DNA from: a phage
Reading direction: 5' to 3' (one strand)
DNA length: 64,000 nucleotides
Assembly (NCBI GenBank): GCA_024673055.1
Contig: GCA_024673055.1_4537.1
Part shown: piece by piece, positions 1 to 64,000 of the stretch
Layout of the letters: each line of letters opens with the position of its first letter
Numbering within the stretch: the first letter of the stretch is position 1
Position numbers and translations under genes: made by a program
The notes under the pieces: generated by a model
Databases searched by the model: none
Told to the model about the DNA's origin: nothing
The model's input: the letters and a program-made list of their open reading frames with translations, nothing else

Positions 1-82
1 ATTATTTCCTTGTTAATGGGAAGGAGTATGCTGTAGCAAAGACCTTGGTTGATAAGGGTAAAACGTGGAAAGTGGAGGCACT

Positions 83-289
83 ATGATCCCTGTAGCTGGG
101 TGGGTGGTATTGGCAACACTTAATGGGAATGTTACTGTGGAGACTAAAACCATCTTCAAAGCACCAGAAGATTGCTATAACTCCTTGGTAACTTGGCCTC
201 GTGATGAGGATGATAAGGCAGAGTATCAGTGTTTTTACATTGAGGGTAAGCCTGTAGAATTTGAGGTTAAAGTGAAGGAGGAAAAATGA
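83..289 (+). CDS. hypothetical protein
   Basis: Track ORF 65..289; GGAGG at 74-78 favours ATG 83; stop overlaps next start (ATGA). Confidence 0.4.
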   Translation: MIPVAGWVVLATLNGNVTVETKTIFKAPEDCYNSLVTWPRDEDDKAEYQCFYIEGKPVEFEVKVKEEK

Positions 290-756
290 GAATTAAAGTA
301 ACTAAAGCTTACGATGATAACCCGAAGTTTATCTCTTTGAATAAGAGTTATGGTGTCGAAAACGGCGATGAGTTCGAGGTTATCGATCTTTTTGAGGATC
401 ACGGGTATATTGTCAAAGCCCCAATCACAGAGCAGGCTATTATCATCTTACGCACAGAGGCTGTTGAGGTAGGTTCTGATGAACCTCAATATGACAGCCC
501 ATACATGACAGAGTGGATTGTGGCTGTAGATGTTGGAGGCAGGGTTTCTGTATTGAAAGCTCCTAATCTCCATCCTAGTTTTACAGAGAACGGTTTGACA
601 GCTTTGGATTATGGGTTGCCAGAAGATGTTGAGAATACACCGCCAGGTATGTACCGTTGGATTTGCTCTTTCCATGAAGAGAAGGATTGGGAATCAGGAC
701 TTGTTGATGATTGGCATTTTGAAGTGGAAAGTTCTTTTTTGATCATGCCAGCTTAA
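286..756 (+). CDS. hypothetical protein
   Basis: 156-aa ORF, GGAGGA SD upstream, translationally coupled to neighbours. Confidence 0.55.
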   Translation: MRIKVTKAYDDNPKFISLNKSYGVENGDEFEVIDLFEDHGYIVKAPITEQAIIILRTEAVEVGSDEPQYDSPYMTEWIVAVDVGGRVSVLKAPNLHPSFTENGLTALDYGLPEDVENTPPGMYRWICSFHEEKDWESGLVDDWHFEVESSFLIMPA

Positions 757-766
757 AGGAGGCTAT

Positions 767-1111
767 ATGAAAGTTTGGATAGATGATATGCGGAACCCAG
801 CCGACTATGGACAGGAAGATGCAATTTGGTTTAAAACGTCACAAGAAGCTATGGCCTTTCTCAATGATCCTGCTAAACTGTATCGAAGAGTAACCGAGTG
901 GTCTTTTGACAATGATTTAGGTATGGAGTCAGACCAAGATGGGTATGATGTTTTCCTGCACCTGGAAGAACTTCTGGCGTTTGGTAAACCTTGCTTTGGT
1001 TCACCTACCATTTTCGTGCATACTTCTAATCCCGCCGCTGGGGATAAATTCATGCTTGCAAAAGAATCCATGCTGCGTTATGGTATTAAAATGATTCGTG
1101 TGCACTACTAA
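767..1111 (+). CDS. hypothetical protein
   Basis: 114-aa ORF with AAGGAGG SD 7 nt upstream of ATG. Confidence 0.55.
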   Translation: MKVWIDDMRNPADYGQEDAIWFKTSQEAMAFLNDPAKLYRRVTEWSFDNDLGMESDQDGYDVFLHLEELLAFGKPCFGSPTIFVHTSNPAAGDKFMLAKESMLRYGIKMIRVHY

Positions 1112-1120
1112 GGAGAAAAC

Positions 1121-1264
1121 ATGCATCATTCGGTTTGGTCGGAACAAGAAGAGGACGAAGGTTACTTTATCTACCGAGAAGAAGAGGATTGGCCCGACAC
1201 AAGTAATGATCTTTTACTTCCAGACACTAGTTTTTTCGAGGATAACTTAAGAGAGGAGGATTAG
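1121..1264 (+). CDS. small acidic hypothetical protein (47 aa)
   Basis: ATG 1121 preceded by AAGGAGAAAAC; fills gap between annotated ORFs; below 60-aa track cutoff. Confidence 0.3.
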   Translation: MHHSVWSEQEEDEGYFIYREEEDWPDTSNDLLLPDTSFFEDNLREED

Positions 1265-1270
1265 GAAACA

Positions 1271-1627
1271 ATGAGTGGTATTGAAAACAACATTTGTTAC
1301 CAACCTCTTACCTGGATTGGTGAGGGTCATTATGCGCAACGTGTTATCGTCTGTGCTGCGAATAAGTATATTTTGAATAATGGTGAAGAGTTAATTATTC
1401 CTTGTGTTCGACATGCAAATCCTGTACTATATGCACAGTTAAGCGTGTTGAAAGAAGCAGGTGTAATCAACAAAACTTTGTGCACACCAGATAATCAAGG
1501 CTTTATCGATCAGTATTACAATTGGTGGAGTCGTGCGGATGCTTACATCATCGCGGAAAATGCTGACCAGATCGACCATGAGCGTAATGGTCACGACCAT
1601 GAATTATTTAGCGAGGGATTATACTAA
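1271..1627 (+). CDS. hypothetical protein
   Basis: 118-aa ORF, GAGGAGGA SD, stop overlaps next start. Confidence 0.55.
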   Translation: MSGIENNICYQPLTWIGEGHYAQRVIVCAANKYILNNGEELIIPCVRHANPVLYAQLSVLKEAGVINKTLCTPDNQGFIDQYYNWWSRADAYIIAENADQIDHERNGHDHELFSEGLY

Positions 1628-2178
1628 TGTTTATTACAAGCGATTTGCATTTTATGCATAAACGTATTCGAGAGTTTGCTCCTGAATATCGTCCGTGGGA
1701 AGATATGGACCACATGACAGAAGCCTTGATCGAAGCATGGAACAAATGTGCTACTACTCCTGGTGTTAAGATGTGGCATTTGGGCGACTTCTGTTTCGGA
1801 ACTGAAGAAGATACCCGTAAAATTGCTTCCCGTCTCCAAGGAGATATCACCTACTGTGTTGGGAACCATGACTACAGCAAACACCGAGAAGTGCTTGCAG
1901 AGTATGGAGAAGTGGTGTATTATGACGAAGTGAAATATCAGAAGCTGTTCTTCGTCTTAAGCCATTACCCTATGGCCTCCTGGAATAAACAAGGTCGTGG
2001 ATCAATCATGCTACACGGGCATTCCCACGGATCTTTCCCTGATGAAGCTTATGGTAAAATGTTAGATGTGGGTTGGGATGCACACGGAAAAATCTTGCAT
2101 TTTGATGAGATAATTTCTATGATGAGTAAACGAGATATCGTGACTGTAGACCATCACAAAATAATCAAAGGAGAATAA
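1627..2178 (+). CDS. calcineurin-like metallophosphoesterase (candidate 2',3'/3'-phosphatase of RNA repair cassette)
   Basis: Motifs SDLHFMH (DxH), LGDFCFG, VGNHDY (GNHD), LHGHSHG (GHxH) typical of metallophosphoesterases; immediately upstream of RNA ligase. Confidence 0.7.
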   Translation: MFITSDLHFMHKRIREFAPEYRPWEDMDHMTEALIEAWNKCATTPGVKMWHLGDFCFGTEEDTRKIASRLQGDITYCVGNHDYSKHREVLAEYGEVVYYDEVKYQKLFFVLSHYPMASWNKQGRGSIMLHGHSHGSFPDEAYGKMLDVGWDAHGKILHFDEIISMMSKRDIVTVDHHKIIKGE

Positions 2179-2179
2179 T

Positions 2180-3112
2180 GTGGCTAAATTTAATTGCGAC
2201 GATTTGGTTGAAAAAGGTTTAGTTCATAAGAAAACATATAAAGAAGGAGAGTATTCTGGTCTATCTGTTCTTAAGTATAAGAACAAAGTTTTCTGGGATA
2301 ACTTATGGAGCATTGATTCTCGTCTTCTAGAATGTCGCGGAATCGTTGTTGATGCTGATGACAATGTTGTTATTTGGCCTTTCACTAAGATTTTTAATCG
2401 TTTTGAGAATGGCACAGATCTACCAGCGGATGAACTTGTAGATGTGGTTCGTAAAGTAAATGGTTTTATGGCCTCTGTAGGTGTATATAAAGGTCAACTT
2501 ATTGTATCGACAACAGGAAGCCTTGAATCAGATTTTGCAAGTATTGCAAAGAATCATATTGTTTCAGAGTGTGATGACATAGAACATTTCATCAAATGGA
2601 CAGAGAGTGCAAAAGCAACTTTCCTTTTTGAAATCTGTGATCCTTCTGATCCGCATATTGTCGAAGAAGAACCAGGTGCATACTTAATTGGTGCCAGAAT
2701 TCAAAATCCTGATGGGACAAGTTTTATGTTACCTGAAGGTGCTCTTGATGGAATTGCTTCTGTCACCAAATTTAAGCGTCCTGAAGTTCATCCAATGGTT
2801 AAGTTTTCAGATGTTGTTGAAATGTCTAAACATTGTAAACACGAAGGGTTTGTAGTTCGTGAAACAAACTATCCGTTCAACTTACTTTTAAAAATTAAAT
2901 CACCACACTATCTTACTAAGAAGTTTCTTATGCGCGGTGGAGATAAAAAGTGGGATCTGATTTGGGATAATCCAAAAAATGCCAAACAAATGGTTGACGA
3001 AGAATATTACGCTTTGTTAGAATGGATTCGAAATAATTTTACGAAGATTCAATGGGCTGCTTTAAATCAGCAAGAGCGACGTGAAAAAATCGAAAACTTT
3101 TTTGGAGGATAA
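2180..3112 (+). CDS. rnlA: RNA ligase 1 (T4 gp63/Rnl1 family)
   Basis: GTG start after AAGGAG; LECRGIVVD and KVNGFMASV (nucleotidyltransferase motif I lysine) and STTGSLESDFASIAKNHI align with recalled T4 Rnl1 LECRGIMFE / KEDGSLVST / KSKGSIKSEQALMANGIL. Confidence 0.7.
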   Translation: MAKFNCDDLVEKGLVHKKTYKEGEYSGLSVLKYKNKVFWDNLWSIDSRLLECRGIVVDADDNVVIWPFTKIFNRFENGTDLPADELVDVVRKVNGFMASVGVYKGQLIVSTTGSLESDFASIAKNHIVSECDDIEHFIKWTESAKATFLFEICDPSDPHIVEEEPGAYLIGARIQNPDGTSFMLPEGALDGIASVTKFKRPEVHPMVKFSDVVEMSKHCKHEGFVVRETNYPFNLLLKIKSPHYLTKKFLMRGGDKKWDLIWDNPKNAKQMVDEEYYALLEWIRNNFTKIQWAALNQQERREKIENFFGG

Positions 3113-3517
3113 ATGAAACAACTTATCATTTTACGTGGTGTTTCAGGTGCTGGTAAATCTACAGTAGCAGAAATTATTTCTGAAGGTTATTGGCCTATCT
3201 GTGAGGCAGATCAATATCATTACACAGAGAGTGGTGTTTACGATTGGAAGCCAGAAAATGTAGGTAAAGCACACGCATGGTGTCAGGGTATTGTTCGTGA
3301 TGCTATGGCATCTAATCTTAACAAGATTATTGTTTCTAATACTTCAACCACAGAGAAAGAACTTAAACCTTATCTAGCTCTTGCTGAAGAGTTTGGTTAT
3401 CAAGTTATCTCTTTAGTTGTTGAAAATAGGCACGGTAATGATTCAATTCACGAGGTTCCACAATATATCCGTGATCAGCAAGAGAAACGTCTTCGTGGTT
3501 CACTTAAACTTCAATAA
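3113..3517 (+). CDS. P-loop polynucleotide-kinase-like protein
   Basis: Walker A GVSGAGKST at N-terminus; 134 aa; resembles kinase domain of T4 Pnk; adjacent to Rnl1. Confidence 0.55.
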   Translation: MKQLIILRGVSGAGKSTVAEIISEGYWPICEADQYHYTESGVYDWKPENVGKAHAWCQGIVRDAMASNLNKIIVSNTSTTEKELKPYLALAEEFGYQVISLVVENRHGNDSIHEVPQYIRDQQEKRLRGSLKLQ

Positions 3518-3526
3518 GGAGAAATA

Positions 3527-3853
3527 ATGCAGATTTATACAGATGATCGTAAATATGAGACAATTTTAGATGAAGATACTGGACGAATTACCGTTCTCCG
3601 TCACGGTGAAGAGTGGCGTGATGAAACGGGAGACAATTATATCTTGTCTCTGATTCATCTTATTGAACAAATGCGTGATGATTACGCTGAACTGCATTAT
3701 GAAAATGAGGCTAATAAAGTAAAATTTGAAAATGAATTAGAAGAGAAAGAATCCGAAATGGTATATCTAAAAGAAGAGATCTCCCGTTTGGAGGAAGAGA
3801 TTGATGCTCTTCAAGAAGAGATTTACGAACTCAACAACGAACTTAACGCTTAA
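3527..3853 (+). CDS. hypothetical coiled-coil acidic protein
   Basis: 108-aa ORF, AAGGAG SD; C-terminal heptad-like EEEI repeats. Confidence 0.5.
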   Translation: MQIYTDDRKYETILDEDTGRITVLRHGEEWRDETGDNYILSLIHLIEQMRDDYAELHYENEANKVKFENELEEKESEMVYLKEEISRLEEEIDALQEEIYELNNELNA

Positions 3854-3862
3854 GGAGGGATT

Positions 3863-4054
3863 ATGAAAAAAGATATCGTTGTTGTTGGTTGGCTGACTTG
3901 CCCTTGTGGTAGTAATGACATAACTGTAAACACAGAGGGTGATAAAAATTATTTATTCTACGGGGATAAAATCACTTGCAATACCTGCGGACGTGTTGGT
4001 ATTATAGAAACCGATGATTGTTGTGCTTTTGAATCTTGGGATGAAGAAGAATGA
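3863..4054 (+). CDS. small zinc-ribbon protein
   Basis: CPCG...CNTCG paired Cys motifs; AAGGAGG SD. Confidence 0.45.
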   Translation: MKKDIVVVGWLTCPCGSNDITVNTEGDKNYLFYGDKITCNTCGRVGIIETDDCCAFESWDEEE

Positions 4055-4272
4055 GTACTGCATTTTATGTTCGTAGCGGAGACGAGGATTTTTTAGCTAC
4101 TTTTGATGACGGTGATCTTGAAGATATGTATGAAGATATGCTTGACTATGCCAAAGGGCAAGGTTTCACAAGCATTGATTACATGTTGGCAACATCTACA
4201 ACGTTACTCGACGCAGATTTGGATGAAGTGTGTAACAGATTGAAAATTTCAGTTTTTAAATGGGAGGACTAA
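4051..4272 (+). CDS. hypothetical acidic protein
   Basis: 73-aa ORF overlapping stop/start with neighbours. Confidence 0.4.
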   Translation: MSTAFYVRSGDEDFLATFDDGDLEDMYEDMLDYAKGQGFTSIDYMLATSTTLLDADLDEVCNRLKISVFKWED

Positions 4273-5387
4273 TGCAACAAACAAATCAAACGCTGTATGG
4301 TAAAGATTCAAAAGGAAAACTTAAACAGTGGACAGTGTATACAGATGGTGCAGTTGTTACTGTAGCTCATGGAAGAGTAGGTGGAAAAATCACAGAAAAA
4401 TCTTATACAGCAGAAGCAAAAAACATTGGTCGCTCCAATGAAACAACACCGGAAGAACAAGCTGAACTTGAAGCTTTTGCCAAATGGACAAAACAGTTAA
4501 AGAATGGTTATTATAAAACAAAAGAAGAAGCTGAAAACCATGTTCCTTCCACACCAATGAAATGCCAGGATTATAAAGATTATCCTGAAAGGGTTGTGTT
4601 CCCTGGTTATGCACAATACAAACTGAACGGGTTACGTTCTATGATTAACATGAAAGGAGAGTGTTTATCAAAAGCTGGGGAAGTGTATAACCTGCCACCT
4701 CATTGGAAAGGTATTCCAAACTTTATTAGTGAAGTTGTTGGTCATCCTCTTGATGGTGAAGTGTTTGCTGGGTTAGGTGTCCTTAGTCTGCAACAAATTA
4801 ACAGCGCCTGGAAGAAGCATAATGCAAATACACCTTTGCTGAATTATTACGTATACGATATTCCAGTTCCAGATCTACCGTTTGAAAAACGTGTTGATGT
4901 TCTTGCTGCTCTTAAGGCAGTAGTTGAAGATTATGGTCTTAATGAGCTTATTTGTGTAGTTCATACAGAGTATATTGAAAACCAAGAACAGTTTGATGCT
5001 TTCTATGAAAAAGCTTTACTTGAGAAAGCTGAAGGTGTAGTATATCGTAATGCTCACGGAGTTTACGAATTTGATAAACGTTCTTATGACGTTATTAAAC
5101 GTAAGCCTCGCCATACCCTTGAAGTTAAAGTAACAAATTCAAAAAGTGATAAAAATGGCGATGGAGTGTTGACAGGTGAGATGGAAAATGGTAAAGTAGT
5201 CGAATTCTTAATGCGTAAAGATGCTCATGAGACTATCAATTATCGTAAAGCAGAGAATGCTTCTACCTTGATTAATCAGTTTGTTGAAATAGAGTATGAA
5301 GAATTTTCAGATGAAGGTATTCCAACAAAACCTGTTGGTGTTCGTATTCGAGAAATGATCCCAGGCACTTGGGAACCAGCAGAATAA
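4272..5387 (+). CDS. ATP-dependent ligase-family nucleotidyltransferase (probable DNA ligase)
   Basis: Start ATG 4272 after GGGAGGA; motif I variant KLNGLR (KxDG-type), LDGEV, EGVVYR, DVIKRK spaced as in covalent nucleotidyltransferases. Confidence 0.5.
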   Translation: MQQTNQTLYGKDSKGKLKQWTVYTDGAVVTVAHGRVGGKITEKSYTAEAKNIGRSNETTPEEQAELEAFAKWTKQLKNGYYKTKEEAENHVPSTPMKCQDYKDYPERVVFPGYAQYKLNGLRSMINMKGECLSKAGEVYNLPPHWKGIPNFISEVVGHPLDGEVFAGLGVLSLQQINSAWKKHNANTPLLNYYVYDIPVPDLPFEKRVDVLAALKAVVEDYGLNELICVVHTEYIENQEQFDAFYEKALLEKAEGVVYRNAHGVYEFDKRSYDVIKRKPRHTLEVKVTNSKSDKNGDGVLTGEMENGKVVEFLMRKDAHETINYRKAENASTLINQFVEIEYEEFSDEGIPTKPVGVRIREMIPGTWEPAE

Positions 5388-5396
5388 GGAGGAAAA

Positions 5397-5591
5397 ATGT
5401 TCTTAGCCATTTTAATCGTTTTCAGTGTGCTTTCTTTTTATTGTATGAATGCTTCGGAAAGCTTTCCTAAGAATTCAAAGAAAAGAACCGTATGTATTGC
5501 GATTGATTCATGTATGTCTGGAGTTGGGTATGCGGTAGTTTCTTGTTTCTTAGCTTATCATTGTGCAAAATACCTGGAGGCATTTTTATGA
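5397..5591 (+). CDS. small hydrophobic protein
   Basis: 64-aa ORF with N-terminal hydrophobic segment; SD AGGAGG. Confidence 0.35.
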   Translation: MFLAILIVFSVLSFYCMNASESFPKNSKKRTVCIAIDSCMSGVGYAVVSCFLAYHCAKYLEAFL

Positions 5592-5770
5592 TAATTTTAG
5601 CAACAATTCTTATGATGTTGATAGCCATTGCTATTGTAATTCTGGCATCTTTTCCGGCGGATAAATGGTATTTCAATATTCCACGTATGCTTGTTTTCGG
5701 TTTCGCAGGAATTTACATGGGTGAGACTGTAGTAAATATTAGCAACTTTCTAGAAAGCTATTTTAAATAA
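5588..5770 (+). CDS. small membrane protein
   Basis: GGAGG SD then ATG 5588; two predicted TM helices (IILATILMMLIAIAIVILA, MLVFGFAGIYM). Confidence 0.4.
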   Translation: MIILATILMMLIAIAIVILASFPADKWYFNIPRMLVFGFAGIYMGETVVNISNFLESYFK

Positions 5771-5779
5771 GGAGTTATA

Positions 5780-6505
5780 ATGATCGAGAATTTTTTTAAA
5801 GATATTAAATTCGATACTGAATTTTTCAAAAATGCAGCAAAGCACGTAATTGATTGGAATGCCAAAGCACGAGGTGGTGAACAACCTGAATTCACTCAAG
5901 AGTTATTTATGTCCCAAATCGGGTTCGTTCGTGAAGAGCTTAAAGAGTATGAAACAGCCGCGAAAGTAAACGATCATGTAGAACTCTTGGATGCAGCAGC
6001 GGATATTTTTGTAGTATCTAGTTATCTTACTTACATGTTCTTTGGTGAAGAACATACGCTGAATTTCTTGGACTATGCTGTAGGCGATGTTTTTACTCCA
6101 ACTGTGTATACCGATTTCGATGCTTTGGAACAAACATTTACAGAGCCAGTTCAAATGGCGCTAATGGCTGCTGGTATTATGCGTATGTCTCGTGACACTC
6201 TGATCCGTTCAAAATATCCAGAAAAGAAAGTTATTAAAGAGGTATTGAAAAGTAATGATTCCAAGTATCCAACTAAACAACAGTTGCTGAAAACTTGGAA
6301 AACTTCAGATATCGATTCAGCCATTGCACAAGAATGCGCTGCAATTGAAGAACGAAATGCCAATCGTCCAGAAGGGGCATACACTGGTGTTCATGCCGTT
6401 TATAATGAAAAACAGAAAGTGTATGTGTTCTTTGATGATAAAGGTAAGATCATGAAGTGGTCAGGTTTCATTAAACCTAATATCGCAGGTATTATTAACA
6501 AGTAA
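5780..6505 (+). CDS. hypothetical protein (possible all-alpha MazG-like NTP pyrophosphohydrolase fold)
   Basis: 241-aa ORF; segment REELKEYETAAKVNDHVELLDAAADIFVV resembles MazG/HisE EExxE...D motif; weak. Confidence 0.45.
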   Translation: MIENFFKDIKFDTEFFKNAAKHVIDWNAKARGGEQPEFTQELFMSQIGFVREELKEYETAAKVNDHVELLDAAADIFVVSSYLTYMFFGEEHTLNFLDYAVGDVFTPTVYTDFDALEQTFTEPVQMALMAAGIMRMSRDTLIRSKYPEKKVIKEVLKSNDSKYPTKQQLLKTWKTSDIDSAIAQECAAIEERNANRPEGAYTGVHAVYNEKQKVYVFFDDKGKIMKWSGFIKPNIAGIINK

Positions 6506-6561
6506 TGTTGTAAGCAGCCCTTTACGGGCGGTAATGTGAGATGTATTAAATAGGAGGAAAC

Positions 6562-7440
6562 ATGTTTGTAAAATCTTTTAAATCTGCTCTGCCTATGGTT
6601 GTTGGTGACGATGCTTCTGTAGCATCCCTTAACAGCATTACAGATATTCCTCTGGAATTTGTAACAGCAGAAGGCTCCCAGTCACACACTATCGGTCTTG
6701 TTCGTTTCGAAGATGACTCTAAATTTGTAAAAGAGTTTTCAGATCTTGAACTGCTTAATGTAGGTCAATCTGTGAAGAAGGTAGATAAAAAGAAAGTTAA
6801 ACGTATTCTGAATGAACGTCTAGAAGAAATGCGTCAGGACATGGAGAGCGAAGGTAAAGAGTTTTATGTCGATAAAGAAGTAGTCAAAGCAATGAAGGAA
6901 GATATTGAATTTGCACTATTGCCTGAAACAGAACCTGAAGATTTCTTTAACTATGTTGTCTTGGATAAAACTACGAATCTTCTTTATGTTCTTAATGGAA
7001 GTAAAAAGGTCGCAGAAGAGATTACTTCTTTCCTCCGTTCCGTTCTGGGGACTTTCCCTTCGGTAGGTTTTAGTGTGCACGAAGAAGCTATTGTAAAAGG
7101 TTTTGGTGAATTGCTGGAGAATCATGAAGCAGATCGTATTACTCTCGGAAATTATATCAAAATGGAGGATAGCGAGGGCGTTGTTGTTTGGAGTAAAGAA
7201 TCCCTATACGAGTCTAAAGCTGTCGAACTAAAAGAGGATGGTAAAGATGTGGTTGCAATCGGTCTTGAATATGACGGTGTTGTAGATTTTGTAGTGGATA
7301 AAGAGTTTAAACTTTCTAAACTACGTTTTCCGAAATATTTTGCAGACGAAGAAGGTAGTATTGAAGCTTCAGTCCTTCTGTGCTTCAATGAGATTCGAGG
7401 TCTGATGGAAGATTTAACCAAAGCAACAATCCTTAAATAA
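6562..7440 (+). CDS. hypothetical acidic protein
   Basis: 292-aa ORF with AGGAGGA SD; no confident family assignment. Confidence 0.5.
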   Translation: MFVKSFKSALPMVVGDDASVASLNSITDIPLEFVTAEGSQSHTIGLVRFEDDSKFVKEFSDLELLNVGQSVKKVDKKKVKRILNERLEEMRQDMESEGKEFYVDKEVVKAMKEDIEFALLPETEPEDFFNYVVLDKTTNLLYVLNGSKKVAEEITSFLRSVLGTFPSVGFSVHEEAIVKGFGELLENHEADRITLGNYIKMEDSEGVVVWSKESLYESKAVELKEDGKDVVAIGLEYDGVVDFVVDKEFKLSKLRFPKYFADEEGSIEASVLLCFNEIRGLMEDLTKATILK

Positions 7441-7444
7441 GTTC

Positions 7445-7473
7445 TTGACTTGCGGGATTAGTTATGATATTAT
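7445..7473 (+). promoter_or_regulatory. sigma70-like early promoter (TTGACT-17-TATTAT)
   Basis: -35 TTGACT 7445-7450, 17-nt spacer, -10 TATTAT 7468-7473. Confidence 0.5.
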
Positions 7474-7502
7474 GCCTACCTACTTAATGAGGTAGGCTTT
7501 TT
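7474..7502 (+). terminator. stem-loop with U-tract overlapping promoter
   Basis: GCCTACC...GGTAGGC stem followed by TTTTT, directly after the -10 element. Confidence 0.45.
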
Positions 7503-7512
7503 AGGAGGCGTT

Positions 7513-7722
7513 ATGAAAAAGATTCTGACAGTCGTTCTTTTAGCTTTTAGTTTCACAGTAGCAGCAGGTCAAATTACTTTAATCTTGTCTGATTCTGAAG
7601 TTAATGGCAACACAAAATATTGCTACTATTCTAACGCTAACCAAGATGAAGTTATAGCAATCCCGAAAAGTCGTCAATGTCCGTATACTAAAACATTCTC
7701 AACAGAGGATGACGATGAATAA
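7513..7722 (+). CDS. small secreted protein (signal peptide)
   Basis: MKKILTVVLLAFSFTVAAG N-terminal signal-like sequence; AGGAGG SD. Confidence 0.5.
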   Translation: MKKILTVVLLAFSFTVAAGQITLILSDSEVNGNTKYCYYSNANQDEVIAIPKSRQCPYTKTFSTEDDDE

Positions 7723-8163
7723 TTAGGGGGAAATATTAGCGGTTATATTTTAATTAAACCTGAAGATCTTCATTTATATGTCAACGAAGAAACAATAGCT
7801 GCAATTGATTATGATCAGATCGCTTTCCAAGCAGCGTCTGCATTAGAGAAAAGAACAATCATTGCGAAGCACATCCCTTCAGGTGCTCAAAAGGAATTTA
7901 AAAATAAGACAGAGTTTTGGGGTAAAAGTAAGACTAAAATTGGAGGTTGGCTAGGAGATACAAATGCAGAAAGAGCCTCCAAAAACAAACGTCCCTTCAC
8001 AAAGGAAGAGTTCGAAATTATTGATAAGCAATACCCGCCAGAAGATATCGGACACACCTTCCAAGCAGCTAAAACAAAAGTCTTAGGTATTCTAAAACAT
8101 CTACGTTTAGAAAAATATTGCGGAGTTATTGGCGTAGGAAAAACTTTCAGACACGCCTTCAAA

Positions 8164-8853
8164 ATGCCTGTAGAATATAAGTCTGAACGATTAGATATCA
8201 AACCACTTCAGCTTTCAGAAACCAAAGATTATCTTGTGGAGTTCCACAATGGTGATGTTGTTACTGTAATAGAGGCTGACGATGAGTTAGAGAAGTATGG
8301 TTTCCAAGGTTATAAAGATTATAAAAGGACGGGTAAATTTTCTTATATCGTAGTGTCTATAGATAAAGATAGTTTACATACTCCTAGTATCCTTTTTAAT
8401 TTCTACAAAGAGGATGGAGTATTTAAAAATCCAGATATAATTCTTATTGACGAGTCTATTGGCGACATATGGATCGTAGATAAAGGTAAAAAGAAAGAAG
8501 TTAAAGGTTGGGGAAGTTATTGGTTAGCCTATCAGATGCTAATGGGAGATAAAACAGATAGTATCCGACCTTATCAAGATTTTGATATTAAGTTCGGAGA
8601 TATTACTTGTTTTAATCTTCTTTCAGCTTGTAAAACTCAAGCAGAACTTTTCCAAACAGTTAAAGATACTTACTACTCGTGGTTCCCAGATGGTGTTAAT
8701 TTTACTTCTTGGGATGGAGAAGAAGTCCATATGACAACAGATGAATGGATAGAAACAATTTTCCAGTTGGTATACATGAAACGCTGGGATAATGACGATA
8801 CAACATTTGAGAGTATGCTTCAGTCATACATCTCACAACAGGAGGCAGAGTGA
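8164..8853 (+). CDS. hypothetical protein; 5' end uncertain (open frame continues upstream to 7723 without ATG/GTG/TTG)
   Basis: Track ORF; ATG 8164 lacks SD; same frame stays open for 147 codons upstream. Confidence 0.45.
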   Translation: MPVEYKSERLDIKPLQLSETKDYLVEFHNGDVVTVIEADDELEKYGFQGYKDYKRTGKFSYIVVSIDKDSLHTPSILFNFYKEDGVFKNPDIILIDESIGDIWIVDKGKKKEVKGWGSYWLAYQMLMGDKTDSIRPYQDFDIKFGDITCFNLLSACKTQAELFQTVKDTYYSWFPDGVNFTSWDGEEVHMTTDEWIETIFQLVYMKRWDNDDTTFESMLQSYISQQEAE

Positions 8854-9809
8854 GCAGATTAACAGAAGAGCAGAAAGCAGATATCCTTAGTATGAGTGCA
8901 GAGGGTATGTCTTCTCGCAATATTGCAGCAATTGTTTTAGGTAGTCCAACAAGAAAAAGCACAGTAAATGATTTCCTTGCACGTTTCGGTGCAAGTAAAC
9001 AAGAGCCAGTTAAAAAGAAACAACCAGTTATTAAAATTATTGATGTTGAAACTGCACCAGAGATTGCATATACTTTCCGTCGATTCAAAGCCTTCATTTC
9101 TCCAGACCAGGTAATTCGTAGGGGTTATTTGTTATCTTACTCTTCTGCTGATTTGTATACAGGTGAAGTAGAAGGTAAGAACTTATCTTCTTATCCTCTT
9201 TTCGATATCGATCATACAGATGATTGGGAACTTTGCCAAGATCTTTGGAATCTTCTGAATGAAGCTGATGTTGTTGTGGCTCATAATGGATACAAGTTTG
9301 ACCGTGCATACATTAACCAACGCTTCGCATATCATGATATGGCTCCACCTTCTAACTATGTAGTTGTTGATACCTTGAAGGCAGCTAAGAAACAGTTTGC
9401 ACTTCCTTCCAATTCTCTTAAAGAAATGGGAGCGTATTTTGAAACAGAAAGTGAAAAACTGGATAACGAGGGGTTCCCTTTATGGAAAGCATGTTGTGAA
9501 GGTGATCGTGATGCTTTTGAACGTATGCAGATTTACAATGATGGTGATGTTGTTTCACTTCGTGATTTGTATATGAAAATCCTTCCGTGGATTCCACAGC
9601 ATCCTAACTTATCCGCTTATTACCCAGATGAGAAAGTCCGTTGTTCTCGTTGCGGCAGTGATCATGTTCACGTTGTTACTGGTAAGCAATACCACACTGC
9701 GGTAAGTTCTTTCGATATCATTCGTTGTGAATCTTGTGGAGGTTTGTCACGTAGTAGAGCAAACACCAGATCCAAAGATAAACGAGCAGCAACTATTATT
9801 GGAATCTAA
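8850..9809 (+). CDS. DnaQ/DEDD-family 3'-5' exonuclease with N-terminal HTH and C-terminal zinc ribbon
   Basis: Exo motifs IIDVETAP (DxE), VVVAHNGYKFDRAYIN, YNDGDVV; CSRCG...CESCGG Cys pairs. Confidence 0.6.
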   Translation: MSRLTEEQKADILSMSAEGMSSRNIAAIVLGSPTRKSTVNDFLARFGASKQEPVKKKQPVIKIIDVETAPEIAYTFRRFKAFISPDQVIRRGYLLSYSSADLYTGEVEGKNLSSYPLFDIDHTDDWELCQDLWNLLNEADVVVAHNGYKFDRAYINQRFAYHDMAPPSNYVVVDTLKAAKKQFALPSNSLKEMGAYFETESEKLDNEGFPLWKACCEGDRDAFERMQIYNDGDVVSLRDLYMKILPWIPQHPNLSAYYPDEKVRCSRCGSDHVHVVTGKQYHTAVSSFDIIRCESCGGLSRSRANTRSKDKRAATIIGI

Positions 9810-9815
9810 TAATCA

Positions 9816-9838
9816 GGGAGCTTATTGCTCCCTTTTTT
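9816..9838 (+). terminator. intrinsic terminator
   Basis: GGGAGC-TTAT-GCTCCC hairpin followed by TTTTTT. Confidence 0.6.
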
Positions 9839-9839
9839 A

Positions 9840-9868
9840 TTGACAAAAATTTGATATTAGTGTATACT
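9840..9868 (+). promoter_or_regulatory. sigma70-like promoter (TTGACA-17-TATACT)
   Basis: -35 TTGACA 9840-9845, spacer 17, -10 TATACT 9863-9868. Confidence 0.55.
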
Positions 9869-9895
9869 CTGCTAACCACAATAAAAGGAGGAAAT

Positions 9896-10123
9896 ATGAG
9901 CATTACATTAACAGGTAACGAAATTTTCGAACTGTTTGAAATGTTAGGTTTAAACTATACCATCGAGAAAGACCCAGATTTACTTGACGTTGAAATAACA
10001 ATTCAAGAAGATACAGCAATCTACAATGATGATGGTGATGTTATCTATCAAGGTAGGGTAGCTTATTATACAGATTACCCAGAAGAAGGCGCAGTAGGAA
10101 TTCAGGAGGAAAATTATGTCTAA
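9896..10123 (+). CDS. hypothetical protein
   Basis: ATG 9896 after AAGGAGGA; downstream of promoter. Confidence 0.5.
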   Translation: MSITLTGNEIFELFEMLGLNYTIEKDPDLLDVEITIQEDTAIYNDDGDVIYQGRVAYYTDYPEEGAVGIQEENYV

Positions 10124-10517
10124 TGCTTTTGATAATCAGGTTGACGGTGATCACTACACAAAAATGGCAATGCAACCTATTGAACTAGCTTATTTGGTTG
10201 GTGGCACACCTTGTTTTTGCAAATTGGCAAAATACGCAACACGTATTAAAGGTGAACGTCAGATTAACCTAGATAAAGCTATTCATTGTATTGAACTAGA
10301 AAGAACCCTTATGCAAAATAACACGTATATGGTTCGTGAAAATTATCCATCTATGACAAATGCAGCTAAACATGATCAAGCTATGCTTCTTATTGATTTC
10401 TTCACAAAAGATCCTTTAGTACGAGTAGCACTGAAACACATGTATAACTCTTCTTATGTAGATGCAGTTGAAGCTATTAAACAACTTAAGGAACGTATTA
10501 GTGGCGAGCAATACTAA
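10116..10517 (+). CDS. hypothetical protein
   Basis: 133-aa ORF, GGAGGA SD. Confidence 0.5.
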   Translation: MSNAFDNQVDGDHYTKMAMQPIELAYLVGGTPCFCKLAKYATRIKGERQINLDKAIHCIELERTLMQNNTYMVRENYPSMTNAAKHDQAMLLIDFFTKDPLVRVALKHMYNSSYVDAVEAIKQLKERISGEQY

Positions 10518-10605
10518 ACAATATGGAGCAGGAGAAGTTTATAAAATATTCAACCGAAAAGGTGATAAACTTTTACTAACTTTGACTATTCCAGAAACAA
10601 TGTGC

Positions 10606-10635
10606 AAGGCGGGGTTAGACCGCCTTTTGTTTTTT
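10606..10635 (+). terminator. intrinsic terminator
   Basis: AAGGCGG-GGTTAGA-CCGCCTT hairpin followed by TTTTGTTTTTT. Confidence 0.55.
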
Positions 10636-10705
10636 AAACACAATATCCCACCAGGGGAATATACAGCTAAAAAGGTGAGCAATATTGGCAGGTGAACCAA
10701 AAATA

Positions 10706-11260
10706 ATGTGGGGTGAAGGAACACCCTGGAAAACACAAGCTGAATTTTATACTTATCTTAGGGGATGTTTTAGAAAAGCATGGATGAGACACCCTAATAA
10801 AATTAAGGTTATCAATGCAAGGCGTTTTAAAGTTGATCGAGTAGATAAAGACGGCAATGTGATGATAGACAAGAAAACTGGAAAACCAAAACAAGTTTGG
10901 AATTGTGAGTGCGAAATATGTGGACATAGAGGAGGAATGAAAGACTTCCAAGTGGATCATATTCACGCAGCAAAACAACTTCAATGTTTTGATGATATTC
11001 CTCTTTTTGTTTTCCGTTTAATCTATGTGAAAGAAGAAGATTTGCGAATGGTTTGTAAATTGTGCAACTCTATTCTTGCTTATGCAGACAAGCAAGGCAT
11101 ATCTTTTGAAGAAGCAAAAGCTGAAAAAGAAGCGATAGCTTTGTGTAGAGCTAAGAAAGATAAAGCGTGGCTGAAGAAGCGTAAAATAGAACCTGAAAGC
11201 ACAGTAGCAAAACGCCGTAAACAAATAGTCAAAATCCTATTGCAGGAAATTGAAAGTTAG
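10706..11260 (+). CDS. HNH-family endonuclease
   Basis: CECEICGH...FQVDHIHAAKQ...CKLCNS His-Me finger/HNH-like Cys/His pattern. Confidence 0.5.
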   Translation: MWGEGTPWKTQAEFYTYLRGCFRKAWMRHPNKIKVINARRFKVDRVDKDGNVMIDKKTGKPKQVWNCECEICGHRGGMKDFQVDHIHAAKQLQCFDDIPLFVFRLIYVKEEDLRMVCKLCNSILAYADKQGISFEEAKAEKEAIALCRAKKDKAWLKKRKIEPESTVAKRRKQIVKILLQEIES

Positions 11261-11296
11261 TATAAGATAACTATACTGAAAGAGAGAGGAGGTTTT

Positions 11297-11905
11297 ATGC
11301 AGATAGTATGTGATTGGGATTTAGTTGTGGCTCCATTAGATGTTGCTTGGTTAGAATGGTTGAATAAGATTAGTGGACTTGGTGTTAAGATAGATACATT
11401 CACAAAAAATGCAGACTATGATCTTACCAACTACTTTCCTGGTTTCAGGGAGGAGTTCAATATAGATCCTTACGGATTTCTGGATAATCCTCATCTCTAT
11501 GATACAATGGGTTTTGTTTCAGGTATGCCAGATTTCTTAAAGTATGTTTCAAGGAAAGGTAGCAATCTTTTGATCGCAAGTGTGACAAAAGGTGGTCACT
11601 TAAGTTCTAAACATAAGCATGTTTTAAGAACGTTAGATACGATTGATTTTAGCAAAGGATCTGGTAACGGCTTTTTTGCTACGAAAGAAAAATACTTATT
11701 GCCTTGTGATATAGCAATAGATGACAGGGCTGATAACCTACTATATTTTCCAGATGAAGTGGTTAAAATATATTTTAATACGCCTTATAAAGATAACCAT
11801 CTAGAAGAACTAAAGAAAAAACCAAATGTTGTGATCACAGGTTTAGAAGATCAGTGGCTAACATGTTTGGATGTTTTTAACACTTTGAACAATTTTAAAA
11901 ACTAA
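11297..11905 (+). CDS. hypothetical protein (possible HAD-like nucleotidase)
   Basis: 202-aa ORF; N-terminal IVCDWDLV (DxD-like) and distal IDDRADN are weakly HAD-like. Confidence 0.4.
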   Translation: MQIVCDWDLVVAPLDVAWLEWLNKISGLGVKIDTFTKNADYDLTNYFPGFREEFNIDPYGFLDNPHLYDTMGFVSGMPDFLKYVSRKGSNLLIASVTKGGHLSSKHKHVLRTLDTIDFSKGSGNGFFATKEKYLLPCDIAIDDRADNLLYFPDEVVKIYFNTPYKDNHLEELKKKPNVVITGLEDQWLTCLDVFNTLNNFKN

Positions 11906-11914
11906 GGAGAAAAA

Positions 11915-12913
11915 ATGACAAAACAGATTTCGGCTAGTATTATTGCGCATTCCATCACTGAAGACGGAAAAGAGATTGTAACTTTTGAACTAGAATATCC
12001 ACGTATTATTCATTCAGAATTGATGACTCACCGCCTGTTCAGTCGTAATGCTGCTTCTAGCCGTGCTATACCTGTTAAAACACTGATTGAAATGGTGCGA
12101 AATCAACCTGCTCGTCCTTATCGTTTTGGGGCTAACCAACCTGGTATGCAGGATAAAGGTGTTGATCACGATGCTCTTATTGATGCAGGTTATACTGCTC
12201 AAGAGTGGTGGGATCTTGCCGCGCTTAGTGCAGCACGTTTTGCAGAAGAATTCTCTTTGGCAGGGTACCACAAACAAGTTGCAAACCGTCTTCTGGAACC
12301 TTTCCAACGAATTAAAACAGTTCTGACAGCAACAGAATATGAAAATTTCTGGTGGCTGCGTGATGACAAAGAAGCCGATCCTACTATCGAAGCTTTGGCT
12401 AAAGAGATGCACAAAGAGTATGAAGGATCTACACCAGAAGTGCTGAAACCAGGGCAATGGCACACACCTTATGTAGACCATTTCTATGATACTATTGGCA
12501 CAGAAGGTGACGATCATTTTGTTTTTGGTGGATACTACGTTCAAGATGAATCTGGAGAAGTTGTTGTGCTTACTTTGGAAGAAGCCAAAGCTATTTCAGC
12601 TTCGTGTTGTGCACAGGTTAGCTATCGTCGTTTGAATGCAACTAAAGATAAAGCTTTAGATATCTATGGTCGTTTGCTGACTGGGCGCAAGGTTCATGCT
12701 TCTCCGTTTGAACATCAAGCCACTCCAATGCAAGAAACATACGAACAATATGGAGAGAACTGTTTTGAAGATTTGTTTATCAATGCTCCTTGGGATTTTA
12801 ACTCTTGGGAGCCAGGCATTACCCATGTAGATCGTAATGGTAAGTTTTGGTCTGGCAATTTCAAAGGCTGGATTCAACATCGTCAACTTTTAACAAATCA
12901 TACTAAATGGTGA
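11915..12913 (+). CDS. thyX: ThyX-like flavin-dependent thymidylate synthase (divergent motif)
   Basis: THRLFSRNAASSR matches the ThyX RHRxxSxxxxSxR signature except R->T; occupies td position upstream of nrdA. Confidence 0.5.
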   Translation: MTKQISASIIAHSITEDGKEIVTFELEYPRIIHSELMTHRLFSRNAASSRAIPVKTLIEMVRNQPARPYRFGANQPGMQDKGVDHDALIDAGYTAQEWWDLAALSAARFAEEFSLAGYHKQVANRLLEPFQRIKTVLTATEYENFWWLRDDKEADPTIEALAKEMHKEYEGSTPEVLKPGQWHTPYVDHFYDTIGTEGDDHFVFGGYYVQDESGEVVVLTLEEAKAISASCCAQVSYRRLNATKDKALDIYGRLLTGRKVHASPFEHQATPMQETYEQYGENCFEDLFINAPWDFNSWEPGITHVDRNGKFWSGNFKGWIQHRQLLTNHTKW

Positions 12914-12929
12914 TCTGTTTAAATAGTTA

Positions 12930-12957
12930 TTGACTTTAGTATTAGTTTTAGTATAAT
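12930..12957 (+). promoter_or_regulatory. sigma70-like promoter (TTGACT-16-TATAAT)
   Basis: -35 TTGACT 12930-12935; -10 TATAAT 12952-12957. Confidence 0.55.
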
Positions 12958-12970
12958 ATAGCACAATACT

Positions 12971-12990
12971 GGGAGGAGGTGAGTCCTCCC
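12971..12990 (+). promoter_or_regulatory. leader stem-loop after promoter
   Basis: GGGAGGA-ggtgag-TCCTCCC perfect 7-bp stem immediately downstream of promoter. Confidence 0.45.
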
Positions 12991-13011
12991 ATTCAAAATG
13001 AAGGAGAAAAT

Positions 13012-13422
13012 ATGTCATTAGTAAATACTACAACTTGGGCTACCGTAAGCATGTCTACTGTAATGTCTACCCCTATCTGGAAACTAGAATCAAATAAACA
13101 CAATGGTAATATCCCACACGAGAAACAAAATGCTGTTATTAGAGCGTCGCTTGTAATGCTGGGTATGGCTGAAGATTCACACTATTCTGTTGAGCGTAAT
13201 GTGAATATCCGAAGCAATAACGATAAGCGAGTAGTGTTTGCAAATACAACGCTTTTCACTTTCCCTGTTTCACCTAATTGTGGTTTTAAACGAATCTACC
13301 AAGAAAATGATATTTTTCATTTTGGTGATGAAGAATTTACAGGTTGGGGTGCGTCACATATTAAGATGGATGATTTCGGTAACTCTTATGATCCTGCGAA
13401 AGCAGATGATACTAATCAATGA
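13012..13422 (+). CDS. hypothetical protein
   Basis: ATG 13012 after AAGGAG; track ORF 12979..13422 trimmed to SD-supported start. Confidence 0.5.
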   Translation: MSLVNTTTWATVSMSTVMSTPIWKLESNKHNGNIPHEKQNAVIRASLVMLGMAEDSHYSVERNVNIRSNNDKRVVFANTTLFTFPVSPNCGFKRIYQENDIFHFGDEEFTGWGASHIKMDDFGNSYDPAKADDTNQ

Positions 13423-13430
13423 GAGGGACA

Positions 13431-13673
13431 ATGACTGATAATAAATATGAAGGCTGTGAAATCGAAGTCTATTTTGATGAAACTGTTGGTTGTAATGTAA
13501 CTGTAATTCTAGACACTTCAAAACGTTTATCTCCTAAAAGACAAGAAGCAGACCGTCGAGCAAAAGCAAAAGGGTTTGATGACATAACTCATTTTGAAGG
13601 TTTTCTATATGCTAATGGACTTTTTAATGAAATGAAGTTCGGTTATGATGTAGATGTTTTGAATATGCATTAA
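13431..13673 (+). CDS. hypothetical protein
   Basis: ATG 13431 after GAGAGGGACA. Confidence 0.45.
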   Translation: MTDNKYEGCEIEVYFDETVGCNVTVILDTSKRLSPKRQEADRRAKAKGFDDITHFEGFLYANGLFNEMKFGYDVDVLNMH

Positions 13674-13689
13674 TAATAGGGAGGAGAAG

Positions 13690-15933
13690 TTGATTCGTTT
13701 TGTAACTAAATCTAACGGTAAGACAGAGGAGTTTAATCCAGAAAAACTTCGCAAGTGGTCTGAATTTGCAGCAGGTAAACTAAACTGGTCTGAAATTGAA
13801 TTAGAAGCTGTGAAGCGGTGTTATGACGGTGTGTCTACACGTGATCTGCATAAAGCAATGATTGCAGCGTGTATTGACAAGAAAACACAAGCTTACAGTG
13901 ATATGGCAGGAAGACTTCTTCTGGGTATGATTTACAAACAGGCTCATGGGGGATACCACAGTATCCCTTCACTGAATACCTTTTATCATGATATGGTAGA
14001 ACGTGGACATTGGGCTAAAATGGATTATACTGATGAAGAGATCAAAGAAATCGGTAAGATTGTAAAGCATAATAAAAATCTAACTTATGGTTATTCTGTT
14101 TTACGTCAGATGGTAGATAAATATCTTATTCGAGATGCAGTAAACGATGTTGTGCATGAGTCCCCACAGTTTCTTTTCATTGGTATCGCAATGAAGGTTA
14201 TGGAGATCCAACCAAAAGAACGCCGTATAGAAGATATTAAAAAACTTTATACTTATGTTAGCGATCTTAAGATTAATCTGCCATCGCCGTATCTGACAAC
14301 TCTACGAACTCCAATCAAAGGAAGTGCGTCTTGTTGTTTATTCCGTGCAGACGATACGGCAGAGTCTTTAGCCATTGCTAACTACTTAGCTCATGAGTAT
14401 ACGTTGAATAACGCAGGTATTGGTGTTAATCTTCAAACTCGTGCCACAGGTCAAGGTGTTAAGAATAATCGTATTATTCATGGTGGTCTTCTTCCGTATC
14501 TGAAATGGATGGAAGATAGTGTTGGAGCTTCGAAGCAAGCAAGCCGTGGAGGTAGTGCTACAGTTACCTTTACCATACTTGAACCAGATTTCGACGATCT
14601 GATTCGACTGAAGAATCCAACAACACCTATAGATAAACGAGTAGACAAACTGGATTATTCTATTGTTGTTAACCGTTCATTCTTGCGTCGAGCAGCAAAA
14701 AACGAAGATTGGATGTTAGTTAGTTGTGATGATGCTCCTGAACTTTATGAAGCTTTGTATAAAAGTGAAGAAGAGTTTGATGCAGTTTATGGCAAAGTAA
14801 GCCGTCGTCGCATTAAGAAAAAATTTGTTAAGGCTCGTGATCTTCTGACAGAGATTATTGTTCAACGTGCAGAAACAGGACGTATTTACATGTTCTTTGC
14901 TGACAACGTTAACAACCATACACCTTTCCTGGATACGGTGTATCAATCAAACCTGTGTCAAGAGATTTTCTTACCGACTAAAGCTTTCCACAATATGCCG
15001 GATCTCTTTACTGGTGAGAATACTGAAGATCAAGAATTGGCTTTATGTTTCTTATCTTCTATTGTTGCTGGTCGTGTATTACCTGAAGAATATGAAGATG
15101 TTGCATACTACACTGTATTGACAATTGACAACGTTATTGAAACAATGGATTATCCATTTAAACATAACGAAATAACTGCTAAAGCACGTAGATCTATTGG
15201 TGTAGGCATTACAAACTTAGCGCATTACTTGGCAAGTAATTTTGTAAATTATTCAGATGCTTATGCTAAAAAATTAATGCATGAACTTGCAGAACGTCAT
15301 TACTTTTGGTTGGCAAAAGCCTCTCTGCGTCTGGCTAAGGAAAAAGGTAATGCGGAGTGGATCGATAAGACCAAATGGCCTCAAGGTTGGCTACCAATTG
15401 ACACTTATGCTAAAACAGTAGATAGTATCGGTAATTTTGATCTTAAAATGGACTGGGAAGGCTTACGTGCTGAAATCATTGAACAAGGTGGTATCCGTAA
15501 CAGTGTCTTGGCTGCTATTGCACCCAATGAGTCCAGCAGTTTGGTAAGCAATACTACTAACTCTCTGTATCCTGTTCGTGATACCATTATGTATAAACAA
15601 AGTCAGAAAGGCAGTGTATTATTTATTGTTCCAGACTATGAAAAACTGAAAATGTTCTACCAATCTGCCTGGGATACTCCGGCTAAAGATCTTGCAGAAA
15701 TGTATGGTATCTTTACCAAGTTTACGGACCAAGGAATTTCTTGTGATTCTTGGTTAGATTATTCTAAATTGGTAGGGGGACGTTTATCAGTTAAAGAAGA
15801 GATGAAATTTATTTTGAACTTTGCTAGACTGGGTGGTAAGTCATTGTATTACCTTAATAGTAGAACAAAATCAGCAGACTCTTTAGCACAAGAAGATTCT
15901 GAAGACGAAGGATGTAGTGCCTGTAAAATGTAG
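13690..15933 (+). CDS. nrdA: ribonucleoside-diphosphate reductase large subunit (class Ia)
   Basis: 747 aa; N-terminal ATP-cone-like region; C-terminal CSAC tail; TTG start after GGGAGGAG. Confidence 0.9.
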   Translation: MIRFVTKSNGKTEEFNPEKLRKWSEFAAGKLNWSEIELEAVKRCYDGVSTRDLHKAMIAACIDKKTQAYSDMAGRLLLGMIYKQAHGGYHSIPSLNTFYHDMVERGHWAKMDYTDEEIKEIGKIVKHNKNLTYGYSVLRQMVDKYLIRDAVNDVVHESPQFLFIGIAMKVMEIQPKERRIEDIKKLYTYVSDLKINLPSPYLTTLRTPIKGSASCCLFRADDTAESLAIANYLAHEYTLNNAGIGVNLQTRATGQGVKNNRIIHGGLLPYLKWMEDSVGASKQASRGGSATVTFTILEPDFDDLIRLKNPTTPIDKRVDKLDYSIVVNRSFLRRAAKNEDWMLVSCDDAPELYEALYKSEEEFDAVYGKVSRRRIKKKFVKARDLLTEIIVQRAETGRIYMFFADNVNNHTPFLDTVYQSNLCQEIFLPTKAFHNMPDLFTGENTEDQELALCFLSSIVAGRVLPEEYEDVAYYTVLTIDNVIETMDYPFKHNEITAKARRSIGVGITNLAHYLASNFVNYSDAYAKKLMHELAERHYFWLAKASLRLAKEKGNAEWIDKTKWPQGWLPIDTYAKTVDSIGNFDLKMDWEGLRAEIIEQGGIRNSVLAAIAPNESSSLVSNTTNSLYPVRDTIMYKQSQKGSVLFIVPDYEKLKMFYQSAWDTPAKDLAEMYGIFTKFTDQGISCDSWLDYSKLVGGRLSVKEEMKFILNFARLGGKSLYYLNSRTKSADSLAQEDSEDEGCSACKM

Positions 15934-15944
15934 TAGGAGAACAG

Positions 15945-16601
15945 ATGAAGAAGGGTAAACGTAAAGTTACCGTTCTCACAGAGAGGGGAGAAATCCCCTT
16001 GATTGTGGATGTTGAACGTAGATTGTGGGAAGGTGGTGTTATCAATGGGAAAAGGGTTAATACATTCATAGACCCTTCCTATGCAGCTTGGAAAGGCATG
16101 TTTAATCGTGCATATCGTATGGAAAACATTAGACCAGGTTATAAAGATGTTACTGTGTGTGATGCTTGGTTCACCTTTTCAAACTTTGATAACTGGTATC
16201 AAGAACACAATGTGGAAGGCTTTGTTTTAGATAAAGATCTTGTTCTTGAAGGAAATACTGTTTATTGTCCTGAATATTGTAGGTTTGTTCCTCCTTATAT
16301 AAATACACTCTTAAATTATGCTAAGAGGTATGAAAGAAAATACTTACTAGGAGCACATGTTAGGAAAGATGGTAAGATTTATGCCAAAGCTTCTGGGAGT
16401 AAAGGAAAGCATTTAGGCTACTTCGCTACAGAGGAAGAGGCACACTTCGCTTGGCTAAAAGATAAAGCTAAGTCAATCAGGGAAACAGCGGATCGTTACA
16501 AAGAGGAAGAACATTTTTATCCAGAGGTGTACAACACTCTTGTAAACAAGGCGGATTTCTATTGGCACCTGGCGGAAACAAAAACAGTATTTCGAGGCTA
16601 A
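15945..16601 (+). CDS. HNH/AP2-type homing endonuclease inserted between nrdA and nrdB
   Basis: Position identical to T4 mobE; AP2-like GYFATEEEAHFAW segment; LDKDL...GN...PEYCRFV HNH-like core. Confidence 0.5.
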   Translation: MKKGKRKVTVLTERGEIPLIVDVERRLWEGGVINGKRVNTFIDPSYAAWKGMFNRAYRMENIRPGYKDVTVCDAWFTFSNFDNWYQEHNVEGFVLDKDLVLEGNTVYCPEYCRFVPPYINTLLNYAKRYERKYLLGAHVRKDGKIYAKASGSKGKHLGYFATEEEAHFAWLKDKAKSIRETADRYKEEEHFYPEVYNTLVNKADFYWHLAETKTVFRG

Positions 16602-16605
16602 ATAT

Positions 16606-16629
16606 AAAGGGGCTTCGGCCCCCTTTTAT
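16606..16629 (+). terminator. intrinsic terminator (UUCG tetraloop)
   Basis: GGGGC-TTCG-GCCCC followed by TTTTATT. Confidence 0.65.
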
Positions 16630-16644
16630 TGAGGAGAATTTTAA

Positions 16645-17730
16645 ATGGCAGCAATTAATTTACACAATGAAGTTTACAAAACAGGAAAATATCCAGTATT
16701 TTTGGGGGAGCAATTAGGGATCTTTGATTCTGTTAACGTAACTTATCCAGAAATGCACAAACTCTACAAACTTCAAAAAGCACAAGATTGGGATGAAAAC
16801 GAAGTTAATCTGGATCAGACACGTAAAGATTTCGTAGCTTGTTCTAAAAACAACTATGATGTTATGATTAAAAACTTATCGTTCCAATGGGAAAATGATT
16901 CTCTTGCAAAATCAATCATCACTTTGTTCTCTCCATTCTTGAGTAACAATGAAGCCTGTGCTATGATGATGAAGCAGAGTGAAATGGAAGTTCTCCATGC
17001 GTTAACGTATTCTGAAATAATCCGTCAATGTACTCCAGATCCAATTGAAGTCATCAATCAGATTATGATTAATGATAAAATTTTCAATCGTATGGGTATC
17101 ATTGCTGATATCATGGGTCAGTTGGAAGAAGCTGGTCATAAGTATGCTCTAGGATTGATTGAAGCTAACGATGAACTTCGATTACTGATTCTTAAAGGGA
17201 TGGTAGCCCTGATTGGATTAGAAGGTATTCAGTTTATATCTTCCTTCTCTGCTACTTTTGCTATGGCAGAACAACAACTGTTTGTTGGGGCTTGTAAACT
17301 GATCCAGAAAATTATGCTAGATGAAATCTTGCATGTTAAGATGGATTATGCTGTAATTGATGCATTGATGCATGACCCAATTTGGCGTAAAATTTACGAA
17401 GATAATATTGAAGAGTTGACTTTGATCCTCGACACTGTTGTTGAACAAGAGGAACAGTGGTGTGACTACCTGTTTAGTGAAGGTCGTTTTATTGTAGGTC
17501 TTAACGCCGAATTGTCTAAACAGTGGGTTTATTTCAATGCTGCTCCTATTTATCGTCGATTGAAAATGAAAGCCAAGTTTAAAGCACCTAAACATAGTCC
17601 TTTAGCTTGGATGGAAAAATGGTTGAATCCTGATTTGATTCAGTCAGCAGCCCAAGAGATTCAGTTAACTAATTACAAATTGAATTCAGCTAACAAAGAT
17701 CTCTCTGATGATGAGGAGCTTGACTTCTAA
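16645..17730 (+). CDS. nrdB: ribonucleoside-diphosphate reductase small subunit
   Basis: 361 aa; acidic C-terminal tail (LSDDEELDF); immediately downstream of nrdA/homing endonuclease. Confidence 0.85.
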   Translation: MAAINLHNEVYKTGKYPVFLGEQLGIFDSVNVTYPEMHKLYKLQKAQDWDENEVNLDQTRKDFVACSKNNYDVMIKNLSFQWENDSLAKSIITLFSPFLSNNEACAMMMKQSEMEVLHALTYSEIIRQCTPDPIEVINQIMINDKIFNRMGIIADIMGQLEEAGHKYALGLIEANDELRLLILKGMVALIGLEGIQFISSFSATFAMAEQQLFVGACKLIQKIMLDEILHVKMDYAVIDALMHDPIWRKIYEDNIEELTLILDTVVEQEEQWCDYLFSEGRFIVGLNAELSKQWVYFNAAPIYRRLKMKAKFKAPKHSPLAWMEKWLNPDLIQSAAQEIQLTNYKLNSANKDLSDDEELDF

Positions 17731-17939
17731 TGATTTTGAGATGTGTTGGTATAATCGACACATTCAAAGACGTTTTTGACAAAGAGGCTTCTTATGAAGC
17801 CTCCGAAATGAAGAATGGTTTTTGTGATGTATTCGGTAAACGCCTGAAGAAAAACGGCGATCCTTGGCTAGGAGTTATGTCTTGTGGTCATATTATTGTA
17901 AATGGTGTTGCCAAGTTTGAAATAATTAAGGAGGAATAA
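17730..17939 (+). CDS. hypothetical protein
   Basis: 69-aa ORF coupled to nrdB stop. Confidence 0.4.
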   Translation: MILRCVGIIDTFKDVFDKEASYEASEMKNGFCDVFGKRLKKNGDPWLGVMSCGHIIVNGVAKFEIIKEE

Positions 17940-18091
17940 TGGCTGAAAAACTTATTTTTTGTCCTGTGTGTGGTGGGACTGGACAGATGGAAGTGGAAAT
18001 TATGGTAACATTTCCTTGCCTGAATTGTCATGGTGAAGGACGAGTAGTAGTCTTTGAAAAAGAAGGGTTGGAGGTAGAAGATGGAGAGTGA
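17939..18091 (+). CDS. small zinc-ribbon protein (50 aa)
   Basis: AAGGAGGA SD; CPVCGG...CLNCHG; below track cutoff. Confidence 0.35.
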   Translation: MAEKLIFCPVCGGTGQMEVEIMVTFPCLNCHGEGRVVVFEKEGLEVEDGE

Positions 18092-18245
18092 AAAAGAGTA
18101 TGTCCGAATTCCACGAGAATTAACAGATCACATTGCAGAAGCAATAGCTTTCGAAGCTAGATGTTGTGGAGGCATTGCTTACGATATTTATGAAGCAATT
18201 ATTAAAGCTGCTCAAGAAGAGGAGGAGATGAAAAATGGGTATTGA
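18081..18245 (+). CDS. small hypothetical protein (54 aa)
   Basis: GGAGG SD then ATG 18081; fills otherwise empty coding gap. Confidence 0.3.
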   Translation: MESEKEYVRIPRELTDHIAEAIAFEARCCGGIAYDIYEAIIKAAQEEEEMKNGY

Positions 18246-18561
18246 TATCGAATGGCGTATGTTACAGGGTGCACCTTTTAATAAGTGGGAAGAGGTTGTA
18301 GGAGAAGATCCTAGAATTGAAGAAGAATTTGATGGAGATTTTAACTGGTTCTTACAAGAAGGTCTTGACTTAAGTCGCATCTCTCCTTTCTACGATGCTG
18401 ATGAGTCTTATTGCATATATGGTATTTATTTAGAAGGCGGAGAAGGAAGCGTAGCTGTAGATCTTGAGCAAGTAAATGAGAATGCAAAAGAAGCCTATGC
18501 AGAGCTACTTGAAAAATATAACATTAAAACGGAAACTATTATTTCTCAACATGTCTGGTAA
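18235..18561 (+). CDS. hypothetical acidic protein
   Basis: 108-aa ORF, GAGGAGGAG SD. Confidence 0.5.
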   Translation: MGIDIEWRMLQGAPFNKWEEVVGEDPRIEEEFDGDFNWFLQEGLDLSRISPFYDADESYCIYGIYLEGGEGSVAVDLEQVNENAKEAYAELLEKYNIKTETIISQHVW

Positions 18562-18570
18562 GGAGAGAAA

Positions 18571-19137
18571 ATGAAAGTAGAAAAAACAAAAATTGAAGGT
18601 GCGGTAATTATCAAACCAGACGTTTATAAAGATGATCGTGGTTTCTTTTTAGAAACATACAATGAACAAAAATACGAAGATATCATTGGTAAACAAACTT
18701 TCGTTCAAGATAATATGTCTAAATCAAACTTCGGTGTTTTGCGAGGAATGCACTTTCAAACAAATAACCCGCAAGGTAAGCTTGTTCGTTGTGTAAGTGG
18801 AGAAGTATTGGATTTCGCTGTAGATTTACGTAAAGATAGTCCAACTTACGGTGCTTGGGACGGTGTTGTTCTTCGTGCACGACACCATACGCAGTTTTGG
18901 CTTCCCCCTGGTTTGGCACATGGTTTTATAGTTTTGAGTATGGACGCTATCTTTGAATACAAATGCACAACTCCATACGACCCTTCTAGCGAACAAAGTT
19001 TACGTTGGGATGATCCTGACATAGGGATCGATTGGGGCTTCGATATGATTTTTGACGAAGGTTTTAAACCTATCTTATCAACAAAAGATGCAATGGCTAA
19101 ATCTTTTCAACAGTTGCGTAGTGAGGGTGTATGCTAA
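18571..19137 (+). CDS. rmlC: dTDP-4-dehydrorhamnose 3,5-epimerase
   Basis: Cupin-fold RmlC signature DDRGFFLET and GMHFQ; 188 aa. Confidence 0.8.
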   Translation: MKVEKTKIEGAVIIKPDVYKDDRGFFLETYNEQKYEDIIGKQTFVQDNMSKSNFGVLRGMHFQTNNPQGKLVRCVSGEVLDFAVDLRKDSPTYGAWDGVVLRARHHTQFWLPPGLAHGFIVLSMDAIFEYKCTTPYDPSSEQSLRWDDPDIGIDWGFDMIFDEGFKPILSTKDAMAKSFQQLRSEGVC

Positions 19138-19973
19138 CATATCTGGTATTGGGTGGTAATGGACAACTGGGACAAGCTTTACGTAAAGTGGTTCCTTCTA
19201 ATGTATCTTTAATTTATCCTAAAGAACGTGTAGATATTACAAATTTTGAAGCTGTGCGAAACGCTATTGTTGAAGATTATGTAGACGGTGTTATTAACTG
19301 CGCTGCTTATACGGCTGTAGATAAAGCAGAACATGATTTTGCTACTGCTTTGGCTGTTAATGCGTATGGACCTGCAAATATTGCGGCAGTGTGCAGCAAA
19401 CTTAAAATTGATTTTGTGCATATTTCTACAGACTATATTTTTAATTACTCTCACCCTATTTTTGAAGATACTACACCTAACCCAATAAACAATTATGGGT
19501 ATACGAAAGAACTTGGTGAAAAAATGGTGCGAGGAGTTAACCCAAATGCATATATTATTCGAACAGCCTCGGTATATAGCGAATTTGGAAATAACTTTCT
19601 AAAAACGATGTTGTCTCGCTATAATGATGGACAACGTGATTTTATTATTGTTGCTGATCAGTTCTCTTGTCCAACATATGCTCCAGATTTAGCAGAAGCT
19701 ATTTTTGAAGTATTAAAGACAGGTTGGTCAAGGTCTGTTAAGACTTACCATTTTGCAGGAAGCCATTTTATTTCTTGGGCGGAGTTTGCGGAAAAGATCT
19801 TGACACAGATGCCAGAACCTGTTAAGATATCGGCGGTATCAGCTTCAACCTATAATGCTCCAGCAGCACGTCCGGTGAAGTCACAACTAGTAACCAGTCA
19901 CTACCTTACAAAATCAGATTTAAATAAAGGTATTGAACAGTCTTTAGCAGTATTACTTAATAAGGAGAGGTAA
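19131..19973 (+). CDS. rmlD: dTDP-4-dehydrorhamnose reductase
   Basis: N-terminal GGNGQLG Rossmann motif; YTAVDKAE and STDYIF motifs characteristic of RmlD. Confidence 0.75.
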   Translation: MLTYLVLGGNGQLGQALRKVVPSNVSLIYPKERVDITNFEAVRNAIVEDYVDGVINCAAYTAVDKAEHDFATALAVNAYGPANIAAVCSKLKIDFVHISTDYIFNYSHPIFEDTTPNPINNYGYTKELGEKMVRGVNPNAYIIRTASVYSEFGNNFLKTMLSRYNDGQRDFIIVADQFSCPTYAPDLAEAIFEVLKTGWSRSVKTYHFAGSHFISWAEFAEKILTQMPEPVKISAVSASTYNAPAARPVKSQLVTSHYLTKSDLNKGIEQSLAVLLNKER

Positions 19974-20233
19974 TGGAATTTGTAATTTTTGGTAAACCTA
20001 ACTGTCAATTTTGCGAAATGTCAAAACAACTATTAACCATGCGCAATAAACAGTTTGAATATTTAAGTCTTGATCAAGACTATGATTTAGAATCAATGAC
20101 TAAAACAGTTGTTGATCTTACCGGAGTTCCTCCACGCACATTTCCACAAATTCTATCTGAAGTGAACGGGGAGGTAACATACGTAGGCGGTTTTACCGAA
20201 CTGCGTGATCTCATGGCTCAAATTGCGGAGTAA
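19973..20233 (+). CDS. nrdC: glutaredoxin-like protein (T4 NrdC-type)
   Basis: 86 aa; CQFC redox motif near N-terminus; size and layout as T4 NrdC. Confidence 0.7.
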   Translation: MEFVIFGKPNCQFCEMSKQLLTMRNKQFEYLSLDQDYDLESMTKTVVDLTGVPPRTFPQILSEVNGEVTYVGGFTELRDLMAQIAE

Positions 20234-20238
20234 CAATT

Positions 20239-20388
20239 ATGAAAAGTAAACAGAAACGTAAGATCTTTTCTCGTGCTTTGGCAAATGAGCTGAAGTCCAA
20301 CATAAAGAAAACGAAACCAAAACGTGAGACTTCTCCAGAACATCTGTTGTTTAACGAGTTGGATCACGGAGTAGGAGACGATGAATAG
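20239..20388 (+). CDS. small basic hypothetical protein (49 aa)
   Basis: ATG 20239 after GGAG; fills gap before lysozyme. Confidence 0.3.
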   Translation: MKSKQKRKIFSRALANELKSNIKKTKPKRETSPEHLLFNELDHGVGDDE

Positions 20389-20395
20389 GAAGTAA

Positions 20396-20896
20396 ATGGC
20401 TAAAGTAGTAGATGAGTTTGATATGCTACGAGTCGATGAAGGACTGAAGCTTACTGTTTACCAAGATCATCTTGGTTATTGGACAGTTGGCATAGGACAC
20501 CTTCTGACTAAAATAAAAGATAAAGCAAAGGCTATTCAAATCTTAGATAATCTTCTTGGTCGTAAGACTAATGGAGTTATCACAGAAAAAGAAGCCCGTC
20601 AAATCTTTGCTGACGATGTTGCAAAAGTGAAGAGAGACATAAAAAACAGTACTATCTTATCACCAATCTATGATAAGGTTAGTGATACTCGTAAATTGGG
20701 AATAATCAACATGGTTTTCCAGTTGGGGTTAAAAGGTGCTGAAGGGTTTCAAAATAGCTTGACTTTAATCAGCAATGCATATTATACTCAAGCAGGTAAA
20801 AACATGCGTAAAAGCCGATGGTATAGCCAGACGCCAAACCGTGCTGAACGAGTAATTAAAGTTCTGACTTCTGGAACTTTAGATGCTTACAACTAA
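20396..20896 (+). CDS. e: T4-type lysozyme (endolysin)
   Basis: MLRVDEGLKLTVYQD...GYWTVGIGHLLTK...NMVFQLG...KSRWYSQTPNRAERVI closely parallels T4 lysozyme including the catalytic Glu/Asp/Thr region. Confidence 0.9.
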   Translation: MAKVVDEFDMLRVDEGLKLTVYQDHLGYWTVGIGHLLTKIKDKAKAIQILDNLLGRKTNGVITEKEARQIFADDVAKVKRDIKNSTILSPIYDKVSDTRKLGIINMVFQLGLKGAEGFQNSLTLISNAYYTQAGKNMRKSRWYSQTPNRAERVIKVLTSGTLDAYN

Positions 20897-20898
20897 TA

Positions 20899-20920
20899 AA
20901 GGGGCTTCGGCCCCTTCTAA
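20899..20920 (+). terminator. stem-loop (UUCG tetraloop), weak U-tract
   Basis: GGGGC-TTCG-GCCCC followed by TTCTAAAA. Confidence 0.45.
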
Positions 20921-20933
20921 AAGGAGTGCTACT

Positions 20934-21692
20934 ATGGGAAATAAAACCGCAGCTAAAACACAACGGCAGAAACTGGCTAATTCAGCAAAGATTGAAAGCC
21001 GTTATGCAGCAAAAGCGGTAGGTAATGACGATTACCGTTTAGATGAATTTATGCCTGAAGGGGACCAAAATAAGATTGTTCAAAGCATGATTTGGAATGA
21101 TCTGACTGTTGTAAATGCTCCGGCAGGGACTGGTAAAACCTCTGTTGCTTTATGGAAAGCTTTGCAGATGCTTCGTTCAGGAGACTTCCGTAAACTACTT
21201 TTTATCAAGAACCCTACTGAAGTCGGAGATGATCAGATTGGTTTCTTGTCGGGGGATAAAACAGATAAACTAGCAGCACACTATGAATCTACAAAACGTA
21301 TTTTCCAGCAATTCATGACAGCCAACAAATTGGAAAACGATATTGGATCAGGTAAGATCGAATTGAATATTCCTAACTATTTGTTAGGGGCTACCCTGGA
21401 TAATACAATCGTCATTATTGACGAAGCACAACTTATGTCAACAGAAACACTTAAACTTCTTATTGAACGTGCAGGTATTAATACGCATGTTATTGTATTA
21501 GGCGATGTTCGCCAGACATATGCAATTAAAAAACGTAGCAATGGTCTGCATCAAATTTTGGAACTTTTATATCCAGAAAATGAAGAAGGTGTTCGTGAGC
21601 CAATTGTAGATTTTATTGGATACGTTGAACTGACAACGGACGATAATAAACGTGGACGTTTGTCTAAACTGATTACTGAAGTGTTTATTTAA
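20934..21692 (+). CDS. phoH: PhoH-like ATPase
   Basis: Walker A APAGTGKTS, Walker B IIDEAQ; start ATG 20934 after AAGGAG (track start 20883 overlaps lysozyme and terminator). Confidence 0.75.
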   Translation: MGNKTAAKTQRQKLANSAKIESRYAAKAVGNDDYRLDEFMPEGDQNKIVQSMIWNDLTVVNAPAGTGKTSVALWKALQMLRSGDFRKLLFIKNPTEVGDDQIGFLSGDKTDKLAAHYESTKRIFQQFMTANKLENDIGSGKIELNIPNYLLGATLDNTIVIIDEAQLMSTETLKLLIERAGINTHVIVLGDVRQTYAIKKRSNGLHQILELLYPENEEGVREPIVDFIGYVELTTDDNKRGRLSKLITEVFI

Positions 21693-21727
21693 TAACATGG
21701 CAGGGAAGCCATTTATAAGGAGGATTG

Positions 21728-22228
21728 ATGGGTGTAGCAACAATAGCTATCGGAAGAAGCGGTATAGATGAGTGCTATCAAACGGGACTCGTAAAACCTA
21801 ACGAATTTCGTCAAATTTGTGTAAACCATATTGAAAAAGAGATTGCTCTTACTTTAGAGAATATGACCCTCCGAGATAAACTGGAAATGTTTAAATGTTG
21901 GTGTCTAGGAGAAGATTGGCTTTTAAACCATTTTCAAGAACTTTCTGATAGTAAAGAAAGCTTGTTTGATTGTATAATAGGAATAGCTGGCTCCGATCCT
22001 AGCCTTCTGCACATAACAGAAGAAGAGGCGAAGTTACTGTTCTTAAGTAATTTGTTTAATAAGAAAGCACTGCTTGTTCGTGATTGCAGTGATCTTCTTA
22101 ATAACCCGCTCGCAACGTCTGATCAAATTTTTGTTGACAAAGAGACACTACGTGCGATAGAATACATCTGCAAATATGTGAATGGCGGGAAAGCGGTTCT
22201 TAAAACATTAACAGAGGAGGAAGAATAG
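21728..22228 (+). CDS. hypothetical protein
   Basis: AAGGAGGA SD then ATG 21728. Confidence 0.5.
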   Translation: MGVATIAIGRSGIDECYQTGLVKPNEFRQICVNHIEKEIALTLENMTLRDKLEMFKCWCLGEDWLLNHFQELSDSKESLFDCIIGIAGSDPSLLHITEEEAKLLFLSNLFNKKALLVRDCSDLLNNPLATSDQIFVDKETLRAIEYICKYVNGGKAVLKTLTEEEE

Positions 22229-22920
22229 TGACGACAATTATTGCAACCAAAAATAAGATTTTGAGTGACGGTAAGGTAACTTTTGGTGGACGTGTAGATT
22301 CTATTAATTTCAAAAAGGTCCGAAAAATTGGAGATTACCTTGTAGGTGGTGCTGGTCGTCTGACCTCCGTGCTTTCTTTCTTTCAATGGTTTGAACAAAA
22401 TCTACAGTGCGAAGCAGCACGTGATGCTGTCCCTGGTTTGATGATTCACTCTGATCCAGATAAAGAAGATGAAGAGTTTATTGCACTTGTTGTTCATCCA
22501 GACGGACGTATTTTCCTGCACGAAGGTAACAACCCAACACGTGCATATCCGATTGATGAAGAATATTATGCAGTAGGGAGTGGGTCAGATTTTGCTTTAG
22601 CTGCTCTTGATGCAGGGGCAACACCAGAACAGGCTATGGAAGTAGCTAAAAAGCGAGATGCTTTTTCTGGTGGTGAAACATTTATTGAAGAACAAGACGA
22701 GATTATTGAATTAACAGATGATGATTTAGAAAACTTCTCCAAAGAAGAATTGATCAATCTTTTGAAATTCGGTAATCCCTACGGTGAAGAAGAACCTCGT
22801 AACGTGGCAGGTAACGAGGCGGATACTGAAGAAAAATCTGTTGCAGAAAACAACTTGACTTCTAAATCTGAAAATATTAATCTCGTAAATGTGGCGGATT
22901 TCGAAGGAACCGCTATTTAA
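22228..22920 (+). CDS. HslV/proteasome-beta-like Ntn peptidase with acidic C-terminal extension
   Basis: N-terminal M-TTIIATK (Thr1 nucleophile after Met removal), GGAGRL, YYAVGSGSDFALAALDAG matches HslV GSGG/active-site region. Confidence 0.55.
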   Translation: MTTIIATKNKILSDGKVTFGGRVDSINFKKVRKIGDYLVGGAGRLTSVLSFFQWFEQNLQCEAARDAVPGLMIHSDPDKEDEEFIALVVHPDGRIFLHEGNNPTRAYPIDEEYYAVGSGSDFALAALDAGATPEQAMEVAKKRDAFSGGETFIEEQDEIIELTDDDLENFSKEELINLLKFGNPYGEEEPRNVAGNEADTEEKSVAENNLTSKSENINLVNVADFEGTAI

Positions 22921-22925
22921 CAAAC

Positions 22926-22945
22926 TGCCCCTTCGGGGGCATTTC
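22926..22945 (+). terminator. intrinsic terminator
   Basis: GCCCC-TTCG-GGGGC followed by ATTTCTT. Confidence 0.5.
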
Positions 22946-22965
22946 TTAAACATAGGAGATTAATA

Positions 22966-23400
22966 ATGTTACAAGTTCCTGCTAAGTTTGTTGAAGGCGC
23001 TATCCACTCTTACCGTCAAACATGTAAGAGGGCAAGAAACTGTTTAGATGGTCTGGTGGCAAAAACCTATACTGTTGAAAAGAAGAAACGTTGGTTTGGC
23101 AAAGATGTTTATGAAGTTAATATTTTTGGTGAACATAAACTAAACCATGACACTCCTGAAAACATGTTAGAAATATTTCTAAGAGATGACAAAATATCTC
23201 CTATGGATTACCAACTTTTAAAATTTTATGATTCTTCTTTGGCTATTGATAAGTTTGTTGAAGATATTCTGTCTAGAAAAACAGATAAAAACACTTATCC
23301 TCTAGAAGCTGATCAAATAGGATTATTAAACGAGATTTCATCCTTTAAAGAGTTGGATAATATTACAAAAGAGGAGATTTTAGATGGCATTAGATTATGA
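22966..23400 (+). CDS. hypothetical protein
   Basis: 144-aa ORF, AGGAGA SD. Confidence 0.5.
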   Translation: MLQVPAKFVEGAIHSYRQTCKRARNCLDGLVAKTYTVEKKKRWFGKDVYEVNIFGEHKLNHDTPENMLEIFLRDDKISPMDYQLLKFYDSSLAIDKFVEDILSRKTDKNTYPLEADQIGLLNEISSFKELDNITKEEILDGIRL

Positions 23401-23893
23401 TCGCCCAACGAGCGATTATTATCCGACACCGCAAAAAGCAATCAATAGTTTGTTTAGTGTTATAGATTTCAAAAATCTAAAGGAAGAAGGTTGGGTTTTT
23501 GCAGAACCTTGCAGAGGTGAAGCTGAAGCGATTTATCGCCATTTTCCTGAAGGTTCAGAATATTGCGAACTTGAAGAAGGTAAAGATTATTTTAGTCATG
23601 AATGGGAAAATCGTCCCGACATTATAATCACAAATCCTCCATTTAAGTTAGCAATGGAGTTCTTGGAAAAGAGCTTAAAAGAGGCGGATGTTTGTATTTA
23701 TCTTCTTCGGTTGGGTTTCTTGGAGTCAAAGAAACGACGAGAGTTCCATCAAAAGAATCCACCAACAAACCTTATAGTCCTTTCAGAACGGCCTTCGTTT
23801 GTTGCAGGTGGAACAGATAAGACAGCATACGCTTGGTATGTATACGACCCAAAGAATCGTTTGGGCCTCTCTCAACCATTTTATTTTGTTTAA
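23384..23893 (+). CDS. small amino-methyltransferase-like protein (phage Dam-like, NPPF motif)
   Basis: IIITNPPF (motif IV of N6A/N4C MTases) and FAEPCRGEAEA (SAM-binding-like); 169 aa. Confidence 0.5.
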   Translation: MALDYDRPTSDYYPTPQKAINSLFSVIDFKNLKEEGWVFAEPCRGEAEAIYRHFPEGSEYCELEEGKDYFSHEWENRPDIIITNPPFKLAMEFLEKSLKEADVCIYLLRLGFLESKKRREFHQKNPPTNLIVLSERPSFVAGGTDKTAYAWYVYDPKNRLGLSQPFYFV

Positions 23894-23905
23894 GGAGTGT
23901 GAACT

Positions 23906-24142
23906 ATGGGTAAACTAATTATGACAGTGGCTATTGATTTTGATGAAGTAGATGAAAGCCTCAACCTTTCACTTTCTACTGACGTAGATGGCGAAATGGA
24001 TAATATTGAAGCAGCTACTGCTCTTTTCTTCAAAAAAGCCATTGAAGTTTATGCCGAACATGCTGCAAATCAGGCAGTAGATTACGGTGGTATCGTGCGA
24101 GCTTTAGTTCACTCTACCGAGGGCAATGACTGGGAAGATTAA
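23906..24142 (+). CDS. hypothetical protein
   Basis: 78-aa ORF. Confidence 0.4.
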   Translation: MGKLIMTVAIDFDEVDESLNLSLSTDVDGEMDNIEAATALFFKKAIEVYAEHAANQAVDYGGIVRALVHSTEGNDWED

Positions 24143-24345
24143 TGGCTTACAATTATTACTGCATTTATGCACATGAAAAGAAAAAAGGTGACACTGGGAC
24201 TAACGTTTATGCAGAGTCCGAATCTCATGCAAAAGAGATTGGTGCTATCCTTTTATCACGCTGGACTGGAAATAATTACAGTGCAGAAGATATGTTTGCA
24301 GAAGTGGATTCTAGTATCCAAGAAGACAACATAACAACTACGTGA
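24142..24345 (+). CDS. hypothetical protein
   Basis: 67-aa ORF coupled to upstream stop. Confidence 0.4.
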   Translation: MAYNYYCIYAHEKKKGDTGTNVYAESESHAKEIGAILLSRWTGNNYSAEDMFAEVDSSIQEDNITTT

Positions 24346-24390
24346 TATACTTATACTCCCTTTTCGGAGGGAGTATTTTAAGGAGGGATT

Positions 24391-24585
24391 ATGCAGAGCG
24401 GAGAAGAACTTTTAGAGAAACAATTCTCAACGCGTCAACAAGCTTTAAGTTATATGGTTTTTCTAAGCAATCTTGATGTGAATGAGATACTTTTACGGCG
24501 CGAAGGTAATTTCTGGAGCGTTAAATATCATGCAACAAGGTCTGTAATCTACCTGGAAGAGGCGGAATTCTCTTTGGTAGAATGA
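24391..24585 (+). CDS. hypothetical protein
   Basis: AAGGAGGGA SD; preceded by stem-loop CTCCC-TTTTCG-GAGGGAG. Confidence 0.4.
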   Translation: MQSGEELLEKQFSTRQQALSYMVFLSNLDVNEILLRREGNFWSVKYHATRSVIYLEEAEFSLVE

Positions 24586-24599
24586 TCCGAGGAGTAGTT

Positions 24600-25172
24600 A
24601 TGCGTTCAACTTTCACTGGCAAAATAAATGCTGGTTTGATTTTTACAGCAGTAAGCATTCTTAGCAAAAAGTTTAAAGTTGTTAACTTACCTGTGTGTGT
24701 CGATTTCGATCATGTTTTTGATCCTTCGAACCCCACTCGTTGCATAGTAAGGAGCAATGTTGAAAACCCAACAGAAAATCTTTTTTATGTAACAAAACCA
24801 TCTCAAAGCATACTTAACCAGGTTGAGGCGAAATTGATACCTAACGGTAAATATTACTCCTTTTTACCTTGTAAGTCGGTTGAAGTAGAGAATAGCAGTA
24901 CTTTCGCTAACAACTTGTCTGTATTCGTTTTCTTTGTTTCACAGGAAGACGAAACAGATGAAATGGTAGCAACAGTGAGATCACTTTATGACTCTTTAGG
25001 GGTTGTTTATAGTCAACAAGTGTGCGAAAATAATAAAGCCTGTGTAGATTTCATTATCAACGGTATTTGTGTTTGTAGAGTAGAATCTTTTTGGCTGCAC
25101 GATACATATGTGACTGTAGCAGAGGTTATATCTGAACCAAGATTTAGTCATGCGGTTTCGTTAATAATTTGA
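24600..25172 (+). CDS. hypothetical protein
   Basis: GAGGAG SD then ATG 24600 (track start 24582 lacks SD). Confidence 0.5.
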   Translation: MRSTFTGKINAGLIFTAVSILSKKFKVVNLPVCVDFDHVFDPSNPTRCIVRSNVENPTENLFYVTKPSQSILNQVEAKLIPNGKYYSFLPCKSVEVENSSTFANNLSVFVFFVSQEDETDEMVATVRSLYDSLGVVYSQQVCENNKACVDFIINGICVCRVESFWLHDTYVTVAEVISEPRFSHAVSLII

Positions 25173-25182
25173 GGAGGAAGGA

Positions 25183-25512
25183 ATGGAAATTACTACAGAA
25201 CAAGCCCTTATCGACGAGGGTCGTAAAATCTTAGAAAAGTATTTAGGGGAGATTCATAAAACCCCTGGCTATTTGGGTTGGAGAATTGTTGAAGCTGTAG
25301 ATTTCCTTCCTCGTAACAGTAAAAACGTCGAAATGCGATCTCTTTTCTTATTAGTAAAGGTGGATGGGGATACACCTTTTAAAGATGCCGCAGAACATAT
25401 TGAAAAAGTTGAAGAGAAAGCTTATGCAGAATTTGCCGATCTTGTTTTAGAACAAGAGATTGAAGGAAAGGTGAATATTTTTATTTTCTTAGATTTTGAG
25501 GAGGATAAGTGA
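25183..25512 (+). CDS. hypothetical protein
   Basis: 109-aa ORF, GAGGAGGAAGG SD. Confidence 0.5.
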   Translation: MEITTEQALIDEGRKILEKYLGEIHKTPGYLGWRIVEAVDFLPRNSKNVEMRSLFLLVKVDGDTPFKDAAEHIEKVEEKAYAEFADLVLEQEIEGKVNIFIFLDFEEDK

Positions 25513-26252
25513 TCATACACAGAGAAATTACTGTTGAAAGCGATCAAGATCTTTTTATAATTGGAGATCTACACGGTTGTTATAATTTGTATGAAAAAGG
25601 AAAGGCAAAGTTAGGTATCCGAGATACAGATGTGGTTGTATCTCTAGGAGATCTTACTGACCGTGGAAAGCAAAACTTTCGTTGTGTTTTAGAATTTACT
25701 CGTAAACACAATCGCTACGCTATTCGTGGAAATCATGAAGACATGATGATTAAAGGTATGCTGGAAGGAGATCGTAGCTACTACGAGTGTTGGTATCAAA
25801 ATGGAGGATATACGGTCTTTGAAGAATGTGGTGAAGAAGGAGCTACAGCCTTAGCAATGATGACAGAAGATTTACCTGTTGTTCTCATTGTTAACTACAG
25901 AGGCATGAAACTTGCGTTTATTCATGGTGGGTATCCATCTTCTTTGGAATATCTCCCTGTAACAGATATTCCAGAATACATTTCGAAGATGACAAAAACA
26001 CAGGAAAACCGTTTTGCTGAAGCACTTATGTGGGACAGAGATATGGTAGACTGTGCTAAAGAGGGAATGAAACTTCCTGTTGTGATGGGTGTGGATTATG
26101 TGTTTCATGGACACTCTTATGTAAAAACACCTATTATCAATGCGAATCGTGTTTATATGGATACTGGATCTGTGTTCAATAATAACTTAACATTTGCTTA
26201 TTTCGATATGGACGGTGGTCTTCAATTTTATTCAACTCTTGAGGAGGATTAA
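25509..26252 (+). CDS. Ser/Thr protein phosphatase (lambda PPase-like metallophosphatase)
   Basis: GDLHG, GDLTDRG, RGNHE motifs in canonical order; GTG start after GAGGAGGA. Confidence 0.75.
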   Translation: MIIHREITVESDQDLFIIGDLHGCYNLYEKGKAKLGIRDTDVVVSLGDLTDRGKQNFRCVLEFTRKHNRYAIRGNHEDMMIKGMLEGDRSYYECWYQNGGYTVFEECGEEGATALAMMTEDLPVVLIVNYRGMKLAFIHGGYPSSLEYLPVTDIPEYISKMTKTQENRFAEALMWDRDMVDCAKEGMKLPVVMGVDYVFHGHSYVKTPIINANRVYMDTGSVFNNNLTFAYFDMDGGLQFYSTLEED

Positions 26253-26560
26253 TGTATAAGATTACAATTATTCAAAGTGTAGGTAATATCCGTAAAGAAG
26301 TTATCTTAGAAACAGAAGATGTTAATCTTGTTCGTGAGATTGTTCTTAAGGAAGATAACCTGCAAGCTGTAGAATCAGATGCACCGAATCTTATGGTGGA
26401 TCAAGAATATTCTGAACTTCGTCGTATTTTTGAAGAGATTCAGAAGAAAGAAACACAACCGACCATAAAACCTTTTGGTCCTTATGATCCGAGCAATCCT
26501 AGCAGTCCTTGGATCATGAGAAATACGGAACCGTATACACCTTTTGAAATTACTTGTTGA
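26252..26560 (+). CDS. hypothetical protein
   Basis: 102-aa ORF. Confidence 0.45.
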   Translation: MYKITIIQSVGNIRKEVILETEDVNLVREIVLKEDNLQAVESDAPNLMVDQEYSELRRIFEEIQKKETQPTIKPFGPYDPSNPSSPWIMRNTEPYTPFEITC

Positions 26561-26567
26561 GGTGATT

Positions 26568-27149
26568 ATGGCAGAACTGTTCTATACGGGAGTTGGAAGT
26601 AGAGACATATCCGAAGAAGAGTGGGCTTTGATGGTAGGCATAGGGAAATGGCTTTCAAACCTTGGGTTTAAATTAAGGTCTGGGAAGGCAGAGGGTAGTG
26701 ATTCTGCTTTTGAAACAGGTGTCCAAGAGTCTGAAAATCCTACTAACAAGGAGATTTATGTTCCTTGGGAAAATTTCAAAGGTAATCAGATTCCAGGGGA
26801 TGTTATTGTTCTTGCAAAACCAGATACAATGAACTATGCTATCTCTGTGCAATGGATCAAAGATGTTCACCCAGCCTATGAAAAGCTTAAGCAGGGTGCT
26901 AGAAAATTGCACCAACGTAATGTGCATCAAGTGTTAGGTAGAGATTTGGAAAATCCTGCTCCATCATGTTTCTTGTTGGCTTGTGCTAATACTGATAAAC
27001 ATGGAGATGCAAAAGGTGGAACAGCTACGGCTTGGAAGATAGCTAAAGCCAATAATGTTCCTTGTTTAAACATTCGTGGGAAAACAAAACAAGAGATTTA
27101 CGATTTTCTACGACCTTTGGTAATGAGGGCAATAACAAGTGATTCCTAA
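26568..27149 (+). CDS. SLOG/DprA-like Rossmann-fold protein
   Basis: GVGSRD and RSGKAEGSDSAFETG resemble DprA/SLOG SGxAxGxD nucleotide-binding motif; weak. Confidence 0.35.
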   Translation: MAELFYTGVGSRDISEEEWALMVGIGKWLSNLGFKLRSGKAEGSDSAFETGVQESENPTNKEIYVPWENFKGNQIPGDVIVLAKPDTMNYAISVQWIKDVHPAYEKLKQGARKLHQRNVHQVLGRDLENPAPSCFLLACANTDKHGDAKGGTATAWKIAKANNVPCLNIRGKTKQEIYDFLRPLVMRAITSDS

Positions 27150-27651
27150 ACGTAAACGTGGTGAACAAAGAACAAACTTGGCAGAAATCTTAGATTACAA
27201 CATGGTTAATGATGTGACAAAAGAAATTCTGCCTGTTGTAGAAGATATTCTTCAAAGAGGGTTACGATTCTGCTCGGATCGGGTGCATTTCATGTGGACA
27301 CATAAAAGTGACTCCGCTTTGAATTTCTATCCTTTGGATTATACTCTGAACAATACAGAGATGAAAGATATCAACAAATACTTAATGGGATATAAAGATA
27401 TAACCGAAACTGTTCTTGGAGAATTGGCAGAAATCTTGGCTAACGATATTCTTAGAAATATTAATAAGGCTCTTGACAGAAGCCCAGCAGGAGTAGTAGT
27501 ATCTTTTGCTGTGCCAGATATGGTTAAATATGAGTCTACAATACCTAATAAAGCTTATGCCTTTCTTCGGAGAGACGTTCGTGGAAATGTGTTGGAGATG
27601 GAGTCAAACTACAAGATTGAGGAGGTTTTATGGCAGAGTTCGGATCAGTAA
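27139..27651 (+). CDS. hypothetical protein
   Basis: 170-aa ORF; start uncertain (GTG 27139 or ATG 27199). Confidence 0.4.
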   Translation: MIPKRKRGEQRTNLAEILDYNMVNDVTKEILPVVEDILQRGLRFCSDRVHFMWTHKSDSALNFYPLDYTLNNTEMKDINKYLMGYKDITETVLGELAEILANDILRNINKALDRSPAGVVVSFAVPDMVKYESTIPNKAYAFLRRDVRGNVLEMESNYKIEEVLWQSSDQ

Positions 27652-27920
27652 CAAGTTTTGAAAGTAACTTCGTTACCGCTTGGGAAGCTTGGGATGAAAT
27701 GGGTGTTGGGGAACTTTATTTTTACAATGTAACACTACGTCCAGAGTATGCTTACCTGGTACCAGAAGGAACAGTTCAAATTGGCATGTATCTGTCTTCT
27801 CAAGATGGTGTTGTTCAATTTGAGTTTTATTCAAACACAACGGACAACGAATTTACATATCGTGCATTTCATGTCAACATGTCTTTAGGAGAGGAGAAAT
27901 TTTATGACGACCAAGTTTAA
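27630..27920 (+). CDS. hypothetical protein
   Basis: 96-aa ORF, GAGGAGG SD. Confidence 0.45.
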   Translation: MAEFGSVTSFESNFVTAWEAWDEMGVGELYFYNVTLRPEYAYLVPEGTVQIGMYLSSQDGVVQFEFYSNTTDNEFTYRAFHVNMSLGEEKFYDDQV

Positions 27921-28101
27921 AACAGTAGAAGAAGCCGTAAAAGCAGCTTATGAGGCTTTAGCGGAAGCAGAGCAGTTAGCAGATGAGACTGGTAAAGGTT
28001 TCCGTTTCTCCCCTGAATATGGGATGGGTGGCTATTATGATCCAGAAGATGAAAATGAGAATACTGGAACAAATTGGCATCCATCTTCTTTAAGTTGTTA
28101 A
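27904..28101 (+). CDS. hypothetical protein
   Basis: 65-aa ORF, GGAGAGGAG SD. Confidence 0.4.
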   Translation: MTTKFKTVEEAVKAAYEALAEAEQLADETGKGFRFSPEYGMGGYYDPEDENENTGTNWHPSSLSC

Positions 28102-28112
28102 TAGGAGGTAAA

Positions 28113-28388
28113 GTGGGAATCGAAGATATCAAAGGTTATAAGGCGCATACTGACGATAAGATTGGCAAGGTTAACGCTATTAAAGATGCAGAAGAGCGTT
28201 TAGGTTTAATCTTCAAAGCTTTAGAGGAAGAGTATTGTGAAGCATATCATGGGTCTTTTGACGGCACAGAAAAAGAATTAGATCTTGCATACGAACGTAT
28301 TGATCAAATCCGTTGTGCTATTAAACATTTAAAAGAAGCTAGTATGTGGGCTTGTCGTTCAGTTTTCCAACCAGAGGAGAAATACTAA
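28113..28388 (+). CDS. hypothetical protein
   Basis: AGGAGG then GTG 28113. Confidence 0.4.
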   Translation: MGIEDIKGYKAHTDDKIGKVNAIKDAEERLGLIFKALEEEYCEAYHGSFDGTEKELDLAYERIDQIRCAIKHLKEASMWACRSVFQPEEKY

Positions 28389-28606
28389 TGAGTGATCGTA
28401 ATGTTGAAGAATTAACTGAAAAAGCCCAAGCTATTATGGCTTTAGTGGACGAACTTACAAAAGAAGCTGAAGATGCTGGTTTTGGTCTTAGTTTAGAAAA
28501 TGACGCAATCTGTTTTGAAGATTGGCAATCCTCTTCTTGTTATGGTGAAGGTGATGATGGTTTCGTCGTTAATTCTCAAGGCGTTTGGCACAGTAGTAGC
28601 TGTTAA
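28388..28606 (+). CDS. hypothetical protein
   Basis: GAGGAGAAATACTA then ATG 28388. Confidence 0.4.
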   Translation: MSDRNVEELTEKAQAIMALVDELTKEAEDAGFGLSLENDAICFEDWQSSSCYGEGDDGFVVNSQGVWHSSSC

Positions 28607-28615
28607 GGAGAGATT

Positions 28616-28888
28616 GTGGAGTCTGAAGGCGAACTGCTGATAAAAAAGAAAGTTAAAGAGATGGAACAAGCACAAAGAAAGTTTCGTAAGGAGATTGAAG
28701 AACTTTGTGAACAGTTTCAGGAACAAGCTTGGATAGGTGACTACGGTAACGGAGAAACTTATTACCCTACAGGAACGCCAGCCGCAGATCACTATATTGA
28801 TTTCATTTGTGAAGATTATGGTGTAGAGTTGGATGAAAATGGTTTAACCACAAGAGGTGTTTGGATCTCTTCTTCCTTAATGTGTTAG
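28616..28888 (+). CDS. hypothetical protein
   Basis: GGAGAGATT then GTG 28616. Confidence 0.4.
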   Translation: MESEGELLIKKKVKEMEQAQRKFRKEIEELCEQFQEQAWIGDYGNGETYYPTGTPAADHYIDFICEDYGVELDENGLTTRGVWISSSLMC

Positions 28889-28897
28889 TAAATAATA

Positions 28898-28919
28898 ACC
28901 CGCTTCGGCGGGTTTTTTA
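28898..28919 (+). terminator. intrinsic terminator (UUCG tetraloop)
   Basis: ACCCGC-TTCG-GCGGGT followed by TTTTTT. Confidence 0.65.
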
Positions 28920-28922
28920 TTG

Positions 28923-28951
28923 ACAGGAATCTGGAAGCTTGATAAACTTAA
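28923..28951 (+). promoter_or_regulatory. sigma70-like promoter (TTGACA-17-TAAACT)
   Basis: -35 TTGACA 28923-28928 immediately after terminator; -10 TAAACT. Confidence 0.45.
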
Positions 28952-28978
28952 CCTATCAACCAATAGAGGAGAAATATT

Positions 28979-29920
28979 ATGGTGTTAATTGGTAGCCGTG
29001 CATTGCAAATTCATGCTATGGACATGGGAAAAGACTTGTATCGCCCTTGTGTAGATTTAGATTACCTGTGTACAGAACAAGAGTGGGAAGAATTATTAAA
29101 AATGTTCTCTCAAGAGGAGTTTGTTGAACTTGTAGAACGTAAAGGAAACAAAGGCCATGTCAAAATGATAGCTGGTGCACATTTGGAATACGATATTGCT
29201 TCTCAAGGAGATAGCACAGAAGCTTTGATTAGTTATTGTGAAGATTCTGATGATGTTCGTCGAACTTACGCTGGACATGTTGTTGCTCCTTTAGATGTGC
29301 TCTACCTTCTTAAAATGAGTCATCGTTTTAAAAAGGATAGTCCTCACTTCTTTAAAACTATGAAAGATATTCATTTCATGCGGTCACTGGGCGCAAAGAT
29401 CCCAGAAAATCTTAAGAGTATTTATGAGTTGCGTGAGAAAGAAACATACACTTACTCTCATCCGAACTTAAACGTAAAAAGTAAAGACTTCTTTAAAGGT
29501 GATGAGGTTCCGTATGTTTATGATCATGATTCTATCCATGAAGCAATCTCGGTAATGGATGCTCCAGCATATAAATCTTATATGAAAGATGGAAGTGAAG
29601 TTATGACCAGCAAAGAAAAGTTTTTTGCTCAACCAAAACATGTGCGCCTGTTAGGTGTTTATGAAGAAGCGTGTGTTTTGGCTTTGGAACGTTCACAAAT
29701 CCCTTTCGGTGAAGAGATCGGAGGTCCAACCCCTAAGCAAAGTTTTATAATGGCTTTATCTAAAGTCTGCACATCCATCACTAGTGGTTGGTTTAGGGAA
29801 TATGCTTGGGAAAACTTTTATGTTGTTACTAAGCTATATGAAAACATGGGCGAAAACGATTATGTTGAACGTTTTAAAGCTAATCAACATGTAGTTAAGC
29901 CTTTTGAAGGAGGTTATTAA
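28979..29920 (+). CDS. hypothetical protein (possible minimal nucleotidyltransferase fold)
   Basis: 313-aa ORF; N-terminal LIGSRAL...DLD loosely resembles pol-beta-type NTase GS...DxD; weak. Confidence 0.45.
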   Translation: MVLIGSRALQIHAMDMGKDLYRPCVDLDYLCTEQEWEELLKMFSQEEFVELVERKGNKGHVKMIAGAHLEYDIASQGDSTEALISYCEDSDDVRRTYAGHVVAPLDVLYLLKMSHRFKKDSPHFFKTMKDIHFMRSLGAKIPENLKSIYELREKETYTYSHPNLNVKSKDFFKGDEVPYVYDHDSIHEAISVMDAPAYKSYMKDGSEVMTSKEKFFAQPKHVRLLGVYEEACVLALERSQIPFGEEIGGPTPKQSFIMALSKVCTSITSGWFREYAWENFYVVTKLYENMGENDYVERFKANQHVVKPFEGGY

Positions 29921-29921
29921 T

Positions 29922-30317
29922 ATGTGTGGATATCTTTCAGAAAGTTATTTCAAAGTGACCCATGAGGATTTAGAAAAAGCACGATTGAAACTGACAGCTA
30001 TTATTGAATACTCTAATACTGTTGATCACAGATTAAAGACTACTAAAGTATCTGTTCCTTGTTGGTTAGGTTTACGGCATAAAACAATGTCTCAGCATGA
30101 CCATGTTGTTCGAGAGATGCATGGTTGGTGTTGGTTTCACGATGTGGCTCTGCATTTTGGTTATATTACAGAAGAAGAGCATAGATTCTGTGAACTAACA
30201 TATCGTATTCCAACCCTTCACGATTTAGATTTGTGGAAGAAAGCAAACGAGATTTTTCTTACAGAAAGTGATTGGCGTAAAGTTATGGCTTGTCTTGAAT
30301 GGAGGGGTAATGAGTAA
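29922..30317 (+). CDS. hypothetical protein
   Basis: AAGGAGG then ATG 29922. Confidence 0.45.
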   Translation: MCGYLSESYFKVTHEDLEKARLKLTAIIEYSNTVDHRLKTTKVSVPCWLGLRHKTMSQHDHVVREMHGWCWFHDVALHFGYITEEEHRFCELTYRIPTLHDLDLWKKANEIFLTESDWRKVMACLEWRGNE

Positions 30318-30993
30318 AACAGTTTTGTCTATGTTTGACGGATCTGGGATCATGGTGTTACGTTATGCCGAAGCAGGTCACAAGTGTTTTTGTGTAAACG
30401 CTGATGAAGGGGATCACGGTAAATACGAGGTTAGGATGGAGCACCCAAACATAACCTATGTGAATGCCTGGATAGATTCTACATTCAACCCTGAAGATCA
30501 TGGGATACCTAAACCCGATATTATTTTTGGATTTCCACCCTGCACTATGTTAGCAGGTAGTGGTAGCAAACACGAACGTAGCACAGAGGAATTAGATGAA
30601 GCTTTAGCTAATATTCGTGTAGTGGAAGCTTTGGGTAACAAATATAATGTTCCTTGGATGATTGAGAACCCAGTAGGTAAACTTTCAACCTTATGGCGTA
30701 AACCCGATTTTTACTTTGATCCTTATGAGTATGGTGGGTATTTGTTTGAAGAGGAAGGAAGCTTTCATCCTAAAATGCCTACCCGTGATGGGTATACAAA
30801 GAAAACTTGTATTTGGCACGGCAATGGTTTTGTTCAACCAGTGAAGAAACCAGTAGATCATATAGGCTGCTTCTGGGGTTGGAAAAGCTTAGGTGGAGCT
30901 AGTGCAAAAACAAAACAACTTAGATCACTAACCGCACGTGGTTTTGCTCGTGCAGTGTTTTTGTCTAACAATCTTCTAGATAAGGAGAAATAA
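30310..30993 (+). CDS. cytosine-C5 methyltransferase-like protein (minimal, PCT variant)
   Basis: Start ATG 30310 after GGAGG; FDGSG (motif I-like), FGFPPCTMLAG (motif IV PC(Q)-like), IENPVGKL (motif VI ENV-like); no obvious target-recognition domain. Confidence 0.45.
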   Translation: MSKTVLSMFDGSGIMVLRYAEAGHKCFCVNADEGDHGKYEVRMEHPNITYVNAWIDSTFNPEDHGIPKPDIIFGFPPCTMLAGSGSKHERSTEELDEALANIRVVEALGNKYNVPWMIENPVGKLSTLWRKPDFYFDPYEYGGYLFEEEGSFHPKMPTRDGYTKKTCIWHGNGFVQPVKKPVDHIGCFWGWKSLGGASAKTKQLRSLTARGFARAVFLSNNLLDKEK

Positions 30994-31646
30994 TGTCAAA
31001 TTCAAAACCAGTGGTTGCTTATCAAGTAGATCGTAATGATGGTGAAGGAAGTGTTGTTATTTTCAGTACACACGGTCTTGAGGCTCGTCGAAAAGGTGCA
31101 TATCGTTTAGAATGTGAGTTTGAAGACTGCACAAGCCACCGTGTCAAACAATTCGATCAATATGCTGATAAAGGCTTCGTCCCTATCAAAGCGTTACTGG
31201 AAGATGGTTGGTGGGTATATTCTGCTTTTGATTACTCAAAACTGGAGGAGTCAGCTTCGTGCGCCTCCGAGATCGAATATGATGATTACTATGACACTCT
31301 ATACCTTCCAGAATGGCTTGTCTTTTCTCCTGATGAGAGAAGTGTCTGGAAAACGTGGGAAGAAATGGAGAGACATGCGTATAGCATCAATGAAGCTTTA
31401 GATCGTAAAGCTTGGTTTATTGAGGCAGTAAAGGCGGCATACCCCCAATTCTCATTCTGTGATTTCACTGGTGGCCCAGGATACATTACACATACAGCCT
31501 CTTTTGAGTTTCCTGGTTCACGTTATAAGGGTAATGTTTATTGGGACTGGGATGAAAATAAACAACCTTCGGCTCAAGACTTCCGTTGCTATGTTTGTCA
31601 AGGTGATCAAGAAGCCCTTGACAAATACCTTGAAAGTCTGGTATAG
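30993..31646 (+). CDS. hypothetical protein
   Basis: 217-aa ORF, AAGGAGAAATA SD. Confidence 0.5.
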   Translation: MSNSKPVVAYQVDRNDGEGSVVIFSTHGLEARRKGAYRLECEFEDCTSHRVKQFDQYADKGFVPIKALLEDGWWVYSAFDYSKLEESASCASEIEYDDYYDTLYLPEWLVFSPDERSVWKTWEEMERHAYSINEALDRKAWFIEAVKAAYPQFSFCDFTGGPGYITHTASFEFPGSRYKGNVYWDWDENKQPSAQDFRCYVCQGDQEALDKYLESLV

Positions 31647-31654
31647 TGCCGATA

Positions 31655-31690
31655 TCTGAACAAAGCCTCCTGTTTCAGGGGGCTTTTCTT
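31655..31690 (+). terminator. probable intrinsic terminator
   Basis: GCCTCC-tgtttca-GGGGGC stem-loop followed by TTTTCTTTT. Confidence 0.45.
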
Positions 31691-31704
31691 TTATAGGAGG
31701 GAAT

Positions 31705-32190
31705 ATGTTTCAAGTAAATGTCAATGTGCATAATAGTTACTCTGATTGTGAAACGTGTGGCTATAATTCATCTAATGTTATTCGTATTAGTGGCGATTTA
31801 GGAGAAGCTTCTTTTGGAGAAGAAGCAAGTTGCTTTAGTGGTATGGATGCAGAATGGAATGATATTGCACATTGGTTAGTGAGCAAACTAAAAGAAAAAG
31901 AGAAACCATTTCCTACTCTGCTTGATCGTTCTCTTGTGGAAGATGCAGGTAAAGCATATGCAGACTATGCGTATGCAGACGGGAAATATTTGGAAGATGA
32001 TAAGGCTAACCATTTGCTTTATGTTTACTATGAAGCTGAATCTGCCTACGATAATTATTACAGCATGTCTAACATCCTACGTCTGTTTGCAGAGTTTGAT
32101 ATTTATTTCGAAGTAGAATTTTCAGAAGATGATACTTACGAGTACAATTCTTATGATCCATTTGAGGAGGAAGAATGCCAAGACGAGTGA
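31705..32190 (+). CDS. hypothetical acidic protein
   Basis: 161-aa ORF, AGGAGGGAATATG. Confidence 0.5.
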   Translation: MFQVNVNVHNSYSDCETCGYNSSNVIRISGDLGEASFGEEASCFSGMDAEWNDIAHWLVSKLKEKEKPFPTLLDRSLVEDAGKAYADYAYADGKYLEDDKANHLLYVYYEAESAYDNYYSMSNILRLFAEFDIYFEVEFSEDDTYEYNSYDPFEEEECQDE

Positions 32191-32990
32191 TTTTTGTAAG
32201 TGGTGCAGGTTTAAGTGCAGACAGTGGGATTCGAACATTTAGAACAGACACAGATAGTGGTCGTGCTTTATGGGAAGAATATGATTTAGAAGAGGTCTGC
32301 GATATTGGAGCTTTCCAAGCAGGTTATCGTGTTAGAACATCTCCAGATCTTCCAGTGGTCGGTGGTGTAGACGAGAACGGTATGGATTTGTATGCCAAAA
32401 CACACGAATTTTATAACAAAAGACGTGTTGAGCTTAAAGATGTACAACCTAATGCTGCACATATTCAAATAGCAAAGTGGTTTAAGGAATATCCTAACCA
32501 AATAGTAAACTTGACAACAAACGTTGATGATCTACTAGAGCGAGCAGGTGTAGACAGAGATTCTGTTATTCACGTACACGGATATCTTCCTGAAGTAGTT
32601 TACCGTATGCATCCTGGAGATTACAAAACACTGGTAGATATTGGTTACAATAGTATAAACATAGATGATTATAACTGGGTGAAGCCTAATGTTGTATTTT
32701 TTGGTGAGGCTGCACCTTTGTATGCAGATATGGCTCACTTGTTCGATACTTTGACCATGCAAGATTTGGTTGTAGTAGTAGGATGTTCAAACCAAGTTAT
32801 CAATTTTAATTGGGAATTATTTCCTGCACTTAGTATGGGTACAAAAATGGTTGTAGTTAACCCTGGAGTTAATTACGAAGAAACACTTCTCTATGAAGAT
32901 CGTGGAGTTTTTGTTTACCGAGAAAAAGCTGCAACAGCCTTCAGCAATGAAGGTTTCATTAAAATGGTCGAAGACCACTTAAACAAATAA
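32175..32990 (+). CDS. SIR2-family (sirtuin-like) NAD-binding protein lacking zinc module
   Basis: FVSGAGLSADSGIRTFR matches sirtuin GAGxSxxSGIPxFR; NVDDLLERAG and HVHG motifs present; no CxxC zinc ribbon. Confidence 0.65.
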   Translation: MPRRVIFVSGAGLSADSGIRTFRTDTDSGRALWEEYDLEEVCDIGAFQAGYRVRTSPDLPVVGGVDENGMDLYAKTHEFYNKRRVELKDVQPNAAHIQIAKWFKEYPNQIVNLTTNVDDLLERAGVDRDSVIHVHGYLPEVVYRMHPGDYKTLVDIGYNSINIDDYNWVKPNVVFFGEAAPLYADMAHLFDTLTMQDLVVVVGCSNQVINFNWELFPALSMGTKMVVVNPGVNYEETLLYEDRGVFVYREKAATAFSNEGFIKMVEDHLNK

Positions 32991-32998
32991 ACCACTCA

Positions 32999-33024
32999 AG
33001 GGGGCTTCGGCCCCTTTCTTATTA
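32999..33024 (+). terminator. intrinsic terminator (UUCG tetraloop)
   Basis: GGGGC-TTCG-GCCCC followed by TTTCTTATT. Confidence 0.6.
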
Positions 33025-33034
33025 GGAGAATAAA

Positions 33035-33307
33035 ATGACTGAAGAAATCCGTGATTACTACCTTGCACATTACGTTTACTACTTTGCCAATGCTACACAA
33101 AAAGGGGAAGGTAATCTTTACTTGGCAACAGGACATGGAACAGGCGTTAGGAAATCAAATATTGATAATGCCTTGGCTCAAGTGGCTGCGGGGCTAGAAG
33201 ATAAACTTCAAACACCTGTAGTTGTAGTGATGCAAAATATAAGTTACCTAGCAAGTTGTACTGAAACCGAATTTAACGCGTCTGAGACGCAATCTAACGA
33301 AGAATAA
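33035..33307 (+). CDS. hypothetical protein
   Basis: 90-aa ORF, AGGAGAATAAA SD; last + strand gene before strand switch. Confidence 0.45.
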   Translation: MTEEIRDYYLAHYVYYFANATQKGEGNLYLATGHGTGVRKSNIDNALAQVAAGLEDKLQTPVVVVMQNISYLASCTETEFNASETQSNEE

Positions 33308-33310
33308 AAC

Positions 33311-33337
33311 AAAGGCACCCAAGTGGGTGCCTTTTCT
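33311..33337. terminator. bidirectional terminator at convergence point
   Basis: GGCACCC-AAGT-GGGTGCC hairpin flanked by T-tracts on both strands between converging gene blocks. Confidence 0.6.
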
Positions 33338-33376
33338 ATTTTAGAGCGTCTCTGTTCGATTTAGGTGGGTTCTAGC

Positions 33377-33607
33377 TTACTTGTGTAGTGCTCTCTCGTA
33401 TAACTCAATGATCAATTCATCCTCTACTGTAATACGCGCCATTTGATCCGTCTTAAGTATTGTTGGTTGGTAGTGGTGCATTTCACTATTGATACTACAA
33501 TCCCATTCGTCATAACCTAAATACTCTCCTACATGGACCTTAACCATAAAGGGAAACGGGTTATCTACCAAAAATGCCATACAACCTTCTTCGATTTTAT
33601 TTAACAC
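33377..33607 (-). CDS. hypothetical protein
   Basis: Track ORF; start ambiguous. Confidence 0.35.
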   Translation of the reverse strand: MLNKIEEGCMAFLVDNPFPFMVKVHVGEYLGYDEWDCSINSEMHHYQPTILKTDQMARITVEDELIIELYERALHK

Positions 33608-33698
33608 ACGACCTCCTATTGCTACAGATATGAAAAAACCCGCCGAAGCGGGTTCTATTGCTACGATAGGATCACTATCCTATAGTATTGTTTCTGTG

Positions 33699-33980
33699 TC
33701 AAGCCTTAGCGTAGAAAAACTTCTCATATTCAGATTTTGTTACGATTGTGGGGCAATCTTTTGTTCCATCCTCGATAACAGGGGCTTCTACCATTCTGGT
33801 GTTGAATAAGCAATAAGTTCCACGCATGTAAATACCCAGTTTTGTTTCTACGATGTGCTCTTTACTTACACTTGAAAACTTAATCTCACCATCGGAGTCT
33901 CTTATAGCAATAAGCGCATGTTCAGGCCAATCTTTTCCTTTTGCTCCTAAAGCATTATACAATTCTTGAACGAGTTCCAT
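33699..33980 (-). CDS. hypothetical protein
   Basis: 93-aa track ORF in same-strand array. Confidence 0.45.
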   Translation of the reverse strand: MELVQELYNALGAKGKDWPEHALIAIRDSDGEIKFSSVSKEHIVETKLGIYMRGTYCLFNTRMVEAPVIEDGTKDCPTIVTKSEYEKFFYAKA

Positions 33981-33992
33981 ATGACCTCCTTA

Positions 33993-34166
33993 TTAAATAA
34001 CAAATTTTTCTTCTTCTGGCTTATCGTAATCTGGAGAATAAACATGTGCGGGATTAAAACCTTTAAAATTTCCGCGACCTTTACGTGGACAGTTGAATGT
34101 GCGAGCTTGATGATCCCCAAAAGATTTCCCACAATGCATACATTTAAAATCAGTGCGTTTAGTCAT
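33993..34166 (-). CDS. small zinc-ribbon protein
   Basis: AAGGAGA SD then ATG 34166; CMHCG...CPRKG Cys pairs. Confidence 0.4.
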   Translation of the reverse strand: MTKRTDFKCMHCGKSFGDHQARTFNCPRKGRGNFKGFNPAHVYSPDYDKPEEEKFVI

Positions 34167-34218
34167 GCCATATCTCCTTTTAAAAGGCTGCACCTATTGA
34201 AGATGCAGCTTTGATAGA

Positions 34219-34320
34219 TTATTTAGATGAGTCTAAAATGTCTTTTACTTTTGCCGTGATAACGTCTTGATATTTGTTAATAAGATAGCCTACAACTACA
34301 CCTACGATAAATGAAACCAT
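34219..34320 (-). CDS. small membrane protein (33 aa)
   Basis: AAGGAGAAATA then ATG; single hydrophobic helix; below track cutoff. Confidence 0.3.
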   Translation of the reverse strand: MVSFIVGVVVGYLINKYQDVITAKVKDILDSSK

Positions 34321-34329
34321 TATTTCTCC

Positions 34330-34938
34330 TTATTTAAGTGGTGAGAGAACAATCTCTCGGTTTTTTAAGAACCAAAGCACGTCATCTTGATCATAGTCTG
34401 ATCCCTCTGTAGTAGAATTTTTGATAGAATCAAAAAACCAACGAGGTATACCAAAACAACTTCCAGATGACTGCATGTCTTTCTGCGACATTTTAAATGT
34501 GATTGGAAAATCACAATTATCAATCTCTCGGATATCTGCTGAAGATAAGATTGTAACTTCGACCAGTTCGTCGTTAGATGTAGTATCGTTGTCTTCCTGA
34601 ATAATGTCAAATGCTTTTTGCACATCTTTTGCATCTAATGTTAAACCTGTGGCTTTCTGAAAAGCCGAAACAAAAATTAGAGCTTCTTCAGAGCAAGGGG
34701 CTTCCAGCAAATGAGCCATAATAGGTGACAAGCAAATGTTAAGATCTTTGTCATACCAACGAACAATCCACACAGGCGTTGCTCCGTTTTGTTTGTCACG
34801 AGCCAAAATTGTAACGTGCTGACCTTCTTCTGGTATATGATACAAACCAGAAAAACCAGGACCCGTAGTAGATTTTTTGACACGCGCTACGTGTCCAACT
34901 TCTAAAGGATCTTTACCATCCCAAATCTTCTCTTCCAT
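34330..34938 (-). CDS. hypothetical protein
   Basis: 202-aa ORF with AGGAGG SD. Confidence 0.55.
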   Translation of the reverse strand: MEEKIWDGKDPLEVGHVARVKKSTTGPGFSGLYHIPEEGQHVTILARDKQNGATPVWIVRWYDKDLNICLSPIMAHLLEAPCSEEALIFVSAFQKATGLTLDAKDVQKAFDIIQEDNDTTSNDELVEVTILSSADIREIDNCDFPITFKMSQKDMQSSGSCFGIPRWFFDSIKNSTTEGSDYDQDDVLWFLKNREIVLSPLK

Positions 34939-34946
34939 ATAACCTC

Positions 34947-35210
34947 CTAAATAACATCTTTGAAATAGTGAATCACTTCAATATTATGGTACAAAGTGCT
35001 TCGCTCTTTTGTGTACTCTGTTTTAGTAACAAACACTTTTGCAATACCGTACTTATGCGCTGGTAGGCTTGGATTGGTTTGCATAATTTCTTTCACTACA
35101 CTTATAGTTTCGTGCTCGGATTCCCAATAAGTGAAGTAACCCTCACTATCAACGATTAAAGACTCGTTTTCAAGATCTACAAAACAGAAAAATATTGACG
35201 GATGGCTCAT
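34947..35210 (-). CDS. hypothetical protein
   Basis: 87-aa track ORF. Confidence 0.45.
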   Translation of the reverse strand: MSHPSIFFCFVDLENESLIVDSEGYFTYWESEHETISVVKEIMQTNPSLPAHKYGIAKVFVTKTEYTKERSTLYHNIEVIHYFKDVI

Positions 35211-35374
35211 TCTTTTTCTTCAACCTTCCTCAAAGCTTTTTGATCGAATATAGCGTGTTGCAACTCCCCGTTTTCATCAAACCAAGTTACTTTACAAGAT
35301 TCACCATAACTTTCTATTACTGTCATTTGTTTGTTTGCACCTTTAAGACAAACAACATCACCTACTTGCATCAT
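35207..35374 (-). CDS. small hypothetical protein (55 aa)
   Basis: AAGGAAC then ATG 35374; fills gap between ORFs. Confidence 0.3.
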   Translation of the reverse strand: MMQVGDVVCLKGANKQMTVIESYGESCKVTWFDENGELQHAIFDQKALRKVEEKE

Positions 35375-35820
35375 GATTGAGTTCCTTTTTGTTTTTCAAT
35401 AGCTGCACGAATTTCTGCTAAAGGCTCTGCTACCAGATCTTCAACTTCTTGGATTTGTTCATTCATTACGTCACGAACCATTTGAATCCGCTCTTCAAGG
35501 GAAACAGCAAGTTCATCTGCATAAGCCATATTAAGAACGTGGTAGAAATTTTCTTGTGCACTTAAAGCACCAGATAACAAATAATCCTGATCTTCCTCTG
35601 GTAAAAGCATGTGTTGCTCATATTCAGCAAAAGTGTTTTTGTTAATCTCAAGTAAAGCACCCATCATAACATCATACTGATAATCTTTATGACCAGGGTT
35701 GTTTAAAATAACATCTTCAAAGATATTAAGAAGAATCTTAGTAACAAAAGCATTGTTTTCGGCACCTTCCATCTGACGGATTACCGTGATTACTTCTTTT
35801 TCTTTAGCGTTTTGGCTCAT
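35371..35820 (-). CDS. hypothetical protein
   Basis: 149-aa track ORF. Confidence 0.5.
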   Translation of the reverse strand: MSQNAKEKEVITVIRQMEGAENNAFVTKILLNIFEDVILNNPGHKDYQYDVMMGALLEINKNTFAEYEQHMLLPEEDQDYLLSGALSAQENFYHVLNMAYADELAVSLEERIQMVRDVMNEQIQEVEDLVAEPLAEIRAAIEKQKGTQS

Positions 35821-36010
35821 AGTGTTTCTCCTCTGATTCTATTTGGATATAACCTGTGGTTTTGCACGGGTTACACTCGTAAATTTGACCTACGTCCGCC
35901 ATAACATATCCTGCACCACCACAATAGGGGCAAGGCATAGGAGGACAAGGTATGGACGTAGTGATTGTTACGACATTATCAATTTCCAACATTTTCGCCA
36001 TTACTACCAT
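35804..36010 (-). CDS. small zinc-ribbon protein
   Basis: CPPMPCPYCGG...CNPCKTTG. Confidence 0.45.
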   Translation of the reverse strand: MVVMAKMLEIDNVVTITTSIPCPPMPCPYCGGAGYVMADVGQIYECNPCKTTGYIQIESEEKHYEPKR

Positions 36011-36252
36011 TCCGCTATTAACGTCAAACCAAGTGCATCGTTAAAACGCTCAACATTTGAGTATAGGTATGGAGGGGTTATTTGCTCTAAAATTTGTGCT
36101 GCTTCCACTTGGTGTTCTATGTTTTGAGAAGTTCGGGCATAAACTAAGACACCCATTTTATTCAAAATAAAAACAGAATCAGACCCATCCAGCTTATCAA
36201 CGGCTGCATACATTTTAGTCATATTTTCTCCTGGATTACCATTCAGCAACAA
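36004..36252 (-). CDS. hypothetical protein
   Basis: 82-aa track ORF; C-terminal ...LIAEW shared with next ORF. Confidence 0.4.
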   Translation of the reverse strand: MLLNGNPGENMTKMYAAVDKLDGSDSVFILNKMGVLVYARTSQNIEHQVEAAQILEQITPPYLYSNVERFNDALGLTLIAEW

Positions 36253-36451
36253 GATTAGGATTCATAGCAAAAGCTTTGAAAGTTGTTATGTCATGACTAA
36301 CATTAAAACTAACACCTTTTACTTTCTCTAATATTTGAACTTTCGTCTCTCCGTCCCACGGTAGGATGATAACACCATCTTCTGTGATCAACCACCAATG
36401 GTTCTCTCCATCTCGTGAATCTTTTGCTTTGTATAGAAAATTGGAACTCAT
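36236..36451 (-). CDS. hypothetical protein
   Basis: 71-aa track ORF; C-terminal ...LVAEW. Confidence 0.4.
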   Translation of the reverse strand: MSSNFLYKAKDSRDGENHWWLITEDGVIILPWDGETKVQILEKVKGVSFNVSHDITTFKAFAMNPNLVAEW

Positions 36452-36811
36452 TCTTCCTCCTGTTCGGTATTATTCACCTGTGAGACACAATGTAACACAA
36501 GCTTTGTGAGTTTGTCAAGGATCTAATTACATTCTATAGAAGAAGAGGGTTAATAACTATAGGAATAGTCTGACTATACGTGCAATACTAGTTAAGAGTT
36601 AGATTGATAGGTAAGACTTATCTTAAACGGATAATTGATAGGTGAGTCAGCATTGACTTTTTCAAAAAAATATGGTACCCTAAACATATGTTTACGAGCG
36701 ATAGCGAGTAGTAGATTTCTATATAATAATGTTTCATGTTACTCACGATAGTGAGGTATGAAACGTAAGTGAAGGTAGATAAACTATGATCATCTATCTA
36801 CCATCTATTAA

Positions 36812-37021
36812 TCAATATAGATCTAATGTTAGACTAACAGTTATCCAACAAACAATAGCAGTCCATATAACAAGTAATGATCTACAAACTACATCCCATT
36901 CAAATACATTGTATGTTAACCATTCTCCCATCACAACAGAAGAACCCAACCAACATCCAACAACAACTATAATCCAATAAAAGAATCCTACAGTAGAGTA
37001 TACAGCAAAAGCTTTTAACAT
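36812..37021 (-). CDS. small membrane protein
   Basis: GGAGGA SD; two hydrophobic helices. Confidence 0.35.
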   Translation of the reverse strand: MLKAFAVYSTVGFFYWIIVVVGCWLGSSVVMGEWLTYNVFEWDVVCRSLLVIWTAIVCWITVSLTLDLY

Positions 37022-37434
37022 CTTTCCTCCAGAAGTTGTTCAACAGTTTGACGAGTATGATTGTCCCAGTAAACCTTAGTGAAGTCAAGAGTTCCTTGTT
37101 CGTTTCTCTTAGTTTCGAAGAAGTATCCGCCTTCTCTTTCTACTCTGTCTCTAATGTGCTCTATGAGGTGCTTTTTACAAGATGCTGATAAACAATAGTC
37201 ATATTCCCCACGAAGCAATGCTATAGCTGCAAGTCTGTTATCACCAACTTGAGATATTGTCCAAGAAAGCATACTACCTTTTATACCTAAAGGTGTTTGT
37301 CGAATGGAATATCCACCATGCCGACTGATAGAAATTATGGCAAGTGGTTCTCCTGTTAGAGATCTTCCTAATGCACCTTCTGTTGGACTTCCTTCAACAA
37401 TACGTTTGAAAAAAGCTTTGATCTTACCTAACAT
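37015..37434 (-). CDS. hypothetical protein
   Basis: 139-aa track ORF. Confidence 0.5.
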   Translation of the reverse strand: MLGKIKAFFKRIVEGSPTEGALGRSLTGEPLAIISISRHGGYSIRQTPLGIKGSMLSWTISQVGDNRLAAIALLRGEYDYCLSASCKKHLIEHIRDRVEREGGYFFETKRNEQGTLDFTKVYWDNHTRQTVEQLLEERC

Positions 37435-37453
37435 AAGTCCCCCTTAAAACTTA

Positions 37454-37585
37454 CTTGTTTAAAGTATCTCTTACTTGTTCTGCTTGACGTTTAGTAATAA
37501 AAGTCCCAACCGAAACGTTAAATTCATTGACTACAGAGAACGATCCATCACGATTCTCACGAATATTAAACAATTTCTTACTCAT
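37454..37585 (-). CDS. small hypothetical protein (43 aa)
   Basis: GAAGGAGG SD then ATG 37585. Confidence 0.3.
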
Positions 37586-37781
37586 TTCTACCTCCTTCGA
37601 TGCTTTGTGCCGTACCATCCCAAGCCATTAGAATATTTGCCAATAGTTCACGAGGCTCTTTAAACCAAACTTCCATTTCATCAAGAATCTCGTCCGTGTC
37701 GTAAGTATAACCTGGAACACCAAGTTCGCATTTCTTAAGATAGCTTTCTAACCAGCGGTGATAATTCTTAACCCCATTCAT
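37578..37781 (-). CDS. hypothetical protein
   Basis: 67-aa track ORF. Confidence 0.4.
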   Translation of the reverse strand: MNGVKNYHRWLESYLKKCELGVPGYTYDTDEILDEMEVWFKEPRELLANILMAWDGTAQSIEGGRNE

Positions 37782-38154
37782 ACTGTGCTACCTTTTCTTT
37801 TACCCAATCTACACGATCTTTATCATAATGTTGAGTGCCAAGGAAAAGACCATTGTGGAAACTTTCCTCACCGAAAGGATAAATCGGATCTAAACCATCT
37901 TCTTCAAATAACATTTTTAGTCTCTGTGATGTAGATTTCTTAGTTTCTGAGTTGTAGTTTGTGGTTATAAGCCAATCTTCCAAACAACGACACAAACCTT
38001 GACGAGAATCCCAAGGAAAAACACAATCTCCAACAGGAGCTTTTTCCGCCCATTCTAACCAACCTTTAAAAAAGTTATACAATATGTAGTCTTCAGTGTA
38101 ATACATTAGCGCCTCCTTTACATATACAATAACACCCCGCAGAACGGGGTGCAA
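37768..38154 (-). CDS. paralog family A (GLC...YPF...WVK family)
   Basis: Shares GLCRCL, IYPFG, RVDWVKEKV motifs with six other ORFs. Confidence 0.5.
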   Translation of the reverse strand: MHPVLRGVIVYVKEALMYYTEDYILYNFFKGWLEWAEKAPVGDCVFPWDSRQGLCRCLEDWLITTNYNSETKKSTSQRLKMLFEEDGLDPIYPFGEESFHNGLFLGTQHYDKDRVDWVKEKVAQYEWG

Positions 38155-38157
38155 CTG

Positions 38158-38769
38158 TTATTTAATCTGTTTAAAAATTTCGTTTGGAACGGTACCGTTT
38201 AAAATACCTTCTACGATCTCTTGTGCAGACGTGTAAGAGAGTCCAAAAGAAGCTACGCCTAAAATTGCCTCCTTTAAAGGATCTGGCAGGGGTTCAAAAT
38301 TACCTGCAACAAAGCCACCTGCACAAGCAGCACCTTCATCATCCCAGAAAACAACTGCTACGTCGTTACCATGCGAAGTTGTGCGATGTGCAATAACTTC
38401 AACTTCTGTTCCTTCTTTAGGAACAGAATAAGAACTGTCCCAAGAATATCTTTCCAAATCAGGAACAAAGATAACCTTTTCACCTACTGGCGGCAGTTCA
38501 CAACGATAATACCAAGAATTTTTTTCGTTCATTGTTTTATTTTCCTCCGCGTCTTCAAAAGTAACGATCCAATCGTAGCCGTAAGAAAACGGATATTTTA
38601 GATCTAAAGAATAAGTTTGACCTAGATCGTCCTCAACAAGAACCATCCTGTCAAAGTTTGCGATGTTAGGATTATGTTTAATGATAGGGTATGTTTCCCC
38701 TACAGTAAATTGCCCCAAATGGTAAAGTTCATCTCTCCAAGTAATTTGGATATGAGTGCATTGAATCAT
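38158..38769 (-). CDS. hypothetical protein
   Basis: 203-aa track ORF. Confidence 0.55.
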   Translation of the reverse strand: MIQCTHIQITWRDELYHLGQFTVGETYPIIKHNPNIANFDRMVLVEDDLGQTYSLDLKYPFSYGYDWIVTFEDAEENKTMNEKNSWYYRCELPPVGEKVIFVPDLERYSWDSSYSVPKEGTEVEVIAHRTTSHGNDVAVVFWDDEGAACAGGFVAGNFEPLPDPLKEAILGVASFGLSYTSAQEIVEGILNGTVPNEIFKQIK

Positions 38770-38773
38770 AAAA

Positions 38774-39046
38774 TCACCCCCAAGAAATATTTATATATCT
38801 TACAATGTTTGCACTGTCTAAAGCCATGTTTGCACCACACCCACGCTCGCGCCAGTAACTAACAATACCTTCACAGATACTCTCTTGTATCTTCTTATCA
38901 CTTGGCATTTCTAGTATAAGACTTGGGTTGTGGATGTTTATGTTATAATATCCTTCCTCTGCGGCTTGAGCTACCAATTTACTTACTTTTTCAAAGTACG
39001 GGGAATTAGTGGCATCTGCCATTGTTTTTAAGGTTTGTCTATCCAT
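38774..39046 (-). CDS. hypothetical protein
   Basis: 90-aa track ORF. Confidence 0.45.
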   Translation of the reverse strand: MDRQTLKTMADATNSPYFEKVSKLVAQAAEEGYYNINIHNPSLILEMPSDKKIQESICEGIVSYWRERGCGANMALDSANIVRYINISWG

Positions 39047-39444
39047 TATTCTGCCTCATCGTAGAAGAAATCCAACTCTTGTTCCAGTTGTTTAACTTGA
39101 TCCTTAACCCACTGTACACGTTTTTCATTAAACATGCAACGTTTTTCCTTACACTCTTGCTCAAAAGATTTTGCTGTGTTAAATGGGAAAGTTGTATCTA
39201 AACCAGCGTTTTCAAAACTGGCTAATTGCATACCATAAACAGAATATGCTAAAGAATGCTCTGCCCGAAATTCATCACTTATATACATACGCAGACCTCG
39301 GCATAAGCCAACATCAGCGTAACCACTTTCTCTTGGAAAGAGACGGAGGTGTTCTAACCAATTATTATAGAAATCTAAAAGAATCCTTTTACACTTCAAA
39401 TCGATTGTCATAAAAAGTTTCTCCTTCATCAAACAAGTTGGCAA
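39046..39444 (-). CDS. paralog family B (GLC...PF...WVK family)
   Basis: VGLCRGL, TFPFN, RVQWVKDQV motifs; start uncertain. Confidence 0.45.
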   Translation of the reverse strand: MPTCLMKEKLFMTIDLKCKRILLDFYNNWLEHLRLFPRESGYADVGLCRGLRMYISDEFRAEHSLAYSVYGMQLASFENAGLDTTFPFNTAKSFEQECKEKRCMFNEKRVQWVKDQVKQLEQELDFFYDEAE

Positions 39445-39811
39445 GATTGTTCACGGCAATCTGGGTGGAAAGAAGACAACTGTTTGCAGACACATAAGCA
39501 CGAGCTATTTTGTAAACATAGGCTTTCGTATTACAATTGTCTAGGATCGGAAGACTTTCGTCGATAGCATCTATAACACTAAACATCACATCTAAAACTT
39601 TAATGGTGAGTGTTGTATTTGTATCTTCGTAACCTTTTTCAATCAGACCTGAATAGAAAGTATAGTCCTCAACAGTTCGTCGTTTAAATTGGCGCATAAA
39701 ATCGGAACCATCTGTAGCAGAATTGAACAAATTTTCAAAAAATACGTCCCATCCGGCAAAAAGTGCTGACAGCATGATTAAGTGATCTACAGATTCATTT
39801 TCTTGTTTCAT
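39389..39811 (-). CDS. hypothetical protein
   Basis: 140-aa track ORF. Confidence 0.45.
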   Translation of the reverse strand: MKQENESVDHLIMLSALFAGWDVFFENLFNSATDGSDFMRQFKRRTVEDYTFYSGLIEKGYEDTNTTLTIKVLDVMFSVIDAIDESLPILDNCNTKAYVYKIARAYVSANSCLLSTQIAVNNLANLFDEGETFYDNRFEV

Positions 39812-39819
39812 ATCCTCTC

Positions 39820-40497
39820 CTATTTAATGTTCAGTCTGGCACACAAACGAGAAACAGTTTTAGCATCCCATTTACCACCACGTGCTGTTGCTATTTTCTT
39901 ACTATTGAATTTTTCAGCAATAGTTTTGTAAGGTGTATTTAAATCTCTAAGGATCTCCAAACGTTCACGGAATGTCTCTGCAAAAGCGTCTGCTTTAACA
40001 GAGTTGTATTCCATTTTTCCTTTTCTACGTGCAGCGGCAGTTTTAGGATTAGCACTGCCTAATAAAACACCTTTGCTTTTTGCTACAGCAAGACCCTTTT
40101 TAATACGATCAGCAATACCTCTAACTTCTTGTTCAGCCAGAACAGACAGAAGCTGTATAACCATTTTATCTGCGTCTGGCATGATGGCTATCTTAACATC
40201 GATCATTTCTAGAAGAGTTGCTACGGAGGCGTTGTTACGACCCAAGCGGTCAACTTTAGCTACCAATAAAGTTGCTCCGGTAGCTTTACACATTTCAACC
40301 GCTTTAACCAGTTCCTTACGTTGCTTCCAATCGCCCTTACCCGAATAGTATTCAGAAAATTGACCAATAACTTCCGCATCAGGCACAGAGTCTAAGAAGT
40401 AACGGATATCGTTCTCCTGGCTCTGCATACCATACTGGGCTTCACCTTTCTTCTGTTTAGACAAACGGCTGTAAACAACAAACTTTTTCATGATCAA
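39820..40497 (-). CDS. serine recombinase (resolvase/invertase family)
   Basis: VYSRLSKQ (catalytic Ser region), LLVAKVDRLGRN, LLSVLAEQEVRGIADRIKKGLAVAKSKG align with Hin/Gin/resolvase core; C-terminal HTH-like tail. Confidence 0.7.
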   Translation of the reverse strand: MIMKKFVVYSRLSKQKKGEAQYGMQSQENDIRYFLDSVPDAEVIGQFSEYYSGKGDWKQRKELVKAVEMCKATGATLLVAKVDRLGRNNASVATLLEMIDVKIAIMPDADKMVIQLLSVLAEQEVRGIADRIKKGLAVAKSKGVLLGSANPKTAAARRKGKMEYNSVKADAFAETFRERLEILRDLNTPYKTIAEKFNSKKIATARGGKWDAKTVSRLCARLNIK

Positions 40498-40501
40498 CTC
40501 C

Positions 40502-40729
40502 TCAATCGTTATCAGGATTCCATTTTACAAACTTGAAGCAGTTATTGTCAAGGAATTTATTGGCATCTTTTTCCTGTTTCCAAACGGTGCATTGTTCTTT
40601 AAGGGCTATCTGCTCATTCTGCACGTCTGATACCGCATTAGCAAAGAGGATCAGAAATCCCAAAAAGACCAACATCAATAACAGATTAAAGAAAGTTTGA
40701 AAACTCATGCATCCTCCCATTTGATCCAC
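40502..40729 (-). CDS. small membrane protein (paralog of 46911..47147)
   Basis: TM helix; WKQEKDANKFLDNNC matches LKHERNAEKFLDLEC in the paralog. Confidence 0.4.
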   Translation of the reverse strand: MDQMGGCMSFQTFFNLLLMLVFLGFLILFANAVSDVQNEQIALKEQCTVWKQEKDANKFLDNNCFKFVKWNPDND

Positions 40730-40956
40730 AGAATCATTTCTTCAACGTAAACCTCTTTACCTTTGTTATTGATGAAAGTGTATTCTATGAACTCCGCTGT
40801 ATACTTTTTGTTGTATTGCTCCGCTGCTGGGATCGGACACTTTGTCATACGTGTCTCAACCCATTGACGATGAATCGTTGCCTTGTTTTTGGGGTCAAAC
40901 GGGTGTAAATAGTGCGGTTCTCCCTCTTGACTATGCCCCATTTTATTCTTCTTCGC
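40705..40956 (-). CDS. hypothetical protein
   Basis: Track ORF trimmed to ATG with GGAGGAGG SD (40956). Confidence 0.4.
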   Translation of the reverse strand, partial: AKKNKMGHSQEGEPHYLHPFDPKNKATIHRQWVETRMTKCPIPAAEQYNKKYTAEFIEYTFINNKGKEVYVEEMILWIKWEDA

Positions 40957-41287
40957 CATGCTGCACCTCCTCCAGACGGTCATACACCCAAGCAAGACGA
41001 TCGAAGTTTTTGTGTTGGGTGCCGGACTTCTTCTCAATCCAATAACAAGGAATCCAACCTGACAGATCCCACTCGCCATCGAACGGATAGTTCCATTCTA
41101 AACCTTCCGCTTCAAACTGCTCTACCATTTCATCAGAGAGGGAAAGATACAAATCTTGGTCTTCCCCGCAATACACTTCCACTGCATGACACAAACCGCA
41201 AGCTTTGATGTTTTCGGGTGGATTTTGACTCATAGCTTGATCCAACCACCACTCATAGAATTCCAACAACATGATACTTGATTTCAT
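40943..41287 (-). CDS. paralog family C (GLC...YPF family)
   Basis: LLEFYEWWL, CGLCHAV, NYPFDG motifs. Confidence 0.5.
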   Translation of the reverse strand: MKSSIMLLEFYEWWLDQAMSQNPPENIKACGLCHAVEVYCGEDQDLYLSLSDEMVEQFEAEGLEWNYPFDGEWDLSGWIPCYWIEKKSGTQHKNFDRLAWVYDRLEEVQHGEEE

Positions 41288-41655
41288 TTGTCTTCCCCTT
41301 TCTCCATAAGCGGCGAAGCCGCGATCATCGACTTATAGACAACTTCGGCTGTTCGGGTTAGCCCCGTCCAGTCCTTCGCTGCCTCCAACATTTCTGAGGT
41401 AGGCTCTTTCGGGACCAAGACATACCCTTCTGGGATACACATTCCACTCTCTTTCTTTTCAGCTTCTTCCGACATAACTTGCCACACTCCGTAGCTGCAA
41501 TTCTCGAACAAACAATAGAGTTCAGATCCTTCATCATCCACGACAATGAAACAGTTCTCATCTGCTACTTTGGCGTTGTAAATCCGACCTATGGTCAAAT
41601 AGTCTCGGACATTAATAAACTTAGAGGCAAGAAACTTCACACGAATGTTTTTCAT
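41284..41655 (-). CDS. hypothetical protein
   Basis: 123-aa track ORF. Confidence 0.5.
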   Translation of the reverse strand: MKNIRVKFLASKFINVRDYLTIGRIYNAKVADENCFIVVDDEGSELYCLFENCSYGVWQVMSEEAEKKESGMCIPEGYVLVPKEPTSEMLEAAKDWTGLTRTAEVVYKSMIAASPLMEKGEDK

Positions 41656-41891
41656 TTCTTAAACTCCGAAAAGCAACCCAAAGAGATGACCCCGCCATTA
41701 TAGACGATAGCAAACTGGCACCCTGTTTTTGTGTCTGTGATGATGTAATCTAAAGCCCCAGTCATGCCAGTTTGAACAAAGCGATCCTTGGTTACAACTT
41801 TTGAGTCCGAGAAGCCGTTAACTTTCGGCACAGTGTCTGCCATAACAGCAGGAGTCACCAGAAACAATGCAATCAGTAATGCCTTTTTCAT
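41652..41891 (-). CDS. small secreted protein (signal peptide)
   Basis: MKKALLIALFLVTPAVMA signal-like N-terminus. Confidence 0.5.
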   Translation of the reverse strand: MKKALLIALFLVTPAVMADTVPKVNGFSDSKVVTKDRFVQTGMTGALDYIITDTKTGCQFAIVYNGGVISLGCFSEFKK

Positions 41892-41902
41892 AAATCCTCC
41901 AG

Positions 41903-42217
41903 TTAGCCTTGAAATGAATTGCGACGACCAATACGGGCACAGCGATCACCTTCATAAGAGGTGAAATCCAAACTCACTCGGAAGCCAGGGTGGGTATCAG
42001 AGATCCCCACATTCTTCACCCACATCTCGAAACTGCCGATATGTAAGGTCATAATGTTTACATACCATTCCAGCGTCACTTCTGTGCCGTCTACACCTGT
42101 GATGTAAAACTCACGAGCGAAATGGGTGTCGTGCTTCTCTTTCTGACGCTCATACTTAGCGATTGCACCTTTCTCAACAGCCGCTTTCAGGATCACTTCT
42201 AATTCTTCTATTTGCAT
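41903..42217 (-). CDS. hypothetical protein
   Basis: 104-aa track ORF. Confidence 0.5.
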   Translation of the reverse strand: MQIEELEVILKAAVEKGAIAKYERQKEKHDTHFAREFYITGVDGTEVTLEWYVNIMTLHIGSFEMWVKNVGISDTHPGFRVSLDFTSYEGDRCARIGRRNSFQG

Positions 42218-42272
42218 GTTCTCTCTCCTCTTGTTGTTGATGCAATCACTATAATATGTCTGACACTCTCTG

Positions 42273-42488
42273 TCAAATGTTTTCTGCTTCCAGTACTACT
42301 CTCTGGATCTGCACATCGTCAATGTTTGCAAGACAAGTCCCTAAGATAAGCCCTGCTCGGAAAGGGGCTTGGAATTTGGAGGAAGCCCCCACTCGAATAG
42401 AATACTCCACACCGCACATAACATAATCTACACGGTACATATTCAAGCCCATGAACATGAGTTCTTCTTCCGACTCTTCGATTTGCAT
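42273..42488 (-). CDS. hypothetical protein
   Basis: 71-aa track ORF (preferred over overlapping 42319..42510). Confidence 0.4.
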   Translation of the reverse strand: MQIEESEEELMFMGLNMYRVDYVMCGVEYSIRVGASSKFQAPFRAGLILGTCLANIDDVQIQRVVLEAENI

Positions 42489-42500
42489 TTTTATCTCCTC

Positions 42501-43055
42501 TTAGTTCCAACTAACGATGATGTGTTTGATAACCCCAAAAACGCTATATTCCGCTGTTGTCAACGTTACATCTAAACCTTTTGCACGCAACATTGTGGCT
42601 ACTACATTCACCCCTTCTTTCTGTTTATCCATCTCTTCGTAAGAAGAAGGGCTGTTACACAAACCAAAACTCGAAGGTTCAAAATATTTTTGGAATTTCC
42701 CCTGTTCTGCATAATCTTCAATCTCCGGCAGAATACAGTCTACCATTTCAGTAAAATGGGAATTTGCTTGCAGTGCTTTACTACGTAGTTTATCACGTAA
42801 ACTTCCCACAAACCCTTCCTGATCTTCTGTTTGCTCTTCTTCACAGAAAGGATGAAGTTCAGCCCAGTCCCAAACGTCTCCCTCTAAAGCAAACGTTGTG
42901 TTGTAGTTGAAGAAGGTGCAACGTGGAAGTTCCCCGTTGAAAGAGTCCTTCAGCAAAATGTATTTCTTACCATTTGCGTGGAAGAGTTCCCCTTTGATAA
43001 CCTTGCCTTTCTCGATATCGCTGTTGGTGGAACGGGTGCAGATAAACTGTTTCAT
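42501..43055 (-). CDS. hypothetical protein
   Basis: 184-aa track ORF. Confidence 0.55.
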   Translation of the reverse strand: MKQFICTRSTNSDIEKGKVIKGELFHANGKKYILLKDSFNGELPRCTFFNYNTTFALEGDVWDWAELHPFCEEEQTEDQEGFVGSLRDKLRSKALQANSHFTEMVDCILPEIEDYAEQGKFQKYFEPSSFGLCNSPSSYEEMDKQKEGVNVVATMLRAKGLDVTLTTAEYSVFGVIKHIIVSWN

Positions 43056-43109
43056 GATTTTCTCCTCTCTGTTTCGATGAGATGATTATGACAAAGACAG
43101 ATCCCTCTG

Positions 43110-43436
43110 TCAACCAATTATTTCTTCTGCTACACGTTCTTTTACCCAGTTCACGCGATCCACATTCAAATGACAACGGCTTCTTTCTGCTTCTAAGGTG
43201 TACTTTCCAAAATTACTGTTGAAAGGCAGCACCATAACCAAACCTTTGTGGTAGAACTGCTCATGCATTTCATCCAGTACAGGTTCGTATCGTTCGCTTT
43301 CTCCCATATCGTAAAAATCATAGAGGTTCGTGCACAAACCTGTGCAACGGGTGAACGGTTCGCCTTCAGGAGCACCAGCTTCCAACCATGCCAAATACGT
43401 GCGGTAAAATGTTAATAGTTCTTCGCTCATTTCCAC
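43110..43436 (-). CDS. paralog family D
   Basis: LTFYRTYLAWLEAGAP, TGLCTNL, VLPFN, RVNWVKERV. Confidence 0.5.
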   Translation of the reverse strand: MEMSEELLTFYRTYLAWLEAGAPEGEPFTRCTGLCTNLYDFYDMGESERYEPVLDEMHEQFYHKGLVMVLPFNSNFGKYTLEAERSRCHLNVDRVNWVKERVAEEIIG

Positions 43437-43639
43437 TCTCCTTCATGATAGTAAACCTCAAAAGAATAGTAAGTGAACATGCTCATTGTAACACCTGCCA
43501 TTTCTGGATCAAAGGGAGTGTTGTTATACATGTCAACCACTGCCTGACCCGCTGCTTTGGCATGTGCTGCCGAATCACAGGCACAAACATCTTTCTCCCA
43601 CGGAAACTTGCCATCGTACTTAAGACGGACAATCCACAT
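43427..43639 (-). CDS. hypothetical protein
   Basis: 70-aa track ORF. Confidence 0.45.
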   Translation of the reverse strand: MWIVRLKYDGKFPWEKDVCACDSAAHAKAAGQAVVDMYNNTPFDPEMAGVTMSMFTYYSFEVYYHEGEWK

Positions 43640-43641
43640 GC

Positions 43642-43869
43642 TTATTCCTCCATCTCAAACCATTCAGGGAACACTTTACGGAAGACACGGGTTGTTTCCA
43701 AAAGGAATTCCAATTCTTTTTCCAGATCTGCGTTCCAATCGTGCACTTTAACATTGATTGCCAATGCACTTGCACGGCGACTTAATTCTTGACAGATTGG
43801 ATCACGCAGAACTATTGAGTCGTAAAACTGACAAACGGCCTCAAGTTCATACCAGTTATAATCCGACAT
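43642..43869 (-). CDS. hypothetical protein
   Basis: 75-aa track ORF. Confidence 0.45.
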   Translation of the reverse strand: MSDYNWYELEAVCQFYDSIVLRDPICQELSRRASALAINVKVHDWNADLEKELEFLLETTRVFRKVFPEWFEMEE

Positions 43870-44195
43870 TATTCATCCTCCTCTGCAATACGATCTCTTA
43901 CCCAATTAATCCTGTCCACGTTCAGGTGACATACCTCTGCATCTGATTCTAAGACATATGCATCGTAGTTCTCATTGAAAGGGAGTTCTTGACTCAACCC
44001 TTTGTAGTAAAACTGTGAGTGCATTTCGTCTGACAAGGTTGTTATAAGGAGATTGTAGCCATCTGCGTGCACATAATCGAACAAGTTGGCACACAAACCG
44101 CAATCTCGCCGAAAAGGTTTACCATCAGGAGCACCAACATCAATCCATGCTAGATAAATTTTATAAAACTCCATCAACCCTGCGCTTGTTTTCAT
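43869..44195 (-). CDS. paralog family E
   Basis: MEFYKIYLAWIDVGAP, CGLCANL, LPFN, RINWVRDRI. Confidence 0.5.
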   Translation of the reverse strand: MKTSAGLMEFYKIYLAWIDVGAPDGKPFRRDCGLCANLFDYVHADGYNLLITTLSDEMHSQFYYKGLSQELPFNENYDAYVLESDAEVCHLNVDRINWVRDRIAEEDE

Positions 44196-44433
44196 TTAGC
44201 CACCTCGTTAGTTTTTCTTGCTCTTTGTTTGCGCGTTCTAAGCTTCTAAACTTTAAACAAAGGGAACGAGAATCCCTACCCATGCACAAGCTTTCATCTA
44301 AGCTGTGCTCCCCAACCAACCAAAGAGAATATGTTTGAACATCTAACCCATAGTTTCTGTCTTTCCATAATCTCACCCCAAGAACATCAAAAGGCGCTTC
44401 CGCGACTAAAGAAAGAAACCGATCTTTATTCAT
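44161..44433 (-). CDS. hypothetical protein
   Basis: 90-aa track ORF. Confidence 0.4.
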   Translation of the reverse strand: MNKDRFLSLVAEAPFDVLGVRLWKDRNYGLDVQTYSLWLVGEHSLDESLCMGRDSRSLCLKFRSLERANKEQEKLTRWLNENKRRVDGVL

Positions 44434-44495
44434 ATTACACCACCTTTCTCACGTTGATAATGTATGTATACCATACATAAAATAAATGTCAAGGC

Positions 44496-44696
44496 TTATC
44501 GACACAGATAGTTGTAACGATCTGCTTTATCCTCTGCTTCAGCAAAGTCAGCAATCAAGGAAGTTTTGAGTTCTTCCAACTCTTTCACCCAAGAGTCGTA
44601 ATCGTTCTGTGTTTCTCCAATAGTTTGGAGAAAACAATCGTCGTAGCCAATAGACATGGCTAACTCGATAATACGTTCCAGTTTTTCTTCCATCAC
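44496..44696 (-). CDS. hypothetical protein
   Basis: 66-aa track ORF. Confidence 0.4.
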   Translation of the reverse strand: MMEEKLERIIELAMSIGYDDCFLQTIGETQNDYDSWVKELEELKTSLIADFAEAEDKADRYNYLCR

Positions 44697-45055
44697 TTCT
44701 CTCCTTCTACAGACTTCTGTTTAACATAGAAGTAAGCACCACGAGCAAGATACAAATCATGTTCAATATCGCTCACAGGAAAACCATCTGGATTTTTAAA
44801 ACCATCTTCTACAGCCAAAATGAGAGATCGTAAACTGATAGCTAACAACTCCATTTGATCTTGTAGTTTTCTATTTTCTGCGTAAAGGTTTTTGCATTTT
44901 TGTTCTGCATTTTTCCATTGTTCTAATGCATGATCATAGCGGTGCATAAGAATAGCTTTTTCTTGTTCACGCTTAAAAGTTTCTTCACAAATGAAATCCG
45001 TGCCTAAACCAGTTTCTTCATCTTTGACAAATACTTCAACAAAATCTTTAGACAT
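44693..45055 (-). CDS. hypothetical protein
   Basis: Track ORF trimmed to ATG 45055 with AGGAGA SD. Confidence 0.45.
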   Translation of the reverse strand: MSKDFVEVFVKDEETGLGTDFICEETFKREQEKAILMHRYDHALEQWKNAEQKCKNLYAENRKLQDQMELLAISLRSLILAVEDGFKNPDGFPVSDIEHDLYLARGAYFYVKQKSVEGEK

Positions 45056-45056
45056 A

Positions 45057-45320
45057 TTATCTCCTATTTGCTTTTGGATACTCCCAACCCTCTGGGAGAT
45101 CTTCTTTACACATCCACTCAAAAGGCCAGCGACAATAACTGTGCCACTTCCCATCGAGATACAAGCAATCTTCATCTACTGGTCCACAAGGGTTGATAAC
45201 TACAACACACCCTTTCGCTCGCCAATATTGAACTATTTCAGGGTAAAAACAAGAAACGTCGGTCCACTCCCAAATACGCTCATCATTCAAACGATATGCT
45301 GCTGGCAATGTTTCTTCCAT
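45057..45320 (-). CDS. hypothetical protein
   Basis: 87-aa track ORF. Confidence 0.45.
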   Translation of the reverse strand: MEETLPAAYRLNDERIWEWTDVSCFYPEIVQYWRAKGCVVVINPCGPVDEDCLYLDGKWHSYCRWPFEWMCKEDLPEGWEYPKANRR

Positions 45321-45324
45321 ATTA

Positions 45325-45771
45325 TTAAACCTCTGTCAAAGAGAACCGCCAATCCTTACTACTACCTACACCAAGGAAGATATAGTCTCCGGTACTAACG
45401 GAATATCTCCAAGCGGGAATCCAATCAGGAATCTCTGGCTTATGGCTGTAGCCATAACGCTCGCCACTCGAATCTGTTGCAATATAATTAACAAATTCAG
45501 GAACCTCTAAAATTTCACCTTGATACTCTACACGCTTGAAGCCATCTTCCACTTCTTTCTCACCTTCTACCAGACAAGCAAGAAGTTTGATGTGAGGGCA
45601 AGTGAAATCTTGTCCTGGATAACGTGAACGGATATCAGTTAACAATGCGATCACAGCATCCGATAACTCTTTATAATCCTCATATCTTACAAATGTGCCT
45701 TCTGTCGGATCATCAGGACATAAACGCCAAACATCGTTGCAGTTTACAGCATAATGTCGCATTTTAGTCAT
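45325..45771 (-). CDS. hypothetical protein
   Basis: 148-aa track ORF. Confidence 0.5.
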   Translation of the reverse strand: MTKMRHYAVNCNDVWRLCPDDPTEGTFVRYEDYKELSDAVIALLTDIRSRYPGQDFTCPHIKLLACLVEGEKEVEDGFKRVEYQGEILEVPEFVNYIATDSSGERYGYSHKPEIPDWIPAWRYSVSTGDYIFLGVGSSKDWRFSLTEV

Positions 45772-45781
45772 AAATACCCCC

Positions 45782-46180
45782 TTATCGTTGCGTACAATCA
45801 GCTTCTAGAGTAAGAACATTCGTTATTGTTTTATCATTTTTTAGAAATGCAAACCAAGCCAAAGTGTCTCGATACTCTGTGCGCATCATTACTACTTCAG
45901 TAGTGCCAATAAACTGTTGTGAACCGTACATAGCACTACCATCTTTACTTTTTTCTCCTGTGTATTGCAGAATGCCACTCATCAAAGCACCACCTGAATT
46001 TTTAAGGATAAAGGAGTTATCTTTATTAATGACAACAGAAGCCATTTTCTTAGGACCAGAAATCACTTCACCTTTCAGATTTTTAACAACCACATCTGAC
46101 ACACACTCATAAACTTGAGACGCATTTGCTGTTCCAAGTGATGCAATGAGTAACAATAAACCTACAATGATCTTTTTCAT
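45782..46180 (-). CDS. secreted protein (signal peptide)
   Basis: MKKIIVGLLLLIASLGTANA signal peptide. Confidence 0.5.
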   Translation of the reverse strand: MKKIIVGLLLLIASLGTANASQVYECVSDVVVKNLKGEVISGPKKMASVVINKDNSFILKNSGGALMSGILQYTGEKSKDGSAMYGSQQFIGTTEVVMMRTEYRDTLAWFAFLKNDKTITNVLTLEADCTQR

Positions 46181-46275
46181 ATAAACTCTCCTCTTTATTT
46201 ACCCGACGCGCCCCTGTTGGGCGGAAAGGGTTGTACGCAAAATTTTTAGCTCCAATCGTCGGGTGTCCCGACTCC

Positions 46276-46482
46276 TTACGCTTTTAATGTTTTAACAGAA
46301 TGACAAGCTTTGCAAACCATAACCGGAACAAGTTCATCTCCATTATCCGCATAAATCACTGTTTTCTTCATTCTGCCACCACATGAACAATACTCCGTAT
46401 GATCCACTGGAATATTAAATATTCCGTAATCACTTTCATACTGTTTCTTACATATGGACACTGCTTTTGTAAAACAAGACAT
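46276..46482 (-). CDS. small zinc-ribbon protein
   Basis: CKKQ...CSCGG...CKAC. Confidence 0.45.
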   Translation of the reverse strand: MSCFTKAVSICKKQYESDYGIFNIPVDHTEYCSCGGRMKKTVIYADNGDELVPVMVCKACHSVKTLKA

Positions 46483-46484
46483 AC

Positions 46485-46706
46485 CTACTCCGAAAGAACA
46501 TTCACTTCATCAGAGAAAAATACGTAATCACAACCTTCCCAAACATCTTCTTCAAACCACTCCCATCCCTCAACTTTGGACATTTCTTCTATCGTAACAA
46601 AGAATGTTGTCATATCATCGCTAACAAGATGTGCTTCAACAACAAAAGGAATCTGAACATTCTCAAAACCAACATAACCCAATACATCGCAAACTCTAAT
46701 TTTCAT
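46485..46706 (-). CDS. DYVFF-family small protein (paralog of 49962..50192)
   Basis: Shares W-rich acidic C-terminus ...EGCDYVFFSDE with ...EGEDYVFFPHE. Confidence 0.45.
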   Translation of the reverse strand: MKIRVCDVLGYVGFENVQIPFVVEAHLVSDDMTTFFVTIEEMSKVEGWEWFEEDVWEGCDYVFFSDEVNVLSE

Positions 46707-46707
46707 A

Positions 46708-46908
46708 TTATGCTCCTTTGTAGATTATGTTGGTGCGTTCACACTCTGCCACCAGCAAGCGATTAGCGATGTTGTCCATAGGAACATCAATCTCTACGCT
46801 CCAGGCATTGATATACACTTCTTCAATCTTTGCTCCAAGCGTTTGTGCGATCAGGGCAACAGCCCCAGCATATTCAAGTTTAATCTCTATTACCATTTTG
46901 CACCTCAA
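46708..46908 (-). CDS. hypothetical protein
   Basis: 66-aa track ORF. Confidence 0.4.
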   Translation of the reverse strand: MRCKMVIEIKLEYAGAVALIAQTLGAKIEEVYINAWSVEIDVPMDNIANRLLVAECERTNIIYKGA

Positions 46909-46910
46909 GG

Positions 46911-47147
46911 TTATTTATCTTGCTTGTATCTTACAAGGCGATCACACTCTAGGTCAAGAAATTTCTCCGCATTTCGTTCATGTTTGAGCACAATACATTG
47001 TTCTTTCCAGTCTGTAGCTCTTTGCTGCGCTGCTCCTGGGTCAAAATCCCAAAGCCATGCCGCGAAAAGAACAACCATAACAATTATCAAGAAACTAAAC
47101 ACTATTGGCATTGCACATCCTCCTGTGTAGCATGATCTTTTACCCAT
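46911..47147 (-). CDS. small membrane protein (paralog of 40502..40729)
   Basis: TM helix plus conserved KEQC...AEKFLDLEC segment. Confidence 0.4.
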   Translation of the reverse strand: MGKRSCYTGGCAMPIVFSFLIIVMVVLFAAWLWDFDPGAAQQRATDWKEQCIVLKHERNAEKFLDLECDRLVRYKQDK

Positions 47148-47416
47148 TTTATACGGGCAGCATTCAAATGTAATAGCCCGTTTCTTTGTGCAAAATCATA
47201 TTTAAACCAGTCTCCGTCATCAAACGGGTATTCTTCAGACAACCCTGCTTCTCGAAATTGCATTTGCATTTCATAATTTAGATCATCGTAACCACCAGTC
47301 CAAAGGTAGAGGCAACTACATAATCCTTTATCGTGCCAGAAAGGATTATTATCTGGAGCACCAGCTAATAGCCAGTTATGATATGCCTGATAAAATTCTT
47401 TAAGTTCTTCTGACAT
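47102..47416 (-). CDS. paralog family F
   Basis: LKEFYQAYHNWLLAGAP, KGLCSCL, EYPFD, RIKWVKDH. Confidence 0.5.
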   Translation of the reverse strand: MSEELKEFYQAYHNWLLAGAPDNNPFWHDKGLCSCLYLWTGGYDDLNYEMQMQFREAGLSEEYPFDDGDWFKYDFAQRNGLLHLNAARIKWVKDHATQEDVQCQ

Positions 47417-47614
47417 TTAACCTCCTGTATACAGTGTTGAAAGATACACAGCAAAAGCATTCTCGGCTGTTTTCACCTCCTCTTCAAGATCTTCACGCTC
47501 TGCTGGCGTTAATGCATTCCGCACAGCAGCGTCTGCTTCTCGGATTTTTCTTACTAAACGTGAAACATCTTTCAATTGTTGAAAAGTAGCCATAATCTTT
47601 CTCCTTTTAGTCAA
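47417..47614 (-). CDS. hypothetical protein
   Basis: 65-aa track ORF. Confidence 0.4.
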   Translation of the reverse strand: MTKRRKIMATFQQLKDVSRLVRKIREADAAVRNALTPAEREDLEEEVKTAENAFAVYLSTLYTGG

Positions 47615-47858
47615 ACCAGTTGTATTCAGAAGGGTAACGAGCGTAGTTTGGCTTGTACCCCAGCCTTTTCATCTTGACAGACATACGAGTGAAGCCAAAG
47701 GTTGTTTTGCCCTTAGACATAAACTTCTTCCCACTCTTCATTGGCTTCTTAGGGTCTTTGATCGTCTGGTGTAACGCTCGCGCAAGCCATAAAGTGTATG
47801 CGCTCGGCACTTGATTAACTTTCATCTTGTTACCTTTCATCATTTCACCTCGGACCAA
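47607..47858 (-). CDS. hypothetical basic protein
   Basis: 83-aa track ORF; lysine-rich. Confidence 0.4.
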   Translation of the reverse strand: MVRGEMMKGNKMKVNQVPSAYTLWLARALHQTIKDPKKPMKSGKKFMSKGKTTFGFTRMSVKMKRLGYKPNYARYPSEYNWFD

Positions 47859-48139
47859 TCAATAGTGATCCACTCGTATGCCCCGTTCAGATCCATTTCT
47901 TTATAAACAATAAGCCCACGCTCACGAAGAATTGCTACTGCTTCATCCATCCATTTCACCTGATTGTAGATTTCCCCTGGGTGAGTAGGAGAATTATCCA
48001 AACCAAAATCGGATGGCGTGAAATTCCTTGAAGAGTTTCCCGCTCGTGCTTCAGCAAAACAAGTCTCGATCACTTCTTCAACAGGGAAGTTGAAGGAAGC
48101 TTCTTTTGCAATACGGCGTAACTGTTCGGTCAGATTCAT
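47840..48139 (-). CDS. hypothetical protein
   Basis: 99-aa track ORF. Confidence 0.45.
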   Translation of the reverse strand: MNLTEQLRRIAKEASFNFPVEEVIETCFAEARAGNSSRNFTPSDFGLDNSPTHPGEIYNQVKWMDEAVAILRERGLIVYKEMDLNGAYEWITIDWSEVK

Positions 48140-48166
48140 CTTATTCTCCTTTCGTTGTGCGAAACA

Positions 48167-48604
48167 TTATAACAGATCTAATGCTTTCAACTCTTCTTTC
48201 AATGATTCAGGCAGGTCACATTCAATGTCAATCAGAGATAACAAGTGACCAACAATGCCTTCCAGATGTTGATACTCACTATAACTTATAAATTCAGAAT
48301 TGTAAACAGAAACATCCTTAGTTTCTTTCACAACTTCCCCCGCAGACACGCACATAAAAAAGTTACGCTCTCCGCGAGCTAACAATATCTCCCAACTTCT
48401 GAACGGATACTGTCCAGCTTCAATAATATCCCCGCTGTCCAATAAAGTCAATGAGCAAACAGACCCTGATTCACTAACATCTTCGACGCGGAAACAAGAC
48501 CCTTCAATCAAAGCTGCCATTTTGAAATTTTCATCCGAGATCACAGAGAAAGCTTCACAGGCAGCTTTACTTTTGAAACAGTAAACAGCATTAACTTTAA
48601 ACAT
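48167..48604 (-). CDS. hypothetical protein
   Basis: 145-aa track ORF. Confidence 0.5.
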   Translation of the reverse strand: MFKVNAVYCFKSKAACEAFSVISDENFKMAALIEGSCFRVEDVSESGSVCSLTLLDSGDIIEAGQYPFRSWEILLARGERNFFMCVSAGEVVKETKDVSVYNSEFISYSEYQHLEGIVGHLLSLIDIECDLPESLKEELKALDLL

Positions 48605-48616
48605 AACATTCCCCTT

Positions 48617-49153
48617 TTAAACAAAAGATACTCCGATGGTAGCAACAACCAAACGTTTATAAACTTCAACCTCTTCTGTAGGATTAGCCATTTTATGCTC
48701 TGCTGCTTCTTTCAAAGCTTCTTCATAACTTTCAAATCCAGAAATACAGGTGTCATCAGTCATTACAACATACCACTCTTCTTTTGTTGTATCAACAGGT
48801 TCTTCTTGGGGTTTTCCACGACCACCACGAATACCACCGTCAACAAAATAATCTATATGAGCAGAATTGATTATGTAACGATCCCCATCACTAGCAGTGA
48901 TAATACCGTCTCTCCCTATCACAACAATTGACAAGATATTACCATTTGCATCAGTGCTCAACACCTCGAAAAAATTCTCTCCGATGATAGCCGCAATACT
49001 GTTATCAAAGGTAGAATATAGTCGCATATAATCCTCATCCTGGAAACGGTAGACATGACCTTCTTTAAACATTGTATGCTCCTTCTTGTTCAAGAGTGAA
49101 AGGAATGATTTCACCATAGCTGTATCGCATAGCATCAACTTCTGCTTCTGCAC
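48617..49153 (-). CDS. hypothetical protein
   Basis: 178-aa track ORF. Confidence 0.5.
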   Translation of the reverse strand: MQKQKLMLCDTAMVKSFLSLLNKKEHTMFKEGHVYRFQDEDYMRLYSTFDNSIAAIIGENFFEVLSTDANGNILSIVVIGRDGIITASDGDRYIINSAHIDYFVDGGIRGGRGKPQEEPVDTTKEEWYVVMTDDTCISGFESYEEALKEAAEHKMANPTEEVEVYKRLVVATIGVSFV

Positions 49154-49259
49154 GTTGTGCTAGTTCTAATGTTGCACAGATCTTGTAAGGGACAGTGCTG
49201 CATTGGCTCCAGCCTGGGGTATTCTTTGTTACTAAATATACAGTAGTTCCTTTATTCAT
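49065..49259 (-). CDS. hypothetical protein
   Basis: 64-aa track ORF; overlaps upstream gene by 89 nt, uncertain. Confidence 0.3.
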   Translation of the reverse strand: MNKGTTVYLVTKNTPGWSQCSTVPYKICATLELAQRAEAEVDAMRYSYGEIIPFTLEQEGAYNV

Positions 49260-49713
49260 AACTTTCTCCTCCTAGTTCATCATACCATTTCAAAGCGTCT
49301 TTTGGAAGCATACCAAAATCTTCTTTCAGTTCTTTTTCAATCTCTTCTTGCATTTCCATCAGCGTTTTCAGTTGACGGACTTTTTTGTGCATAGCCACAT
49401 TCCTTTCATTAAGGTTTGTCACTACATTATTTGCACGACTCGGTGGGAATGACAAAGGTTTCACGGGAAGATAATCTTCAATATTATCTAATGCATTACG
49501 AAAATTATGATCCAAGAAACGCACATCTACACGATTGTAATCGGCAGCTACAACAGTGAACACTTTAAACGGCACATTGGATAAAGTATGTTGCACACAG
49601 ACAGTACCCATATTGCCTTCAATTTTACTATTAACTTCCAGCAAACCTGTATGAGCACTAACATAATCGTGAACACATTGCACATAAGCTGCCAGTATAG
49701 TGAATTGTCTCAT
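49252..49713 (-). CDS. hypothetical protein
   Basis: 153-aa track ORF. Confidence 0.5.
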   Translation of the reverse strand: MRQFTILAAYVQCVHDYVSAHTGLLEVNSKIEGNMGTVCVQHTLSNVPFKVFTVVAADYNRVDVRFLDHNFRNALDNIEDYLPVKPLSFPPSRANNVVTNLNERNVAMHKKVRQLKTLMEMQEEIEKELKEDFGMLPKDALKWYDELGGESYE

Positions 49714-49958
49714 TTTCTACCTCCCCATAATGCTAACATTTTATTGAAAATGGAAACGCGTCGTGCGCGAGATGCCATATCATAATTCATTCTTTCCGTC
49801 TCTGCAAGAAATTGATCTACTGTAATCAACGCTTCCGTCTTCTCTTTCAGAGTTTGCACATTCATCCATTCACATTCAGAGTACCAGTTATCGAAATACA
49901 AACTATCAAGAAGATCCATTGCTGCTTCATTCTGTTGTGGTGTGATCATTGCACACAA
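49710..49958 (-). CDS. hypothetical protein
   Basis: 82-aa track ORF. Confidence 0.45.
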   Translation of the reverse strand: MCAMITPQQNEAAMDLLDSLYFDNWYSECEWMNVQTLKEKTEALITVDQFLAETERMNYDMASRARRVSIFNKMLALWGGRK

Positions 49959-49961
49959 CCT

Positions 49962-50192
49962 TTAATAGACAATTTCATATTCGTGAGGAAAGAAAACATA
50001 ATCTTCCCCTTCTCGTGCATCTATCTCGTCCCAAAACCATTCCTGCACTTCCATCATCTTCGAGAATCGCACATGAGCAAGCCCACTGTATTCCACTGTA
50101 GCTTCCAACACAAGTGGAAATTTTGCATGTGCCAATCCTTTATAACCACCATCATTCTCAATACGAATTTTCATGCGTTTCATGTTATGCAT
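49962..50192 (-). CDS. DYVFF-family small protein
   Basis: Paralog of 46485..46706. Confidence 0.45.
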   Translation of the reverse strand: MHNMKRMKIRIENDGGYKGLAHAKFPLVLEATVEYSGLAHVRFSKMMEVQEWFWDEIDAREGEDYVFFPHEYEIVY

Positions 50193-50394
50193 CCTTCAGA
50201 CCCTTAATGAAGTAACGACTAACCGGATTCCCTCGGAAGTATTCGTTAATGAAATCGATAACACACGTTTCACTGCCTGTCACAACGGACGGCTTACAGT
50301 TTTGGAATTCTACAGCTACACGGCTGGCTTTAGCCAGTGCTTGCACACGTGTAGGATCAGTCAAGAACATTGTGACAGTTTTCAAATTCTTCAT
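50185..50394 (-). CDS. hypothetical protein
   Basis: 69-aa track ORF. Confidence 0.4.
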   Translation of the reverse strand: MKNLKTVTMFLTDPTRVQALAKASRVAVEFQNCKPSVVTGSETCVIDFINEYFRGNPVSRYFIKGLKDA

Positions 50395-50443
50395 TTCATC
50401 TCCTCATTGGCTATCTGTTATGTCATCCATTATACAAACATCT

Positions 50444-50818
50444 TTATTCAATGCAAGCATTATTTGCATCTTCAATTCTGTCTTTCACCCACTGAAGACG
50501 TAACGTGTTGGTATGACACGCCAAGTTTATACACTCTGAAAGGTAATCCATGCAATCTGCATTGAACGGAAGATTGTAGTCCAACCCTGCACATGTAAAT
50601 TGTTTCCTCATTTCATATTTCAAACGGTCCAACAAACTATCCCGCCATCTTCTATCTTCTTCTCTAGTTGTCTCACCAACAAAATCATCTACATAATCTA
50701 CCAGACAACCGCATAAGCCACTCGTTGTGCGATTCATTGCAGGATAGTTGGCAATCCATGCTTTATAGAAGCGAAGTAATGTTGCACTACTCAACGGAAC
50801 ATTTTTACTCTCTTGCAT
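50444..50818 (-). CDS. paralog family G (first gene of the minus-strand block)
   Basis: LLRFYKAWI, SGLCGCL, NLPFN, RLQWVKDRI. Confidence 0.5.
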   Translation of the reverse strand: MQESKNVPLSSATLLRFYKAWIANYPAMNRTTSGLCGCLVDYVDDFVGETTREEDRRWRDSLLDRLKYEMRKQFTCAGLDYNLPFNADCMDYLSECINLACHTNTLRLQWVKDRIEDANNACIE

Positions 50819-51157
50819 GATAATCTCCTCTCATCGTTAGCCATCTTTCATGGCAATCATCAATCACCAACATCATACGATCAATCTTAAGGAATTACAA
50901 TCGAATTATCATAGGGGATTCCTATCAATTATCCTATATATACCGATTATTTTTGACACCCCACTCTTGTATAAAAAGTAACCCAAAATATCTACGGGGA
51001 GAGATTATTTCGACACACCCTGTTTCATGGCAATCATGGCAAGAATATCTAATAGAATCAATATGATATGGCAAAAATCATGGCGCATACGTAAGAAGTG
51101 CTTAACGCGAATTTTCGGGCCGTCAGGTCCACGCAGCGACAATTCCCAAATATCATG

Positions 51158-51181
51158 CGAATGAGAATAATTATCATTCGT
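51158..51181. repeat. palindromic operator-like box (Fur-box-like)
   Basis: GCGAATGAGAATAATTATCATTCG near-perfect inverted repeat. Confidence 0.45.
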
Positions 51182-51336
51182 ATTCAATGACTTATGCAAG
51201 GCTCATGCCAACATAGCGACAAGGTGGGCCACTTGATTATAAATCACACAAACACTTATTTATCAATGGTTTGGCAACTTCATCATATGACGGAACAATG
51301 TCAACTAATCCCGCCCATGACAGACGGACTATTATT

Positions 51337-51358
51337 TATATGAGAATGATTATTATTT
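51337..51358. repeat. palindromic operator-like box
   Basis: ATATGAGAATGATTATTATTTA, same core as 63829 repeats. Confidence 0.4.
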
Positions 51359-52247
51359 AAACGTTTATTAACATAAAAACCAGAATAAATCAAGAATTTT
51401 CTGATTTTATTTACGTTTAAGAGAACGTGCTCAACATCCTACCGGATCGCCGTTGGCAATCCTCGGGTATTTACGCCCCCATAATTATTGCCATGCTAAT
51501 TATTTCCTTATGTAATTACCACAATGATTATTGTTATTGCGCTAATGTTATGATCTTGGTAATTACATATAATGCTAATAATAAGCCAGCGCAATAAGTG
51601 TAAGCGTCATTACGCTTGCAATTATTGCAAGCTACGCAGTAACAAGAAATAACCATCACCGATGGTTATGATTGTTGGGGTGTAGTTGGCTTATTATTAG
51701 CTCGCTATGTGTCCGGCATAGCGTGCTAATGATAATCCTGGGAATGATTCGTTTTGTAATGATTTCATTCAGTCACTATTATGGCAATAGTTATTATTTT
51801 AATGGTTTCGTTTGTTATTGTTCGTTAGTTGGTTGTTTTGTCGTGTTATCGTTATCTTGCTTAGTATTCATCATGGTTTGATTGTTTGTCGTTATCAATC
51901 ATCTTGCTATTATTCCTTTGATTATGATTAGTTTGCTTATTGTTTTAGGTTGTTGGTTAGTTAGTTGTTGCGAACTATTATCAACATTATAGTTATGCAC
52001 TTATATTGCATAGATAAACATGGATAGATGATAATGGTTATCATTGCACTAGAAAGGAGGTAAAAGGGTGTTTTTGATGGTTTGTTGTTGGTTGTTGATC
52101 GATTTTAACCGCTATAAATGGCTCTCTAACAGCCTGTTACCCTGGGAGGTATGGTTATTCGTTTAATGGTTGATTAGCTCGATACCGCGATTTATTCAAT
52201 TTTGTTCTGTGTCGGTTTTTCATAGGCGAAAGCTATCAACATTGTTC

Positions 52248-52277
52248 GGGCAAAAAGAAAGGGCGCTTGGTGCGCCC
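52248..52277 (-). terminator. intrinsic terminator ending the small-gene array
   Basis: GGGCGC-ACCAA-GCGCCC hairpin (read on - strand) followed by TTTCTTTTT; same hairpin recurs at 52826 and 58301. Confidence 0.55.
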
Positions 52278-52293
52278 CTTGTTTTGTTGTCGC

Positions 52294-52713
52294 TTATAAC
52301 GCTTCATAGATTGAGTAGATCCGGTTTGCAAGGTCATTACGAAAGCGGAATTTTTCATCACGTTTGATCATCAGATCCTTAAAACCGCATTCTTTCAGTG
52401 CTTCATTAACTTTATGGCGGCAAACGTTCATATTATCCTGCGCGTCACCAATAAACTTATTACTGTGATGCATTGCTTTGATCTCTTCCTCCAATACCAG
52501 GGCAACTACACGGATCGGATCAAGCTGATATGCGGTAACATCCATGCGGCATTGTAAACGGCTTTTAACATCGTTTACCGGATACACTGCAACCTCTTCC
52601 CCGTCAACGTTCACGATAACCAATTTACCATCGATTTCGAAGCCTTTGGCGGCGCTACCGTGACAAAAAGCGTTATCGAAGGAGTAAGCTGGATTATTTG
52701 ATTTAATGTTCAT
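52294..52713 (-). CDS. hypothetical protein
   Basis: 139-aa track ORF. Confidence 0.5.
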   Translation of the reverse strand: MNIKSNNPAYSFDNAFCHGSAAKGFEIDGKLVIVNVDGEEVAVYPVNDVKSRLQCRMDVTAYQLDPIRVVALVLEEEIKAMHHSNKFIGDAQDNMNVCRHKVNEALKECGFKDLMIKRDEKFRFRNDLANRIYSIYEAL

Positions 52714-52825
52714 GGTGTTGTCCTTTGTTTCGTTTCGTTGTTTGCTGCCAGTGAGTTAAATATAATATAACGCCGATCCCCTGTCAATAGGGGATAGCGC
52801 ATTATTTACATTTCTTTACGTTAAA

Positions 52826-52842
52826 GGGCGCTTGGTGCGCCC
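52826..52842 (-). terminator. stem-loop (copy of GGGCGCTTGGTGCGCCC)
   Basis: Identical 17-bp hairpin downstream of 52853..53221. Confidence 0.4.
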
Positions 52843-52852
52843 TTGTATAATC

Positions 52853-53221
52853 TTACTTTGTGCTGTTGTAAACGTTATCGCGTTCAACCATCACGGCAAG
52901 GCGGATCAGTTGATCAGTTGTATCGCGTAAATTGTCGGGCCATGTTTTACTGTTCCAGCTATCCAGGTTTGACTGTATATAGGTTTCAATGGCTTGATCC
53001 ATATTATCAAACAAGTTTTCCTCCAGGCTCTCGGCTGTTTCACACTGGAAAGCATTAGCGACACTATTAATCAATAAGCAAGCCAGTAAATCAGCATTAC
53101 GCCAATTTTTACGGATAGTTTCATCTGTCAGATAACCAACGAGATTAACCTTTGCGCCAGTGGTTGACGTTGCGATCACTTCTTGTGCTTTTTCAAGTGC
53201 TTTAATTGCTGATTTGCTCAT
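52853..53221 (-). CDS. hypothetical protein
   Basis: 122-aa track ORF. Confidence 0.5.
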   Translation of the reverse strand: MSKSAIKALEKAQEVIATSTTGAKVNLVGYLTDETIRKNWRNADLLACLLINSVANAFQCETAESLEENLFDNMDQAIETYIQSNLDSWNSKTWPDNLRDTTDQLIRLAVMVERDNVYNSTK

Positions 53222-53299
53222 CTTCTTTTCCTCTTTGTGGGCTTGCTGTATTGCTCGCCCTACGCAATAACTATAAGTTAACAGGAGAAATAAAGCAAG

Positions 53300-53533
53300 C
53301 TATTTTTTATAAAATTTTTCTGCTGTGATATTCTTCCCAGTAGGCTTAACCACTTGCAAGATCTTATCATGTGCCGAACGTCCAAAAGAGTAAGATCCGT
53401 ACACGGTAAACCAATAATCCCCGTTCGGTTGAACGGTTACGGCGGCGTACGGTGTACCTCTTTCATTATCCCCGATAAAGTGAGAAACATTACCGTTAAC
53501 ATTTGGTTTAGTGCTTTTAATTTGTTCGATCAT
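53300..53533 (-). CDS. hypothetical protein
   Basis: 77-aa track ORF. Confidence 0.45.
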   Translation of the reverse strand: MIEQIKSTKPNVNGNVSHFIGDNERGTPYAAVTVQPNGDYWFTVYGSYSFGRSAHDKILQVVKPTGKNITAEKFYKK

Positions 53534-53551
53534 GATATAACTCCTAAATCA

Positions 53552-53610
53552 GGCGGGAAACATTCCCGCCCTACGTGATAAATGATAATGTAAGCGTGAT
53601 CCGGTGTCAA
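53552..53610 (-). promoter_or_regulatory. promoter + stem-loop cassette (PeSL-like)
   Basis: On - strand: TTGACA (53605-53610) ... -10 ... hairpin GGCGGGAA-tgt-TTCCCGCC (53552-53570) in leader. Confidence 0.5.
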
Positions 53611-53785
53611 TAGGTAGGATTGTAAAGATTTGATAGTTTATCTCTTTGATGTTTTGTTGTTTGATAGATGTTAGCTATCAATATATAGCGGGGTCGTCCG
53701 GTGATTATCTTCCCCTGCTCCCAGGTGCCGCCCGTTCAATAAGTATAACAAAAAACAGGACAAAAACAAGCCCTGTTTATTTATC

Positions 53786-53920
53786 TTAAAACCAGTTGCC
53801 AACCGTTTCCAATAGGTCACTGACTACCAGGACAACATTAATCAGCACATGTTCAACCATGAAAGGGATAAGCGCCAGCGTTGCTACTACGATCCCCATT
53901 GTGATGATTACCTTTCTCAT
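53786..53920 (-). CDS. small membrane protein (44 aa)
   Basis: ATG 53920; hydrophobic helix; below track cutoff. Confidence 0.3.
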   Translation of the reverse strand: MRKVIITMGIVVATLALIPFMVEHVLINVVLVVSDLLETVGNWF

Positions 53921-53922
53921 GG

Positions 53923-54207
53923 TTAGCGGCTTACGTAAGCTTTACCGTTTACGGTCATCGGTATGGCCTCAAGGTCTGGATCTTCCTTAAGGTCGCGTGC
54001 AAGCTCACCGCAGCGGATACCCTCGAATCCGTAGTACTCTGTTGTGCCGTCCTGGAAAGTTTTAGCGGCAAGGCATAGGCGATAATTAACGCCGATCCGG
54101 TTCACTGCGTTAATATCGGTTAACGTGATGGATTCTGGCAACTCTTTCGCCATTACAGGCGCGTTAATACCAACAACCAGGGCAACTACTGCGATCATCT
54201 TTTTCAT
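53923..54207 (-). CDS. secreted protein (signal peptide)
   Basis: MKKMIAVVALVVGINAPVMA signal peptide. Confidence 0.5.
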   Translation of the reverse strand: MKKMIAVVALVVGINAPVMAKELPESITLTDINAVNRIGVNYRLCLAAKTFQDGTTEYYGFEGIRCGELARDLKEDPDLEAIPMTVNGKAYVSR

Positions 54208-54262
54208 GCTTTCTAGCCTCTTCCTATTGCGTTTAATGGGGCGTTACCGCCGCGCTTATGGT

Positions 54263-54499
54263 TTATTGATTGATGTTATAATGAAAATTATTTTCTTCAA
54301 TAGCTTTTAAAATAAAAGCCGTGATCGCTTTCGTGTCTACTTGTTCGAACGTATCGGAATAGCACCAATAATGATCATCCCCTACTTTCGGCGGGTAAAC
54401 CTGGACAAGGAGATCGCCACCTGGTTGATCTATAAGCTCAACATGCAAGCCGGATGATTCAGCGGTTTTAACGGCGGTTAATACTGTTGCAATACTCAT
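54263..54499 (-). CDS. hypothetical protein
   Basis: 78-aa track ORF. Confidence 0.45.
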   Translation of the reverse strand: MSIATVLTAVKTAESSGLHVELIDQPGGDLLVQVYPPKVGDDHYWCYSDTFEQVDTKAITAFILKAIEENNFHYNINQ

Positions 54500-54543
54500 A
54501 ATCTTTTCCTTTCTGATGTGGGGCGTTGCCGCCCCTTTGTTGA

Positions 54544-54843
54544 TTAGATCGCTGTTTCCAGTAGTTCGGCTAACGTCTTACCGCCTGATAGTTGGTCTAA
54601 CGTTTGCTCTTCTGGCAAGAAATTAGCTGATATTAATCCGACTTGATTTCCTTTGTGCCAATTAGCTTGACGGATGATTCCATCCTTTAAAGATTTTACC
54701 GCCATTGTGCAACCGTCGCCAAATGATTCATTTTTATGATCCATCACTTCATAAGCGCCCAGCTTGCTACTGTTAGGCACCATTAACGCGAATACATCAC
54801 CAACAACCAGTTTTTCTACGGTAATAATAGCGATAGTTTCCAT
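54544..54843 (-). CDS. hypothetical protein
   Basis: 99-aa track ORF. Confidence 0.45.
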   Translation of the reverse strand: METIAIITVEKLVVGDVFALMVPNSSKLGAYEVMDHKNESFGDGCTMAVKSLKDGIIRQANWHKGNQVGLISANFLPEEQTLDQLSGGKTLAELLETAI

Positions 54844-54921
54844 TTTACTTTCCTCATTATCGGCGGCACCATTGCCGCCCTACGCATTAAATATAAGTTA
54901 TCTAAGAGATTAGATCAAGGA

Positions 54922-55113
54922 TTATTTTGTAAAGATTACAGCTTCATCAAAATTTTCAACATAGTAAGCAAGCTCTTCATTTGCTGCAACCATTCCTAAA
55001 AGTTGGCTATAAGATAAACCTTTGATCCCTTCCTCGTTGTTTAATGCTTCGATGATTTCATCAACGGGCGCAAAAAACATGTTATTCGATTCCAGATAGG
55101 TGATAGTTTTCAT
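54922..55113 (-). CDS. hypothetical protein
   Basis: 63-aa track ORF. Confidence 0.4.
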   Translation of the reverse strand: MKTITYLESNNMFFAPVDEIIEALNNEEGIKGLSYSQLLGMVAANEELAYYVENFDEAVIFTK

Positions 55114-55134
55114 AATGTTTACCTTTTACAGTGA

Positions 55135-55190
55135 GCGGCACCATTGCCGCCCTACGTGGTAAATATTAGCACACTGGCGATCTGTGTCAA
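55135..55190 (-). promoter_or_regulatory. promoter + stem-loop cassette (PeSL-like)
   Basis: - strand TTGACA (55185-55190), -10 near 55162-55167, hairpin GCGGCA-ATGG-TGCCGC (55135-55150). Confidence 0.55.
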
Positions 55191-55196
55191 TACTTT

Positions 55197-55583
55197 TTAT
55201 TCAATATAAATCAAATTATCTTCACCAATGTAAGCCGACACGTCCGGCATGAATTTAGCGGCATTTGTTAGGCGGTTCGCCGTGTTAGTGGTGTATATTT
55301 CAGGTCGATCCCAAAAGCCTACGCCGTGACTGTTACGGGTAAAATGTAAATCATTTCCGATCTGGTTGGCTGTTGCGCCGTCGCTCATTGCCTCAGAGAT
55401 AGCGGCAAGATTAGCATTAATAAAGGCTGTTACATCCTGGGCGATCCGTTTGTCCGCGCTAGGAGAAAAATCATAATCGTCTAAGTTATCAATAAAATTA
55501 CCTTCATGATCCCTTGCTGATTCAGCAAAAATAAAGGCTTCTTTATAGCCGTTGATGACTTCGTTAATGATTTCTGTTTTCAT
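55197..55583 (-). CDS. hypothetical protein
   Basis: 128-aa track ORF. Confidence 0.5.
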   Translation of the reverse strand: MKTEIINEVINGYKEAFIFAESARDHEGNFIDNLDDYDFSPSADKRIAQDVTAFINANLAAISEAMSDGATANQIGNDLHFTRNSHGVGFWDRPEIYTTNTANRLTNAAKFMPDVSAYIGEDNLIYIE

Positions 55584-55804
55584 GCTGTACGCTCGACAAT
55601 AATAATGGTTTGCGGGATCTCGTTTTCTGCAACTATCAAGGCTTTTTTCTGCGTAATAGATATTTTAACACGTTGTAAACTAGCGGTAAAGTCTTTCATT
55701 TCATTGTGTGCGGACTTCGTGCAATGCCAGATCTCAGGCTTACCAATTTGTAAGCCGCGTAAAAATTCCGTTTTTCCTATTTTGTTCGTGATCATTTGTT
55801 TCAC
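55580..55804 (-). CDS. hypothetical protein
   Basis: 74-aa track ORF. Confidence 0.45.
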   Translation of the reverse strand: MKQMITNKIGKTEFLRGLQIGKPEIWHCTKSAHNEMKDFTASLQRVKISITQKKALIVAENEIPQTIIIVERTA

Positions 55805-55805
55805 C

Positions 55806-55910
55806 TTAACCGATACCGTGGGAAGATAGGATCATGTTAGCCATAGTTGCAACCACTCCAACCGATAACGCCAGGCCCACTATTACAACCGTGAAAATTT
55901 TCTCTAACAT
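55806..55910 (-). CDS. small membrane protein (34 aa)
   Basis: ATG 55910; hydrophobic; below cutoff. Confidence 0.3.
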   Translation of the reverse strand: MLEKIFTVVIVGLALSVGVVATMANMILSSHGIG

Positions 55911-55928
55911 GATTCTACCCTCATTAAT

Positions 55929-55990
55929 GGGCGTTGCCTTATTGCCCCGCCCTACGAAATACATTCTACCCGATTTATAATTGTTGTCAA
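55929..55990 (-). promoter_or_regulatory. promoter + stem-loop cassette (degenerate)
   Basis: TTGACA at 55985-55990 (- strand); imperfect GC-rich hairpin. Confidence 0.4.
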
Positions 55991-55991
55991 A

Positions 55992-56261
55992 TTATTTTTT
56001 CAAGCTTGACCACTCAAAACACGGGGCGATCTCGTTAAAACTTGCACCCTGTAAAGCACATAATTTTTTAGCAATAGCCGCCGTAACCTGGCGTTGTACG
56101 CGCGGATCTGCTACTGATTGGAGAAAGTAGGCGGCTTTATATGTGATCATGCTTTCGCCTGTTTCCTTGTTAACATGATGCACTATTTTAGCCTTATCAT
56201 CTTTTACCAGGATGTAACCGGATTCGATGGCCTTGATTGCAACGTCCAATGATATTTTCAT
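55992..56261 (-). CDS. hypothetical protein
   Basis: 89-aa track ORF. Confidence 0.45.
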   Translation of the reverse strand: MKISLDVAIKAIESGYILVKDDKAKIVHHVNKETGESMITYKAAYFLQSVADPRVQRQVTAAIAKKLCALQGASFNEIAPCFEWSSLKK

Positions 56262-56308
56262 GATTTACCTCTTTATTGACGGCGGGGAATACTCCCCCGC
56301 CTCATTAA

Positions 56309-56479
56309 TTATTCTTCATCGTCGCTGTTATAGTATTCAATGCCATTTTCATCGGTTACGGTGATGTTAACGCCACCGATAGCAACACGATCACGGGCAA
56401 ACGTCATAGCTTCATTTAAATCTTCAGACCAAAAAATATTGTGACCTTTGCGCGATACATAAAACATAGTCGGGATCAT
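56309..56479 (-). CDS. hypothetical protein (56 aa)
   Basis: Track ORF 56309..56563 trimmed: N-terminal 28 codons are translation of the conserved cassette hairpin (YHIGRRNGP). Confidence 0.4.
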   Translation of the reverse strand: MIPTMFYVSRKGHNIFWSEDLNEAMTFARDRVAIGGVNITVTDENGIEYYNSDDEE

Positions 56480-56498
56480 GATTTGTTTCTCTTCTGTT

Positions 56499-56563
56499 GT
56501 GAGCGGTGGACCATTCCGCCGCCCTATGTGGTAAACTTTACTACGTTGTTTGCGTGCTGTCAA
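56499..56563 (-). promoter_or_regulatory. promoter + stem-loop cassette
   Basis: TTGACA 56558-56563 (- strand); hairpin GGCGGTGGACCATTCCGCCGCC. Confidence 0.5.
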
Positions 56564-56564
56564 A

Positions 56565-56849
56565 TTATTTTTTAATGTTTTGCCCTACAAAATTAATCAT
56601 TTCCTTAAGCTGTCTCTCTGTCATGATCGTACCTGGTAACTCTTCTTTAATTTCTTCCGGTAAATAGATATTACCGCGCCAGGTTAACAAACAACCGTTT
56701 TGATCTTCGCAGATAGAATAAGAAAACATCCACTCGCAATCATTTTCAAGCTCCCAAAAACACAAAAAGTCTTCTTTCCCTAAGTTTTCAACGGTTAAAC
56801 ATAATCCGCGACGTGCTGCATAATTAGTTAGGCTTTTTGTAATTTTCAT
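56565..56849 (-). CDS. hypothetical protein
   Basis: 94-aa track ORF. Confidence 0.45.
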   Translation of the reverse strand: MKITKSLTNYAARRGLCLTVENLGKEDFLCFWELENDCEWMFSYSICEDQNGCLLTWRGNIYLPEEIKEELPGTIMTERQLKEMINFVGQNIKK

Positions 56850-56870
56850 GATTTTTCTCTCTTCTTGTGA

Positions 56871-56926
56871 GCGGCACCATTGCCGCCCTACAAGATATAT
56901 ATTATCAGACTAGGCGGACTTGTCAA
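56871..56926 (-). promoter_or_regulatory. promoter + stem-loop cassette
   Basis: Hairpin GCGGCA-CCAT-TGCCGC 56871-56886; TTGACA 56921-56926 (- strand). Confidence 0.55.
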
Positions 56927-56927
56927 A

Positions 56928-57038
56928 CTATTTTTTCTTTTTCTTTGCTTCCAACCGTCTAAAGTTACGGCTTGACTTATTGCGCAAGGCGCTTAGATCG
57001 TCGTACCCTTTCCATGCTTGCATATCTTTCGGATTCAT
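56928..57038 (-). CDS. small basic protein (36 aa)
   Basis: AAGGGGATAAC then ATG 57038; lysine-rich C-terminus. Confidence 0.3.
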   Translation of the reverse strand: MNPKDMQAWKGYDDLSALRNKSSRNFRRLEAKKKKK

Positions 57039-57047
57039 GTTATCCCC

Positions 57048-57209
57048 TTACTTGTTAGCCGGATCATATACCAGGACCGCGCCGCTTGCTTTCACGCTTT
57101 CCGCTTCATAGTTGCGCAGATCGTTTTCTGTAAGATTGAGCGCGATCACTTCCTCGATCTCAACGCCAGCGGCAAGGGCGATCTCTTTGATAATATCTGT
57201 TGTTTTCAT
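57048..57209 (-). CDS. small hypothetical protein (53 aa)
   Basis: ATG 57209; no internal stops. Confidence 0.3.
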   Translation of the reverse strand: MKTTDIIKEIALAAGVEIEEVIALNLTENDLRNYEAESVKASGAVLVYDPANK

Positions 57210-57219
57210 GGTGTGCACC

Positions 57220-57339
57220 TTATAAGATGATTAATAAGATAGTGACAACGAAAGCGATTATACTGATGGCAAATGTCATCTTTTTACCTTCGGATACTGC
57301 CGGATTCTCTACCGTGTATTCTACTGTGTACTTGCTCAT
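57220..57339 (-). CDS. small membrane protein (39 aa)
   Basis: GAGGATTACACG then ATG 57339; C-terminal TM helix. Confidence 0.3.
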   Translation of the reverse strand: MSKYTVEYTVENPAVSEGKKMTFAISIIAFVVTILLIIL

Positions 57340-57362
57340 CGTGTAATCCTCTCGTTTGCTTT

Positions 57363-57420
57363 GGGAACTATTCCCGCCGCCCTATGAATTAAATATACAC
57401 TATCTCAAAATGATTGCAAG
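57363..57420 (-). promoter_or_regulatory. promoter + stem-loop cassette (TTGCAA -35 variant)
   Basis: Hairpin GGGAACTATTCCC; TTGCAA at 57415-57420 (- strand). Confidence 0.4.
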
Positions 57421-57436
57421 CCTTTTTCTAAATTAT

Positions 57437-57721
57437 TTATGCAGTAAACAAACCATCATTTACAACGGCGGCGATGATCTCCCGTGCCATTGATTCAGGG
57501 AAAGGGGCGCTATAATCCTGGCTTGTCTCATCGGTATCGGTGATCCAATGATAAGCTAACGAGTAAAAGCCTTTACTAACTGTTTTCAGTGAGATGATGA
57601 TCACTCGGTCAAGCTTATTGGTGAATGTTGCCGTTAATGTGTTACCCTCCTGCGTCATGTTGGACAAGTAAGCTGGATCATTAATCAGGGAAAACATTAG
57701 CACGGTGTTAGCTTTACTCAT
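57437..57721 (-). CDS. hypothetical protein
   Basis: Track ORF trimmed to second ATG (57721) downstream of cassette hairpin. Confidence 0.45.
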   Translation of the reverse strand: MSKANTVLMFSLINDPAYLSNMTQEGNTLTATFTNKLDRVIIISLKTVSKGFYSLAYHWITDTDETSQDYSAPFPESMAREIIAAVVNDGLFTA

Positions 57722-57741
57722 GATTGCATCCTCAAAGGGGC

Positions 57742-57795
57742 GCGGCACCATTGCCGCCCTACACGATAACTATAACACAATGTAAAACAGGATCA
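57742..57795 (-). promoter_or_regulatory. promoter + stem-loop cassette (TTGATC -35 variant)
   Basis: Hairpin GCGGCA-CCAT-TGCCGC 57742-57757. Confidence 0.4.
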
Positions 57796-57999
57796 ACCTT
57801 TATTTTTCCACGGTGTTAGTTTGTTAATCATTGGTGATAAATAGCGTTTACCAACGTAAAACAGCACGCCAACTGATGCAACGGCGGCGACCTCATGCAT
57901 AGCCGACGGGAAACGGGTATCATAATAAGATCCAATAATAGCAATAGCGGCAACGGCTGCAACGTCGATAATGATTTTCTCTTGTTTTGCGGTGATCAT
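57793..57999 (-). CDS. small membrane protein
   Basis: 68 aa; two hydrophobic helices. Confidence 0.45.
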   Translation of the reverse strand: MITAKQEKIIIDVAAVAAIAIIGSYYDTRFPSAMHEVAAVASVGVLFYVGKRYLSPMINKLTPWKNKG

Positions 58000-58021
58000 A
58001 ATATTTACCTTTTTGTATGGT

Positions 58022-58078
58022 GGGGAACTATTCCCCGCCTGATGTAATACAGTTTAACAGGTCCGGTTATGGTGTCAA
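58022..58078 (-). promoter_or_regulatory. promoter + stem-loop cassette
   Basis: Hairpin GGGGAACTATTCCCC; TTGACA 58073-58078 (- strand). Confidence 0.5.
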
Positions 58079-58084
58079 CCACTT

Positions 58085-58270
58085 TTAAAGATATTTTATG
58101 CTAATGACGTTTTCAGGTTTTACCTTGTTATGATGTGCATCAACATAGATTAAACCATCGTCAGAAAAGCCCAGGATCACGCCCTGCGCGATAAAACCGT
58201 ACTCGTCACGGTAACGCACGGCTATTTTTAATGTTGCGTTGTAGGCTGTTTTAAGCTCGTTTAAAGTCAT
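58085..58270 (-). CDS. hypothetical protein
   Basis: 61-aa track ORF. Confidence 0.4.
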   Translation of the reverse strand: MTLNELKTAYNATLKIAVRYRDEYGFIAQGVILGFSDDGLIYVDAHHNKVKPENVISIKYL

Positions 58271-58300
58271 TTTTGTTTATCCTCTACATGTAAAAAGAAA

Positions 58301-58317
58301 GGGCGCTTGATGCGCCC
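58301..58317 (-). terminator. stem-loop (third copy of GGGCGCTTGATGCGCCC) with U-tract
   Basis: Hairpin followed on - strand by TTTCTTTTT. Confidence 0.45.
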
Positions 58318-58325
58318 TTGTTATG

Positions 58326-58472
58326 TTAATCCTCTAAATCCATCCAATTATATTTGTCACTCTTCCCGCGCTTTGTTTTATTGCGCTTGTCGCCTTTGCG
58401 GATCACTTCCTCGTTCCAGGCCTTGCGGATCTTGGAAGATTGGATTTTTTCTGCGCGATTAGATGTATTCAT
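58326..58472 (-). CDS. small basic protein (48 aa)
   Basis: ATG 58472 downstream of cassette; lysine/arginine-rich. Confidence 0.3.
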   Translation of the reverse strand: MNTSNRAEKIQSSKIRKAWNEEVIRKGDKRNKTKRGKSDKYNWMDLED

Positions 58473-58492
58473 TTTGTTTCCTCTTTATATGA

Positions 58493-58545
58493 GCGGCACC
58501 ATTGCCGCTATATTATTAATTTAAACTTTTTTGTAAAATTGTCAA
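58493..58545 (-). promoter_or_regulatory. promoter + stem-loop cassette
   Basis: Hairpin GCGGCA-CCAT-TGCCGC 58493-58508; TTGACA 58540-58545. Confidence 0.5.
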
Positions 58546-58551
58546 GGTTTA

Positions 58552-58905
58552 TCATTCATAAGAGCAAGCAAGGATCACGCCTGCAATATAAAGCCAATAA
58601 TTTTCCCTTTCTCGTTGGATTTTATCATCGCTGCTATTCTCTTTAATGTATCCCCAGGATGTTAACAAGCGATCAATTTCCCAATATTCGAAAGCGATAT
58701 TAATATCTGATGGCAAACCTTGTAACCATGATGCAAGTGCTTTAACAATACTATAATTAAAACGTGATTGGTTATCAGGGTACCAGTACTCGGAATTAAA
58801 ACGGCGCATCAATTCCGCGATCTTCTCTTTTTCGGTTGTAATACCGTAATCATTAAAATCGATAGCGGCAAGGATGTACTCTTTAATTGCATTTTGTGCT
58901 TTCAT
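58552..58905 (-). CDS. hypothetical protein
   Basis: 117-aa track ORF. Confidence 0.5.
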   Translation of the reverse strand: MKAQNAIKEYILAAIDFNDYGITTEKEKIAELMRRFNSEYWYPDNQSRFNYSIVKALASWLQGLPSDINIAFEYWEIDRLLTSWGYIKENSSDDKIQRERENYWLYIAGVILACSYE

Positions 58906-58923
58906 GGTTTTTCTCTCTTTTTA

Positions 58924-58980
58924 GCGGGAACTATTCCCGCCCTACGTGTAACAGTTTACTGAAAATTAAATCCGTGTCAA
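58924..58980 (-). promoter_or_regulatory. promoter + stem-loop cassette
   Basis: Hairpin GCGGGAA-CTA-TTCCCGC; TTGACA 58975-58980. Confidence 0.5.
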
Positions 58981-58983
58981 GCT

Positions 58984-59205
58984 TTATTTTGTTACTACCA
59001 TTTGGTACCCTGTCTCAATGTTAGTAAACACTGTTATCCCGTCCTGGCGTTCACTCATTAACATACAAGGCGCTAACATCCTTTCTACTGCCTTGCACTC
59101 GTTGTAAACGGCGGTTATATCTCCTGCGGCCTTGTCTTCTGTGGTGAATGTATCGTTTACGTAAACTTGACCAGCAACAACGGTGACAATAGCGAAAGTG
59201 ATCAT
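58984..59205 (-). CDS. hypothetical protein
   Basis: 73-aa track ORF; shares first 5 codons (MITFA) and upstream 20 nt with next gene. Confidence 0.45.
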   Translation of the reverse strand: MITFAIVTVVAGQVYVNDTFTTEDKAAGDITAVYNECKAVERMLAPCMLMSERQDGITVFTNIETGYQMVVTK

Positions 59206-59279
59206 GGTGTTTCCTTGTCAGTAGTGGTTTCTCTTCTCTATAGCGCCCATTATAAGGCGCTATAACGAAAAGTCAACGA

Positions 59280-59447
59280 TTATTTTTTAAGGCTTAAAGT
59301 GCCTAGCTTATCAGCGTGACGCAGACCAGGGAAGATCCATTTTCCTGATTCATCTTTTACAGGTGCTTTAAACGTAGCGCCCAGGTTGGCGGCGTTAACT
59401 TTACGGGCAACGTTGCGAGCGGCTTCACGGGTAGCGAAAGTGATCAT
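59280..59447 (-). CDS. small hypothetical protein (55 aa)
   Basis: ATG 59447; N-terminus MITFA duplicated from 58984..59205. Confidence 0.35.
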   Translation of the reverse strand: MITFATREAARNVARKVNAANLGATFKAPVKDESGKWIFPGLRHADKLGTLSLKK

Positions 59448-59472
59448 GGTGTTTTCCTCTTCTCTTTGTTAG

Positions 59473-59558
59473 GCGGTGGACCATTCCGCCGCCTTGATGT
59501 AATACAGTTTACTTTATTTTATTAAGATTGCAAGCGGTTTTATGAAATAATTGTCAAA
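59473..59558 (-). promoter_or_regulatory. promoter + stem-loop cassette
   Basis: Hairpin GGCGGTGGACCATTCCGCCGCC; TTGACA 59553-59558. Confidence 0.5.
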
Positions 59559-59755
59559 GTAAAATCATAAGACTGATTTAATTTATATTGTACTTTATTG
59601 CCGTAGTAGTCACCTTTACGTAAAGATCCGCGAATACCTATCACATCCTTTACATCTTTAAGATTTTTTACGCCTGTAATGTCTTTATTGAAATACTCGT
59701 CATCTGAAAATAAAACTTGACTTGCATTTTTTAACAGTGTGCGGATATTGGCCAT
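59540..59755 (-). CDS. hypothetical protein
   Basis: 71-aa track ORF. Confidence 0.4.
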   Translation of the reverse strand: MANIRTLLKNASQVLFSDDEYFNKDITGVKNLKDVKDVIGIRGSLRKGDYYGNKVQYKLNQSYDFTLTIIS

Positions 59756-59780
59756 CGTAATAATCTCTCTTCTGTTGTGA

Positions 59781-59836
59781 GCGGCACCATTGCCGCCCTA
59801 CGTAATACAGTTTACTCTTTTTCTTTCCGGTGTCAA
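59781..59836 (-). promoter_or_regulatory. promoter + stem-loop cassette
   Basis: Hairpin GCGGCA-CCAT-TGCCGC 59781-59796; TTGACA 59831-59836. Confidence 0.55.
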
Positions 59837-59845
59837 CAATCTTTT

Positions 59846-60073
59846 TCAGATTAATTCGTCCAGGCATAACAGGCGATCAACGTTGAGATCGGTTAGGCTG
59901 ATGGTTGGCACCTGGTAGGATTCGATGTACTCAACGCTTGCATATTCCCCAAAATTAGCAACAGCCCACTTATTCAAGATCTCACATACATCATTAATCT
60001 TTTTGTTTGTTACAACGGCAATGACCTGGGAAGTGCCAACGGTGCCAGATACGCGAACAATATTGATAGCCAT
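59846..60073 (-). CDS. hypothetical protein
   Basis: 75-aa track ORF. Confidence 0.45.
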   Translation of the reverse strand: MAINIVRVSGTVGTSQVIAVVTNKKINDVCEILNKWAVANFGEYASVEYIESYQVPTISLTDLNVDRLLCLDELI

Positions 60074-60085
60074 AATCTTTAATCT

Positions 60086-60154
60086 CTCTGTTTTGGCGGG
60101 AAACCACTTCCCGCCCTATGTGATACATCTTACACTAATTTTAAACGTTGTCAA
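60086..60154 (-). promoter_or_regulatory. promoter + stem-loop cassette
   Basis: Hairpin GGCGGGAA-ACCAC-TTCCCGCC 60086-60106; TTGACA 60149-60154. Confidence 0.55.
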
Positions 60155-60163
60155 CTGTTTTTA

Positions 60164-60403
60164 TTACATTCCAACCATCGCGGCACGGATCGCAGTAGTG
60201 CTATATTTGAAACCGTCTGGCGTTTTATCTTGTCCAGTTTGTTCCAGAAAAAGCATCATATCCCGCGCCGCATCATTACGATTAGCATTAGCGTTAATAA
60301 AATCTTGGGCCAACCGGTATAACGATTCATCGTTATTAATCCAAAGGCTTACATTCCAATGATTTTTGTTTTTGTGACCGTTGTACATTTTAGATTTAGC
60401 CAT
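60164..60403 (-). CDS. hypothetical protein
   Basis: 79-aa track ORF. Confidence 0.45.
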   Translation of the reverse strand: MAKSKMYNGHKNKNHWNVSLWINNDESLYRLAQDFINANANRNDAARDMMLFLEQTGQDKTPDGFKYSTTAIRAAMVGM

Positions 60404-60427
60404 GATTTTTCTCTCTTTTTCAGTGAG

Positions 60428-60486
60428 GCGGGAAGTGTTCCCGCTCTCTATGTAATATAGTTTACTCTTTCTATTCGTGCTGTCAA
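60428..60486 (-). promoter_or_regulatory. promoter + stem-loop cassette
   Basis: Hairpin GCGGGAAGTGTTCCCGC; TTGACA 60481-60486. Confidence 0.5.
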
Positions 60487-60492
60487 TGCTTT

Positions 60493-60876
60493 TTATAAAT
60501 CTTTTTTACGTTTTACATCGCTCGCATGACTGTATACAGTGATCCCATTGTCACGGCAAAAACGGGAAAGGTAGGCATAATTTGAAAACTCTTTACCTTC
60601 CAGGTTGATAACCTTGCTAAACTCTTCTAGGGCAACGGTATCAAAATGATCACCATAGCCATATTGAAACGGAACGTTAACCACCTCGATCAGTTTACCG
60701 CCGATCTCAACGTCAACCATTAAAGAAAAATATGTGTTACCGTAGGACCGTTGAAACCAGCGACGGGCGCTAATATGCACCGCCTCAATGCTGGATAATT
60801 CAATTTTAGCCGTGTTAGCCATGGTAGCATAAGCGGAAACATTAATATTAATAGCCATGATGATAACCTTTTTCAT
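60493..60876 (-). CDS. hypothetical protein
   Basis: 127-aa track ORF. Confidence 0.5.
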   Translation of the reverse strand: MKKVIIMAININVSAYATMANTAKIELSSIEAVHISARRWFQRSYGNTYFSLMVDVEIGGKLIEVVNVPFQYGYGDHFDTVALEEFSKVINLEGKEFSNYAYLSRFCRDNGITVYSHASDVKRKKDL

Positions 60877-60880
60877 TGTT

Positions 60881-60940
60881 GGCGGGAAACCACTTCCCGC
60901 CTTATGTGGTAAACTATACCAGAAGTTTAAACAGTGTCAA
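60881..60940 (-). promoter_or_regulatory. promoter + stem-loop cassette
   Basis: Hairpin GGCGGGAAACCACTTCCCGCC; TTGACA 60935-60940. Confidence 0.5.
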
Positions 60941-60946
60941 CCGTTT

Positions 60947-61309
60947 TTATTCGTAAATTTTACCGCTTTCGGCCCATACCATAACGCGGCGCATACTATC
61001 CCAAGTGTTTTGATCCAAGTTTAAGCCGTGCAACTCTTCGGTACTTCCCAGACCAGGTACCGCCTTGTTGTAAGTTGCATATAAGCGCCCTTGATACTCA
61101 TACGCCAGGGTGAGATCCGTTTGAATCATCTTTTTAAGCATAGCATTAAGCATCATATTAGCGGCATGTTGATCACGTTTTAGCGGTAACATATCAATAA
61201 GGGCGCGATAAGCTGAAACATGAATATCAACCGTTTCACGTGGTAAATTTTTCATATCATCGCGGAAAGATACCAGATTAAACATGATAGTATTGATTTG
61301 CTTGCTCAT
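60947..61309 (-). CDS. hypothetical protein
   Basis: 120-aa track ORF. Confidence 0.5.
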   Translation of the reverse strand: MSKQINTIMFNLVSFRDDMKNLPRETVDIHVSAYRALIDMLPLKRDQHAANMMLNAMLKKMIQTDLTLAYEYQGRLYATYNKAVPGLGSTEELHGLNLDQNTWDSMRRVMVWAESGKIYE

Positions 61310-61330
61310 TGTGTTACCCTTTTTTGTTTT

Positions 61331-61391
61331 GGCGGTGGACCATTCCGCCGCCCTATGTGATACATCTTATCAGATTAAAAAACGTTGTCAA
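61331..61391 (-). promoter_or_regulatory. promoter + stem-loop cassette
   Basis: Hairpin GGCGGTGGACCATTCCGCCGCC; TTGACA 61386-61391. Confidence 0.5.
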
Positions 61392-61400
61392 GAATATTTT

Positions 61401-61496
61401 TTAGAAAATAATAGCCGCTACTACAACCCAAAATGGAACGGCGAAAATGATAGCGTTAATCGTTCCAACCGTCAAGCTATTTTCTTTATTAATCAT
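61401..61496 (-). CDS. small membrane protein (31 aa)
   Basis: ATG 61496; hydrophobic C-terminal half. Confidence 0.3.
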   Translation of the reverse strand: MINKENSLTVGTINAIIFAVPFWVVVAAIIF

Positions 61497-61525
61497 TGCA
61501 AACCTCTTGCATAATTTCACTATGA

Positions 61526-61582
61526 GCGGCACCATTGCCGCCCTACGTGGTAAATATTATGCCAGTGGCGGCGATATGTCAA
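61526..61582 (-). promoter_or_regulatory. promoter + stem-loop cassette
   Basis: Hairpin GCGGCA-CCAT-TGCCGC 61526-61541; TTGACA 61577-61582. Confidence 0.55.
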
Positions 61583-62145
61583 AGACTATTTTCAAAGTTT
61601 TCTAGCGCGATCCTTTTTTCTTCCTCTGTCGGCTGATAATCAGGAAAAGCATCAACACACAACAACGGCGGGATCTCTTCGTACTCTTCCTCTTCCGTTG
61701 TCTCCTCGTCTTCCTCCTGGGCTATGGCTGCAATTTTGGCTAATTTTCTTTCAGCTTGAATCAATTTACCATCAAGTACGTTTTTTGCCATGTTGTAAGC
61801 GGTCCAGGTGATGCGCTTACTTTCCAGGGCTTGATCGAGCGCCGCTATCTTGCTGGGGTATTCATCCAGGACACGAAAAGCCGGATCAATTTTGTACAAA
61901 GGATTATCTTTCGCGCCGTCGCTCGCATCTTCCGCACTGGATAAATCAGCGTTACCATTTGCCAGCCAACCAGGGCGCACATAACGCGCTTTTACGTTGC
62001 CGTTACTACGTGCTAATCTGTTACCTATTTGCTCACCGCTATATCCCGTGGATTCATCGATAAGATGATCGGGAATGATGCGCGGATCATCTGCTTCATG
62101 TTTTACCCAAGACTGGATCACATATTCGCGGCCCATATTAACCAC
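61579..62145 (-). CDS. hypothetical protein with acidic C-terminal region
   Basis: 188-aa track ORF. Confidence 0.5.
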   Translation of the reverse strand: MVNMGREYVIQSWVKHEADDPRIIPDHLIDESTGYSGEQIGNRLARSNGNVKARYVRPGWLANGNADLSSAEDASDGAKDNPLYKIDPAFRVLDEYPSKIAALDQALESKRITWTAYNMAKNVLDGKLIQAERKLAKIAAIAQEEDEETTEEEEYEEIPPLLCVDAFPDYQPTEEEKRIALENFENSL

Positions 62146-62395
62146 CTTTTTTCAACAATTGGCATACTTTAAAAAGACTTGCTGAATCCTTGCAAGGGTA
62201 GAAAGATGTACGATAATCACGTACGCCAACCTTGCGGATCTCGATGTTTTCGCATGTTGTTTGATCAAAGATATTTATTTCATCCCGCCCCCTTATATAA
62301 ACATAGTGGGGATGTATTAACGCATATTTTGCTAATCTGTAAAAAGCGTTATCTTTGAACGCGATCACGTGACCTTTTAATTTGATGTAAAACAT
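62138..62395 (-). CDS. hypothetical protein
   Basis: 85-aa track ORF. Confidence 0.45.
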   Translation of the reverse strand: MFYIKLKGHVIAFKDNAFYRLAKYALIHPHYVYIRGRDEINIFDQTTCENIEIRKVGVRDYRTSFYPCKDSASLFKVCQLLKKGG

Positions 62396-62413
62396 TCTAC
62401 CACCTTACAAATA

Positions 62414-62468
62414 GCGGGAACTATTCCCGCTTTATGTAACATATTAACAAATTAGTCGTTAATGTCAA
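62414..62468 (-). promoter_or_regulatory. promoter + stem-loop cassette
   Basis: Hairpin GCGGGAA-CTA-TTCCCGC; TTGACA 62463-62468. Confidence 0.5.
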
Positions 62469-62471
62469 ACC

Positions 62472-62744
62472 TTAAAGCAAAAACGCTACATCTTGCGCTT
62501 TTAGTGTAGTGTCGATCATTTTCGGGCTTTTATAATCCACAAAGCGCGCGGTTTTTTCAATAGCAAAACCGAGATAATCTTGCTTGTTGAAATTACATTC
62601 TTTCTTAAATGTTTCCCGTGCAATGGCAATCGCTGCGTCCAGGGATAAACGCCCGTCAATATTGATATTAGCGAAAGATCCGCCACCGCTCATAGGTTTA
62701 CCAGTTGTGCCAGCTACGATCATTGTTGCGCTATATGATGCCAT
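62472..62744 (-). CDS. hypothetical protein
   Basis: Track ORF 62472..62801 trimmed: first 19 codons (MYHIGRRNGP...) are the translated cassette hairpin. Confidence 0.45.
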   Translation of the reverse strand: MASYSATMIVAGTTGKPMSGGGSFANINIDGRLSLDAAIAIARETFKKECNFNKQDYLGFAIEKTARFVDYKSPKMIDTTLKAQDVAFLL

Positions 62745-62766
62745 GATGATAATCTCTCTGTTGTGA

Positions 62767-62827
62767 GCGGCTGGACCATTCCGCCGCCCTATGTGATACA
62801 TCTTATCAGGTTGTTGTTTGTTGTCAA
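62767..62827 (-). promoter_or_regulatory. promoter + stem-loop cassette
   Basis: Hairpin GGCTGGACCATTCCGCCGCC; TTGACA 62822-62827. Confidence 0.5.
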
Positions 62828-62833
62828 TACTTT

Positions 62834-63031
62834 TTATTCTATCCCTGCAATTTGATTAACGCGCTTGCATTTTGTAGCGTGCTGGTCTTCTGTAATGACT
62901 CCCATTTCTAACAAGGAATCAATAAAAGATAAAACCGTTTCATGATCATCCTGGGGATGACTGAACTCAGTAAAACCATTTACCACGACGCTGATTTGTC
63001 CTGCTTTCGCTACTATGTGCAATGTTGCCAT
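62834..63031 (-). CDS. hypothetical protein
   Basis: 65-aa track ORF; first (most upstream) gene of the array. Confidence 0.4.
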   Translation of the reverse strand: MATLHIVAKAGQISVVVNGFTEFSHPQDDHETVLSFIDSLLEMGVITEDQHATKCKRVNQIAGIE

Positions 63032-63304
63032 GATTTTAACTCCAGGTGATGAATGATGTTTTTTGTTGGTGGACGGTGGATTATGGAGATCCTCACCTTT
63101 GCCCGTCCTGCATTGCGCCCGCCTGTTGTTTATTGTCGTTGTGCCGCGCCCCCCTCGACAAGATGAATACTACGCTACCAGGTGAGGAACGTCAACCACT
63201 TTTTCAATCTTTTTTATTTTCTTTTTGCTTGCTATGTATAAAGGAAAAGGCTATCATCTTTCTACCGCGCCAACCAGGGCGCACAACAAAGAAAGGGCGA
63301 CACC

Positions 63305-63571
63305 ATGACAAATACTACATTACACCTTATGCACTCATTGGGCTGGCAAGGCGGCACGGTGCACCAGGTCGCAAGCGCAACGGGCTTAAAGGTTGAAACC
63401 GTTCTCAACCTGGGCGATCATAAGGTGGAAGAAATAGAAAACTTTGATCCGTTCGCTGATGGTTATTTATGGGCTTGCAGTGGCGGCGGGGAAAGCAAGA
63501 TCCCACCAGGGGCGCGGGGCGATATGCATTTTTGGTTAGGTGTCCTATCCTGGCAAGAAAACAAAAAATAA
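63305..63571 (+). CDS. hypothetical protein (GC-rich ORF)
   Basis: 88-aa ORF; upstream AAAGGGCG weak SD; noticeably more GC-rich than the early module. Confidence 0.35.
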   Translation: MTNTTLHLMHSLGWQGGTVHQVASATGLKVETVLNLGDHKVEEIENFDPFADGYLWACSGGGESKIPPGARGDMHFWLGVLSWQENKK

Positions 63572-63575
63572 TCTT

Positions 63576-63605
63576 GACAAGCCCAGGGATCGGGCTTATA
63601 CTGTT
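63576..63605 (+). promoter_or_regulatory. sigma70-like promoter (TTGACA-17-TATACT)
   Basis: -35 TTGACA 63576-63581; -10 TATACT 63599-63604. Confidence 0.45.
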
Positions 63606-63828
63606 TTACATACAGAAGAGGAAGCGCCACCCCACGGCGTAAAGGCGGGGCTAACATACCAGGGCGCTGGTTGGAAGGTTGATCGCCGGTAGGCTGGGCG
63701 CTATATATTTGTAAAGAAATGTAAAGATAAAATAATCGCTTGCTTTCCTGGCTGGATCTGTTATTCTTATTACATGGCGAGGGGACACGGGAGCGCGAGA
63801 CAAACACCGCCCCTGCGCGTCATTCTCT

Positions 63829-63937
63829 AAATGAGAATGATTATCATTTACCTTATCAAATAAGAATCAATCTCATTTATAAACCTAAATGCGAATCATT
63901 ATCATTTGCATTTCCACATGAGAACTCTTCTCATTCT
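63829..63937. repeat. four tandem palindromic 22-bp boxes at 29-bp periodicity (iteron/operator-like, Fur-box-like)
   Basis: AAATGAGAATGATTATCATTTA (63829), AAATAAGAATCAATCTCATTTA (63858), AAATGCGAATCATTATCATTTG (63887), ACATGAGAACTCTTCTCATTCT (63916). Confidence 0.55.
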
Positions 63938-64000
63938 CACCTGCATAAAAATTTTTGTAAACTTTAAATTTTGGTTTTGTACTTTCATTTTTGTAAAAGC

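Follow-up and report, generated by a model that had tools for sequence, protein, structure and literature searches.

The window analysed here is a stretch of 64,000 nucleotides of phage DNA, for which the original prediction had proposed a lambda-type Ser/Thr phosphatase encoded by an open reading frame (ORF) of the + strand, and this ORF was found in the ORF list with exactly the predicted ends. Over the 4 kb around it, the sequence has 99.5-99.7% identity to many published Escherichia phages from the genus Phapecoctavirus in the subfamily Stephanstirmvirinae, among them phAPEC8, Mt1B1_P17, ESCO13, and tuntematon. These phAPEC8-like relatives are lytic myophages of about 150 kb. The gene is already known, and dozens of published Phapecoctavirus genomes have it annotated with more than 99% identity. 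The records of the relatives label it 'putative serine/threonine protein phosphatase' or 'NinI-like serine-threonine phosphatase', and a CDS at the same coordinates is annotated in NC_052662. The gene, its translation signals, and the parts of the predicted active site are as follows.

25498..25504, + strand: Shine-Dalgarno sequence GAGGAGG, 4 nt upstream of the GTG start (sequence read directly)
25509..26252, + strand: CDS of a lambda phosphatase (lambda-PP)/NinI-type binuclear metallophosphatase, 247 aa, GTG start and TAA stop (ORF list, Pfam, PHROG, 1G5B, NC_052662)
25563..25577, + strand: motif I, GDLHG, residues G19-G23, with D20 and H22 equivalent to the lambda-PP metal ligands D20 and H22 (motif scan, pairwise mapping, 36 homologues)
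25647..25667, + strand: motif II, GDLTDRG, residues G47-G53, with D48 as the bridging metal ligand (lambda D49), D51 equivalent to lambda D52 of the Asp-His dyad, and R52 equivalent to the phosphate-binding lambda R53 (motif scan, mapping, alignment)
25728..25739, + strand: motif III, GNHE, residues G74-E77, with N75 as metal ligand and H76 as general acid (lambda N75 and H76; motif scan, mapping, alignment)
25923..25925, + strand: codon of H139 in 'IHGG', metal ligand equivalent to lambda H139 (alignments, invariant column)
25926..26036, + strand: clade-specific segment between H139 and R177 with predicted helices at residues 151-158 and 163-175 (pairwise and multiple alignment, AF2)
26037..26039, + strand: codon of R177 in 'WDR', equivalent to the phosphate-binding lambda R162 (alignments, invariant column)
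26112..26114, + strand: codon of H202 in 'HGH', metal ligand equivalent to lambda H186 (alignments, invariant column)
26241..26247, + strand: GAGGAGG, the Shine-Dalgarno sequence of the downstream ORF 26252..26560, inside the last phosphatase codons (E-E-D; sequence read directly)

The phosphatase gene is packed tightly between its neighbours. Its Shine-Dalgarno sequence sits within the last codons of the upstream ORF 25183..25512, and the TGA stop of that ORF (25510-25512) overlaps the GTG start of the phosphatase (GTGA). The overlap of stop and start together with a Shine-Dalgarno sequence inside the upstream ORF suggests that the phosphatase gene is translationally coupled to this ORF. At the other end, the TAA stop of the phosphatase overlaps the ATG of the downstream ORF 26252..26560 (TAATG). 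The GTG start is correct because the next in-frame Met is residue 79, which lies beyond all three N-terminal motifs, and because the homologues in the 36-homologue alignment all begin at the same column. For the acidic tail LEED, which is conserved at the C-terminus, a role as docking or pseudosubstrate motif was considered. This was rejected since there is a simpler explanation, namely, that its codons, GAGGAGGAT, serve as the Shine-Dalgarno sequence of the next gene.

The three motifs that had been read as GDxHG, GDxxDRG, and GNHE are all present in the right order and with the right spacing, and when all 64 kb were scanned for the motifs in six frames, this ordered trio was found in the phosphatase ORF only. 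Pairwise mapping placed lambda-PP residues D20, H22, D49, D52, and R53 on D20, H22, D48, D51, and R52, and lambda-PP residues N75, H76, H139, R162, and H186 on N75, H76, H139, R177, and H202, respectively, so that all ten catalytic positions of lambda-PP are identical in the phosphatase. These ten positions are invariant across the 36 homologues, which include lambda-PP and range from 24 to 83% identity, and so are two further motif glycines, G53 and G74. Every metal ligand is present on the lambda-PP alignment and the loss of ligands that would mark an inactive protein was therefore not seen.

The profile searches agree with the motifs, and their matches to the family are much too strong to be due to chance. 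The protein matched Pfam PF00149 (Metallophos) with 51.2 bits against a gathering cut-off of 21.5 (E=2.7e-13, profile positions 5-188 of 191), which makes it a member of this superfamily, and it is a full-length member of phrog_246, 'NinI-like serine-threonine phosphatase' (E=1.9e-75, 255.5 bits, residues 1-244). The lambda phosphatase of known structure, PDB 1G5B, was matched by sequence over residues 11-230 with E=5.7e-27. In the AF2 model, which was built on 35 sequences and has a mean pLDDT of 95.7 and a pTM of 0.93, the protein is a single compact domain, and the top Foldseek match of this predicted structure was again 1G5B (E=1.4e-20, TM 0.77 by query and 0.85 by target). The next fold matches, with E of about 1e-11 to 1e-10, were the putative Ap4A hydrolase 2QJC, PP1-type protein phosphatases, and the phosphatase domain of Clostridium thermocellum Pnkp (CthPnkp), 4J6O. 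Thus, the description of the gene product as a lambda-type Ser/Thr phosphatase is supported by sequence, catalytic residues, and predicted fold, and the enzyme class and the intact active site are established at the level of alignment and model.

Among NCBIfam models the best match was E. coli PrpA (PRK11439) with 93.6 bits against an equivalog cut-off of 326, followed by E. coli PrpB (PRK09968) with 83.2 bits against 332, both over residues 5-230. Since these scores are far under the equivalog cut-offs, orthology to PrpA or PrpB was rejected and the phosphatase is only a relative of these enzymes. Judged by sequence, its place within the PPP family is on the lambda-PP/PrpA/PrpB branch, and no named bacterial enzyme is its ortholog. 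Three other memberships were rejected as well, namely, PrpE (PRK13625; 37.1 against 340 bits) and the symmetrical Ap4A hydrolase ApaH (PRK00166; 32.1 against 176 bits), both of which align only over about residues 16-80, and bacterial Pnkp (TIGR04075; 22.3 against 750 bits), the phosphatase being a single domain with the kinase and RNA ligase genes 22 kb off.

These weaker matches raise the question whether the enzyme acts mainly on nucleotides or nucleic-acid ends and not on proteins, either as a 2',3'-cyclic phosphodiesterase/3'-phosphatase that heals RNA ends or removes cyclic-phosphate signalling or cleavage products, or as an ApaH-like Np4N hydrolase or decapping enzyme. We consider this unlikely, although several observations are in its favour. 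Both 4J6O and 2QJC are among the top fold matches, and the HMMs of PrpE, ApaH, Pnkp, and phrog_8238, a Pnkp-like 'RNA ligase', match the N-terminal part weakly. Lambda phosphatase itself is promiscuous, as it also hydrolyses bis-pNPP as a diesterase and 2',3'-cyclic nucleotides as a phosphodiesterase, and it is the structural archetype of the RNA-repair phosphatase domain of CthPnkp (PMC2190708). This promiscuity means that homology does not fix the substrate class. However, the matches to PrpE, ApaH, and Pnkp are confined to the N-terminal 65-85 residues or so and are far under their cut-offs, whereas the best full-length matches are protein phosphatases. Protein substrates are favoured because the nearest full-length relatives, 1G5B, PP1, and PrpA/PrpB, are all of this kind.

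The same comparisons bear on whether the protein is a metallophosphoesterase (MPE) nuclease that damages host DNA, like Gp48 of mycobacteriophage A10ZJ24, in which case degradation of the chromosome would silence host and defence genes. A phage MPE that acts on DNA in this way has been reported (PMC12287305) and there are nucleases within the MPE superfamily. However, in the PDB, Foldseek, and NCBIfam comparisons the nearest proteins by sequence and fold are lambda-PP, PrpA/PrpB, and PP1 and not enzymes of the Mre11/SbcD or Gp48 type, and the single compact domain carries no DNA-binding extension. A nuclease of this kind is thus very improbable.

Comparison with known enzymes shows how far the likeness goes. 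Lambda-PP (NinI/orf221, 1G5B) is, like the phosphatase described here, a stand-alone phage enzyme of the PPP type of about 25-28 kDa, and the two have the three motifs, the distal His ligands, and both Arg residues in common, and belong to the same PHROG. Lambda-PP is the best match of our protein by sequence and by fold. They differ in that identity is about 34% (75 of 218 aligned residues) by sequence and 28% in the structural alignment, that the phosphatase is about 15 residues longer between H139 and R177, where two helices are predicted, and that it has a C-terminal extension of about 10 residues that ends in LEED. Moreover, the gene of lambda-PP belongs to the nin region of a siphophage that is temperate, whereas the phosphatase described here comes from a lytic myophage of 150 kb. 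E. coli PrpA/PphA and PrpB/PphB fall in the same lambda-like bacterial PPP subgroup and align over nearly their full length but are not orthologs. In the T5-like phage IrisVonRoten, bas32_0155 is the lambda-type phosphatase of a lytic coliphage, with about 33-34% identity over 99% of the query, although the T5-type phosphatase is longer (287 aa). The phosphatase domain of CthPnkp has a binuclear lambda-Pase-like fold (4J6O, Foldseek E of about 1e-10, TM of about 0.65), and the N-terminal metal-binding motifs are common to CthPnkp, ApaH/PrpE, and the phosphatase. On the other hand, the phosphatase is without the fused kinase or ligase domains of CthPnkp, and the HMM matches to CthPnkp and ApaH/PrpE are limited to its N-terminal third.

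The phosphatase has homologues in 1,358 phage records, among which are T5-like, lambda-like, Vibrio, and jumbo phages, and at least 130 of these records carry a homologue with 60% identity or more. The syntenic position of the gene is kept across the Stephanstirmvirinae. Against the ortholog in phage W22 of the sister genus Justusliebigvirus, which has 75% amino acid identity, dN was 0.20 and dS was saturated, so that dN/dS in this comparison is to be read qualitatively only. As dN is far under a saturated dS, the gene is under purifying selection, and no other gene of the local block is as well conserved in the comparison with W22. From the intact and invariant residues, the fold match of the AF2 model, and the relation of dN to dS, we conclude that the phosphatase is, to judge from alignment and modelling, a functional and selected lambda-type binuclear metallophosphatase. 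A pseudo-enzyme, whether a remnant in decay or one that has lost catalysis, is extremely improbable. Nothing specific speaks for such a remnant apart from the dispensability of the archetype, ninI, in the laboratory, and it is contradicted by catalytic residues that are all intact and invariant, a full-length ORF with a strong Shine-Dalgarno sequence, the low dN, and conservation in so many phage records.

It had also been claimed that a few genes separate the phosphatase gene from that of another metallophosphoesterase, and this was not borne out. A Pfam scan of the 141 ORFs of at least 55 aa found exactly two Metallophos members in the window, and the only other one, ORF 1627..2178, is about 23.3 kb or about 40 ORFs upstream. 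In the RefSeq relative no metallophosphoesterase is annotated within 12 kb on either side of the phosphatase. The small MPE has 183 aa and matches Metallophos with 3.1e-5 and phrog_547 'phosphoesterase' with 6.5e-56. The block in which it lies contains the following genes.

767..1111, + strand block: protein with a cREC_REC 'cyclic-phosphate processing receiver' domain
1627..2178, + strand block: small MPE
2180..3112, + strand block: Rnl1-type RNA ligase
3113..3517, + strand block: P-loop AAA_33/PNK-like kinase

By its gene content the region 767..3517 looks like an RNA-repair cassette. This weighs against a role of the lambda-type phosphatase in nucleic-acid end metabolism because a separate MPE, ligase, and kinase are encoded 22 kb away and, since the phage has an RNA-repair-like cassette of its own, the niche of end-healing appears to be filled. 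The small MPE is homologous (BLASTP 1e-8) to a second 'phosphatase' directly downstream of the lambda-type one in T5-like phages, IrisVonRoten included. Based on this homology and on the two layouts, both MPE types co-occur in both lineages but are adjacent only in the T5-like phages, the genes being 23 kb apart here.

The phosphatase gene lies in a + strand block that extends from position 1 to about 33.3 kb and encodes ligases, a ThyX-like protein, NrdA/NrdB, sugar-nucleotide enzymes, PhoH, an HslV-like peptidase, two DNA methyltransferases, and a Sir2 protein. There are no tRNA genes in the window. The assignment of the gene to an early module is plausible since this gene content, with its nucleotide metabolism and methyltransferases and the anti-defence gene described below, is typical of early or middle genes. 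We found no data on expression timing or essentiality for Phapecoctavirus or Stephanstirmvirinae, and published statements rest on genome organisation alone. The putative boundaries of the expression unit are these.

22926..22941, + strand: terminator-like GC hairpin with a T-run, intergenic, candidate upstream boundary of the phosphatase unit (consensus scan only)
28897..28914, + strand: terminator-like GC hairpin with a T-run, intergenic, candidate downstream boundary of the phosphatase unit (consensus scan only)
28920-28948, + strand: promoter-like site after the downstream hairpin (consensus scan only)

The two hairpins may bracket a unit, 22966..28888, of about 16 tightly packed ORFs that includes the phosphatase gene. 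Within this putative unit, five ORFs downstream of the phosphatase, is ORF 28113..28388, which codes for a close homologue of T4 Vs.4 (PDB 7UQ2, E=1.8e-28) and matches Pfam Acb2_Tad1_hairpin with 2e-16. We take T4 Vs.4 to be an Acb2-type anti-CBASS cyclic-nucleotide sponge. A neighbour that handles cyclic nucleotides is a further point in favour of nucleotide substrates. The local gene order, 'HisRS-like', 109 aa, phosphatase, about 100 aa, and 'DprA-like', is kept in Justusliebigvirus. Sequence searches of the PDB with the 'DprA-like' and 'HisRS-like' neighbours gave no match, and PADLOC defence models gave no match for the phosphatase and five neighbours. Conserved partner genes were looked for and rejected as the flanking ORFs are not homologous to those in jumbo phage GAP32 and are unrelated in T5-like phages. 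By this comparison, a conserved module is absent beyond the Stephanstirmvirinae and the partners do not point to a specific substrate.

The chemistry of the enzyme can be deduced with confidence from lambda-PP, since that of the PPP family is well established. By analogy, two metal ions of the Mn2+ type would be held by D20, H22, D48, N75, H139, and H202 and would activate a bridging water, and this water would attack a phosphomonoester placed by R52 and R177 while H76, paired with D51, would protonate the leaving group. We are highly confident that the gene product is an active lambda-type phosphoesterase. Translation of the gene would be coupled to that of its two small neighbours. The gene would be expressed as part of an accessory block of closely spaced genes, which lies on the strand for replication and nucleotide metabolism in this lytic phAPEC8-like myophage. 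We propose that its product is a broad-specificity phosphoprotein phosphatase that would strip phosphates from Ser, Thr, and Tyr, and possibly His, of host, defence-kinase, or phage proteins, and that its function is probably accessory and fitness-enhancing and not essential. The archetype, ninI of lambda, belongs to the delayed-early genes and is not needed for plaque formation (PMC10695390). Taken as a whole, with protein substrates included, this is the best explanation and we hold it with moderate confidence. Within it, we infer the protein substrates and the expression timing, and the proposal of host signalling or defence-kinase proteins as the specific targets is speculative.

A narrower proposal is that the phosphatase is a counter-defence enzyme, co-expressed with the Acb2/Vs.4 sponge, that erases phosphorylation by kinase-based abortive-infection or toxin-antitoxin systems. 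Its opponents might, speculatively, be Ser/Thr kinase modules of the KKP type or toxin kinases like HipA and Doc. KKP is a toxin-antitoxin defence made of a Ser/Thr kinase, a second kinase, and a PP2C, is found in bacteria that include E. coli, and fires when its phosphatase antitoxin is inhibited by a phage protein (PMC11341870). By analogy, a phosphatase that is promiscuous and encoded by a phage could in principle stand in for the KKP antitoxin, and the enzyme would then in effect replace the host antitoxin phosphatase that phage infection has inactivated. The nearby Acb2/Vs.4 homologue gives this weak support through guilt by association. Two anti-defence surveys make no mention of phosphatases, nor does the HIDEN-SEQ preprint mention phosphatases. 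In the literature on Stk2 and KKP the only phosphatases found were host- or prophage-encoded PP2C enzymes, and in the T7 kinase paper a phosphatase was used merely as a reagent. We found no evidence that links the lambda-type phosphatase family to counter-defence, and we regard such a function of the enzyme as quite doubtful.

As a sequence feature the phosphatase matters little, since it is an ordinary gene and its enzyme family is a textbook reagent. To our knowledge, phage lambda-type phosphatases have no known in vivo substrate or selective advantage, although the gene occurs widely and purifying selection acts on it. The phage kinase T7K, which disarms defences, and the kinase-based KKP defences have both been described recently. 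In light of these descriptions, and because the gene lies near a known anti-CBASS gene, the phosphatase is a reasonable candidate for a counter-defence function. If it has this function, it would provide a physiological role for the whole lambda-PP/NinI family, a family that about 1,350 phage genomes carry and for which such a role has been missing since the 1980s-90s.

The lambda-type phosphatase gene (25509..26252, +) and the ORF upstream of it both end in the codons GAG-GAG-GAT (E-E-D) (26241..26254 and 25498..25512, respectively), and in both cases the following gene takes its GAGGAGG Shine-Dalgarno from these codons. At the start of the phosphatase gene its GTG overlaps the upstream stop (GTGA), and at its end its TAA overlaps the downstream ATG (TAATG). 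Judged from the sequence, the ends of both ORFs are sites of predicted translational coupling embedded in the coding sequence. The acidic C-terminal tails are probably conserved because the E-E-D codons double as the Shine-Dalgarno of the following gene.

T4 Vs.4 is Acb2, a cyclic-nucleotide sponge that counters CBASS. A close homologue of it (PDB 7UQ2, E=1.8e-28) is encoded five ORFs downstream of the lambda-type phosphatase; this homologue matches Pfam Acb2_Tad1_hairpin at 2e-16 and is labelled only 'hypothetical protein' in the RefSeq relative, NC_052662. Its ORF is listed from 28074, and the coordinates used here are 28113..28388. This homologue and three small ORFs around it are as follows.

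28113..28388, +, Vs.4/Acb2 homologue
27904..28101, +, small ORF
28388..28606, +, small ORF
28616..28888, +, small ORF

All three small ORFs have a Glu-rich helix-like N-terminal region and a C-terminal ending W-x-S-S-(x)-C. Compared in pairs they resemble one another weakly (BLASTP 0.006-0.013), and none of them had a match in Pfam. They may be paralogues that make up a small family of unknown function.

An HNH-like ORF and three other accessory genes lie elsewhere in the window.

15945..16601, +, HNH homing-endonuclease-like ORF (phrog_953, 1.6e-56)
22228..22920, +, HslV-like peptidase with an acidic C-terminal extension
32175..32990, +, Sir2-family protein (Pfam 1.9e-22, phrog_2162)
39823..40497, -, Resolvase-domain ORF

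The HNH-like ORF sits between nrdA (13690..15933) and nrdB (16645..17730). Since the nrdA-nrdB gap is just 44 nt in the published Phapecoctavirus Mt1B1_P17, this comparison indicates that the ORF is a putative mobile insertion that is strain-specific. The Resolvase-domain ORF shares 56% identity with a 'DNA invertase' in the Justusliebigvirus phage W22, where the gene has a different position, just upstream of the phosphatase block.

The + strand gene block spans 1-33.3 kb and the - strand block, with about 80 mostly small ORFs, spans 33.4-64 kb. Where they converge there is a terminator-like bidirectional hairpin (~33311..33334), and the sign of the GC skew switches near 33 kb.

Among the records that match this E. 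coli phage region are 'Acinetobacter phage vB_AbaM_ABPW7', at 99.6% identity in nucleotides, and 'Pseudomonas phage PsgM04F', at 82% in amino acids, as well as records labelled Klebsiella and Campylobacter. Host labels may be unreliable in some of these records.

An RNA-repair-like cassette of four genes (767..3517, +) is also present, and a DNA ligase gene comes after it.

767..1111, +, cREC_REC 'cyclic-phosphate processing receiver' protein
1627..2178, +, small metallophosphoesterase (MPE; phrog_547)
2180..3112, +, Rnl1-type RNA ligase
3113..3517, +, P-loop AAA_33/PNK-like kinase
4260..5387, +, ATP-dependent DNA ligase (outside the cassette)

The sole PDB relative of the small MPE is Aquifex aq_1665, of unknown function. 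By BLASTP (1e-8) the small MPE also has a homologue in the T5-like phage IrisVonRoten: the second 'Ser/Thr phosphatase' there (4846..5367 of the comparison locus L004), which is directly downstream of that phage's lambda-type phosphatase. Thus, the two MPE types co-occur in unrelated lytic coliphages. The cassette itself could counter defences that cleave tRNA or other RNA.

Follow-up and report, generated by a model that had tools for sequence, protein, structure and literature searches.

What does a small, stand-alone SLOG protein that resembles DprA do in the genome of a phage: does it handle DNA, as its database name has it, or does it bind a small nucleotide-derived ligand? We addressed this question for one gene in a 64-kb stretch of phage DNA (the window) by comparing its product with homologues, with known structures, and with the genes found around its relatives. 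Our best reading of these sequence comparisons is that the relatives point to NAD/ADP-ribose-derived molecules rather than to DNA recombination.

The initial annotation had placed a SLOG/DprA-like nucleotide-binding protein at 26568-27149, citing two motifs. Its coordinates proved exact, with an ATG start, a ribosome-binding site, and a product of 193 aa. In the list of ORFs, the gene is given as 26544..27149 (+) and starts with TTG. The true start is the ATG at 26568, in the same frame; it agrees with the RefSeq CDS of the same gene and with the N-termini of the homologues, which in the alignment all lie no more than a few residues from the conserved Y-T-G-V-G-S-R. Both quoted motifs, GVGSRD and SGKAEGSDSAFETG (residues 38-51, nt 26679-26720), are present, and both lie in alignment columns that show no variation among 129 cluster representatives; the finding, with its profile and database matches given below, goes far beyond chance. 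The features of the gene, which is single copy in the window, are as follows.

26559-26565, + strand: Shine-Dalgarno-like GAGGTGA, ~5 nt 5' of the ATG, read from the sequence
26568..27149, + strand: CDS of a stand-alone SLOG (DprA-like) protein, PHROG 768, 193 aa, with its TAA stop at 27147-27149 (ORF list, sequence, PHROG, RefSeq, and model)
26589..26606, + strand: Gly-rich loop after strand 1, GVGSRD, aa 8-13, with G10 and R12 invariant
26676..26720, + strand: end of strand 2 and start of helix 2, RSGKAEGSDSAFETG, aa 37-51, with R37, G39, and D45 invariant
26910..26930, + strand: helix motif HQRNVHQ, aa 115-121, with H115, R117, N118, and Q121 invariant
27015..27029, + strand: GGTAT, aa 150-154, the SLOG G-G-[ST] phosphate-binding loop

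Upstream lies a 102-aa ORF whose stop codon (26558-26560) overlaps the GAGGTGA sequence. The ORF on the downstream side, of 170 aa, begins with GTG at 27139, giving an 11-nt overlap with the SLOG stop. The window protein has a pI of ~7.7, the same as the family median of 7.7, and is thus not strongly basic.

The window comes from a Phapecoctavirus, one of the E. coli myoviruses that resemble phAPEC8 and have genomes of ~150 kb. Over positions 20000-34000 it shares 99.6% identity with phage Mt1B1_P17, in which the identical RefSeq CDS is YP_009987138.1, and a 100% identical protein occurs in ~60 phage records, including phAPEC8, ESCO13, and Mt1B1_P17. The RefSeq product name, "DprA-like DNA recombination-mediator protein", is inherited from PHROG 768, which the window protein matches with an E value of 2e-62 (residues 2-182 of 193 against profile positions 2-180 of 191); by this alignment it is a full-length member, with no difference from the PHROG 768 proteins of large virulent phages. 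As the SLOG/DprA label is already public, the interpretation of the initial annotation rediscovers an existing one. The gene and its fold assignment are thus ordinary, and the family is already known and annotated. The family name itself derives from remote homology alone, and a search of the literature found no experiments on PHROG 768 members.

The window protein was aligned with 50 homologues, and its AlphaFold2 model reached a mean pLDDT of 95.5 and a pTM of 0.91. The model is a three-layer Rossmannoid in which a Gly-rich loop follows strand 1 and a G-G-[ST] loop precedes the last helices, as in the SLOG superfamily. Foldseek against the PDB placed H. pylori DprA (HpDprA) on top, both with and without ssDNA (E 1.5e-5), followed by ShosA, ThsA, Moco carrier protein, S. 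pneumoniae DprA, TM1055, and YpsA, with further matches to YgdH/PpnN, LOG, and the TRPM melastatin domain. ThsA, in which SLOG is fused to SIR2, is an effector of the host and the type I Thoeris sensor of 3'cADPR; its SLOG domain has no detectable sequence similarity to the window protein. The SLOG/DprA-like fold proposed at the outset is therefore borne out by the model, by Foldseek, and by the profile and Pfam matches given below. The outcome named as speaking against it, the lack of a SLOG-fold match, did not occur; the top Foldseek matches all belong to the SLOG superfamily, so the fold call holds, but structure alone picks no branch.

Sequence searches place the protein nearest to the DprA branch. 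The family profile matched the DprA structure 3maj (E 0.018). Against PF02481 (DNA_processg_A), the window protein itself scores 12.7 bits versus a cut-off of 29.6, over residues 9-52 only, and 35 of 51 homologues reach this family at E <= 0.01 (best 2.6e-7), which indicates that the DprA kinship is real though distant. LDcluster4 was matched by three of the 51 homologues, and YpsA and YAcAr (PF06908, PF10686) by neither the protein nor any of the 51. A phmmer search of the PDB with the protein alone gave chance matches to selenophosphate synthetase and nothing else, an NCBIfam search with the protein gave no match, and hhalign of the family profile against the single sequence of E. coli Smf gave 17% probability over 39 columns, too little to be informative. 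This placement differs from that of most viral SLOGs in the survey of Iyer et al. 2022 (PMC9503650), which were assigned to a YpsA-like clade, in that the PHROG 768 family matches DprA and not YpsA or YAcAr.

Conservation was assessed in an alignment of 129 representatives, each sharing 30-48% identity with the window protein. G10, R12, R37, G39, D45, H115, R117, N118, Q121, G124, G151, and T152 are 100% invariant, and S11, S38, A41, G43, P66, W67, H101, P102, S133, G150, T154, A155, and N168 are conserved in at least 93%. The RSGKAEGSDSAFETG segment carries the DprA-type S-G-x-A-x-G-x-D together with R37, which is peculiar to the PHROG 768 family, and R117-N118 corresponds to the "RN" of the DprA RNR motif. 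In the model, the conserved residues lie at the ends of strands 1, 2, and 3, within the helix that precedes strand 4, and in the loop leading to the penultimate helix. The ligand pocket of Rossmann-type folds sits at such strand ends, and this, together with the topology of the modeled fold, suggests that the conserved residues form one pocket for phosphate and ribose. Strict conservation of these positions spans hosts as unlike as Pseudomonas, Vibrio, Bacillus, and roseobacters.

Bacterial DprA/Smf (PF02481) is the RecA loader of natural transformation. Following the current database label, the window protein would be a minimal DprA that binds ssDNA through R12 and R117 and protects single-stranded intermediates of replication or recombination or hands them to host RecA or a phage recombinase, a reading that we consider unlikely. 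We compared the protein by eye with E. coli Smf and by motif-anchored residue counting on PDB DprA alignments. It shares with DprA the Rossmann/SLOG core and all four DprA motifs (G-S-R, S-G-x-A-x-G-x-D, R-N, and G-G-[ST]), which favors a minimal DprA, as do the PF02481 and 3maj matches, the top Foldseek matches to HpDprA, and the DNA ligase, exonuclease, and DNA polymerase genes that lie in the same long + strand block as the SLOG gene. By counting against the numbering of PMC12961424, R12 aligns with HpDprA R52 and ShosA R139, and R117 aligns with HpDprA R143 and ShosA R234. Mutating these two arginines in HpDprA and ShosA abolishes ssDNA binding and antitoxin activity (PMC12961424). Both are invariant among the 129 representatives, and it is this DprA feature, combined with the nearness of DprA in sequence, that keeps the ssDNA-mediator reading alive. 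However, the R-N motif is also phosphate-binding in LOG enzymes (10.1101/2025.06.06.658234), so the arginine evidence does not discriminate a DprA from a nucleotide binder. The third ssDNA-contact residue, HpDprA R170, is replaced by K157 in the window protein and mostly by Asn in the family.

Other parts of DprA have no counterpart in the window protein, which argues against a minimal DprA, as do its PF02481 score below the cut-off and its near-neutral pI. The protein is a single domain in which both the N-terminal SAM domain and the C-terminal winged-helix DML1 domain of DprA are absent. The DprA segment after strand 5 (P-G..G.N.LI..GA; strand 5 is aa 166-168 here) is replaced by a single terminal helix, and neither the by-eye comparison nor the PDB alignments gave a counterpart of the Smf segment PGPIGNPGSEGPHWLIKQGA. 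In S. pneumoniae DprA, the post-strand-5 segment bears dimerization residues and part of the RecA-contact residues. E235 and D243 are reportedly the RecA-contact acids of that protein, as Quevillon-Cheruel and colleagues are said to have described in 2012; the corresponding positions in the window protein are K157 and P165, so these acids are not kept. The window protein further differs from DprA in a ~40-residue strand-plus-helix insertion after strand 3 (aa 68-100) and in the conserved additions R37, H115, and Q121 (100%) and W67 (at least 93%). It is not a canonical DprA. If it nevertheless proves to be a genuine minimal ssDNA binder, it would mark the lower size limit of a functional DprA core.

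The family profile recovered 5985 50%-identity clusters at E <= 1e-3, of which 2025 matched at E <= 1e-30, and nearly all of them are stand-alone proteins of 170-210 aa. By tblastn, the protein is found in 1443 of 50,697 phage records (roughly 3%); the phages that carry it include phAPEC8-like, rV5-like, Pakpunavirus, Otagovirus-like, many T4-like, and phiKZ-like jumbo phages, N4-like roseophages, and one Bacillus phage. Among plasmids, 29 of 72,556 were positive, 12 of them conjugative. No match was found at the DNA level in 5,426 complete E. coli genomes, and a scan of 185,579 species genomes with an 11-sequence alignment and two peptide patterns, which gives a lower bound, detected at least four loci, one beside an integrase and one clearly phage. 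The family is thus almost confined to mobile elements, namely phages and plasmids. Conjugative plasmids enter cells as ssDNA, and the presence of homologues on them would suit a minimal DprA. The T4-like phages with the gene already have UvsX, UvsY, and gp32, which counts against such a role. For jumbo phages, an earlier study suggested that DprA/Smf may serve as an additional protein that binds ssDNA (Iyer et al. 2021, PMC7824862).

The plasmid homologues are 33-40% identical to the window protein and reside on plasmids of Sphingomonadaceae, Variovorax, and Methylibium that are large and often conjugative. An example lies at 7992-8504 of the analyzed locus of Novosphingobium plasmid pLA1 (L093), and 28 other plasmids carry one. 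Their neighbors encode DUF736, an SRAP peptidase, DUF1173, and hypothetical proteins, a type of gene content seen in plasmid establishment regions. On one megaplasmid, recA lies 5.7 kb from the SLOG homologue; plasmid neighborhoods are otherwise uninformative.

Domain fusions were found in longer family members. We searched ten long members against Pfam; those fused to NADAR or DUF4326 belong to the same family (PHROG 768) by their match to the family profile at E <= 1e-50. In P0144 and P0223, an N-terminal NADAR domain is fused to the family SLOG; P0121 (1488 aa) and P0122 (1475 aa) combine several SLOG domains with a C-terminal NADAR; and P0197 has an N-terminal DUF4326. The other long members of the ten carry unknown PHROG domains. 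The copies fused to NADAR or DUF4326 retain R12, R37, D45, H101, R117, N118, Q121, and GGT. That the fusion partners are NADAR and DUF4326, with no DNA-binding modules, argues against a minimal DprA. Viral SLOGs with Macro, NADAR, or DUF4326 fusions have been predicted to sense or degrade ADP-ribose-derived immune signals, and viral SLOG domains have been described as experimentally uncharacterized (Iyer et al. 2022, PMC9503650). The present family resembles those described in that survey in being a stand-alone SLOG of a large caudovirus with NADAR and DUF4326 fusions and Macro neighbors among its members.

P0121 and P0122 each contain a PHROG-768-type SLOG, a YAcAr SLOG, an LDcluster4 SLOG, and NADAR, with ~500 residues between domains that have no Pfam match. 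They resemble polyvalent multi-SLOG proteins.

Gene neighborhoods were examined in 80 viral contigs and in reference phages by clustering the ORFs within 6 kb on each side. The resulting 78 loci were collapsed to 37 lineages at 60% SLOG identity, and recurrent neighbors were confirmed by Pfam and searched again with local HMMs. The recurrent neighbors, to which dCMP deaminase can be added, were the following.

PhoH, often adjacent: 9 of 37 lineages, the commonest neighbor
Macro domain: 6 of 37 lineages, always upstream on the same strand at 0.35-2.8 kb
NAMPT-like: 5 of 37 lineages
PRPP-synthetase-like (PRPPS): 5 of 37 lineages
Metallophosphatase: 5 of 37 lineages
NrdA: 5 of 37 lineages
ThyX: 5 of 37 lineages
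DUF4326: 3 of 37 lineages
NADAR as a separate neighboring gene: 1 of 37 lineages

The PRPPS-like and NAMPT-like pair corresponds to the NARP1 NAD+-reconstitution pathway (Adps and Namat), and the SLOG gene accompanies it in at least three gene orders, PRPPS-NAMPT-x-Macro-SLOG, PRPPS-NAMPT-x-SLOG, and SLOG-PRPPS-NAMPT-x-DUF4326, with an annotated Pakpunavirus example; many of these loci come from related ~90-kb Pseudomonas-type phages, whose common descent makes the linkage to NARP1 and Macro look stronger than it is. Adpp, the NARP1-associated Macro protein, dephosphorylates ADPR-1''P and defeats the aRES defense (preprint 10.64898/2026.01.28.702374). Neither DprA nor SLOG is named among the NARP1-associated genes in that preprint and its supplements.

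Among Pakpunavirus-type and related phages, Pseudomonas phage Moonstruck (L003, 13-4576) has the SLOG gene directly beside the NARP1 genes and the Macro phosphatase Adpp. SLOG genes beside NARP1 or Macro genes are also seen in L049, L057-L059, L067, L068, L076, L016, L018, and L052.

In the window itself, local HMMs for NADAR, Macro, DUF4326, NAMPT, and PRPPS gave no matches across the 64 kb. A tie to the NAD/ADP-ribose network, by fusion or by conserved neighborhood, is therefore found for the family and not at the window locus, and the link to NAD and ADP-ribose comes from the relatives.

Taken together, we tentatively favor, at a little under even chances, a protein that binds or processes an NAD- or ADP-ribose-derived molecule and that is used in counter-defense. 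This reading ranks first because the only fusions found are to ADP-ribose-processing domains, because the NARP1/Macro linkage survives gene rearrangement, because the pocket has invariant polar residues beyond those of DprA (the strip H115/N118/Q121, which with R37 and W67 has no equivalent in DprA), and because the RecA-handling parts of DprA are missing. The near-neutral pI, the restriction to mobile elements, the prediction of Iyer et al. 2022, and the listing of ORF83 (described below) as an inhibitor of Avs3 with predicted AMP binding were also counted in its favor; counted against it were the position of DprA as the nearest branch by sequence and the invariance of the two ssDNA-contact arginines. 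The gene, its fold and motif set, the mobile-element restriction, the fusions, and the neighborhoods are established.

A possible mechanism would have the protein made from an early/middle operon and would involve a conserved pocket, at the C-terminal ends of the Rossmann strands, composed of G-x-G-S-R12, R37-S-G-x-A-x-G-x-D45, P-W67, H101-P, H115-x-R117-N118-x-x-Q121, and G-G-T152. This pocket may bind, and possibly convert, a small phosphorylated nucleotide derived from NAD+ or ADP-ribose, for which a host immune signal or the product of an NADase would be candidates. The protein would then serve as a counter-defense or NAD-economy accessory and not as a RecA loader. We infer the identity of the ligand, the choice between its sequestration and its hydrolysis, and the role in counter-defense from the features of the family described above.

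A broader proposal, which we regard as somewhat unlikely in its full form, is that PHROG 768 constitutes an unrecognized counter-defense class of phages and plasmids, that its pocket captures or cleaves an NAD-derived immune product, and that "recombination mediator" is a misnomer. The target would be a cADPR isomer or another ADPR derivative, and in NARP1 phages the protein would act as an accessory beside Adpp that returns products to ADPR for the rebuilding of NAD+. Taken separately, the name "recombination mediator" that the family now carries is probably misleading, and its members may form part of the NAD/ADP-ribose counter-defense toolkit of phages. With ~6000 50%-identity clusters and a presence in roughly 3% of sequenced phage genomes, the family is widespread. 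Provided that its real role is the one to which the fusions and the NARP1/Macro linkage point, the family would be a widespread addition to the phage toolkit against NAD-based immunity, and thousands of records that bear the recombination label would have to be corrected.

Some of the same neighborhoods allow for a plainer function. PhoH, RNR, ThyX, and dCMP deaminase neighbors fit general nucleotide metabolism equally well, and a housekeeping nucleotide-pool enzyme working beside ribonucleotide reductase and thymidylate synthase, for example an N-glycosidase or a hydrolase whose substrates are (d)NMPs or modified nucleotides and which takes no direct part in immunity, would explain the PhoH, RNR, and ThyX genes. 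Because clustering with nucleotide-metabolism genes is what the early/middle regions of large phages show by default, it is weak evidence for such an enzyme. The sequence of the protein also fits poorly: no LOG or other enzyme family was detected by sequence, and the position of the catalytic Glu in the LOG motif P-G-G-x-G-T-x-x-E, aa 157, is Lys here and Asn, Lys, or Met in the family. We accordingly rejected a LOG-type enzyme mechanism, as the catalytic Glu is missing, and we consider a nucleotide-pool enzyme improbable.

Two other SLOG proteins provide a further comparison. ShosA, the DprA-like antitoxin of the toxin ShosT, needs its SAM domain, the dimer contacts L181/F182, and the RecA contacts K200/R206 (PMC12961424), and in the motif-anchored alignment none of K200, R206, L181, and F182 has a counterpart in the window protein. 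ORF83, annotated as Smf/DprA, is listed in the EVADES preprint as an experimentally found inhibitor of Salmonella Avs3; it was modeled with AMP and predicted to bind it, is without the DprA dimer or RecA residues, and has DUF4326-fused homologues in amoeba viruses (10.1101/2025.06.06.658234). By its published description, ORF83 resembles the window protein: both are small SLOG proteins of phages that stand alone, contain an R-N motif, and have a Thr in the Gly loop. The ORF83 residues R89/N90/T112/D114 compare with R117/N118/T152/T154 here, the different numbering indicating that ORF83 is not the window protein, and it is structurally closest to LOG, whereas Foldseek places DprA first for the window protein. 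A direct protein inhibitor or decoy of host defense that would act by protein-protein contact and not through a small ligand, either a ShosA stand-in that silences ShosT or an ORF83-like Avs3 binder, is most improbable, as the ShosA SAM domain, dimer contacts, and RecA contacts are missing, for which a ShosA mimic was ranked low, and as the conservation of a pocket across diverse hosts is better explained by a small ligand common to all of them than by a host protein that varies.

In the window, the SLOG gene lies in a + strand unit of ~6 kb that is bounded by hairpins and also holds a DNA methyltransferase gene, a metallophosphatase gene, and ~12 small ORFs. The boundaries, from a consensus scan only, are as follows.

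22926..22941, + strand: terminator-like hairpin at the upstream end of the transcription unit
28897..28914, + strand: terminator-like hairpin at the downstream end of the unit
28920-28948, + strand: promoter-like site after the downstream hairpin

The metallophosphatase is calcineurin-like (PF00149) and is encoded at 25509-26252, two genes upstream of the SLOG gene, and a PhoH gene lies 4.9 kb upstream. The immediate neighbors, the 102-aa ORF upstream and the 170-aa ORF downstream, occur only in close relatives and at one distant locus, L062, and have no Pfam match. We rejected these flanking ORFs as conserved partners since they are restricted to near relatives.

Several smaller observations concern the same region. 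L062, from a contig of a viral metagenome, is a distant relative of the operon in the window; it retains the small upstream ORF beside its SLOG gene (4893-5249 and 5623-5982), and it carries DUF4326 three genes upstream, which the window does not. The 102-aa ORF of the window (26252-26560) ends in Cys (PFEITC), and its L062 homologue does likewise (PFTVTC). Downstream of the SLOG gene, 27904-28101, 28388-28606, and 28616-28888 (+) encode consecutive small acidic paralogues of 65, 72, and 90 aa that are 27-37% identical, each with an N-terminal helix and a C-terminal G-V-W-(H/I)-S-S-S-(L)-x-C ending exactly at the stop. A 196-aa ORF at 24582-25172 (+) bears the RefSeq label "histidyl tRNA synthetase", which both the size of the ORF and its occurrence only in close relatives make doubtful. 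A Sir2-family protein (PF02146, E 1.9e-22) is encoded at 32175-32990 (+), in the transcription unit that follows and ~5 kb downstream from the SLOG gene; a phage sirtuin in a region poor in NAD genes may be relevant to NAD-based conflict. Finally, a perfect bidirectional terminator-like hairpin with a 10 bp stem, 6 of them GC, is found on both strands at 33311-33334, at the switch from the + gene block to a - block of small ORFs.

Follow-up and report, generated by a model that had tools for sequence, protein, structure and literature searches.

On the plus strand of the window (the whole stretch of 64,000 nucleotides of phage DNA that was analysed), a complete gene at positions 30310..30993 very probably encodes a stand-alone, SAM-dependent orphan DNA cytosine-C5 methyltransferase of a compact "Dcm-like" phage family. 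The initial annotation had offered, as one of its options, a compact DNA C5-modifying enzyme, and this option is supported by the phrog_757 family profile, the conservation of the catalytic residues, the predicted fold and a 50%-identical homolog that makes 5-methylcytosine (5mC). The novelty it implied did not survive comparison: records of near-identical phages already name this gene as a DNA methyltransferase, and the PCT sequence at its predicted catalytic cysteine is the norm of its family. It is a known gene and a typical representative of the unusually small phage C5-methyltransferases, which form a very common family. For the window itself it is of little importance, as this orphan methyltransferase is a routine, previously annotated gene in phAPEC8-like phages. 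The family is of somewhat wider interest: it is extremely abundant in enterobacterial phages, escapes both Pfam and NCBIfam, and includes one member that triggers a retron defence.

The gene and its family

The open reading frame 30310..30993 (+), read directly from the sequence, consists of 227 codons plus a stop codon. The longest mechanical open reading frame opens at an upstream GTG (30268), but the ATG at 30310 is preferred as the start, because homologs begin at the same "MSK(V/T)V" position. A Shine-Dalgarno-like GGAGGGG (30301..30307, plus strand) can be read just 5' of this ATG. The upstream frame (29922..30317, plus strand, phrog_16551) overlaps the methyltransferase gene by 8 nucleotides, and the downstream frame (30993..31646, plus strand, phrog_8514) shares a TAATG stop/start with it. 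These junctions place the gene within a tightly packed plus-strand operon, in which it is translationally coupled to both flanking frames.

The protein matches the phrog_757 profile ("DNA methyltransferase") over its full length (residues 1–225, E = 1.8e-84). The 4-kb surroundings of the gene in the window share 99.5% identity with Escherichia phage Mt1B1_P17 and more than 99% with many phAPEC8-like phages; the window is from a phAPEC8-like phage of the genus Phapecoctavirus (Stephanstirmvirinae). The Mt1B1_P17 counterpart, JR327_gp216 (684 bp), is annotated "DNA methyltransferase" in RefSeq, while other near-identical phage records carry "DNA methylase" or "putative site-specific DNA methylase". 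Phages BI-EHEC and vB_EcoM_DE16 encode 100% identical proteins, and 65 phage records contain the protein at 99–100% identity.

More distant relatives are abundant. Of 50,697 phage records searched with tblastn, 1,488 contain a homolog, among them Drexlerviridae (labelled "Dcm-like C5 cytosine methyltransferase" in the BASEL collection), many Klebsiella phages, FFH2 and kaaroe ("Dcm"). In a word-indexed search there were 870 matches, typically of 215–245 residues and with no precomputed Pfam domain; where a source name is given, it is "DNA cytosine methyltransferase", "DNA methyltransferase", "putative DNA methylase" or "hypothetical protein". An exhaustive HMMER scan of 1.84 billion cluster representatives yielded 965 clusters (at 50% identity) with E<=1e-3, and the median length among the 150 best-scoring representatives was 226 residues. 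This family-wide short length indicates that compactness is a fixed property of a large family and not a truncation. When ten longer family members were scanned, one (P0238, 348 residues) contained a carboxy-terminal HNH_2 domain and the rest nothing recognisable. Homologs 62% and 48% identical to the coliphage protein occur in records labelled as the Campylobacter jejuni phages A13a (MG065679) and A12a (MG065666), respectively, and five "Campylobacter" records match the 4-kb query region in megablast; the Campylobacter host labels of such records look doubtful.

Motifs and predicted fold

The three motifs on which the initial annotation relied, FDGSG, FPPCT and ENP, are all present and in the order expected for C5-methyltransferases, far beyond chance. 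Conservation was counted over 125 diverse family members with about 35–60% mutual identity. Motif I, FDGSG (residues 9–13, 30334..30348, plus strand), is the predicted SAM-binding loop after strand beta1 and aligns with FSGAG of M.HaeIII; within the close clade, D10, G11, S12 and G13 do not vary, and Gly11 sets this clade apart from the (F/C/Y)D-x-(T/S)-G variant of the wider family. Position 30, taken to be the site of the acidic motif II ligand of the SAM ribose, is Asp in 119 of the 125 relatives and Asn in this protein; all 29 of its closest relatives likewise have Asn30. Asp56 (motif III-like), W169 and P177 are near-invariant as well.

Motif IV, FPPCT (residues 75–79, 30532..30546, plus strand), aligns with GPPCQ of M.HaeIII and contains the predicted catalytic nucleophile Cys78 (codon TGC, 30541–30543), present in 123 of 125 members. 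The replacement of PCQ by PCT pointed out in the initial annotation is real, but it is not unusual: the residue after the cysteine is Thr in 109 of 125 members, Asp in 9 and Gln in 3. Among active C5-methyltransferases this residue varies, and in the DNMT3 enzymes the motif is PCN. In motif VI, ENP (residues 119–121, 30664..30672, plus strand), conservation singles out Glu119 (125/125) as the predicted N3-protonating glutamate, followed by Asn120 (120/125) and Pro121 (124/125); the motif closes a strand formed by residues 116–121 in the AlphaFold2 model.

The 227-residue protein has neither QxRxR, the canonical form of motif VIII, nor a motif X that can be recognised as GN(A/S)V. Judged by position and secondary structure in the model, the putative counterpart of QxRxR is the motif VIII-like sequence YTKKT (residues 162–166, 30793..30807, plus strand), in which Y162 (124/125), K164 (124/125) and T166 (122/125) are conserved and which leads into a strand of residues 166–171. 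At the carboxy-terminal end, a block with the sequence RSLTARGFARAVFLSN (residues 205–220, 30922..30969, plus strand) resembles motif IX (R-x-L-T-P-R-E-x-A-R) in its first part (R205-S-L-T-A-R-G-F-A-R-A-V216) and ends in a conserved asparagine. From its sequence pattern, RSLTARGFARAVFLSN would be motif IX, and its final Asn220 may stand for the motif X asparagine. In this block R205 is conserved in 120 of 125 members, S206 in 114, P209 in 116 (Ala in this protein), G211 in 120, A215 in 116 and N220 in 94, so that, with C78, E119, N120, P121, Y162, K164 and T166, also R205 and G211 count as invariant or nearly so.

The motif VIII-like strand is separated from the motif IX-like block by only some 35–40 residues, which bears out the initial observation that there is no evident target-recognition domain (TRD). 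In enzymes of the M.HhaI type, about 100 residues separate motifs VIII and IX. In the model, the vestigial target-recognition region (residues ~172–204, 30823..30921, plus strand) is a loop with two short helices, in which F174, P177 and the G195/G196 region are conserved among the 125 members. It is because this region is so small that the protein totals 227 residues, against roughly 290–470 in canonical C5-methyltransferases, and the family is among the smallest natural enzymes of this kind. Compared to M.HhaI, M.HaeIII and E. coli Dcm, the phage protein is about 100 or more residues shorter; it lacks the large TRD, the canonical QxRxR and GN(A/S)V, and has a PF00145 score below threshold.

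Similarity to canonical enzymes is weak at the sequence level. The score with Pfam PF00145 is 11.6 bits (E = 0.18), where 22 bits are required, and the match covers only residues 4–92 (motifs I–IV); just 2 of 79 family members reach E<0.01 with this profile; a search of NCBIfam with the protein gave no match. Searches of PDB sequences with the single sequence and with a 79-sequence profile found M.HaeIII and DNMT2 at E~0.07–0.08, again in motifs I–IV alone. As these weak matches are confined to motifs I–IV, sequence methods alone cannot place the carboxy-terminal half. Orthology to E. coli Dcm was considered and rejected: BLASTP gives E = 0.29, and hhalign of the family profile against Dcm a probability of 1.1%, over motifs IV–VI only. 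Neither comparison being significant, "Dcm-like" refers to function and does not denote orthology to the E. coli enzyme.

The fold could be assigned from structure prediction, which had been proposed as a check. An AlphaFold2 model calculated from a 29-sequence alignment (mean pLDDT 85.3, pTM 0.86) has an alternating layout of strands and helices that fits a Rossmann-like core; the predicted fold is the class I methyltransferase fold with C5-methyltransferase topology. The loop of residues 80–88, right after PCT, has a pLDDT below 50, and such low values are expected for a mobile catalytic loop. Foldseek agrees with the C5-methyltransferase fold, with DNMT3A and DNMT3B (PDB entries 6u8p and 4u7t) as the best structural neighbours, at 18–19% identity over the structural alignment. 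The DNMT3 enzymes differ in forming DNMT3L-containing tetramers with regulatory domains and in reading CpG with a TRD loop, while the TRD of DNMT3A and DNMT3B is reduced in a similar way to that of the compact phage enzyme. Among the viral models of BFVD, family members annotated as DNA-cytosine methylases come first, followed by canonical viral C5-methyltransferases. A structurally similar compact methyltransferase domain is also present in two large proteins of uncultured phages, in the first modelled segment of the very large A0A6J5SE15 (1397 residues) and in the second of A0A6J5NPY6 (1126 residues); one of the two is annotated as helicase/UvrB N-terminal.

An active homolog, the proposed mechanism and alternatives

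The 711-bp dcm gene of phage K42, which is 95.4% identical to KarlJaspers (Bas06), is the trigger of retron Ec86 (Ec86/Eco1): four escape phages carried mutations within or just upstream of dcm, and K42 Dcm expressed by itself proved toxic only to cells that had the retron (bioRxiv preprint 10.1101/2023.08.16.553469). In LC-MS measurements of the same study, wild-type K42 Dcm, expressed alone, led to high 5mC on the msDNA, which was low with the quadruple mutant C82A/E128A/K175A/K176A and with empty vector; its authors predicted K175 and K176 to be substrate-binding residues (10.1101/2023.08.16.553469). Later papers accept the K42 Dcm result, citing the title "DNA methylation activates retron Ec86 filaments".

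The KarlJaspers gene bas06_0055 (711 bp, 236 residues, annotated "Dcm-like C5 cytosine methyltransferase") matches the description of K42 Dcm, with C82 in FPPCT, E128 in IENP and K175/K176 in FKKT. BLASTP aligns it with the window protein over the full length at 50% identity (E = 1e-71), and in this alignment C82, E128, K175 and K176 correspond to C78, E119, K164 and K165 of the window protein. The K42/KarlJaspers and window proteins have in common FDGSG, the motif II asparagine, FPPCT, IENPVG, (F/T)KKT and RSLTxRGFARAV. They come from different lineages, KarlJaspers being a siphovirus of the Drexlerviridae and the window phage a myovirus of the Stephanstirmvirinae, and small insertions or deletions set them apart in the loops that follow motif IV and within the vestigial TRD (residues ~176–195). 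The latter region is most likely the one that sets sequence preference, so the target site could differ from that of K42 Dcm. As the K42-type homolog is active, an enzyme with the PCT sequence, the motif II asparagine and no TRD can form 5mC, and the window protein probably has the same activity.

By analogy with enzymes of the M.HhaI and DNMT3 type, a mechanism can be drawn. The Rossmann-like core would bind SAM through the FDGSG of motif I and Asp56 of motif III, and the target cytosine would be flipped out of the duplex DNA. Cys78 of FPPCT would then attack C6, with Glu119 of ENP protonating N3, after which the methyl group would pass to C5 and beta-elimination would free the 5-methylcytosine. 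Lys164 and Lys165 may stand in for the motif VIII arginines; judged by position and secondary structure, K164 and T166 would map onto these arginines. DNA would be recognised through the catalytic loop and the vestigial segment of about 35 residues instead of a full target-recognition domain. In the infected cell, the enzyme would likely methylate the replicating phage DNA, and incidentally host DNA, thereby blunting host restriction, and the same methylation could be sensed by retron Ec86/Eco1.

Alternatives differ in the group transferred, in the substrate or in whether the enzyme works at all. A pyrimidine-hypermodification enzyme had been suggested initially, and the protein might transfer a group other than methyl, for instance carboxymethyl from Cx-SAM as CmoX does, or start a DNA hypermodification pathway. 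This we consider very improbable: the homolog makes 5mC, and no gene of the TET/JBP, CmoA/CmoY or glycosyltransferase type occurs among the frames scanned over about 6 kb upstream and 2 kb downstream, or in the RefSeq annotation of 7 kb to either side. CmoX (PDB entry 8yf3) has 333 residues, Arg350 at the position of the motif X asparagine, an SPPC motif and linkage to cmoA/cmoY (PMC12783734). The window protein, with FPPC and the conserved Asn220, has none of these determinants, and assignment as a carboxymethyltransferase was rejected on this basis (PMC12783734). A tRNA or rRNA cytosine-C5 methyltransferase, whether Dnmt2-like or Trm4/RlmI-like, is hardly more credible; the RNA substrate entertained in the initial annotation finds no support in the ranking of folds, in motif VI or in the substrate of the homolog, and the protein has neither the motif VI "TC" with a second catalytic cysteine nor an RsmB/NSUN-type fold match, the two features looked for as signs of an RNA m5C methyltransferase (NSUN/RsmB/Trm4/RlmI).

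Finally, this particular copy might be catalytically impaired and serve as a DNA-binding decoy or regulator, given that it departs from the family majority at three positions, Asn30 (Asp in 119/125), Thr92 (Lys in 117/125) and Ala209 (Pro in 116/125). However, Asn30 is found in 29 of 29 sequences of the close clade and in the K42-type enzyme bas06_0055, all catalytic residues are intact, and the near-identity of the protein in 65 phage records argues for purifying selection on a working enzyme, which makes such an impairment very improbable. A functional DNA cytosine-C5 methyltransferase remains the preferred reading.

Target specificity and genomic surroundings

In the K42 study, CCWGG was taken over as target from the host Dcm and is backed only by mutation of the motif in the msDNA; the assays were done in MG1655, in which control msDNA had low 5mC without the phage enzyme (10.1101/2023.08.16.553469). 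The MG1655 genome carries dcm, and low control 5mC in such a strain sits uneasily with an identical CCWGG specificity of the phage enzyme. In the window there is no depletion of CCWGG (95 sites, with 80 expected) or of GATC (332, with 311 expected), whereas CCGG (32 against 79.5, ratio 0.40) and GGCC (30 against 84.8, ratio 0.35) are strongly depleted; CCSGG occurs 0 times where 10.7 are expected. This suggests that some GC palindromes of 4 bp are selectively avoided, while Dcm and Dam sites are not. The counts are compatible with CCWGG sites being protected and CCGG and GGCC sites unprotected, the non-depletion of CCWGG being in itself uninformative on specificity.

It is possible, though we hold this only tentatively, that the compact family does not have CCWGG specificity at all and instead has a short, relaxed or structure-dependent preference, for example for hairpins or transiently single-stranded DNA. 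Such a preference would explain why Ec86 is methylated and activated by the phage enzyme and not by a dcm+ host, why overexpression has been described as probably toxic, and why methyltransferase genes do not track restriction resistance among the BASEL Drexlerviridae, for which no simple link between the two was reported. If true, a very abundant family outside Pfam and NCBIfam, without a solved structure, would represent a minimal natural C5-methyltransferase with a new way of reading DNA. In the methylome literature on Phapecoctavirus or Drexlerviridae we found no base-resolution 5mC maps, and in the literature on the compact family no mapping of its target sequence or of DNA recognition without a TRD. 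Knowing the target sequence and mode of recognition would help to foresee how sensitive a phage is to restriction, to type IV enzymes that depend on 5mC (McrBC type) and to retron Ec86.

The genes flanking the methyltransferase are of unknown function (phrog_2141/DUF7275, phrog_16551, phrog_8514 and phrog_9509). A domain scan identified a DUF7277+DUF7275 protein two genes upstream (28979..29920, plus strand), and a Sir2-family (NAD-dependent deacetylase-like) gene is located two genes downstream (32175..32990, plus strand; phrog_2162, E = 2.8e-104). Among the open reading frames at about 24.6–27.6 and 29.0–33.0 kb, and in the RefSeq annotation of 7 kb to either side, there is no TET/JBP, glycosyltransferase, CmoA/CmoY, thymidylate-synthase-like or restriction gene. 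The phrog_8514 frame was considered as a trans-acting specificity subunit and rejected, since it is not found beside family members elsewhere and K42 Dcm works when expressed alone.

Neighbours of the family members in KarlJaspers, PaulSarasin, a Serratia prophage and a Bdellovibrio prophage show no homology to the phrog_8514 frame or across lineages, and neither this frame nor phrog_16551 is kept beside family members in other lineages. The Serratia copy adjoins a lambda-type early/replication module (S24 repressor, DnaB, RusA), and that of Bdellovibrio is part of a phage-like cluster (primase-polymerase-like protein, MazG, RNase H, DNA ligase); a search for restriction-enzyme domains beside the two copies detected none. 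Unconserved neighbours and the missing restriction partner are the signature of a mobile orphan methyltransferase.

Upstream in the window, a second methyltransferase-like frame (23384..23893, plus strand, 169 residues) contains the amino-methyltransferase motif "IITNPPF". It matches phrog_799 ("DNA methyltransferase", E = 2.8e-59) over profile positions 206–373 of 458 only, has no Pfam match, is annotated "DNA methyltransferase" in RefSeq and may be a truncated or minimal N6-adenine/N4-cytosine methyltransferase. The block 22228..27149 (plus strand) also contains an HslV-family peptidase, a 196-residue frame annotated "histidyl tRNA synthetase", a NinI-like Ser/Thr phosphatase and a DprA-like protein.
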